The notes: generated from the letters alone by a model not told the origin. A stretch of DNA of 33,708 bases from an uncultured Bacteroidales bacterium (GCA_900554715.1 USIN01000001.1:1-33708); one strand, 5' to 3'; positions 1-33,708 are shown, numbered from the stretch's first letter. Made by a program: numbers and translations.

Positions 1-1
1 C

Positions 2-193
2 CACACTTCGCTCGCCATAGCCGACGCCATCGCCGCCATAGGGACGCCCGTGGTCGAGATACATCTCTCCAACATCGCGGCCCGCGAGGAAATAAGACAC
101 CGCTCGCTCATAGCCCCCGTATGCCGCGGCACAATCGCCGGTTTCGGCGAACTCTCATACCGCCTTGCCGTCGAGGCCATAAAGAAATTTTAA
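2..193 (+). CDS. aroQ: Type II 3-dehydroquinate dehydratase, 3' part (truncated by window edge)
   Basis: My frame-2 translation is [63 protein letters not shown]. It has the HTS..IxDA and [12 protein letters not shown] motifs of DHQase II. Not in the ORF track. Confidence 0.93.
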
Positions 194-217
194 AGGCCAC
201 CTTATAATCCTCTTGCC

Positions 218-1534
218 ATGAAAAAACTGCTGCTCACGCTCGTTGCGGCCTCATCGGCCATCATCGCCGACGCCGCCTACGACAAGACCGAGGCGTCGCT
301 CGACAATTCGGCTATTTATCCCGGGACGACCCACAGCTATGTCGTCGCCGTTCCCGCAGACATTGCCGCAGGCGACACCTGCGCCCTGTATATCGGACTC
401 GACGGCGAGCTGTGCAACGCCTCGGCCCATATCGACAGCCTGACCCGGAGCGGCGTGATGCCCCCGACCGTCTGCGTCTTCCTCCAGCCCGGCGTCGTGC
501 GTGACGCCGACGGAGAAGTCGTCAGATATAACCGCAGCAACGAGTTCGACGCCATCGACGGCCGCTTCGCCTCATTTCTCGAGACGGAGCTGCTGCCTGC
601 CGTCAGGACAATCGTCGGCAAACGCGCCACAATCACCGACGACCCGCAGCAGCGTATGATAATGGGTCTCAGCAGCAGCGGCATCGCCGCCTTCGTGGCC
701 GCATGGAACCGTCCCGATCTCTTCGGCAAGGTCTACAGCGGCTGCGGCACATTCGTGCCTATGCGCGGCGGCAACGAGCTTCAGGCGCTCGTGCGCAAAT
801 CAGAGCCGCGCGACATCAGACTCTTCATCCAGGACGGATATGACGACTGCTGGAACCCGATTTTCGGTTCATGGTACGAAGCCAACGCCATGCTGGGCAC
901 GGCACTCGATTTCGCCGGCTACGACTGCGCGTTCGACTGGGGCGAGGGCGTCCATAGCGTCAGACGCAGCAACGAGATATTCGCCGACATGATGACGACT
1001 CTCTGGAGCCGGCCGCTGGCGGCAAAACCGAGCGGCAATGGCCTGCTCAAAGAGATACTCTCCGACGACCGGGTCTGGAAAACAGAGCAGTCGGCACCTC
1101 TCGCGGTGACTGACGCCGTCGTCGAGGCCGTCTATCCCGACGGCAGCCTCGTCGCCGTGGCCGATGCCGGCGGCAACTGGCTCAATCAGTATATAATCGA
1201 CAGAACAACGGGCGAACGCCGCTATGGCCAGCGCTTCTACTATCTCCACAGCTACACTCCGACACAGCTGACCGTCTCGGGCATGGCCTTCGACTCGAAG
1301 GGCAACCTGTGGACCGTGACAGACGCCGGACTTCAGATCTGCGACCAGAACGGCCGCGTGCGCGCCATTCTGATGCTGCCGCCCGAAGTCACCTCTCTGC
1401 AGCGCTCGGTGATTGAAATCGGCGACGGCGTCGTCAGCATTACCGACCCGGCGACGGGCCGACGGTTTACACGCCGGTTCAACGTCTCGGCTCCCCAGGC
1501 CGGCGTGCGTCCGCCATCACAGGGAGCGGCATGA
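218..1534 (+). CDS. Secreted alpha/beta-hydrolase (putative esterase) with a partial SMP-30/gluconolactonase-like C-terminal region
   Basis: Signal peptide; 'NRSNEFD', nucleophile-elbow-like 'GLSSSG', 'AAWNRPDLF'; C-terminal 'GMAFDSKGNLWTVT..GLQICDQNGRV' propeller-blade motif. Confidence 0.7.
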   Translation: MKKLLLTLVAASSAIIADAAYDKTEASLDNSAIYPGTTHSYVVAVPADIAAGDTCALYIGLDGELCNASAHIDSLTRSGVMPPTVCVFLQPGVVRDADGEVVRYNRSNEFDAIDGRFASFLETELLPAVRTIVGKRATITDDPQQRMIMGLSSSGIAAFVAAWNRPDLFGKVYSGCGTFVPMRGGNELQALVRKSEPRDIRLFIQDGYDDCWNPIFGSWYEANAMLGTALDFAGYDCAFDWGEGVHSVRRSNEIFADMMTTLWSRPLAAKPSGNGLLKEILSDDRVWKTEQSAPLAVTDAVVEAVYPDGSLVAVADAGGNWLNQYIIDRTTGERRYGQRFYYLHSYTPTQLTVSGMAFDSKGNLWTVTDAGLQICDQNGRVRAILMLPPEVTSLQRSVIEIGDGVVSITDPATGRRFTRRFNVSAPQAGVRPPSQGAA

Positions 1535-2559
1535 TAAATCAGGCGACATCGATTCTGCTTATAAGCCTGGCAGCCTTGTCGTCAGCAGCCGCCCTGCCTG
1601 ACGATTTCCGCGGACTGACAGGCCGTGAGATCACAGCTAAAATCAGACTGACACGCCCCACGGCGCTCGTCACCTCAACTCTCGGGGCCTCGGGCGCATG
1701 GGCCGTAACCGGCCGCTATGCCGTCAGAGACGACGGGTCGCTGACCGACTTCTACTCAGACAGCCGCGACTATCGGCTCGGCAACATCGCCGTCGAACCG
1801 CCGCAGGGCATCGAACTGCTGCCGGTAGCGCCGGCGGCATGGTGGGGCGGTGTCTACGGCGACAGCATCGTCAGAGATCTCGTCAACCTCGTGCCGGCCA
1901 ACTTCGATGTCATAGCCTACAAACGCGACTATCCGCCCGGCAAGGTCGAAGAAGCCCTCTGCGACAACGGATTCTGGCGCAGCGGCATCGCCACGATAGC
2001 CTCGACCGAGACCAATGTCTTCGAGCCGGCCGACTGCTACAAGGGTGACTTCGCCCGCATTTTCATGTATATGGCCGCCGTCTGGCCGATGTCGTTCTGG
2101 CAAAGCTACGGGCCGATGATATACCTCGACGGAGACTGGCCGCTGCTCAACCTCTACAGCCGGCGTCTGCTGCTCGCGTGGCACCGCGACGACCCGGTCG
2201 ACGACTTCGAGCGTCAGCGCGACAGGGTGATAAGCGAGGCACAGGGCTGCGGCAACCCATTTGTCACGATGCCCGAACTTGTCGAATATGTCTGGGGAGA
2301 CAGTGTCGGACAGCCCTACACACCGCCGTCAGAAAGCGGAGAACCGCGCCGGCCGCTCAAAGCTGTATATTCCATCGCCGCCGACCGCATTCTGACTCTC
2401 TACAGCCCTTATATAGCCTCAGACGTGACGTGGACCGTCGACGGCAAAACTGTCGGGGAGGAGAGCATAAGTTTGAGCGACCTGGGCACAGGCCGACATG
2501 TCATAGCCTATAACAACCGACGACTCCGCGGCACTCTCATAATCCATGTCAGGCCATGA
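1531..2559 (+). CDS. Endonuclease I-family secreted protein, active site apparently degenerate
   Basis: Motifs WWGG, DLVNLVP, FEPADCYKGDFARIFMYM, LLLAWHRDDPV, QGxxNPF..PELVEYVWG; signal peptide; ATGA overlap with the upstream gene. Confidence 0.8.
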   Translation: MINQATSILLISLAALSSAAALPDDFRGLTGREITAKIRLTRPTALVTSTLGASGAWAVTGRYAVRDDGSLTDFYSDSRDYRLGNIAVEPPQGIELLPVAPAAWWGGVYGDSIVRDLVNLVPANFDVIAYKRDYPPGKVEEALCDNGFWRSGIATIASTETNVFEPADCYKGDFARIFMYMAAVWPMSFWQSYGPMIYLDGDWPLLNLYSRRLLLAWHRDDPVDDFERQRDRVISEAQGCGNPFVTMPELVEYVWGDSVGQPYTPPSESGEPRRPLKAVYSIAADRILTLYSPYIASDVTWTVDGKTVGEESISLSDLGTGRHVIAYNNRRLRGTLIIHVRP

Positions 2560-3218
2560 AACAGCTTATCACCGCCATATTTCTCACCCTCCTCCTCGCC
2601 GGCTGCGGCAAAGACCGCAAAGAGATTGTCGTCAATCCCTCGCTGAGCGCCGCCGAAATCACCCTCGAAACCGGCGAACGCGCCGAAATCACCGTCAGCG
2701 ACGCCGACGCCTTCACTGTCAGCTCGTCTGACGAAAGCGTCGTCACCGCCGAGGCCGACGTCAGCCGTCGCAAGGTCATCGTCGAAGCCAAAGGCGCAGG
2801 CAGCGCCATCGTCAGCGCCTATGTCGGGCGCCCGGCACCGCTCACCGTCAAAGTCACCGTCACACAGACCGACCGCGCTCCCGATATCAGCGACCAGCTC
2901 GGCGACAGGTCGATGAGATATGTCTCTGACGGCCTGACACTGCGCTATGACGAGGGCGGCATCATCTTCGAGACAGACGGGCGCGGACGATATACCATCG
3001 TCGACATCACGGCCGGACGCCGCATCGTCTTCGACGCGGGAGAACAGGCCGCCTCTATCCCCTTAAGACTCGAAAAAGCCTCACTGACAGTCGACGGCGA
3101 GCCGCTGGCGCTGCGCTATGCCGCCGCAGAGGCGCGCAGCAGCGACAACGCGACCGTCTGGTACTGTCTCGTCACGACAGATAACCGTCGCATCGTAATC
3201 GTCATGAATGAATTCTAA
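2556..3218 (+). CDS. Lipoprotein with an Ig-like N-terminal domain
   Basis: Lipobox LLAG-C; 'FTVSSSDESVVTA...GAGSAIV' resembles a bacterial Ig-like repeat; ATGA coupling to the upstream gene. Confidence 0.7.
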   Translation: MKQLITAIFLTLLLAGCGKDRKEIVVNPSLSAAEITLETGERAEITVSDADAFTVSSSDESVVTAEADVSRRKVIVEAKGAGSAIVSAYVGRPAPLTVKVTVTQTDRAPDISDQLGDRSMRYVSDGLTLRYDEGGIIFETDGRGRYTIVDITAGRRIVFDAGEQAASIPLRLEKASLTVDGEPLALRYAAAEARSSDNATVWYCLVTTDNRRIVIVMNEF

Positions 3219-3769
3219 AAATCCTCGTCGGTCTCGGCGAAGCGCCGCGACGCGGGGATTGCTATCAGAGTGGCGGGATTGTAAAGACGCCCCAGCGACA
3301 GGTCGAAACCGGCGTCGAGCAACATTCTCGCCAGTTCGGGCTTGCCTCGGAAACCGTGGATAATCCAGCGTTGCGACGGACGCAGACGGCGCCGCAGGGC
3401 GATGAGTCTGTCATAAGATTTGACGGCGTGGATGATGAGCGGCAGGTCGTATTCGCGGCTCAGACCTATCTGGCGCAAGAATATTTCCTCCTGGCGCTCA
3501 GGATCGGCTCCCCGCAGGCGGTCGATGCCGGCTTCGCCGACAGCCACGACGTTGGGGTGTGTTTCTATGGCGAGGCGCATCGACGCCATCAGCTCATCGA
3601 GCCGCGCGTCGCTCATGCCGGCCGTATGCCAGGGATGTATACCTATGCTGTAGAATCGGCCCGCGTCATCGGGCTGCTCGCCGGCATAAAGGTTTATGAC
3701 GGCATTGGCGCCGGCCTGACGGTTGTGGGTGTGGACGTCATCGAAGTCAGTGATGTCGCGTCGTTTCAT
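3215..3769 (-). CDS. TatD-family hydrolase/DNase (short, 184 aa)
   Basis: DVHTH, GIHPW, GEAGID, IIHAVK, IIHGF, ETD motifs. Start reassigned to ATG 3769, which overlaps the yidD stop (ATGA). Confidence 0.88.
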
Positions 3770-4023
3770 GGCACAGGGTCGTAACCGCTGCCGCCCCATG
3801 GATGGCAGCGCAGGATGCGTCTGATGGCGAGCCACGAGCCTTTGATTGCGCCGTGGCGGCGCAGGGCCTCGAGAGCATATCGGCTGCATGTCGGTGTATA
3901 GCGGCAGCTCGGCGGCAGCATCGGCGAGATGGCTCCGCGGTAAAAAAGTATAGGCAGACTGAGTATGGCGACAACGATTCTGTCGGCCGACTTGCAGATT
4001 CTTTTAACCGGGCCTGTTTTCAT
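3766..4023 (-). CDS. yidD: Membrane protein insertion efficiency factor YidD
   Basis: [19 protein letters not shown]...[17 protein letters not shown] signature; adjacent to rnpA. Confidence 0.96.
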
Positions 4024-4453
4024 CTTGCGAGGAGGAAGAGGGGAGAGATTCAGATATCTTTGCCGGAGTGTTCACAGAAGCGGCGACCGCTTCAAGCAGA
4101 CGGCGGACAGCGCTCTCGACACTCTGATAAGGTTTCAGCCCCGAAGCGACATAGATGAAGGCGATGTCGATTCTGACACCGTCGGGCAGCGCGACATCAT
4201 GACGGTTGAGCCTGTAGGCCTCGCGGACACGGCGGCGCATGGCGACACGGTCGACGGCATGGCGCAGGCGCTTTTTGGGAACAGAAACGAGAAAACACAG
4301 AGGCGCGTCACTGCTGCGGCGGGGATTAAGACGCCAAACGGCGCGCAGCGGATAGGCAAGCGCACCGTCAGTGTGGCTGTCGCGGCTAAAGAGTTGCTCG
4401 ATTGCGACAGCGGAACAAAGTTTTTCTTTCTTATATAGCCTGGTTTTTATCAC
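4004..4453 (-). CDS. rnpA: Ribonuclease P protein component
   Basis: '[10 protein letters not shown]', 'YPLRAV', '[28 protein letters not shown]' (RNR-like motif); GTG start overlapping the hemD stop. Confidence 0.93.
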
Positions 4454-5199
4454 TTGCCGGCCGTTTTCGACAGATATAAATCGAGGGCGGCTGTCATCGA
4501 CGGAGCCTCGACCGACGGAGCCTCGATGTCAAGGCGCAGCCCGGCGTCTTTGACAGCTTTGGCGGTAGTGGCGCCGAAAGTGGCGATTTTGATATCGCCC
4601 TGATTGAAATCAGGGAAGTTCTTCGACAGAGACTCGATGCCCTGGGGACTGAAGAAGACAAGCATGTCGTAATCAAACGGCTCGTCGGCGGCAAAGTCAT
4701 TGCTGACAGTGCGGTACATAACGGCACGTGTGTAGGTGAGATTGTTGTCGGCGAGAAGCTGCGAGTCTGAGCCGTTGTTGACATCAGAGACGGCAAAGAG
4801 GAATTTCTCGTTCTTGTGTTTGAGCATCGAGGGCAGAAGGTCGGCGAGATGGCCGGTCTTCGACGAGAAAATCTTGCGTTTGCGATAGACGATATATTTC
4901 TGGAGATAGTTGGCGATGGTATCGCTGGTGCAGAAATATTTCATCGTGTCGGGGATATTCACTCTCATTTCCTCGCAAAGTCTGAAAAAATGGTCGATGG
5001 CGGTCTTGGCGGTGAAAATCACTGCCGAATGGTCGAGAATCGACACTTTCTGCTGACGGAATTCCTTGGCGCTCAAACCTTCGACTTTTATAAAAGGGCG
5101 GAAAACAATTTCTACTCCGTATTTGTCTGCAATTTCAAAATACGGTGATTTTTCAGATGCGGGTCTGGGCTGAGAAACGAGTATCTTGTTTATTTTCAC
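4450..5199 (-). CDS. hemD: Uroporphyrinogen-III synthase-family protein
   Basis: MKINKILVSQPRP..KSPY, FRPFIKVEG, YLQKYIVYRKRK, FFSPQGI; typical Bacteroidetes context upstream of rnpA. Confidence 0.9.
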   Translation of the reverse strand: MKINKILVSQPRPASEKSPYFEIADKYGVEIVFRPFIKVEGLSAKEFRQQKVSILDHSAVIFTAKTAIDHFFRLCEEMRVNIPDTMKYFCTSDTIANYLQKYIVYRKRKIFSSKTGHLADLLPSMLKHKNEKFLFAVSDVNNGSDSQLLADNNLTYTRAVMYRTVSNDFAADEPFDYDMLVFFSPQGIESLSKNFPDFNQGDIKIATFGATTAKAVKDAGLRLDIEAPSVEAPSMTAALDLYLSKTAGK

Positions 5200-5230
5200 T
5201 ATTGTGTGCGTTACAGAATTTAACGAGGCC

Positions 5231-6097
5231 TTAGACTATCATCAAGGCCATCTTATATACAAATAATACAGGTATTATTTCTAAGGCGCAAAGGTACAAA
5301 ATAAAATAGAGCAGAGATGAAAAATTTATGAAAAAAATTCTAAAACCTTTGACAATAAACAGTAGTCGCGCTATAAAATAGAGGCTTGCAGCTATCACAA
5401 TGACAGCCTTATCGGCCGCAGGATAAAAAACTGCCAGCAGAACCGGGATGATAAGCGCTATGCCGAGCATCGACTGCGAGGCATTGAAACCGGCTATCCA
5501 GGCAGACCGCCGTTCGGTCGAGGTGAAGATATAACCAACTGTATTGTAGGCTGCGAGCTGAAATATATAGTATGCGGCCATAAGCCCTGACGTACGTGCC
5601 ACGCCGGTGAATATACCGATGTCGTCGGGACGGCTCTCTACTGTCACCGTGACATAGAGGAGAATGCCGGCGCAGACTATGAACTGCCCGATAAGCAGCA
5701 GCGTCAGACGGGTTTCGTTCGACGTATGCTCGTCGAAGGCGTTGTTTCGGTCTTTGAACGAACCGAGCTCATCGAAAAAGTGCGAGAACATATGGCGGCT
5801 GTTCCTGACGTTGAGGGCGAGAAAGACAAAGAGCAGCACAAGTATCGTCAGAATTCCCGAATCACGGCCTATGCCTGTCTGGCGCGACGCCCCCTCGATG
5901 CCGTCGAGCCAGGCGTCAGGGTCGCGCTCCGTGACTGCAGCGACCGCGGCGACGCTGTCGGCGGCGGCACATGTGACCGTGTCGGCCACGGGCAGATGCG
6001 ACGCTATCGAATCGATGTCGAAGAGCAGTGTGCCGGCGCTGTCGGCCACAGGTGAAAGCATCACCGGAGTGATTATGGAATCTGTCATTTGCGGCAC
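5231..6097 (-). CDS. DUF4271-type multi-pass membrane protein
   Basis: Several TM segments and C-terminal 'YFILYLCALEIIP'; position upstream of hemD. Start uncertain (GTG 6097 or ATG 6088). Confidence 0.8.
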   Translation of the reverse strand: MPQMTDSIITPVMLSPVADSAGTLLFDIDSIASHLPVADTVTCAAADSVAAVAAVTERDPDAWLDGIEGASRQTGIGRDSGILTILVLLFVFLALNVRNSRHMFSHFFDELGSFKDRNNAFDEHTSNETRLTLLLIGQFIVCAGILLYVTVTVESRPDDIGIFTGVARTSGLMAAYYIFQLAAYNTVGYIFTSTERRSAWIAGFNASQSMLGIALIIPVLLAVFYPAADKAVIVIAASLYFIARLLFIVKGFRIFFINFSSLLYFILYLCALEIIPVLFVYKMALMIV

Positions 6098-6102
6098 TGC
6101 GG

Positions 6103-6678
6103 TCAGAATTTAGGGGTGAGTGTGAGGGGCGACGGTTCGGCTGTCGCCATTGCGACGGCTTCGGCGGCATCTGCGGCGACAGACCATAGCCGCCTGTGGT
6201 CGGCTTTCATGAAACCGCGCTCCACGGCGGTGCCGAGCATGGCCAGGAGATTGTCATAATAGCCGTCGACATTATAAATGACGATATTGCCGTCATAGAG
6301 ACCCAGCTGACGCCAGGTGATAATCTCCATCAGCTCCTCGAATGTGCCTATGCCGCCGGGCAGGGCGATGACGCCGCGCGCCAGCGAGGCCATCGTCTCT
6401 TTTCGTGAGTGCATGCCGTCGGTGACAATCAGCCTCGACAGTCCGGTGTGATGCCAGCCGCGTTCGACCATAAATTGCGGTATCACACCGACAGTGACAC
6501 CTCCGGCAGCCAGAGCGGCGTCGTTGACAGCGCCCATGAGACCCATGTTGCCGGCGCCCGTTATAAGAGGGAGGCCGCTCCGGGCTATGAGGGTACCAAG
6601 CTCCCGGGCAGCCTCGAAATAGCTGTCGGCGACTGCCGTGCTCGACGCACAATAGACGGTTATTCCTTTAGTTTCCAT
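6103..6678 (-). CDS. LOG-family nucleotide phosphoribohydrolase (TIGR00730-like)
   Basis: VYCASS, GLMGAV, MHSRK, PGGIGTFEE motifs; ATG 6678 lies just downstream of a TAATTTTG element. Confidence 0.93.
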   Translation of the reverse strand: METKGITVYCASSTAVADSYFEAARELGTLIARSGLPLITGAGNMGLMGAVNDAALAAGGVTVGVIPQFMVERGWHHTGLSRLIVTDGMHSRKETMASLARGVIALPGGIGTFEELMEIITWRQLGLYDGNIVIYNVDGYYDNLLAMLGTAVERGFMKADHRRLWSVAADAAEAVAMATAEPSPLTLTPKF

Positions 6679-6687
6679 TTGTAACTG

Positions 6688-6747
6688 CAAAATTAGTGAG
6701 TTTTTTCACCATTGAGACATCCTTTTCAGAAAAATAGTTTAATTTTG
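6688..6747. promoter_or_regulatory. Divergent Bacteroidetes sigma-A promoters (-7 elements)
   Basis: TAATTTTG on the minus strand at 6688-6695 (LOG operon) and on the plus strand at 6740-6747 (DUF4254 operon); matches the TAnnTTTG consensus. Confidence 0.65.
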
Positions 6748-6791
6748 TGTCTAATCTATTTTTTTCAAACTAACGACAACATTATCCCAAG

Positions 6792-7406
6792 ATGACTTTT
6801 GCCGAAAAATGTTATGAAATTTTCGAGCGTTCGACCGCCGATTATCATAAATACGACGACGTCGACGCCGTGATTGCCAATCCCTATGCCGATGGCACCA
6901 TCGACCACACTCTTTACGCCAAAAACATGATCGATGCCGTGCAGTGGCACCTCGAAGACATAATCCGCGACCCCGAAATCGATCCCGTGGCCGCTCTCGC
7001 CCTGAAAAGACGCATCGACAGGTCAAATCAGGACCGCACCGACATGGTCGAGGAGTTCGACACATATTTCCGTCACAAATATAAAGACGTCGAGGTCGCA
7101 GCCGACGCCACAATCAACACCGAGAGCCCGGCCTGGGCGCTCGACCGCCTGTCGATACTGGCGCTGAAGATCTACCACATGAAGGCCGAGACCGAGCGTC
7201 CCGACGCCGACGCGGCCCACAAGGCTCGCTGTCAGGCCAAACTCGACGTGCTCCTCGAACAGCGCACCGACCTCACATCGGCCATCGACACCCTCCTCGA
7301 CGACATCGCCGCGGGCCGCAAATACATGAAAGTCTACCGTCAGATGAAGATGTATAACGACGAGGACACCAACCCCGTGCTCTATGGCTCGAAACAGCCA
7401 AAGTAG
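6792..7406 (+). CDS. DUF4254-family protein
   Basis: IDAVQWHLEDIIRDP, KRRIDRSNQDRTD, NTESPAWALDRLSILALKIYHM, YRQMKMYND. Confidence 0.88.
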   Translation: MTFAEKCYEIFERSTADYHKYDDVDAVIANPYADGTIDHTLYAKNMIDAVQWHLEDIIRDPEIDPVAALALKRRIDRSNQDRTDMVEEFDTYFRHKYKDVEVAADATINTESPAWALDRLSILALKIYHMKAETERPDADAAHKARCQAKLDVLLEQRTDLTSAIDTLLDDIAAGRKYMKVYRQMKMYNDEDTNPVLYGSKQPK

Positions 7407-8475
7407 CGGCAACGACCGCGGTCTGGTCAGCGTTCTTGTGGTGCGTTTCTCGGCCATGGGCGACGTGGCCATGACCGTGCCCGTACTCTACAGCGCGTGC
7501 CGCTGTTATCCCGACGTTAATTTCGTGATGGTGACGCGGCCGGCGATGACCGGCTTCTTTGTCAACGCGCCGGCAAATCTCACCGTCGTCGGCGCCGACG
7601 TCAAGAATGACTACAAAGGCCCGTCGGGTCTGAGACGCCTGACATCGGAGCTTATCGGCCAGTATAAGCCCGACTGCATGCTCGACCTTCACAATGTGCT
7701 GCGTACCAAAATCATGTCGTTCTTCTGCCGTCTGCGCGGCGTCAGAGTCGTGACAATCAACAAAGGCCGTGCAAACAAACGCGCCCTGACACGCCAGAGA
7801 AACAAAATCATGCTGCCGCTCGACTCGTCGCGCGCCCGCTACCGCGCCGTCTTCCATAAAGCCGGACTTCCCGTGAGCGAGCGTTTCAACGGCCTCTACG
7901 ACGGCCCTGCAAAAGCCGACACGACGCTTTTCGACAGCATATCGGCTCCGAAGCGTCCCGGCGTGAAGTGGGTCGGCATCGCACCTTTCGCAGCTCACAT
8001 GGGCAAAATCTATCCGCCCGGGAAGATGGAGGCCGTCGTGGCATCGCTCTCAGAGAAGAACCCCGACACCGAGATATTCCTCTTCGGCGGAGGCGGCGAC
8101 GAGAAAAAAATCCTCGACGCCTGGGAGTCAAAATATCCGCGTGTCAGAAATCTCGCAGGCAAAAAATACGGCTTCAAGGCCGAACTGGCTCTCATCAACC
8201 ATCTCGACGTCATGGTGTCGATGGACTCGGCCAACATGCACCTCGCTTCTATCACCGCCACCCCGACGATAAGCATCTGGGGCGCGACACACTCATACTG
8301 CGGCTTCAGAGGCTGGCGTCAGAGCGACAGCGACATGATACAGCTGCCGATGACCTGCCGCCCATGCTCTGTCTTCGGCGACAAACCGTGTCAGCGAGGC
8401 GACTATCTCTGCATGACAGCCATCAAACCCGAAGTGATTTACAAAAAGATACTCGATAAAATAGATATTCGTTAA
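7384..8475 (+). CDS. Glycosyltransferase family 9 (heptosyltransferase-like)
   Basis: [42 protein letters not shown] motifs. Confidence 0.92.
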
Positions 8476-8477
8476 AT

Positions 8478-9512
8478 ATGAGCGAACCCTTTGACATACG
8501 CGCCAACGCCGCCCGCGGCTCCGAGCAGGAGATAGAGAAAGCCCTGCGTCCGGGCCGCTTCGAATCGTTCAGCGGTCAGGACAAAATCGTCGAAAACCTC
8601 AAGGTTTTTGTCGATGCGGCCAAGATGCGCGGCGAGGCTCTCGACCATATTCTGCTCTTCGGGCCGCCCGGCTTGGGCAAGACGACTCTCGCAGGCATCA
8701 TCGCCAACGAGCTCGGCGTCGGCATGAAAGTAACCTCGGGACCCGTGCTCGACAAGCCCGGCGACCTCGCCGGCATACTCACCTCGCTCGAGGAGAACGA
8801 CGTGCTCTTTATCGACGAGATACACCGTCTCAGTCCTGTCGTCGAGGAATATCTCTACTCTGCGATGGAAGACTACCGCATCGACATCATGATCGACAAG
8901 GGCCCGGGCGCCCGCAGCGTCCAGCTGACTCTCAGCCCCTTCACCCTCGTCGGCGCAACGACCCGCAGCGGCCTGCTGACATCGCCCCTACGCGCGCGTT
9001 TCGGCATCAAGAGCCACCTCCAGTACTACGACCACGAGGTTCTCTCTAACATCATCATGCGCTCGGCCAAGCTCCTCAACATCACCTGCACCTCGCAGGC
9101 CGCCGGCGAGATCGCCATGCGCAGCCGCGGCACCCCGCGTATCGCCAACGCCCTGCTCCGGCGCGTCAGAGACTTCGCCCAGGTCAAAGGCTCGGGTGTC
9201 ATCGACCTCGAAATCACAAAATATGCCCTCGAGGCTCTCAATATAGACCACTACGGTCTCGACGAGATCGACAACAAGATTCTGACGACGATAATCACCA
9301 AATTCAAGGGTGGCCCGGTCGGCCTGTCGACAATAGCCACAGCCATCGGCGAAGACCCCGGCACGGTCGAGGAGGTCTACGAGCCCTACCTCATCAAAGA
9401 GGGCTTCATCAAACGCACACCCCGCGGACGCGAAGTCACCGACCTCGCCTACGAGCACCTCGGCGGACGAACCCACCGCGACGGCGGACTTTTTGACATC
9501 GACAACATCTGA
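8478..9512 (+). CDS. ruvB: Holliday junction branch migration helicase RuvB
   Basis: Walker [10 protein letters not shown], Walker [40 protein letters not shown]. Confidence 0.98.
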
Positions 9513-9517
9513 CAGCA

Positions 9518-11020
9518 ATGGCAGGAATAAAATCTCTCGCCAAAGACACGGCCGTCTATGGCGTCAGCTCTATCATAGGCCGCTTTCTCAACTGGTGTCT
9601 TGTGCCGCTCTACACCATCGTCTTTCCGGTGGCCGAATACGGCGTCGTCACCTTCGTCTACTCTGTCGTCGCCCTGGCGATGATTATCCTAACCTACGGC
9701 ATGGAGACGGGTTTCTTCCGCTTCTCAAACCACGAGCGATGGAAAAATCCCGACGAGGTCTACACGACCTCGCTCATCTCGCTGGCCGTCACCTCGACGC
9801 TCTTCGTCATCGCCGTGGCAGCTTTCCTGAGGCCCGTGTCGGTCTTCATGGAGTGCGGCGACAGACCTTCGTTCGTGATGATCATGGCCGTCTGCGTCGC
9901 CGGCGACGCCTTCCTCGCCATCCCCTTCAGCTATCTGCGCTATAAGAAGCGCCCGATGCGTTTCGCCCTCATCCGCCTCGTCAACATCGGCCTCAACATC
10001 GGCCTTAACCTCTTCTTCATCCTCGCCTGTCCCTGGCTGATGAAGGTCGCCCCGGCGACAGTCTCGTGGTTCTACGACCCGGGCTTCGGCATCGGCTATA
10101 TCTTCCTCTCAAACCTCATCGCCTCGGTCGTCAACCTGCTGATGATGCTCCCCGAGCTTACCTGCGTGCGTTACCGCTTCAACGGCCGTCTGCTCCGCGA
10201 GATGCTCGTCTACTCGGCTCCGCTGCTCGTGCTCGGCGTCGCCGGCATCATGAACCAGACCATCGACAAGATCATCTATCCGAGCCTCGTCTCCGACCCC
10301 GCCGAAGCCATGGAAGGTCTCGGCATCTACGGCGCCAACTACAAGATCGGCATCGTCATGGTGATGTTCATCCAGGCATTCCGCTTCGCCTATGAGCCCT
10401 TCATCTTCTCGCAGGCCAAGGAACGCGGCGAGTCGAGCTACCGCGCCTACAGCGACGCCATGAAATATTTCATCGTCTTCGCCCTGGCGCTCTTCCTCGG
10501 CGTGATGTTCTATCTCGACATTCTCAAGTATTTCATCTCCCCGAAATATTTCAGCGGCCTCAAGGTCGTGCCGATAATAATGCTCGCCGAACTCTTCTTC
10601 GGCATCTTCTTCAACCTCTCGCTCTGGTATAAGCTCACCGACCGCACCATCTGGGGCATGTGGTTCTCACTGCTCGGCCTGGCCGTCACTCTGGCGCTCA
10701 ACGCTCTGCTTGTGCCCCACATCGGCTATATGGGCTGCGCCATCGCCGCCCTGGCTAGCTACTTCACCAGGATGGTGACGAGCTATTTCGTCGGCCGCCA
10801 CTATCATCCCATCGACTATCCTACAGGGCGCATCCTCGGCTACTTTGCCGTCGCCGCCGTCTGCTATGTCATCGGCATGTACTGCATGCCCGACAGCCGT
10901 CCCGTGGCCTTCGCCCTGCGCTTCGTCATCCTCGCGGCCTTCGTCTTCTACGTCATCCGCCGCGAAGGCATCCACCCCATGCAGATGCTCTCACAACTCA
11001 AACACCGCCGCGCAAGATGA
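9518..11020 (+). CDS. Oligosaccharide flippase (Wzx/MOP superfamily)
   Basis: MAGIKSLAKDTAVYG, LTYGMETGFFRF, QAFRFAYEPFIF; many TM helices. Confidence 0.9.
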   Translation: MAGIKSLAKDTAVYGVSSIIGRFLNWCLVPLYTIVFPVAEYGVVTFVYSVVALAMIILTYGMETGFFRFSNHERWKNPDEVYTTSLISLAVTSTLFVIAVAAFLRPVSVFMECGDRPSFVMIMAVCVAGDAFLAIPFSYLRYKKRPMRFALIRLVNIGLNIGLNLFFILACPWLMKVAPATVSWFYDPGFGIGYIFLSNLIASVVNLLMMLPELTCVRYRFNGRLLREMLVYSAPLLVLGVAGIMNQTIDKIIYPSLVSDPAEAMEGLGIYGANYKIGIVMVMFIQAFRFAYEPFIFSQAKERGESSYRAYSDAMKYFIVFALALFLGVMFYLDILKYFISPKYFSGLKVVPIIMLAELFFGIFFNLSLWYKLTDRTIWGMWFSLLGLAVTLALNALLVPHIGYMGCAIAALASYFTRMVTSYFVGRHYHPIDYPTGRILGYFAVAAVCYVIGMYCMPDSRPVAFALRFVILAAFVFYVIRREGIHPMQMLSQLKHRRAR

Positions 11021-12258
11021 AAGTAACCCTCGTCAACCACAGCGACACTCTCGGAGGCGCGTCGGTCGTCACCTACCGCCTGATGGAGGCCCTCTGCCGC
11101 GCGGGGGTCGACGCCCGCATGCTTGTCGTCCGCCGAGCTACCGACGACTGCCGCGTGGCCCTCGCCGGCAACGCCCTGACGCGCAAGGCGGCTTTCATCG
11201 CCGAGCATCTGCGCATCGTGGCCGGCAACGGCTTCAGTCGCAGGAATCTGTTCAAGATTTCAATCGCCTCGGACGGTCTGCCGCTCCATCGCCATCCGTG
11301 GATTAAAGATGCCGACGTCGTCGCCCTCAACTGGGTCAACCAGGGCATGCTCTCGCTCCGCGGCATCCGCCGCATAGCCGCCATGGGCAAACCCGTCGTT
11401 TGGACGATGCACGATATGTGGTGTATGACTGGTGTCTGCCATCATGCCGGCGACTGCGAGGGTTTCCTGCGCGACTGCGGCAACTGTCCGCTCATCAAAG
11501 ACGGCAAGGACGCCCGCGATATGTCGCGCTCGACCTTCCGGCGCAAAGAGCGGCTCTACGACCGCGTGTCTCTTCATTTCGTCGCCGTCAGCCGCTGGCT
11601 GGCCTCGCGCGCCAAAGACAGCGCCCTGCTGCGCGACGAGGATGTCTGCGTCATCCCCAACGCCTTCCCGGTCGCCGAATTTCCGCTGACACCCTCGCTC
11701 TCGCGCGCCGAACTCGGGCTGCCAGAGGGCAAGCGGCTCATCGTCATGGGCGCCGCCCGCCTCGACGACCCTATAAAAGGTCTGCCTGTGGCGGTCGAGG
11801 CCCTCAACATTCTTGCCGACAAGGGCTGCGACGCCGTGGCCGTCTTCTACGGTGCCATGCGCGACCCGGCGGCTCTCGACGGCCTACGTCTGCCTCACAT
11901 CAGCCTCGGCACCATCTCCGACCGCCGTCGCCTCGCCTCGCTCTATGCCCACGCCGACGCGGTCATCTCGACCTCGCAGTACGAGACCCTGCCGGGCACT
12001 CTCATCGAGGGCATGGCCGCCGGCTGTGTCCCCGTGACCTTCGGCCGTGGTGGCCAGGCCGACATCGTCGACCACCTCGACACGGGCTACATCGCCCGAT
12101 ACGGCGACCCGGTCGACTTTGCCTCGGGCATAGAGTTCGCCCTCGGCTGCGCCGACGAAGACCGCGACCGCCGCAGCGCCACTGTCGCCGACCGCTTCTC
12201 TGACGCCGCCATCGCTTCCAAATATATCGACTTGTTTAACCGACTGTTACAGAAATAA
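11017..12258 (+). CDS. Glycosyltransferase family 4 (WcaC-like)
   Basis: GGA near the N-terminus, VWTMHDMW..TGVCHH, ETLPGTLIEGMAAG (ExxxxxxxE). Confidence 0.9.
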   Translation: MKVTLVNHSDTLGGASVVTYRLMEALCRAGVDARMLVVRRATDDCRVALAGNALTRKAAFIAEHLRIVAGNGFSRRNLFKISIASDGLPLHRHPWIKDADVVALNWVNQGMLSLRGIRRIAAMGKPVVWTMHDMWCMTGVCHHAGDCEGFLRDCGNCPLIKDGKDARDMSRSTFRRKERLYDRVSLHFVAVSRWLASRAKDSALLRDEDVCVIPNAFPVAEFPLTPSLSRAELGLPEGKRLIVMGAARLDDPIKGLPVAVEALNILADKGCDAVAVFYGAMRDPAALDGLRLPHISLGTISDRRRLASLYAHADAVISTSQYETLPGTLIEGMAAGCVPVTFGRGGQADIVDHLDTGYIARYGDPVDFASGIEFALGCADEDRDRRSATVADRFSDAAIASKYIDLFNRLLQK

Positions 12259-12794
12259 TGGAAAAAAAGACAATCTGGGATATGAACCGACTGAGCGTCG
12301 ACAGGTTTAAGAGCGCACCCAAAATGCCGCTCGTACTTGTAGCCGACAACGTGCGCTCGCTCAACAACATCGGCTCGCTCTTCCGCACCTGCGACGGTTT
12401 TGCTCTCGAAGCGCTGCTCCTGTGCGGCATCTCGGCGACACCGCCGTCGCCCGAGATACACAAGACGGCTCTCGGCGCCGAAGACTCGGTCGACTGGCGC
12501 CATTACGACGGCACCCTCGCCGCCGTCGCCGACCTGAAAGCCGCGGGTTACACCGTCGCCTGCCTCGAGCAGGTCAAGGAGAGTGTCGCCCTTCAGAATT
12601 TCCCCGTCGATTTCGCCTCGCGCCGCTATGCCATCGTCGTCGGCAACGAAGTCGACGGTGTCGACCAGCGCGTCGTCGACGCCTGCGATGTCTGCATCGA
12701 GATTCCCCAGTCAGGCACAAAGCACTCTCTCAACGTCTCTGTATCAGCCGCTGTGGCAATGTGGCATTTCTATTCTAAATACATTAAGTTATGA
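12258..12794 (+). CDS. SpoU/TrmH-family RNA methyltransferase
   Basis: DNVRSLNNIGSLFRT, GNEVDGV, EIPQSGTKHSLNVSV SPOUT motifs. Confidence 0.93.
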   Translation: MEKKTIWDMNRLSVDRFKSAPKMPLVLVADNVRSLNNIGSLFRTCDGFALEALLLCGISATPPSPEIHKTALGAEDSVDWRHYDGTLAAVADLKAAGYTVACLEQVKESVALQNFPVDFASRRYAIVVGNEVDGVDQRVVDACDVCIEIPQSGTKHSLNVSVSAAVAMWHFYSKYIKL

Positions 12795-13717
12795 AAGAAA
12801 ATCAAACCTTACTGTTCCCCCGCCCTCTTCAGAAGGGCGACAAGATAGCATTCTGTTCACCCGCCGGCGCCGTCAAGGCCGTCTATGTCGAAGAAGCCGT
12901 CGAGGCTCTCGGCAAGCAGGGCTGGGAGGCAATCATAATGCCCCATGCCCTCGGCAAGAGCGGCCACTACAGCGGCACGGCCGACGAGCGTTTCGACGAC
13001 CTTGAAAAAGCCTTCGCCGACCCGGAGGTCCGCGCCATCATCTGCTCGCGCGGCGGCTACGGTGTCGTCCACATCATGGACCGACTCGCCCGCCTCGACC
13101 TGCGCAGCGATCCCAAATGGGTCGTGGGATTCTCTGACATCTCGGCCCTCCACGCCCTGATGCACTCAAAAGGTATTGCCAGCGTCCACGGCTCGATGGC
13201 CGAACACATCCGCCTCGGTGACAGCGACCCCGACAACGCATCACTCTTCGCCGTCCTCCGCGGCGAACGACCCGTCTATACCTTCCCCTCGCACGACTTC
13301 GACCGCTGCGGCATCGCCACGGGCAAACTCGTCGGCGGCAACCTTGCCGTCCTCGCCGAACTCATCAACACACCCTACGACATGATAAAGCCCGGCACCA
13401 TACTCTTCATCGAAGACGTCGCCGAGCCGATATATAAAATAGAGCGCATACTCTATCAGCTTAAACTCAGCGGAGTGCTCGCGAAACTCGGCGGACTTAT
13501 CGTGGGACAGTTCACCGACTACAAGCCCGACGAAAGCTATAACACTATGGAAGAGATGATTCGCGACATGGTCGCCGGCTACAAATATCCCGTCGCCTTC
13601 AACGCCCCGATTGGCCACGTCTTCCACAACATACCTCTCATCGAATCGGCCAAAGTGACCCTCAAGGTCAGCCCCTCGGGCACCAACAGCATCATCTACC
13701 ACCGCAGCGACAACTGA
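12791..13717 (+). CDS. S66-family LD-carboxypeptidase
   Basis: SRGGYG, GFSDIS (Ser), GGNL, LFIEDV (Glu), PIGH (His) catalytic triad. Confidence 0.93.
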   Translation: MKENQTLLFPRPLQKGDKIAFCSPAGAVKAVYVEEAVEALGKQGWEAIIMPHALGKSGHYSGTADERFDDLEKAFADPEVRAIICSRGGYGVVHIMDRLARLDLRSDPKWVVGFSDISALHALMHSKGIASVHGSMAEHIRLGDSDPDNASLFAVLRGERPVYTFPSHDFDRCGIATGKLVGGNLAVLAELINTPYDMIKPGTILFIEDVAEPIYKIERILYQLKLSGVLAKLGGLIVGQFTDYKPDESYNTMEEMIRDMVAGYKYPVAFNAPIGHVFHNIPLIESAKVTLKVSPSGTNSIIYHRSDN

Positions 13718-14274
13718 TGGCCGACAATTATCTTGAAAACAAAATGGACGAGCATCGCCGTGCCGGTGTCCGTCCCACTGTCAGCCGCGCGGCCCGCACG
13801 GCGCCGTCAGCGACGCTGCGCCTCGCCTGCCGTCATATCCTCGTCGACAACGTGCGTCACGAAGCCGCCCCGGCCATCATGTCGCGCCTCAGCGCCACAG
13901 GCGCCACAGTCACTTTCATCGACGATGACGCGACATTCGGCACGCGCCTCGCCCAGTCGACAGGTGCGCGATTCATCCCTCTGACCGGCAGCCTCGAAGA
14001 CGCCATAGCCAAAGCCACAGCCGACCGCGGCCCTATAGAAGCCCTGATAGCCTGCGGCGCCCTAACCCCCGAAGTCCGTCACCTGCTCAATCTCACCGCA
14101 GTCACCAACCTCCTCATCCTCGGCCCCGCCGACTTCACCGCCATCCCTGCGACAGTGAGAGCCAACGCCCTCAACCCGACAAACCTCACCGTAGCCCAAA
14201 CAGCATCCCTCGCCCTCTACCTCCTCACCCGCCCCACCACCTCCCTCAAATCAATAACGATAGAAATAAAGTAA
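13717..14274 (+). CDS. Hypothetical protein, degenerate SDR-like
   Basis: MADNYLE N-terminus followed by a Rossmann-like pattern ('GATVTFIDDD..G..LA...GARF'); no TGxxxGIG or YxxxK; overlaps the upstream stop. Confidence 0.55.
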   Translation: MADNYLENKMDEHRRAGVRPTVSRAARTAPSATLRLACRHILVDNVRHEAAPAIMSRLSATGATVTFIDDDATFGTRLAQSTGARFIPLTGSLEDAIAKATADRGPIEALIACGALTPEVRHLLNLTAVTNLLILGPADFTAIPATVRANALNPTNLTVAQTASLALYLLTRPTTSLKSITIEIK

Positions 14275-14284
14275 CCCCCTGAGC

Positions 14285-14384
14285 TTTCTTTACAAAGAAA
14301 CAGACCTCCGGTCTGCAATTTTGTTAACCGCGGGCACTTGTGCCCGTGGGAAGCAAACCCATAACAACCATCAACCCCGGCGGG
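14285..14384. repeat. REP-like cluster of short palindromes (left of IS)
   Basis: Hairpins TTTCTTT-AC-AAAGAAA (14285-14300), CAGACC-TCC-GGTCTG (14301-14315), CCGCGGGCAC-TT-GTGCCCGTGG (14328-14349), then TCAACCCCGGCGGG interrupted by the IS. Confidence 0.6.
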
Positions 14385-15671
14385 TTATAGTGGTCGGAAG
14401 ACATCAGCATAAGCGATTGAAGGGGATTTGTCAGGTGAACCAGCCCGTCCATCTTGTTCGCACTTATTGTTAAGATACAGCCAGTTGGCAATTTGGATTT
14501 TCATATCCAATATAGCCATTGTAGGGCCTTGGTTTGTCTCAAGTTCAAACAGTTTGATCAAAAGAGCCATTATAAGCGTCATATACAGCATTACTTTGAT
14601 GCCATTAAGATTCACGCTGATTAAATGAGAGAATGAGAGGTTCTGTTTAAGGAATTTGAAAAAGACCTCAATGCTCCACCTGATCTTATATTCATTTGCG
14701 ATGACAATTGCATCCGATTTGAAATCATTGGTTATCAATAACATTTCATCCTGATATTTGCGGTGGTGACTGGCACTGCCTGCAGATCGTGGCCTGGGTT
14801 TAGCGAATCTCACCCTTATTATACGATAAGTGGTGCCGGTATCCCATTTTGTAGAATTTGGGTTTCTCAAATGGGCATCGCAATCCTGTAGCAGTTCGTA
14901 TTCTCCATCATGATCAGCCATACCTCTGACACTGCGTTCGTTGATTATATTGAATAACCGACCCAGTTTCAGTCTGGCTACAAATGTAGCCTTATGCTCG
15001 GCTGTCAGAGTGTCAATCTCTTTCAGATTTTGAGATGAATTGACCCCTCGGTCGAAGGTATATACCTGATAATGTCCATCATTATGAGATATAGCAGCTT
15101 TTACGGTAGAAGCCAATGCGATCTCCTCGCCACTCTGAGTTTGCTTACTGAATATATCCGCAACAAGAACACCGAACCCATCATAGGCAACGCCATACTT
15201 GATTTGTCTGCGTTCTCCTCCATATCTGTCGTTGACACCCGTTTTTATTCCCTCAAGGAGTTTGTTTGCTGTCTCGGATACATAGGTCGTGTCTACTCTT
15301 ACAATATTTGATTTCGCTAAAGGATAGAATCCATACTTATCTAATGCTTTGCTATACAGAAATTTATATGTGTCCTCAAAAAACTTGGGGTTTATAGCGG
15401 ATAATCGTTCCGAGAGTGATGAATGACTTATTTTCCCATGATAAACTTCGACTCCATAAAGTTCATTTAACGACAATAAATTAGCTTCCTTACATACATA
15501 GCGCTGACTAAGTCGGTCTGTCATAAGATAACCCTGCGCTAGAAGAGCAAACAAAGTCATTGAATCTAATTTTTTAGCCTTGTAATTGATATTTAGATCT
15601 CTGGCGTCTGCCTTCATCTCTTCCAACGGGAGTTCCTTAAATACGTCTATGATTGAAAATGTATGTTCCAT
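14385..15671 (-). CDS. IS4-family DDE transposase
   Basis: VDTT (D1), FDRG (D2), YKIRWSIEVFFKFLKQ (Y-2-R-3-E-6-K signature); the stop codon is the end of the left TIR. Confidence 0.93.
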   Translation of the reverse strand: MEHTFSIIDVFKELPLEEMKADARDLNINYKAKKLDSMTLFALLAQGYLMTDRLSQRYVCKEANLLSLNELYGVEVYHGKISHSSLSERLSAINPKFFEDTYKFLYSKALDKYGFYPLAKSNIVRVDTTYVSETANKLLEGIKTGVNDRYGGERRQIKYGVAYDGFGVLVADIFSKQTQSGEEIALASTVKAAISHNDGHYQVYTFDRGVNSSQNLKEIDTLTAEHKATFVARLKLGRLFNIINERSVRGMADHDGEYELLQDCDAHLRNPNSTKWDTGTTYRIIRVRFAKPRPRSAGSASHHRKYQDEMLLITNDFKSDAIVIANEYKIRWSIEVFFKFLKQNLSFSHLISVNLNGIKVMLYMTLIMALLIKLFELETNQGPTMAILDMKIQIANWLYLNNKCEQDGRAGSPDKSPSIAYADVFRPL

Positions 15672-15734
15672 AACAAATGTTTTTATTATAGAACAATTGG
15701 CATAACCATTTAGAATGTCTTCCGACCACTATAA
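14385..15734 (-). mobile_element. IS4-family insertion sequence, 1350 bp
   Basis: Perfect 20-bp terminal inverted repeats TTATAGTGGTCGGAAGACAT (14385-14404 / 15715-15734); flanking 9-mers CCCGGCGGG (14376-14384) and CCCGCCGGG (15735-15743); markedly AT-rich relative to the neighbours. Confidence 0.88.
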
Positions 15735-15823
15735 CCCGCCGGGGTTGAACCACCATTTGCGCCTTACCTTAATAACCTAACTTAATGACTTTATCGCCGT
15801 ATCGATGGAGCTTCCACCACTTT

Positions 15824-15932
15824 ATCGCCTGCAAGGCGATGACTTTACTGATAGCCGCGTAGGCCGAGGCGCACGGCGCCGGCCTGCGCGGTAGCAGACG
15901 CCCGCAATCAACGCGTCTGCAAGACGCTGACT
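15824..15932. repeat. Tripartite REP-like palindromic unit
   Basis: ATCGCCT-GCA-AGGCGAT (15824-15840), a long GC hairpin 15854-15892, and GCGTCT-GCA-AGACGC (15913-15927); both short palindromes end in TGACT. Confidence 0.6.
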
Positions 15933-15956
15933 ATCCCCGCAATACAAAAAAACTTC

Positions 15957-16004
15957 TGTTCTTCTGCCCTTATGTTCTTCTGTTCATGATTGTGAATTGT
16001 GCAT
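15957..16004 (-). repeat. Dispersed 48-bp heptamer/octamer repeat, copy 1
   Basis: Its reverse complement ATGCACAATTCACAATCATGAACAGAAGAACATAAGGGCAGAAGAACA matches 28608-28655 at 47/48 nt. Confidence 0.9.
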
Positions 16005-16039
16005 AAAAAATCCCGGCCTCTTTTCAGAAAACCGGGATT
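16005..16039 (-). terminator. Rho-independent terminator of tRNA-Gln
   Basis: Stem AATCCCGG (16009-16016)/CCGGGATT (16032-16039), followed on the minus strand by a T run. Confidence 0.7.
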
Positions 16040-16045
16040 CTCTCG

Positions 16046-16116
16046 TAGTCTTACCAGGATTCGAACCTAGACAGACAGAACCAAAAACTGTAGTGCTACC
16101 ATTACACCATAAGACT
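16046..16116 (-). tRNA. tRNA-Gln (TTG), CCA not encoded
   Basis: AGTCTTA-TG-GTGT-AATGGTA-GCAC-T-ACAGT-TTTTGGT-TCTGT-CTGT-CTAGG-TTCGAAT-CCTGG-TAAGACT-A folds as a cloverleaf; upstream TAACTTTG element at 16157-16164. Confidence 0.95.
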
Positions 16117-16234
16117 ATCCTGTGCCCAACCGGCCGGATGGCCAGCTAAAGCGTTGCAAAGTTATAATATTTTTGTCAAACGACCAAGCGACAAGTCATT
16201 TATCGCCGAAAAAACTGCCGTTGAAGCCTAAATG

Positions 16235-19200
16235 TCAGTCAAGCACGACAATCTCGGCGCTGTCGCTGACACCAAATCTGCCGTCGACATTCAGATAGCA
16301 GCGCGCACGATAGACGCCCGGCGCGACTTTAGCGCCATCATTGTCGTCGAGCGACCAGCGGTAGGGCATGACGGCGTTGTCGACCGATTTGACCGGGTGT
16401 CCGGCGATGTCCTCGATTACGAGGCGCACTGTCGGCTGTCGTGAACTGTCATAGACAAGAGTCAGTTCGGCCTCTTCGTCCGCTTCGCGTTCAGATGCCT
16501 CGAGCGTTGCCGCAAGGGGCTCGTTAACAACGATGAAATCTATGCTGCGGCTGCTCTTGATGCCGTCGTTGTTCGATGCTGACAGCGTCAGGGTGTGACG
16601 GCCGTCGGCCACTTCACTCACATCAAGGCTGAAAGTCGTCGGCTTGCCGGCCTCGACGATGTCGAGAGTTTCGGTCAGACCCTCGAGCCGGCGCTTGCCG
16701 TCGAGTATCAGCGACACGCCGCCGCCGATGCCCTCGGTTCTGACATCGAGCCCTGATGCGGATGCCATGATTTCACCGTAGACTGTAAAGTCGCCGCTGA
16801 CGACATCGCCGTTGGCAAAATCGCGACCGTTGATATAGAGCGCTGTGATTTCAGGCGCTGTCGGGTCGGCCGAGCCGGGCTCATGTTCGGTCGCTGCTGT
16901 CACGGTCAGGTCTTTATAGACGGTCGTTGCAGACAGACCATTATCAGATACAGCTGTCACGACGATGCGGTTGGACACACCGGGACGCTGGGGATAGGGA
17001 AGTGACAGCGACATGTCGAAGTGGCCGCCGGAGACACGGCCGCGAGCGGTCGCGAGTATATATTCGTCATGCTCGACAGGCAGATTGTTTTCGCCCTTGT
17101 CATTGTCTTTTATCACAGTGTAGAGTGTCTTCGGTCCGTCATAGACGGTGATATAGACCTCGCCGTCGAAATCCTCGTCTACGGCATCGCCGTCGACGAC
17201 AGAACCTGTGAGAGTCATAGTGCCTGGCGCGGTGAGTTCAGACGCTCCGCCGCACACGTCATCGAGCTTTATCGAACGGTTGTGGGCTGCCAGCGGCACT
17301 GCCGGGTCACCACACAGATTATAGCACATCGTGTTGACCGCCAGGCCGAAGCCTGCATTGGTGATTGTCGCGTTATATGCCGTTCTGAACAAATCGCCGA
17401 CGGTCATGCCGGCATCTGCGCCTGCATAGCATTCAGCCATTTTGAGATTGAAAGGCTGGTTATAGTTCATGTAGACCTGGCGGCACGAAGTGACGACACC
17501 GATCATGCCGCCGTGTTCTTCGTCAAGAAACGCGTCGGCGAGGGTCTTTGTGCGACGGTCGAAATCGAAGGTCGAGCAAGTGGCGAGCATCGCCACAGGC
17601 GACACATCATATCTGGTCTTCTCTACGTCTGCCATGCTCCACAGGTTTTCGCCCGTAAGGTCATGGCTGCGCGAATGGCCGGTGAACGAGACATAGCCTG
17701 CGCCGCGACGGAGTATTGATGTCATCGTCGCCCTGGCTGCGACGGCGCTCTTCTTCTGCCACGGATATATCAGGTTGTGTACCTGTACGAAGCCCATCGA
17801 ACTGTTGGCGGCGCTCATGTGCTCCATGACCTCGCGGCTCTGCATGAGATGGGCGTTGTCGTCGCCGTCATCGCTCATCATGACGGCTGTGCCATAGGCG
17901 AGCGCCCGTTCAGGAGATGTCAAATGGCGTTCGATTTTGCGGTTGACCGCCGAGGCCACGCCGGTTGAATAGACCGGGATACGGCCGATGTTTACATCCA
18001 TCACCTCATAATACTGGCGCGAATTGTTATAGTCGTCAGACAGCTTCACGAAATAGCTGTCTGCGGTGTAGTTTGACGACGCATCGTTGGCACAGCCGTC
18101 GATGTCTGTCTCATAGGCGATAAGGCTTTCAAGGCCACCCGCTGCGCCGTCGCGGTTGTCCCACTGCGACGGACCGTAGAGCAGCACATGTTTCAGCCGT
18201 CCCGCGCCGCGGTCATAGAGCATCTTGATAAAACGCTTATAGCCCATCGCCGAGCGTGTTCCCGATGAAAATTCATTGAAAATGTCAGACTGCTCGACAA
18301 CGGCGACGTCAAGACCGTGGCGCCCGTGTATCGCCGCAAGCTCGCGTGCCTGCTCGACAAAATCGCCCGTCGTGATGATTACCATCTCGGGTGTAGGCAT
18401 GCCGTGCAGGTTGCTTGCCCTGACCTCACCCGCATATTCAGGCTTCATGAAGTCGCCCCCTGCGCGGAAGGCTATATATTTCATGACGGCAGGTGCCGAA
18501 CCGCTGTTGCGCACCATCGTCTTGGATGACGAAGCGTCGTAGACCACGTCGAGAGGCCTGACGGCGGCCACGTCGCTTATGTCCCAGACATAGACGTCGG
18601 CGTCACTCTCGGAGATGGCGAAAGTTATAGTCTGGGCATATCGCAGCTCGAGATAATCGCTGTCTCCCAATCGGTTGAGACGGGGATAGCAGAAGCTTGC
18701 GCGGTCAACCGCGACATACTCTGCGTCGGTCGATCCGTCGAGCGTGAGGCCGAAACCGACCGTTTCGCTGTGACCGACAAATGCGTCGGCCGATGTCGGC
18801 TCTACCTGTATATAACCTTCGGCCGTGTTATAGAGGCGTGTCTCGCCTCTTGTGCGCTGCGCCGAACCTTCGCGACGGTATTTTTCTTTGAAAACAGCGG
18901 GCATGTCGATGGCCAGCTTCGTTTCTCCGTCTTCGTTGCGGGCGCCGAAGTTATATTTGAAGATGCCGAATGGCGGCAGACCCGACGTGATATGAAAATC
19001 GGTAATTTCAAAATTGTAGACACGGCGCTCTCCGGGAGTCATCTCTGTATCGTGAAACACACCGCCGCCTTTGCCCGGGTTGACAATATCGTTTTCTATC
19101 ACGACTGCCGACATGTGATGGTCTGACGCGCTTGACTGCGCGACACCGGCCTTGACGCTGCCCCAGCCTGTGCCACCGCCGTCCTCAGTGATGAAATAGT

Positions 19201-19597
19201 AACCGTAGCGGTCATATATGTTGCGGCTTATGTCGAGGCTTGACAGCGACCGTGACCGCGAAGTCGACACGCCCTCGCCATAAAATATGATGCCGTCGTC
19301 CCTGCGCATCGTCGCCGTCGGCCGGACATCGTCGGGCAGATCGGCGTCAAATGTCTCTGTGTAGAGGCGTGAACCGCCGTAGCCGTATACCGTCACGCGT
19401 GACGGGTCGTCGAAGCCCCATTCGGCCAGCGTTTCCCGGTCTATCTTGTAAAGACCGTTCCTGTCGACTCTTATCTTGACCCAGCGTCCTTCCGACAGAG
19501 CCGAGCGGTCGGCATAATACGACACGTCGTAGCCGTATGCGGCGACTGTTGTCGCCAACAGGAAGGCTGTGGCCATATTCTTGAACATTGCATTCAT
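16235..19597 (-). CDS. PorU-like T9SS sortase paralogue (gingipain/C25 family), divergent
   Basis: SALSEGRWVKIRV, YGYGG, NLHG, IFNEFSSG, IGRIPV, DDGD, FTGHS (His), ATCST (Cys), GDPA; C-terminal CTD-like domain. Start reassigned to about 19597 (signal peptide follows). Confidence 0.85.
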   Translation of the reverse strand: MNAMFKNMATAFLLATTVAAYGYDVSYYADRSALSEGRWVKIRVDRNGLYKIDRETLAEWGFDDPSRVTVYGYGGSRLYTETFDADLPDDVRPTATMRRDDGIIFYGEGVSTSRSRSLSSLDISRNIYDRYGYYFITEDGGGTGWGSVKAGVAQSSASDHHMSAVVIENDIVNPGKGGGVFHDTEMTPGERRVYNFEITDFHITSGLPPFGIFKYNFGARNEDGETKLAIDMPAVFKEKYRREGSAQRTRGETRLYNTAEGYIQVEPTSADAFVGHSETVGFGLTLDGSTDAEYVAVDRASFCYPRLNRLGDSDYLELRYAQTITFAISESDADVYVWDISDVAAVRPLDVVYDASSSKTMVRNSGSAPAVMKYIAFRAGGDFMKPEYAGEVRASNLHGMPTPEMVIITTGDFVEQARELAAIHGRHGLDVAVVEQSDIFNEFSSGTRSAMGYKRFIKMLYDRGAGRLKHVLLYGPSQWDNRDGAAGGLESLIAYETDIDGCANDASSNYTADSYFVKLSDDYNNSRQYYEVMDVNIGRIPVYSTGVASAVNRKIERHLTSPERALAYGTAVMMSDDGDDNAHLMQSREVMEHMSAANSSMGFVQVHNLIYPWQKKSAVAARATMTSILRRGAGYVSFTGHSRSHDLTGENLWSMADVEKTRYDVSPVAMLATCSTFDFDRRTKTLADAFLDEEHGGMIGVVTSCRQVYMNYNQPFNLKMAECYAGADAGMTVGDLFRTAYNATITNAGFGLAVNTMCYNLCGDPAVPLAAHNRSIKLDDVCGGASELTAPGTMTLTGSVVDGDAVDEDFDGEVYITVYDGPKTLYTVIKDNDKGENNLPVEHDEYILATARGRVSGGHFDMSLSLPYPQRPGVSNRIVVTAVSDNGLSATTVYKDLTVTAATEHEPGSADPTAPEITALYINGRDFANGDVVSGDFTVYGEIMASASGLDVRTEGIGGGVSLILDGKRRLEGLTETLDIVEAGKPTTFSLDVSEVADGRHTLTLSASNNDGIKSSRSIDFIVVNEPLAATLEASEREADEEAELTLVYDSSRQPTVRLVIEDIAGHPVKSVDNAVMPYRWSLDDNDGAKVAPGVYRARCYLNVDGRFGVSDSAEIVVLD

Positions 19598-19644
19598 AAC
19601 ATTTTTCCATTTATCGGCGCCGGTGTGATAGTGCCGCGCCATGC

Positions 19645-20184
19645 TTACTTTATCCTGAAGTCGAGACACTCGATCCCGTTTAATTCTGTTTTAATTTCTC
19701 CGGCGGCCTCCTGCGCGGCGATGTCAAGGCTGTGGCCGGCGAAGACAAGAATATCGCCGGTTTTGAAAGTCATGTGACACGACAGCGCCGCTATAGCCTT
19801 GTCGACACCGAGGTCGCCGAGAGTCACTGACCCCGACAGACTGTTGGCGCTGTAGTCGAGCCGCGTCCCGGCCATGCGCTCGTCGAGCGTCACCCATGCA
19901 CCCTCGATGAGGCAGTTGTCGCGGGCCATCATTACCTCGGGGGCTGTCCACGGCGCCGCCGCCCATTCATTGGGTATGCAGATGCCGACGGCAGATGCCG
20001 AATCATAATAACGTGCTGCGAATTTCTCTTTTATGTGGAAGCCGAGGCGGCTTATCTTTATCGCCGGGCAGACCTTGATGCTCCATTGCGAGGCGTCGTC
20101 GAGGAAGAGGGGCTTGTTGCAGCGCAGCAGTGCCGAGTCGGCAATCAGTCTCATCGTGTCGCCGCCGAGCAGTATCGCTTTCAT
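19645..20184 (-). CDS. Fumarylacetoacetate-hydrolase-family protein, degenerate
   Basis: DSALLR.NKPLFL, ISRLGFHIKEKFAARYYD, MTFKTGDIL, C-terminal LDFRIK; ATGA-coupled to rex. Confidence 0.75.
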   Translation of the reverse strand: MKAILLGGDTMRLIADSALLRCNKPLFLDDASQWSIKVCPAIKISRLGFHIKEKFAARYYDSASAVGICIPNEWAAAPWTAPEVMMARDNCLIEGAWVTLDERMAGTRLDYSANSLSGSVTLGDLGVDKAIAALSCHMTFKTGDILVFAGHSLDIAAQEAAGEIKTELNGIECLDFRIK

Positions 20185-20831
20185 TTGACAACCCCCATGC
20201 GGTTATACATCACCGCCAGATGTGAATAGATCGATGTGTTTGTCACCACTACACCGTCGCGCACCCTGATGCGGTAAGGCGTGAAATTCCACAGGCTGCG
20301 GATGCCTGCGTCCATCATCATGTCGGCCACCGCCTGCGCGCTTTCGACCGGCACAGTGACGATGCCTATGTTGACGTTGAGGCGTTCGACTATCTCCCTG
20401 AGGTCGTCAGGCGAGTAGACCTCGATGCCGTTGATAGACGTTCCTATCAGCTCGGGTGACACATCTATGCCGGCCACGATATTGAGGCCGTATCGTTCCA
20501 GGCCTCTGTCCTGCATCAGAGCGCCGCCGAGGCTGCCCGTGCCGACGATGACAGCGTTGTGTGACTGCATGAAGCCGAGAAACTCGCGCAGGGCCTCTTC
20601 GAGCGACGCGACCTCATAGCCGATGCGGGTCTTGCCCTTGATGTTGAGAAACGACAGGTCTTTTGCAATCTGTGACGAATCGACAGCAAGCTCCTCGGCT
20701 ATCCTGGTCGACGAGACATACTCCACCTTGTCCTTGTGGAGGATGCTGACGTATGCCAGATACCACGGGAGGCGTCTGAGCGTAGGCTCAGGCAGAAGAT
20801 CTTGTGACCGTGACGCGCGATTTTCGTTCAT
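20181..20831 (-). CDS. rex: Redox-sensing transcriptional repressor Rex
   Basis: PEPTLRRLPWY, SSTRIA, QIAKDLS, GKTRIGYEV, GTGSLGGAL, WNFTP. Confidence 0.96.
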   Translation of the reverse strand: MNENRASRSQDLLPEPTLRRLPWYLAYVSILHKDKVEYVSSTRIAEELAVDSSQIAKDLSFLNIKGKTRIGYEVASLEEALREFLGFMQSHNAVIVGTGSLGGALMQDRGLERYGLNIVAGIDVSPELIGTSINGIEVYSPDDLREIVERLNVNIGIVTVPVESAQAVADMMMDAGIRSLWNFTPYRIRVRDGVVVTNTSIYSHLAVMYNRMGVVK

Positions 20832-20909
20832 GACTGCAAATTTACAACAATTTTCCCAAAATCCCGCAACTCCTTAACATTTAATCCTCGACAACGGCTG
20901 TGTCTCGTC

Positions 20910-23900
20910 TTATTCGGCAGTGACGGCGATTTTGCGGGAGTCGGTTTCGTAGTGGTCGCCGTCGGTGCTGATCGAGGCGCGGTAGACATAGATGCCGCGC
21001 TTGACGCGGGCGCCGCTCTGGTCGGTCAGATCCCAGCTGACGGGCGACGAGAGATACATGTCACTCATGCCACGGCTGGTGTCGCTCCAGACGAGTTTGC
21101 CGTTGAGGTTGTAGACCGAAACGGTGACTGTCAGCAGGTTGTTGGGACGGTTGTGGACGAGGTAGAAATTGGCGCGGACCGAGGCGGGGTTGGCGTCGCT
21201 GTAGATGTCGTAGATCTTGGGACGGATGGTGCTGTCGACGACGAAGTCAATCTCTTTTGTGGCCGAGTTGGTGTGGGTGTCCCAGACGCGCAGCATTATC
21301 GTGTGGGGGCCGTCGGTGAGGTCGCTCAGCGGATAGGCTATCTCTCCCGAGGCTGTGCCGTCGGCCGAGGGGGTGAAGTAGTAGGGCACGTCGTTGTAGC
21401 TGCGGTTGCCGTCGAGGGTTATGGTCATCTGATGGCCGACGCCGGCGGTCGAGAGGTTGATGCCGACGTTGTCGCTGATGCGGGCGATGACCATCGGGTC
21501 GGCGTTGACGCGGTCGCCGCTGACGAATGTCGGGTGGTTGATGACGAGGCTCTCGATGACGGGCGCTATGTCGTCGTCAGCGGCCTCTTCGTCAAGGCCG
21601 TAGACATAGAAGTCGCGGCAGACGCCGACAGCCGTGGCGTCGGGCGACGTGGCATACATGTTGAGCGTGGCCTCGCGGAAGTTATCGGCTATCTCGGAGG
21701 GGGTAGCGACGGTGATTTTGAATTCGCCGCCGGTGACTGTCGTCGAGCCCGAGTAGAGTTTGTCGCCGTGGACCTCGAAGGTGATGGCTTTGCCGTCGCC
21801 GTTGCCGTTGGATGTCACCGAGCGGTCGGCGTCGTAGATGTCGATGCCGACGGTGCCGTTGAAGCCGTCGAGTTTAGTGCCGTCGGGCGATTCGATGTGA
21901 CCTGTGAACTCGACGATGCTGCGGGCGGCTATGACAACCTGATTGTCAGTGCCGACGGGTTTGCCGTCGATGCTGTCGAGCACCACGATGTTGTCGGGTG
22001 TGACGGGACGGAGGGCCGGGTCGCCCATGAAGACGTAGCGGAGGCGGTTGGGGTTGCTGCGGTGTTCGCCGCGGCTGTTGCGGATGTCGTTTTTGGCGCG
22101 GCGGTATATCTCGCCGGCGGCCATCAGGCGGCCGTCATCGTCGCGTCGCGCGAGGGCTCGGCCCATGGCCTCTGAGAAGAAGCCGTTGTCGGTGATATAC
22201 ACGGGGCGTGTGGCGCTGATCATGCCGACGGCGCCGCCGTAGCGCTCGAAGAAGAGGAGCTCGCCGCCGCTGACGGTGTTCGAGTCCCAGCGGAGGAAGT
22301 CGCAGGTGGCGGCGTAGATGTAGGGCAGACGCGTGAGATACATCTCGTTGAGGTCTGTGAATGTCAGCTGTTTGTCGTGGGTCCAGGCGTGGTTGTTGGC
22401 GTGGCCGGCGAAGCACCACCACACGACGCCCTCGTTGAGGTAGCGGAACATCTCCTCGCGGGCCAGCGGATAGGCGCCGCCCGATTTGGTATAGGCGTCC
22501 ATGTAGACTTTCTGGATGATATGCTGCTGTCCTTCTGTGGCTTCGAGGGCTTTGACAAGCTTCTCGGCCTGTTCGAGGTGGACGCCGTTGTCTTCGTCGT
22601 CGGCGAGCATCATGATGCGGTTTTTCCATGCTCCGTCGCGTGTGTCGGCGGCGTAGCTGTAGATTTTGTCGACGGTCTGAGCCGCTTCCGAGGCTGAGGT
22701 GACGGGTATGCGGCCTACGGCGATCGAGAGGTCGTCGAGACCCATGTCGCTGCCGCTGTTGTCTTCGAGCATGGCGATGAAGTCGTCGGTGTTGAAGCCG
22801 TCGTTGTCGTTGAGCGAGTAGCGCATCGTTCTTACCTGCCATGCGGGAATGGTCTGGATGCCAAGTTTTTTAACCGCAGCCGACTGATGGCGCTCGTCGT
22901 AGGTCGTGCGGGCCATGATTAGGGCGTAGCGCAGAGGCGTGTCTGAAGCCGCGCCGCGGTCGTAGAGCATCTTGAGGTATTTGCGGAGGGCCGAGACGTC
23001 GGGCATGCCCGAGGCAAACTCGTTGTAGACCTGAGCGACGTCGACGACCTTGACCTTGAGGGCGTCGCGGCTGTTGCGGTGATATTCGGCTATGCGCTCG
23101 GCCTGGGCTTTCCACGCCGGATGGGTGAATATGACCATATTGACCGGCTCTTCGCCGTGGAGGTTCTGATTGCTGACGGCCGACACGAAGGTCGGGGCCG
23201 GGATATTTGCGTCGCTGCGCCAGGCGACATAGCTGCGCAGGCCCGAGTAGGGGTTTGTCCAGACTGCGCGTCCGCCGTCGCTGCCCGTGGCGAGCGTTCT
23301 GACGGACGAAGGTTCGGTGACATCCCAGACGGTGACGCCCGAGGCGTCGGCTCCCGAGAGGTCGAGCGAGAGGCCGGTCGAGCGCTGGCGGAAGGCGATG
23401 TGGCCCGCGGCGGGGAGTTTCAGCTCGCGCTGGTAGTTGACGCTGATATAGTTGAGCCAGGCGCTGTAGACGACCGTCGAGGCTTTGTGGGTGACGGTGA
23501 GGTCGAGGCGCTGGCCGTCGACGGCGGTCTCGTGGCGGGCGATGCCCTCGGTGGCGTGGACATAGACGCTGTTTGATGTCGCGGCGATGCGGTCTGAGTT
23601 GTTGGCTGTCAGGTCGGTGCCGTTGACGTTGAAGGTGAGCTGCGATGCGGCGTTGTAGGTCTTGGCGACGAACGACACCTCGAACCACACTTTGTCGCCG
23701 CTCTTGTCGGGCATGGTGAAGCTGAACTTGCGGGTGGGGGTGAAGCGGAAGTCCTCGCCGACGAGCATCGGGCCGGCCTCGCCGGGCGACACGAGTTCTT
23801 GCTCGTAGTGGATGAGTTCGACGAAGTCGGTGGCGGGCGACTCGGCTGTGCCGCGGCCTATGGTCTCGATTTCGGGCGATGGCTCGTCGCTCTCGCCGAT

Positions 23901-24338
23901 GAAATAGTAACCGGCTTCGGTATAGAGGTTTGTCGACTGTGTGTAGCGGTTTGTGGCCGACTGTGTCCACTCTTCGGGGCCTACGCCGTAGAAGACTATG
24001 CCGCCGTCTTTGGCGCGGGCTATGGCTGTCTGGGGGAGGTCGTCGACATAGTTGGCTGCGTTGAGGATGTCGGCGATGCGGCGTCCGCCGTAGCCGAAGA
24101 CTCTCACTCGCGAGGGGTCGCTGAAGCCCCATGAGCGCAGGGTCGAGACGGGAATCTTGTAAAGGCCCGACGAGGGGACGGCGACTTTGACCCAGCGGCC
24201 CGAGGCGAGCACCGAGCTGGCGGCGTAATGGTCGAGACTAAGGGCTTTGGCCACAGGCGCCAGCGCCATGACGGCGATGATGACTGCGGCTGCGCGGAGT
24301 ATGATATGACGGTAGGTTTTCTGCATTGTGTTGTTCAT
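20910..24338 (-). CDS. porU: Type IX secretion system sortase PorU
   Basis: SVLASGRWVKV, NQNLHG, YNEFASG, TDDFIAMLED, VGRIPV, ADDED, VYMDAY, FAGHA (His), ATCDFLRWD (Cys), SATRPVY, GDPAL, GVGHQM; C-terminal CTD. Confidence 0.9.
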   Translation of the reverse strand: MNNTMQKTYRHIILRAAAVIIAVMALAPVAKALSLDHYAASSVLASGRWVKVAVPSSGLYKIPVSTLRSWGFSDPSRVRVFGYGGRRIADILNAANYVDDLPQTAIARAKDGGIVFYGVGPEEWTQSATNRYTQSTNLYTEAGYYFIGESDEPSPEIETIGRGTAESPATDFVELIHYEQELVSPGEAGPMLVGEDFRFTPTRKFSFTMPDKSGDKVWFEVSFVAKTYNAASQLTFNVNGTDLTANNSDRIAATSNSVYVHATEGIARHETAVDGQRLDLTVTHKASTVVYSAWLNYISVNYQRELKLPAAGHIAFRQRSTGLSLDLSGADASGVTVWDVTEPSSVRTLATGSDGGRAVWTNPYSGLRSYVAWRSDANIPAPTFVSAVSNQNLHGEEPVNMVIFTHPAWKAQAERIAEYHRNSRDALKVKVVDVAQVYNEFASGMPDVSALRKYLKMLYDRGAASDTPLRYALIMARTTYDERHQSAAVKKLGIQTIPAWQVRTMRYSLNDNDGFNTDDFIAMLEDNSGSDMGLDDLSIAVGRIPVTSASEAAQTVDKIYSYAADTRDGAWKNRIMMLADDEDNGVHLEQAEKLVKALEATEGQQHIIQKVYMDAYTKSGGAYPLAREEMFRYLNEGVVWWCFAGHANNHAWTHDKQLTFTDLNEMYLTRLPYIYAATCDFLRWDSNTVSGGELLFFERYGGAVGMISATRPVYITDNGFFSEAMGRALARRDDDGRLMAAGEIYRRAKNDIRNSRGEHRSNPNRLRYVFMGDPALRPVTPDNIVVLDSIDGKPVGTDNQVVIAARSIVEFTGHIESPDGTKLDGFNGTVGIDIYDADRSVTSNGNGDGKAITFEVHGDKLYSGSTTVTGGEFKITVATPSEIADNFREATLNMYATSPDATAVGVCRDFYVYGLDEEAADDDIAPVIESLVINHPTFVSGDRVNADPMVIARISDNVGINLSTAGVGHQMTITLDGNRSYNDVPYYFTPSADGTASGEIAYPLSDLTDGPHTIMLRVWDTHTNSATKEIDFVVDSTIRPKIYDIYSDANPASVRANFYLVHNRPNNLLTVTVSVYNLNGKLVWSDTSRGMSDMYLSSPVSWDLTDQSGARVKRGIYVYRASISTDGDHYETDSRKIAVTAE

Positions 24339-24361
24339 CTTTGTAATAACGCGGCGGGGCG

Positions 24362-25114
24362 TTATTTATTGTGCTTCATAGCATTTGTCGGCTCGAAGGC
24401 GGCGAGCCAGCGGGTCCAGTCGGCGCTGTCGCCGTTGAAGGTGTTGAGGTCGACGTCGCCTTTGATGCCGTCGACGCGGCTTCGGTGGCTGTGCTGCCAG
24501 AGGGTCCATCGTCCGCCGGCGAGGGGCGGGTTGGTGAAGGAGCATATCCAGACGGGACGGTCGTCGAAGCGTCCGCTGATATAGCGGCTTATGCCGCGTT
24601 TGTTGGAGTAGATCATCACCTTGCGTCCGGCCGAGTCGAGGCTGTTTATCATGGCTCCGAGTCGTGCGGCGACGAGGCCGGCGTTTATGTCGTCGGGGTT
24701 GCCGTTGTCTTCGACATCGATGGCGAGGGGGAGGTCGAGGTCGAGGCTGTCGACGACGCTGAGGAAGTGGCGTGCCTGGCGGTCGCCGTCGCAGTCGAAG
24801 CGGAAGAAGTGGTATGCGCCGACCTTGAGGCCGCTTGTGCGGGCTTCGCCGTAGTTGCGGGCGAACTCGGAGTCGCAGAAGCTGACGCCCTCGGTGGCCT
24901 TTAGGACGACGAAGTCGACGCCGTCGGCGGCGACGCGGCCGAAGTCGACACGTCCGTTATGGGCCGAGAGGTCAACGCCGACGACGGGGTATTCGTCGCG
25001 GGGCACGTCGACGTATGGGTCGCGGGCGGCGGTCATGCGCAGCAGCGCCGTGGCGAAAATCGCCACGCCGGTGACGCCCACGATTGTGCTCGCTATGATT
25101 CCTGCTTTGTTCAT
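24362..25114 (-). CDS. GH25 muramidase (lysozyme) with an N-terminal membrane anchor or signal
   Basis: GVDLSAHNG, KATEG, GAYHFF, AIDVE (DxE), WQHS, VDLN. ATG 25114 lies 5 nt after TAATTTTG (25120-25127). Confidence 0.92.
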   Translation of the reverse strand: MNKAGIIASTIVGVTGVAIFATALLRMTAARDPYVDVPRDEYPVVGVDLSAHNGRVDFGRVAADGVDFVVLKATEGVSFCDSEFARNYGEARTSGLKVGAYHFFRFDCDGDRQARHFLSVVDSLDLDLPLAIDVEDNGNPDDINAGLVAARLGAMINSLDSAGRKVMIYSNKRGISRYISGRFDDRPVWICSFTNPPLAGGRWTLWQHSHRSRVDGIKGDVDLNTFNGDSADWTRWLAAFEPTNAMKHNK

Positions 25115-25188
25115 CTTTACAAAATTAGCCAAATTATCCGGCGCAGCCATAGATTTTTATGTTTTTAACAAGATGGATTCGGGCTTTT

Positions 25189-27027
25189 TTACCATTTGGG
25201 CGGGAGGACGGGCGCGGGGCCGGCGAGACGTGTCTGACGGCTGCGGAGGGCGCGGAGGGCCATGGCGCGGGTCATGACGATGTCGTCGTTGAAGCCTGCG
25301 CGGGCGCCGTATGAGCCGTTGCGGCGCTGTTCGTAGGTGAGGAGCTCGTTGCAGGCCTCGGTGTCGCGCTCGGTGTAGGCGCCGTCGCGGACGGCCTCGA
25401 TGAGTCCGGAGACGAGGGCGGCTTTGGTCGAGCGGTTGGTGTGGAAGCCGAGGCGCTGCGAGGCACGGCCGTCGCCGTCGAGGGTCTCGCGGCGGTAGAG
25501 GTGTCGGTAGGTCTCGGCCAGGCGGCTGAGGATGAAGAGGTTCGAGTCGGCTCCGCCGTCGGCCTCGCATTCGAGGGTGTTGCTCTCGACGATGAGCAGG
25601 GCGTCGTTGTAGAGTCGCCCGACGGCGGCGCATTTGGCGGCCAGACGGTCGTGGTCGAGGTGTCCGCGCCACTGGGCGACGATCTCGTGACGGCGCATGC
25701 CCTCGCCGCGGCGCATGACGGCGATGACCGACCAGTCGCTCTTGACCGAGCGTCCGCCGACATCGACGGCGGCGACATATTCGGCTTTGTCGTCGGGTTT
25801 CTCCCATATCTGCAGGCCGCCGGCAGGGTCTTCGACGAGCGCGCCCGAGCTGTCGGCGTCGGCGGTCATCAGCGGCTCGAGGCAGTCGCCGCGCAGTCGC
25901 TCGACGTCGGCGGGATCGAAGACGCCGCTGCCTGTGGCGGCGAAGGCTTCGGTGTCGGTGGTGGGAAACTCGGCCATCATCATCTCGTGTGACAGGTATT
26001 CAGACGATTTGAGGCGGTACCAGTAGATCTGCTCGAGGGTCAGGCCCATGTTCCAGAGCGACCGCTCGTATGGGCTCATTGAGGTGATGACGGCCTCGGG
26101 GTCGTCGACGGGTACTGAATAGAGCTCGATCTCATACCAGGGGACGAAGACGGCGCGCTTGTCGCCGCGTCCGTCGCGGCAGCGCAGCCACTCGCTGTGG
26201 AAGTAGTTGCCGATGCCGTTGGCGGTCGACTCCATGACTATCAGCGAGTAAGGCATCAGTGCTATCGAGCCGCAGACGGCGCGGACGAGTCCTTCGGGGG
26301 TGTGCTGCGGTGTCGAGGGCCAGAAGGCGGTCTCGGAGAGGTGGGCCATGGCGTAGTCGCTGCCACGGACGGCTTCGTGGTTTTCGGCAGAGCCGACGGT
26401 GACGCGGCATCCGCGGCCTGTGATCTCGCGGACGTTGAGCGAGCGCTCGTAGGGGCGGAACATCGGACGCTCGTCGCCTTCCCAAAGGTCTTCGGGGTAG
26501 TCGGCGAGCATCTTGGTGTACATGCCGCGTATGCCGGCGGCAGTGTCTTTGACGTGGGCGCAGATGAGCGAGTGCCAGTTGCGGCGGTGGCACGACTGTA
26601 TCCATGCCATATACATCTGGATGAGGGTCGAGCCTCCCCACTGTCGGGCCTTGAGCATGATGAGGCGTATGGGGCGTCCGGCGCGGCGGTCGGCTTCCAT
26701 GACGGCGGCGACGCGGCGCTGGGGGCGGTTGAGTCTGAAGGCTACGTCGGTGCCGAGGGTCTTGTGTTTGACTCTGACGCAGGTGACGCACCAGTATTCG
26801 AAGTCGTGGCGGCAGCGGAGGGTTTTCCATTGCTCGGGGCCTGTGGCGACGGCATACTGCGGGTCGTCGGTCATCTCTCGCGGCACGAAGGCTCGCGGGA
26901 GGCCTTCGACGGGTGTGGCGACCTCGATGCGGTCGCCGGAGCATCCGATGCCTCTGACGGGGTCGAAGTCGGTCTCGAACGCCCGCAAGCGACGAGTGTT
27001 TTCTTGAATTATTTCTTTGATATTCAT
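25189..27027 (-). CDS. Phage-type terminase large subunit (ATPase + RNase H-like nuclease)
   Basis: LNRPQ adenine-binding motif, Walker A LKARQWGGST, Walker B HLSE, coupling motif MESTANG, FVPWY; nuclease acids AVDVGG, SDWS, VESN, DDIVM. Confidence 0.9.
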   Translation of the reverse strand: MNIKEIIQENTRRLRAFETDFDPVRGIGCSGDRIEVATPVEGLPRAFVPREMTDDPQYAVATGPEQWKTLRCRHDFEYWCVTCVRVKHKTLGTDVAFRLNRPQRRVAAVMEADRRAGRPIRLIMLKARQWGGSTLIQMYMAWIQSCHRRNWHSLICAHVKDTAAGIRGMYTKMLADYPEDLWEGDERPMFRPYERSLNVREITGRGCRVTVGSAENHEAVRGSDYAMAHLSETAFWPSTPQHTPEGLVRAVCGSIALMPYSLIVMESTANGIGNYFHSEWLRCRDGRGDKRAVFVPWYEIELYSVPVDDPEAVITSMSPYERSLWNMGLTLEQIYWYRLKSSEYLSHEMMMAEFPTTDTEAFAATGSGVFDPADVERLRGDCLEPLMTADADSSGALVEDPAGGLQIWEKPDDKAEYVAAVDVGGRSVKSDWSVIAVMRRGEGMRRHEIVAQWRGHLDHDRLAAKCAAVGRLYNDALLIVESNTLECEADGGADSNLFILSRLAETYRHLYRRETLDGDGRASQRLGFHTNRSTKAALVSGLIEAVRDGAYTERDTEACNELLTYEQRRNGSYGARAGFNDDIVMTRAMALRALRSRQTRLAGPAPVLPPKW

Positions 27028-27060
27028 AGTGGTTAGAAATTAAGATTGAAGAAAATTTTT

Positions 27061-27190
27061 AGACAGAAAGACAGAAAAAGAACAAAAGAACATAAGTACA
27101 CAAGAACATAAGAATATAAATATTATGTTCTGTTTGTTTTTATGCCTAAAAAACTTTTGTTCTTATGTGTTTGTGTTCTTGTGTTTTTCT
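27061..27190. repeat. Degenerate octamer (AGAACATA-type) repeats in two inverted arms
   Basis: AGAACAAA/AGAACATA/AGTACACA units at 27061-27118 face TATGTTCT/TGTGTTCT units at 27124-27190. Confidence 0.75.
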
Positions 27191-27254
27191 TTGACGGACG
27201 GAAGGACATAAATCATAGTTTTGGGACAGGAGAAGCTGAGGATGCTTCGGACGG

Positions 27255-27324
27255 TGCAAAGTTAAGGCTGTCAGGGGCGGTTTTTATTACTAAAATCGTT
27301 ATGAGGTGCAATTTTAGAATTCCG
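27255..27324 (-). promoter_or_regulatory. Promoter with palindromic operator upstream of the terminase (copy A)
   Basis: TAACTTTGCA (27255-27264, minus strand) plus ACTAAAATCG-N10-CAATTTTAGA (27289-27318), then ATTCCG. Confidence 0.75.
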
Positions 27325-27486
27325 TGGTAAACAGGACTAATCAGTAAAAAAAATATGTGGCGCATTTCAGCCGTTCCATGCCGGTTCTGTCTGACAGTTC
27401 AAAGTGGATTAGACCACAGGTGTTTATGAGTTTTATTGGCGATTTTGGATGCAAAGTTGATTTTTTTGCTTTTTTTTTAACAAAAG

Positions 27487-27518
27487 CTTGCTTTTTGAAC
27501 TTTGTTATCGTATTTTTG
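27487..27518 (+). promoter_or_regulatory. Sigma-A promoter for the AT-rich lipoprotein gene
   Basis: CTTG (27487-27490), 20-nt spacer, TATTTTTG (27511-27518). Confidence 0.6.
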
Positions 27519-27701
27519 CGAAAATTACTTACCTAAAAATAAAATTTCATGAAAAAACTCCTCATTTTAGCTGCATCCCAATCATTCCGATTAGGTACTC
27601 GCCAACATAGCTTCTTAAAATTATGCAGGTGAGGTATTCAAAGCCGGTGATTATACTTACTCTAAGAACCTAAAAATGATAACAATAAAATAATTAGAGA
27701 T

Positions 27702-28511
27702 ATGAAAACGACTAAAATAATATTTGCAGGTCTGGCGGCTTTGTTTATGGTTTTTATGACGGCATGTTCGGATGACCCGCAGTCGTCAGAGGACAAGGCA
27801 AATCCTAAGAATTTTGTCAAGAAAGGAAAAATCGTGCAGGGCGAGATTGACTATAATGTGCTCAGCCGATATTCGGCCGCTTTGAAGGATGCAACTTATA
27901 CGCGTAGTAATACAAAATATTATTTTCAAGATGATTTAACCAAAGGTAGATGGGAAAAAGAAGATGCTGCGGTTGGTCAATATCCCAGTACACCTAAATA
28001 TATTGTAATAAAAGAAGGTGCATGCTGGGAGGCGTTTGAGCCTAATTACAATACTGGTCATGCACAGTATATATCGGCAATGTTTGCCCTAAATCTTGCT
28101 ACAGGAAAAGAATATAATGTTATCTTGAAAAAAGATTTGACTGTTGATGAGGCTTCTAAAACGATTACGATTGGCTCGAAGAATTTTGAGCTGTTGTACG
28201 CTGACTCGGAGTATCTTGTAGTAGGCTTCAAATCGACATATCAAGGCGGTCGAACCCACAATGGCGGGGAAAGTTTAGAAATTTCCTCATACTCCTTGTC
28301 TGAACCATTCGTTATGAAAGATACTCCTTTAGCATTTGATTCATTGCGAGATGCATATGATTGGCTTATTGACACATTCCGTGAGCGTTTTGGAGAATCA
28401 GCTGATTTAAATAAATATATAACCTCTGCAATATACGATAATCCGATGGTCTATCTGAGTGATCTGATTGCAGAACGCGATTATTATGTATCTCTTGAAG
28501 ACGGTGAATAA
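27702..28511 (+). CDS. AT-rich lipoprotein of unknown function
   Basis: Lipoprotein signal ...FMTA-C followed by acidic SDD; composition sharply more AT-rich than the neighbouring genes. Confidence 0.85.
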   Translation: MKTTKIIFAGLAALFMVFMTACSDDPQSSEDKANPKNFVKKGKIVQGEIDYNVLSRYSAALKDATYTRSNTKYYFQDDLTKGRWEKEDAAVGQYPSTPKYIVIKEGACWEAFEPNYNTGHAQYISAMFALNLATGKEYNVILKKDLTVDEASKTITIGSKNFELLYADSEYLVVGFKSTYQGGRTHNGGESLEISSYSLSEPFVMKDTPLAFDSLRDAYDWLIDTFRERFGESADLNKYITSAIYDNPMVYLSDLIAERDYYVSLEDGE

Positions 28512-28521
28512 GCTAATCGTA

Positions 28522-28580
28522 CTCTCTGTGATACAAAGGGGCTGCAACGCAAGTTGTGGCTCCTTTTGTATTACAGAGAG
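28522..28580 (+). terminator. Terminator hairpin after the lipoprotein gene (possibly bidirectional)
   Basis: CTCTCTGTG-ATACAAAGGGGCTGCAAC-GCAA-GTTGTGGCTCCTTTTGTAT-TACAGAGAG forms an extended stem with a GNRA loop. Confidence 0.75.
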
Positions 28581-28589
28581 AAAGGGTTA

Positions 28590-28856
28590 ATCAATTCACA
28601 ATGCATAATGCACAATTCACAATTATGAACAGAAGAACATAAGGGCAGAAGAACATAAGGGCAGAAGGTTTAATCAATGCACAATGCACAATCTTTTTCA
28701 ATGCACAATGCATAATGCACAATTCACAATTCACAATTAATTGGGTTATCGGAGGCTATCGGAGTTATCGGAAGGGTCGGACTTGTCGGACAAGGTCGGA
28801 CGGGTCAGACGGGGTGGGCGATGATTGTGCATTATGCATTGTGAATTGTGCATTGA
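28590..28856. repeat. Composite simple-repeat array: AAT(G/T)CA(C/T) heptamers, CAGAAGAACATAAGGG duplication and TCGGA(C/G) core, with inverted heptamer arms
   Basis: Heptamer runs at 28591-28623 and 28674-28737, inverted run at 28824-28856, about 9-10-nt TCGGA repeats at 28747-28810; includes the 48-bp copy at 28608-28655. Confidence 0.85.
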
Positions 28857-31363
28857 TGCAGCCGGAGGCGGATGAGGTGGAGGGCGAGGCTGGAGGAGGT
28901 GGTGGCGGTGAGGGTGACGGTGTAGCGGGCGGCGGCGGGGCCGAGGTTGCGGAGGGTGAGGGGTGCGCCGATGCGTCCTTCGATGTCGAAGGCGGCTGTG
29001 GGGGCCGAGGCTGGGTTGAGCGATGAGTGGCGGGTCAGCGATAGGGTACCTTTGAGGTTGGTGGCGCCGATGTCGGCGTCGAGGGCGGCGACGACGGCGG
29101 GACGACGCCCGGGGGTGTCGACGGTGACGCTCCAGGCGATGTCGGTCGCCGAGGGTGCGACTTCGTTGACGAGGCTGACGACGCTGCTGCCGTCGGTGGC
29201 GTAGACTTCGGCTGTCGTGTCGTCGGCGATGATGCCGGTGAGTGCGGGCAGGCTGCGGGTGTAGCGCCCGAGGTCGTGGTCGGGGCAGATGACGGTGGCG
29301 TCGCCGTCTGCGCCGCCGAGGCAGAGGAGTTCGCGCCGCAGGGCTATCCAGGCGAGGGCATTGGCGTCGATGCCCTCGGCGACTGTCTCGGCCGACGAGG
29401 AGGTGACGCGGATGAGCTGACGGGAGGAGGTGAGGGCATAGATTCTGCCGTCGACGGCAGTGACGGCTGCCTGTGAGGCGACGGTGCGGCGGTCGATTTC
29501 GAAGAGGTCGGTGTCGCCGGGGCCGGTGATGGCGAGGGTGTGGATGCCGCTGTCGGCGAAGACGGTGAAGCGCTGTTGGCGGACGGTCAGTGACGAACGG
29601 TTGTAGCGGCTTACCGCCAGGGCGTTGACGCGGCCGCGCGAGAGGTCGGCGATGGCTGTGGCGCTCAGGGGCGAGAGGCTGCGGGCGACGGCCATCATCG
29701 ACTCGCAGCGGTGTGTGGCGGGGCGCTCGGCGGGGATGACGTAGGCTTCGGCGACGTCGGCGAGGGCGAAGGGACGGAGGGTGGGATGGACATAGACGGC
29801 CATGTCGCCGGCGACGGGGGTGAGGTCGAAGGTCTGTGTGACGGGGTCTTCGCCCTCGACGGAGAGGCATATCTTCATCTTCGATGCGCGAGCCGAGGGG
29901 TAGCAGATGAGGGGGCTGAAGAGCTCGGGGGCGTCGCCGTCGCCCGAGGCGAGGCTGACGACCGATTCCTCGGGGTCGGCGACGGAGGCGGTGAGGTCGG
30001 TCCAGACGGCGGCGCGCCATCGTCGGGGCTTGGTGCTGACGGCAAACGAGCGGGCCGACCAGCCCCGGAAGAAGCGCTGTGTGAGGTCGCCCCAGACAGT
30101 GGTGTCGCCCGAGGCGACGACGACGCGGGCCGAGAAGGTGTGGGGCGCGGCAAACATCAGGCTTTTGTCCCAGCGGGGCGCGAAGGGTGCGGCGAGGGCG
30201 CGGGCGAGGGTCTCACTCTCGTCTGCGGCGGTGGCGGCGCCTGTGGCGGTGAGGGTGAGGGTGGTGCCTGCCGCCGAGGCGAATGGGTCGCCGAGGGTCA
30301 GGACGGGGCGCTCGATCGAGTCGAGCCGGGCGATGCTCTGACGCAGGAGGTTCTCGGCGGCGCGGGCTGTTGTGGAGGCGAGGGAACGGGCGGTGCCGGG
30401 CCATGAGGCGCGCATGACGGTCTTGTCGGTGGTGCTGCGTATGACGGCGTTGCAGCGGGCGGCGAGCGTGAAGTCGACGGGATGATACTGGGGCGTGACG
30501 AAGAGGCGCAGCTGAGTGGCTGCGGCGGCGACACGCGGGGCGAGCGAGTGGGCGGGGACGGTGAGGCGGATGCGATAGGTGTCGGCCGAGATAGCGACGG
30601 GGTGTGTGACGGTCATGTCGTCTGATTTGAGGGCGACCGAGTCGGTGAGCTGTGTGCCGGCCGGGAGCGACACGACGACGGGCGGCGAGACGTAGATGAC
30701 GGTCGAGTCGGCGTCGTAGAGACGGTAGCGGCAGATGACGGGCTGGAAGAAGGCTCCGTCGGCGGCTGCCTGCCGGGCGATGTCTTCGTAGGCGTCGTTC
30801 ATGGCGGCGGTGACGCGGGCGCGCTGGGCGGGGTCGACGCAGGTCTTGCCTTCGGCGAAGCTTTTGTCGAGGCGTATCGGGGCGATGGTGGCGACGGCTT
30901 TGGCGGCGGCCACGGCGGTGACGGCGACTTCGGGGAAGGTGGTGTCGGGTGTGATGACGGCGATGTCGCCGGGCGTGTCGCCGAAGATGACGGTGGTGGC
31001 TCCGCGGTCGGTCATGACGGTGAGACGGCGCCCGGCGGCGGTGGCGCAGAGGGGTTCGGCATCGAGGGTGGTGACTTCGACGGCGTCGGGCATCCACTGC
31101 GAGAGGTCGAGGGTGGCGAGGGTCTTGCCAGAGGCGACGGCGAGTAGGCGGCGTCCGTCGGCGAGGGTGATGACGGCGAGGGGACGGTAGTGTCCTGCGG
31201 CGACGGGGGCGGGACGTCCCGTGGGGACGAGTTCGGGGGCTCCGTCGGGCGAGGGACGCAGGTTGTGGCAGACGGTGACGCGGCAGTCGGGGGCTTCGCT
31301 GTCGGGATGCGCGAGTCCTGCGGCGACGCAAAGGTCGACGGTGCGGGATGATGTGTTTTTCAT
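28832..31363 (-). CDS. 843-aa high-GC hypothetical protein, possibly a phage-derived tail tubular/nozzle-like structural protein
   Basis: Long ORF with host codon bias, an AT-rich start and its own promoter; no signal peptide. Segments such as CHNLRP..GAPELVP, GAFFQPVICRYRLYD..IYVSPP, YPSARA and FTVFADSGIHTL recall large Bacteroidales phage virion proteins (from memory, unverified). The ORF is reliable; the function is inferred. Confidence 0.55.
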   Translation of the reverse strand: MKNTSSRTVDLCVAAGLAHPDSEAPDCRVTVCHNLRPSPDGAPELVPTGRPAPVAAGHYRPLAVITLADGRRLLAVASGKTLATLDLSQWMPDAVEVTTLDAEPLCATAAGRRLTVMTDRGATTVIFGDTPGDIAVITPDTTFPEVAVTAVAAAKAVATIAPIRLDKSFAEGKTCVDPAQRARVTAAMNDAYEDIARQAAADGAFFQPVICRYRLYDADSTVIYVSPPVVVSLPAGTQLTDSVALKSDDMTVTHPVAISADTYRIRLTVPAHSLAPRVAAAATQLRLFVTPQYHPVDFTLAARCNAVIRSTTDKTVMRASWPGTARSLASTTARAAENLLRQSIARLDSIERPVLTLGDPFASAAGTTLTLTATGAATAADESETLARALAAPFAPRWDKSLMFAAPHTFSARVVVASGDTTVWGDLTQRFFRGWSARSFAVSTKPRRWRAAVWTDLTASVADPEESVVSLASGDGDAPELFSPLICYPSARASKMKICLSVEGEDPVTQTFDLTPVAGDMAVYVHPTLRPFALADVAEAYVIPAERPATHRCESMMAVARSLSPLSATAIADLSRGRVNALAVSRYNRSSLTVRQQRFTVFADSGIHTLAITGPGDTDLFEIDRRTVASQAAVTAVDGRIYALTSSRQLIRVTSSSAETVAEGIDANALAWIALRRELLCLGGADGDATVICPDHDLGRYTRSLPALTGIIADDTTAEVYATDGSSVVSLVNEVAPSATDIAWSVTVDTPGRRPAVVAALDADIGATNLKGTLSLTRHSSLNPASAPTAAFDIEGRIGAPLTLRNLGPAAARYTVTLTATTSSSLALHLIRLRLHQCTIHNA

Positions 31364-31391
31364 ATATTATATAGTGTGAAGGTTTTGATGT

Positions 31392-31461
31392 TGCAAAGTT
31401 AGTATGGCGTGAGGGGAGTTGTGTGTCTAAAATTGTAGTGGCGTGCAATTTTAGATTTCCG
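31392..31461 (-). promoter_or_regulatory. Promoter with palindromic operator upstream of the 843-aa gene (copy B)
   Basis: TAACTTTGCA (31392-31401, minus strand) plus perfect inverted repeat TCTAAAATTG-N10-CAATTTTAGA (31426-31455), then TTTCCG; same spacing as copy A. Confidence 0.78.
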
Positions 31462-31468
31462 CTATGCG

Positions 31469-31547
31469 AATGCACAATGTACAATGCACAATTCACAATT
31501 CACAATTCACAATTCTTCGCAAGCGAAGAATTTTGCATTGTGCATTG
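31469..31547. repeat. Heptamer array folding around a perfect hairpin
   Basis: AATGCAC/AATTCAC units, then AATTCTTCGC-AA-GCGAAGAATT (31511-31532), then inverted TGCATTGTGCATTGA. Confidence 0.8.
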
Positions 31548-31585
31548 ATTTAACCTTATGCTCTTGTGTTCTTTTTGTTAAAATG

Positions 31586-31617
31586 TTTGCAAATCACAAG
31601 GGTTTGACATACTTTTG
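31586..31617 (+). promoter_or_regulatory. Sigma-A promoter for the 651-aa gene
   Basis: TTTG (31586-31589), 20-nt spacer, TACTTTTG (31610-31617). Confidence 0.7.
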
Positions 31618-31653
31618 CAATGCAATAAACCAAAATAATAAAATTAATCCTCG

Positions 31654-33609
31654 ATGAAACACTTTTACACGAGCTTTATGCTACTTTTTGCCGCGCTTTT
31701 CTGCTCGGCACAGGTTGTGACTGACCGTCCTGAGGGTACGATGAAGTACTATCAGCGCACGGGCGGTCTCACTTATCTCAATGACGGCCAGCAGCTGCAT
31801 CTCCAGAATCAGTCGGGCTTCACCGAAATCGTCTACTCGGCCGACGGCACCAAGGCGTGGGTGAAGAATCCGGTCGCGGGCTTCTTTCCCGAAGACAGCG
31901 AAGAATGCGCCTGGGTCGAAGGCCGTCTGACCGACAACGGGTCGACAATCGAAGTGCCTGTAGGCCAGAAGGTATATTTCGGAGCCGAACAGAACGACTA
32001 TGTCGAAATCGCTATCGTCGACCGCGACAAGTCGTCGCACACGACCAATTTCATCTATAACGCGACCGAGGCTGCCGTCATCTATAAGATCGAGGGCGAC
32101 AAGGTCAGCGTCACCGGCACTTCGCGCGACCGCCTTCTCGGTCTGGTATGGTCGTCAGACCGTTCGTGGCTCGGATTCGGCGACTATGAGAGCGTCTATA
32201 CGATCTATGACCTGCCCGAGCCTGTCACTCCGCCGGCCGGCATGACTGTCAAGACTTATCCGCTGAGCGCCATCGAGTATATGAACGAGCAGGATGCCGT
32301 CTACTCGACCGAAGTCAATGTCGGCTTTGACGGCGACGACGTTTATATCCAGGGCTTTGACAAATTTATCCCGATGGCGTGGCTCAAAGGGCGCCTCAAC
32401 GGATCGCGCGTCACGTTCGACGTGCAGTATATCGGCACAGACCCTGCCGACCGCCGCCACTTCCTGGCCGGCTGGAAGGGGGGTGCCGTGGGCCCGGTAG
32501 AGATAAACTACTATAAGGACCTCGACGCTTTTGAAAGCACGTCGCCGGTGATGATCAACTCTAACCCGACGATGCACAACTATTATGCCTACTACCGCAG
32601 CATGTATATCGGCGAGCGCCCCGACCCGATCGAGCTGCCTGCCGGCGCCAACCCCGTGCGCATGGTGCTGAAAGGCAAAATCGATGATACGGGCCTGACC
32701 GCCCGCGACTTTACGCGCGTCGTCAAGCTCGCCAACGTGGGCGACAAGGTCTATATCCAGGGCCTAAGCACCGACGTTCCCGAAGGCTGGGCGATGGGTA
32801 CTCTCGCCGACGGCAAGCTGACGATACCCCGCGGCCAGTTTATGGGCTTCGGCGAGCAGGCGGCGATCTATCTCCACGGCGCCGACGCCAAGACGGGCGA
32901 GTTCCGCGACATCGTCTTCGACTATGACGAGGCTGCCAACACGTATATCCACAACCATATACTCTATGAGTGCACGGCCCGCGAACCCCGCACATATACA
33001 TGGCAGTATCTCCCCGGTCTGACAATCTACTATGATCCCAACGCCCCGACAGGCGCCGACCCCGACGACCTTCCCGCAACCGACTATATCTTCAAGGCCC
33101 AGTGTATGTCTAAGATAGCTGCGCTGACAGGCACGAGCGCCGAGCTGAAGGTCAAGATAGCCGTCGACGGCAATCTGGTGTATATCAAAGGTCTGTCGCC
33201 CGAGACTCCCGACGCGTGGATCAAAGGCGAGATGTTTGACAACACCGTCACTTTCGCATCGCCCCAGCTCCTGGGCGACAACGGCTCGTATAACATCTAC
33301 TTCAGCGGCTACGATATGCTCGCCTATGCGCTGAACGACTGGACTCTGACGTATAATCCGGCCGACGGGTCTTACAAGACTTCGGCCCACGCTGTCATCA
33401 ACCGTTCGGTCGACCGTGTCAACTATGACATCTGGTATTATAATATGTCGTTTGTCAAAGATCCGGCGGGCGTGGCCGACATCGCTGTCGATAACGCCGG
33501 TGGCGAGGCTGTCTACTATAACCTCCAGGGTGTCCGTGTCGACAATCCCGACCGCGGCGTCTATGTCAAGGTTGCCAACGGCAAAGCTGAGAAAGTCCTG
33601 GTTAAATGA
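31654..33609 (+). CDS. Secreted repeat-domain protein, probable T9SS cargo
   Basis: Signal peptide; 3-4 internal repeats (VYIQG...P.AW.KG....VTF..Q..G); C-terminal GVADIAVD..YYNLQGVRVDNP..GVYV...KVLVK resembles a T9SS sorting domain. Confidence 0.8.
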   Translation: MKHFYTSFMLLFAALFCSAQVVTDRPEGTMKYYQRTGGLTYLNDGQQLHLQNQSGFTEIVYSADGTKAWVKNPVAGFFPEDSEECAWVEGRLTDNGSTIEVPVGQKVYFGAEQNDYVEIAIVDRDKSSHTTNFIYNATEAAVIYKIEGDKVSVTGTSRDRLLGLVWSSDRSWLGFGDYESVYTIYDLPEPVTPPAGMTVKTYPLSAIEYMNEQDAVYSTEVNVGFDGDDVYIQGFDKFIPMAWLKGRLNGSRVTFDVQYIGTDPADRRHFLAGWKGGAVGPVEINYYKDLDAFESTSPVMINSNPTMHNYYAYYRSMYIGERPDPIELPAGANPVRMVLKGKIDDTGLTARDFTRVVKLANVGDKVYIQGLSTDVPEGWAMGTLADGKLTIPRGQFMGFGEQAAIYLHGADAKTGEFRDIVFDYDEAANTYIHNHILYECTAREPRTYTWQYLPGLTIYYDPNAPTGADPDDLPATDYIFKAQCMSKIAALTGTSAELKVKIAVDGNLVYIKGLSPETPDAWIKGEMFDNTVTFASPQLLGDNGSYNIYFSGYDMLAYALNDWTLTYNPADGSYKTSAHAVINRSVDRVNYDIWYYNMSFVKDPAGVADIAVDNAGGEAVYYNLQGVRVDNPDRGVYVKVANGKAEKVLVK

Positions 33610-33680
33610 TGCACAATGCATAATGCACAATCGGATGATTAAGAACATAAGATCATAAGGACATAAGAACAAAAGAATAG
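33609..33680 (+). repeat. Heptamer plus octamer repeat unit after the gene stop
   Basis: ATGCACAATGCATAATGCACAAT followed by AAGAACAT/AAGATCAT/AAGGACAT/AAGAACAA. Confidence 0.8.
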
Positions 33681-33708
33681 TTTTAAACAAGAATAAGGCC
33701 ATAGGGGC

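Follow-up and report, generated by a model that had tools for sequence, protein, structure and literature searches.

What function is served by a palindrome that precedes both a terminase gene and a gene for an 843-aa phage-like protein in a 33,708-nt stretch of DNA (the window) from an uncultured Bacteroidales bacterium? From its sites and targets, the repeated motif is very probably the operator of a domesticated phage-gene regulon. The features concerned are listed in Table 1. On rechecking of the sequence, the two copies (A and B) were positioned and read as the first-pass annotation had given them. On the strand of the genes, both copies read CTAAAATTGCA-N10-ATTTTAG, then 25 nt, then TAACTTTGCA, and they are identical at 48 of 70 positions. 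The 30-bp palindrome described earlier holds for copy B, but not for the shorter-armed copy A; the ideal site, as found in a close relative, is 28 bp long (CTAAAATTGCA-N6-TGCAATTTTAG). A search of the window with up to 3 mismatches returned these 2 sites (4 strand-matches), compared to 0.02 expected from 100 shuffles.

Table 1. Genes, operators and promoter elements of the locus (positions in the window)
Feature	Position	Strand	Remarks
GH25 muramidase gene	24362..25150	-	38 nt downstream of terL
Large terminase gene terL (612 aa)	25189..27027	-	single copy; phrog_2, E 1e-21
Promoter A, -7 box TAACTTTGCA	27255..27264	-	25 nt 3' of operator; terL start 228 nt on; -33 TTG absent
Operator copy A	27290..27317	-	imperfect 28-bp palindrome, 7-bp arms; upstream of terL
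269-aa lipoprotein-like gene	27702..28511	+	between the 843-aa gene and terL; outside the regulon
843-aa protein gene	28832..31363	-	putative podophage tail muzzle/nozzle-like protein (profile and ESM features)
Promoter B, -7 box TAACTTTGCA	31392..31401	-	start codon 29 nt on; -33 TTG absent
Operator copy B	31427..31454	-	10-bp arms if extended to 31426-31455; upstream of the 843-aa gene

Both downstream genes proved to be phage-derived, as had been proposed. The ATPase and nuclease motifs of TerL are intact and invariant across 17 aligned sequences, the gene was found in 32 of 36 congeners, and its dN/dS between this genome (G000) and a close relative (G117) is 0.18. The 843-aa protein itself matched nothing in PHROGs or Pfam. 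Its profile matches phrog_32516 proteins of 883-913 aa, which come from related prophages and two isolated Bacteroides phages (with E as low as 2e-92 against a phage outside the alignment), and against PDB sequences gave only weak BamB beta-propeller matches (E 0.01 or worse). Its ESM features reach 0.93 to clusters with crAss_MUZ in 17-18% of members, which we take as a lead only. This gene is present in 30 of 36 congeners (dN/dS 0.25, G000 vs G117). The GH25 muramidase gene adjoins terL in G000 and G117 and is absent beside terL in 12 other congener loci; it may be co-transcribed with terL, and its membership of the regulon is uncertain.

A single operon with a single promoter holds the 843-aa gene and terL in the majority of congeners. 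In the window this ancestral two-gene operon is interrupted by the 269-aa gene, which is flanked by AAGAACAT and TGCACAA repeat arrays. Judged from gene order, the two promoters are a derived state, and the one-promoter operon of the congeners suggests that copy A may derive from an old duplication later kept by selection.

The motif had been reported at only two promoters, which is correct for the window; the genome as a whole (70% complete) holds three more complete sites and two that are cut by contig ends. Each of the five complete sites is followed, after exactly 25 nt, by a Bacteroidota -7 box, and a matrix built from them scores its own sites at ~29, the next best among 1327 -7 boxes reaching 8.4. 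They precede (i) the intact large terminase gene, (ii) the 843-aa gene, (iii) an amidase/lipoprotein pair, and (iv) copies of a terminase-ATPase fragment. In G117, 27 operator sites were found, with the -7 box at 25 nt in 25 and two cut by contig ends; the targets are the terminase fragment (20 sites), terL, the 843-aa gene and the amidase (3 sites), and contig ends (2). The exact operator is lineage-specific, recurring only in G117: among 40 relatives it was found in 0 of 24 congeners, with one stray match in another family. Because the same boxes and spacing occur at unrelated genes in two genomes, the operator is a putative selected binding site, in agreement with the first-pass annotation.

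The operator spans -53 to -26, with the first T of TAnnTTTG, the sigma-ABfr -7 consensus (PMC7366714, consulted in part), as reference. The inverted repeat, earlier placed at or just upstream of the -33 region, ends just upstream of it and does not overlap the -33 position. The reported lack of a canonical -33 box extends to all operator promoters: TTG at -33 occurs in 0 of 66 (from four genomes; many are paralogues and hence not independent), compared to 128 of 358 background promoters of G000 (36%). It should be noted that some Bacteroidetes have only a weak -33 motif (consulted part of PMC7366714). The operator promoters have the layout of activator-dependent sigma-ABfr promoters, with TAnnTTTG at -7, no -33 element and an upstream site at fixed distance. 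Given the 0 of 66, the activator-like geometry suggested earlier is likely. That the palindrome is instead a repressor site, or merely the end of a selfish repeat cassette spread with a multi-copy gene, is highly improbable. Although a single repeated cassette, conserved at its 3' end and embedded among REP-like repeats, accounts for 20 of the 25 G117 sites, and Bacteroidetes LexA-like repressors with palindromic operators are known (PMC8565304, consulted in part), the site lies upstream of the core promoter and not over it, the promoters lack -33 TTG, the same site precedes the single-copy terL, 843-aa and amidase genes, and in other lineages other gene families follow other operators.

Such lineage-specific operators were also found in G042, G047, G012 and G005, and in two closed genomes, G217 (20 exact sites) and G228 (17; backward-pattern control, 0). 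In each genome, one operator precedes unlinked operons: (i) a head operon encoding a scaffold remnant, capsid, adaptor and P22-like portal, (ii) the muzzle-like protein with the large terminase, and (iii) lysis genes for a holin, an endolysin and a spanin-like lipoprotein. The operators of G217 and G228 cover the head, packaging and lysis operons together with expanded truncated phage replication proteins. In G000 and G117, the head operon has a 144-aa gene and an ordinary promoter in place of the operator. Across 18 genomes, capsid and 843-aa promoters of the same genome resembled each other more closely than those of different genomes (18.6 vs 14.3 of 40 nt; permutation p 1e-5). A control window also gave a within-genome excess (9.5 vs 7.6 of 22 nt), and part of the signal is therefore base composition. 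No motif common to the two promoters was found in G000, G001, G002, G011 or G052.

The phage-derived gene set extends through the family. Capsid matches were obtained in 237 of 250 Muribaculaceae genomes (at least 90% complete), from 29 of 29 genera (223 at E<1e-40), whereas 24 single genomes from other families gave no capsid, terL or 843-aa match. In five genomes that are closed or nearly so, 47 kb to >900 kb separate the loci. Across 21 genomes, the distances of TerL, capsid and RuvB are correlated (rho 0.44-0.56, p<0.005), and dN/dS between G000 and G117 is 0.06 for the capsid and 0.07 for the portal. No integrase or phage replication module was found beside 12 terL loci or the examined head loci, nor any integrase, origin or att site at the loci examined; initiator- and helicase-like genes of the regulon are mostly truncated and scattered. 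On this comparative evidence, the set is a dispersed, vertically inherited, podophage-derived and mostly single-copy core under purifying selection.

An ordinary prophage remnant was ruled out: the genes are single copy in ~90% of the family, scattered, and have dN/dS well below 1.

Homologous prophages are present in the same genus. These, and the Bacteroides phages BF1-TP2 (PQ571263), BS-TP4 (PQ571277) and BKO1-TP3 (PQ571269), carry homologues of the portal, TerL, 843-aa and 144-aa proteins and, weakly, of a 150-aa protein; their capsids are 37-38% identical to the chromosomal one. Their genomes are contiguous (64-68 kb), with giant proteins, fibres and replication genes, whereas the Muribaculaceae set is scattered. 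Six phage/prophage TerLs form a clade apart from 17 chromosomal ones (support 1.0). The late-promoter motif of these phages, AGATAA/AGTTAA, ends 24 nt before the -7 box and differs from the operator, and a search of IMG/VR for the operator with its -7 box gave 0 exact matches; there is therefore no support for a phage activator acting on it directly.

Behind most operator sites lie genes for truncated phage proteins: 20 of 25 sites in G117, 13 of 20 in G217 and 8 of 17 in G228, with five Pfam-confirmed cases each in G042 and G047. The expanded families differ by lineage and comprise a Walker-less terminase ATPase, DUF6291 or Lin1244_N replication-initiator N-termini, and AAA_25. The fold of the terminase fragment is that of the TerL ATPase (hhalign probability 93.5, E 2e-7; best Foldseek matches, the terminase ATPase domains 8dgc and 4znl), a relationship that needs profile and fold comparison, pairwise BLAST being not significant. 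In this fragment, neither the lysine of Walker A nor the glutamate of Walker B is present, and purifying selection acts on its copies (dN/dS 0.08-0.11).

The main rival explanation is an anti-phage decoy or suicide regulon, switched on when related Bacteroidales phages of the P22/crAss-like type infect the cell or are induced. The truncated initiators, the helicase-like proteins and the dead ATPases of the terminase would act as dominant negatives, the shortened portal, scaffold and capsid would divert virion parts, and holin and endolysin would cause early lysis. We regard this as possible but doubtful. It agrees with the majority of sites driving truncated proteins in G117 and G217, with the conserved loss of Walker residues, with the homologous prophages in the genus and with the failure to find a fibre gene, and blocks of assembly or packaging have precedents in Tab (PMC10884400) and TerI (10.1101/2025.02.27.640495; both consulted in part). 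Against it, an intact terminase, capsid and portal in ~90% of the family exceed the needs of a poison, 0 of 10 proteins matched PADLOC 2.0, and Tab, in the part of its description consulted, is one small constitutive protein with no regulon.

The explanation that we prefer, in a judgement that is evenly balanced and drawn from genomic patterns, is that the motif marks the regulon of a multi-locus particle resembling a gene transfer agent (GTA), under a dedicated lineage-specific activator. A dimeric activator would bind the palindrome, immediately 5' of the -33 position, and recruit RNA polymerase with the housekeeping sigma factor, turning on a dispersed podophage late-gene set. A minority of cells would then make small-tailed capsids, fill them with host DNA and lyse in GTA fashion, and the truncated proteins might tune packaging, halt host replication or block related phages. 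Set beside the definition of multi-locus GTAs taken from PMC12946183 (consulted in part), the system has chromosomal phage-derived head, portal and terminase genes, dispersed operons, lysis genes under the same control, and vertical inheritance with purifying selection.

Several observations count against a GTA-like particle. The portal is short (434 aa; prophage portals have 526-657 aa), and of the scaffold only 50-150 aa remain; 7 of the 37 G217 and G228 sites precede host genes or no clear gene; and truncated proteins at most operator sites have no counterpart in the GTAs described in the literature consulted. A search for the phage-type tail-fibre N-terminus, which divergent genes may escape, was negative in G117, G042, G217 and G228 (control G013, positive), and no fibre or ejection gene lies among the G217 and G228 operator sites. 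DNA delivery is therefore unexplained. A search for giant ejection-like proteins was too insensitive to carry weight, being negative in 10 of 10 genomes, including two whose prophages carry them. Particles or lysis might serve another purpose, either as tail-less, satellite-like capsids that borrow the fibres and ejection proteins of a helper phage, or as programmed lysis that frees protected DNA or vesicles into the gut biofilm. This is quite improbable: head, packaging and lysis modules without a detected fibre would suit it, but the examined loci hold no integrase, origin or att sites, and an element whose genes are scattered and vertically inherited cannot preferentially package itself.

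A combination of the GTA-like and decoy functions seems unlikely, though worth stating. One podophage would have become a two-part host system: a kit for capsid, motor and lysis that is shared throughout the family, and a lineage-specific, repeatedly amplified arsenal of dead phage enzyme fragments, both under one fast-changing operator. The scattered cassettes (near-identical pseudo-terminase copies number up to ~20 per chromosome) would act either as packaging or replication-arrest points of the first Bacteroidota GTA, or as decoys that poison related phages in a cell releasing host DNA.

The best candidate for the activator is the 144-aa HTH-like protein, an assignment somewhat short of an even balance. 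Its gene has promoters of the ordinary -33/-7 type wherever checked (-33 TTG in 15 of 15), with their own conserved TGCAA-N5/6-TTGCA motif, and a matrix from the 144-aa promoters of 15 other species ranked the G000 head-operon promoter first of 820. Between G000 and G117 its dN/dS is 0.24. Its identity of only 67% between these two, despite the same operator, counts against this role. Searches for the gene were negative in G250 and in 7 of 36 congeners. The protein model (pLDDT 92) had no Foldseek match at E<=0.001, its best Z of 7.0, to winged-helix domains, is within the range of chance arrangements, and in the Atlas it matched unnamed clusters only. By analogy with the gene upstream of terL in phages, it could be a small terminase.

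Muribaculaceae dominate the rodent gut. The species was detected in rat gut runs, and RNA runs (low-depth assembled contigs, possibly with DNA) cover phage-like and housekeeping genes alike and are uninformative as to expression. As a separate observation, Muribaculaceae contributed on average 19% of the DNA in the untreated mouse transductome (bioRxiv 10.64898/2026.07.08.737213), a share that fits a GTA-like particle; the part of that source consulted names no gene cluster.

No description of this regulon was found in the open PMC and bioRxiv literature (exclusive of subscription papers and bioRxiv supplements), nor was any Bacteroidota GTA found named in the part of it consulted. The operator and its gene set point to an undescribed GTA-like or anti-phage system. 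If this is true, ~90% of the family would carry a built-in transducing or anti-phage particle system, and gene flow or phage control in the main model microbiome would have a major pathway that has gone unrecognised. The operator pattern search alone lists the regulon in any genome and names a candidate activator, so that the system should be inducible and testable in cultured family members.

Comparison with known systems, each as described in the portions of the sources consulted, sets the Muribaculaceae system apart in several respects. The Bacteroidetes LexA-like SOS box is likewise palindromic, with CTAA...TTAG outer letters; its CTAA-to-TTAG spacer is 5 nt, compared to 20 nt here, and it binds a repressor of repair genes, whereas the Muribaculaceae operator has a probable activator and phage-derived targets. 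Neither the sites nor the targets correspond to GGA-N5-TCC or CTAA-N5-TTAG before repair genes. Tab, TerI and Tai (PMC11364771), like the decoys envisaged here, are host-side proteins directed at the terminase or virion assembly of related phages; by their descriptions, they are single small prophage or island genes, whereas here a regulon extends over the chromosome and includes a capsid and motor of its own.

RcGTA, activated by GafA (PMC6363796), and CcGTA, activated by GafYZ (PMC11150451), resemble the Muribaculaceae system in that their head, packaging and lysis genes, also of phage origin, are spread over several unlinked operons; further shared features are vertical inheritance, the lack of a replication or integration module and, as proposed here, one dedicated activator over scattered promoters. 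Unlike them, the Muribaculaceae set is of podophage ancestry (P22-like portal, SU10-type capsid) in a Bacteroidota host, its operator changes between lineages, 5-20 truncated phage-protein copies lie under the operator, and no fibre gene was found. PMC12946183 names no Bacteroidales GTA in the part consulted, only lateral transduction in Bacteroides. The FpGTA of Faecalibacterium described there has a Gram-positive host and one 10.5-kb operon plus few others, and like the Muribaculaceae set it belongs to a gut commensal, is podovirus-like and near-ubiquitous, and is free of replication genes.

Both copies of the palindromic operator reported in the first-pass annotation were verified in the window sequence. 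Read on the minus strand, each consists of CTAAAATTGCA-N10-ATTTTAG followed, at a distance of 25 nt, by TAACTTTGCA, which corresponds to the Bacteroidota -7 box TAnnTTTG as given in an excerpt of PMC7366714. A motif search of the window gave 4 matches (both strands counted), compared with 0.02 expected by chance. The 30-bp palindrome proposed for both copies was recovered in copy B (10-bp arms over 30 bp), while copy A has arms of only 7 bp. Copy A is located 228 nt upstream of the gene encoding the 612-aa large terminase (terL; phrog_2), and copy B 29 nt upstream of the gene for an 843-aa tail muzzle/nozzle-like protein. In most congeners these two genes are adjacent and have a single promoter; in the window they are split by a 269-aa gene and terL has gained its own promoter, hence the two motif copies. 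REP-like arrays of 8-nt (AAGAACAT) and 7-nt (TGCACAA/TTCACAA) repeats, which occur in either orientation, adjoin several operator sites and are common at contig ends genome-wide.

The genome containing the window (G000; 70% complete, 300 contigs) carries five complete operator sites, each with a -7 box exactly 25 nt away, and two half-sites: a left half where contig C163 ends and a right half where C10 begins. The five sites score ~29, compared with 8.4 for the next best among 1327 -7 boxes. The suggested link to phage-like genes was borne out by the motif search across this genome and its relatives, as the extra sites precede phage-type amidase and short terminase-fragment genes. In G000, the C23 site lies upstream of the amidase gene, accompanied by a lipoprotein gene, and the C3 and C26 sites upstream of short-gene copies; a remnant copy is present on C10 and the 3' part of a copy on C138. 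The exact G000 motif was found in none of 24 congeners. The close relative G117 (99% complete) contains 27 operator sites, with the perfect palindrome CTAAAATTGCA-N6-TGCAATTTTAG at 21 of them and the -7 box at 25 nt in 25, the other two being truncated by contig ends. The targets of these 25 sites are the short gene (20), terL, the 843-aa gene and the amidase gene (3), and a contig edge (2). Judged from these positions, the motif marks a predicted regulon. It is real and very probably regulatory, and belongs to an apparently undescribed family-wide system, no description of which was found in the open-access literature.

The short gene most probably represents a dead terminase fragment. Its family was aligned by hhalign with the ATPase domain of TerL (probability 93.5, E 2e-7), terminase ATPase domains were the best Foldseek matches of its model, and both the Walker A lysine and the Walker B glutamate are missing. 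Three G117 copies show 96% identity and dN/dS of 0.08-0.11; other matches occur in the genomes G046 (13) and G043 (4). In both G117 and G043, these genes are directly followed by a conserved non-coding element that ends in CACATTGACAT and is possibly a cis site or cassette end. No transposase accounts for the multiplication of the cassette.

Comparison of promoters indicates that the operator differs from lineage to lineage but keeps its position. The capsid and 843-aa promoters agreed at 18.6 of 40 nt within a genome and 14.3 between genomes (18 genomes, p 1e-5), a control window also being somewhat more alike within genomes; in five genomes, including G000, no motif common to the two promoters was found. 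In G042, a GGAC/GTCC-type site, common to 10 of 14 pattern matches, precedes the head operon, 843-terL, a holin-like gene and five DUF6291 genes (Pfam-confirmed). Lin1244_N genes lie downstream of 5 of the 6 sites fetched from G047, while the targets are two AAA-like genes in G012, and a holin-like gene and an amidase pair in G005. The closed genome G217 has 20 exact sites of GCGACATTATGGGGTG, serving the head operon, 843-terL, endolysin, lipoprotein, rlmH, two short frames and 13 DUF6291-like paralogues (two of three scanned matched the family, one above the cut-off, and two of the 13 were judged from 5' DNA). The 17 sites of closed genome G228 serve the head, adaptor-portal, 843-terL, amidase, DUF6808 lipoprotein and AAA_25 protein genes, one terminase fragment, six DUF6291-like genes (weak Pfam matches in two of four scanned) and four unclear targets. 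Judged from these targets, the ancestral regulon would have included every class of gene, with different truncated genes amplified in different lineages.

The genes under operator control form part of a podophage set that has been domesticated. The G000 head operon, located on C12 via prophage proteins of congeners, comprises a scaffold remnant, an SU10-type capsid gene, a 185-aa adaptor-like gene, a P22-like portal gene, and 144-aa and 150-aa genes. TerL, the 843-aa protein and the capsid were matched in 32, 30 and 33 of 36 congeners, respectively (four of the capsid matches being weak and prophage-type), and in none of 24 single genomes of other families. Across Muribaculaceae, 237 of the 250 genomes with a completeness of 90% or more have a capsid match, and all 29 genera are represented; 14 of the 237 matches were weak, 12 of these in one genus. 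In part of genus g53 the chromosomal set has apparently been lost or has diverged strongly, because 12 of the 21 genomes of this genus have a weak prophage-type capsid match only, and this genus offers a natural comparison group. Database labels of related loci are in many cases Muribaculaceae, in others Bacteroidales or Porphyromonadaceae, with a few other names. Among isolated phages, the closest are Bacteroides BF1-TP2, BS-TP4 and BKO1-TP3.

TerL, capsid and RuvB distances were correlated (rho 0.44-0.56, p<0.005; 21 genomes, those without one full gene being left out), and an unrooted TerL tree separated 6 phage/prophage from 17 chromosomal sequences (support 1.0). The catalytic motifs of TerL are invariant. 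Between G000 and G117, dN/dS was 0.06-0.25 for eight core genes and the amidase gene, 0.5 for the lipoprotein gene and 0.03-0.10 for five control genes. The loci of the set are widely separated in genomes that are closed or nearly so. Some closed genomes have an interrupted or rearranged set (L403, L408, L410, L411): in G250 the 843-aa gene is separated from terL by an IS, in G242 and G228 the capsid frames are split, and G242 has terL without the 843-aa gene. The search of G007 yielded neither a chromosomal-type capsid gene nor an 843-aa gene of that type; this genome carries a compact cluster (L073) of portal, TerL, 141-aa, scaffold, capsid, fibre, lysozyme and ring protein genes, with the palindrome TAAGATA-N6-TATCTTA between divergent promoters. 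This cluster may be a recent domestication or a satellite.

Features of the window, its genome (G000) and related genomes
Feature	Location	Strand	Details
Operator copy A	window 27290-27317	-	
Operator copy B	window 31427-31454	-	
terL	window 25189-27027	-	
843-aa gene	window 28832-31363	-	
Repeat arrays	window 27064-27188, 28593-28856, 31455-31573, 33594-33699, 15953-16004		
IS element	window 14371-15748		DDE transposase 14385-15671; perfect 34-nt terminal inverted repeats
Two peptidase C25 (PorU-like) paralogues	window 16235-19669 and 20910-24338		Rex-type regulator and 179-aa gene between them
Second motif	G000:C12 upstream of 10625	+	also 144-aa gene promoters of 15 congeners (L329-L356)
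Separate prophage remnant	G000:C40 1-7944		fibre-like genes, holin, endolysin, spanin-like gene; ends at tRNA-like sequence; no operator found there
3' element with terminal motif	L311, L318, L319, L320 (G117); L122, L127, L129, L132 (G043)		
Compact 11-kb phage-type cluster	L073 (G007:C25, about 18400-29200)		between host genes

The proposed activator-like geometry, with no -33 box, is supported by the promoter sequences: TTG occurs at -33 in none of the 66 operator promoters (a number inflated by paralogues), compared with 128 of 358 background promoters. The 144-aa protein is a candidate for the activator. Its gene is present in 29 of 36 congeners (in four of them in prophages only), is usually paired with the 150-aa gene, and has its own promoter in 15 of 22 genomes examined. 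All 15 of these promoters have TTG at -33, lack the operator and contain a conserved motif, TGCAA-N5/6-TTGCA. Where the gene has no promoter of its own (e.g. G000, G117), the ordinary form tends to appear at the head-operon promoter, and with a matrix built from the 15 other genomes the head promoter of G000 came first of 820. The protein has a homologue encoded by a phage gene adjoining divergent late promoters; its model shows two HTH-like halves and matches winged-helix domains weakly. A small terminase gene would be expected under operator control, whereas the 144-aa gene lies outside it and therefore fits an activator better; the protein may nevertheless be the small terminase. The second motif, TGCAA-N5/6-TTGCA with CAAT-N4-ATTG beside the -7 box, is conserved from species to species, and a conserved host repressor gating the whole system may bind there. 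ATTGCA is common to this motif and the G000 operator half-site.

Late promoters of related prophages and phage BS-TP4 (L067-L072, L413) share AGATAA/AGTTAA ending 24 nt upstream of the -7 box; no such box is listed at the equivalent BF1-TP2 promoters. The phage late motif is unlike the operator, and direct activation by a phage protein is therefore not supported.

In the mechanism that we propose, and to which we give about an even chance, a host signal would derepress the 144-aa/150-aa unit, the activator would bind the palindrome and turn on the packaging, tail and lysis operons in a few cells, and these cells would package host DNA and then lyse. Most operator sites drive truncated proteins, and the portal and scaffold are shortened; both observations count against such packaging and suit an anti-phage decoy regulon, which we regard as the less likely reading. 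The fibre N-terminus of related phages was not found in the four good genomes searched, which also counts against packaging of host DNA. RNA contigs were uninformative on expression.

An ordinary prophage and the Bacteroidetes SOS box, the latter as outlined in an extract of PMC8565304, were both rejected. In one preprint (10.64898/2026.07.08.737213), the available portion of which names no genes, Muribaculaceae make up 19% of the untreated mouse transductome. The proposed system would work like the multi-locus gene transfer agents with a dedicated activator that are described in PMC12946183, PMC11150451 and PMC6363796.
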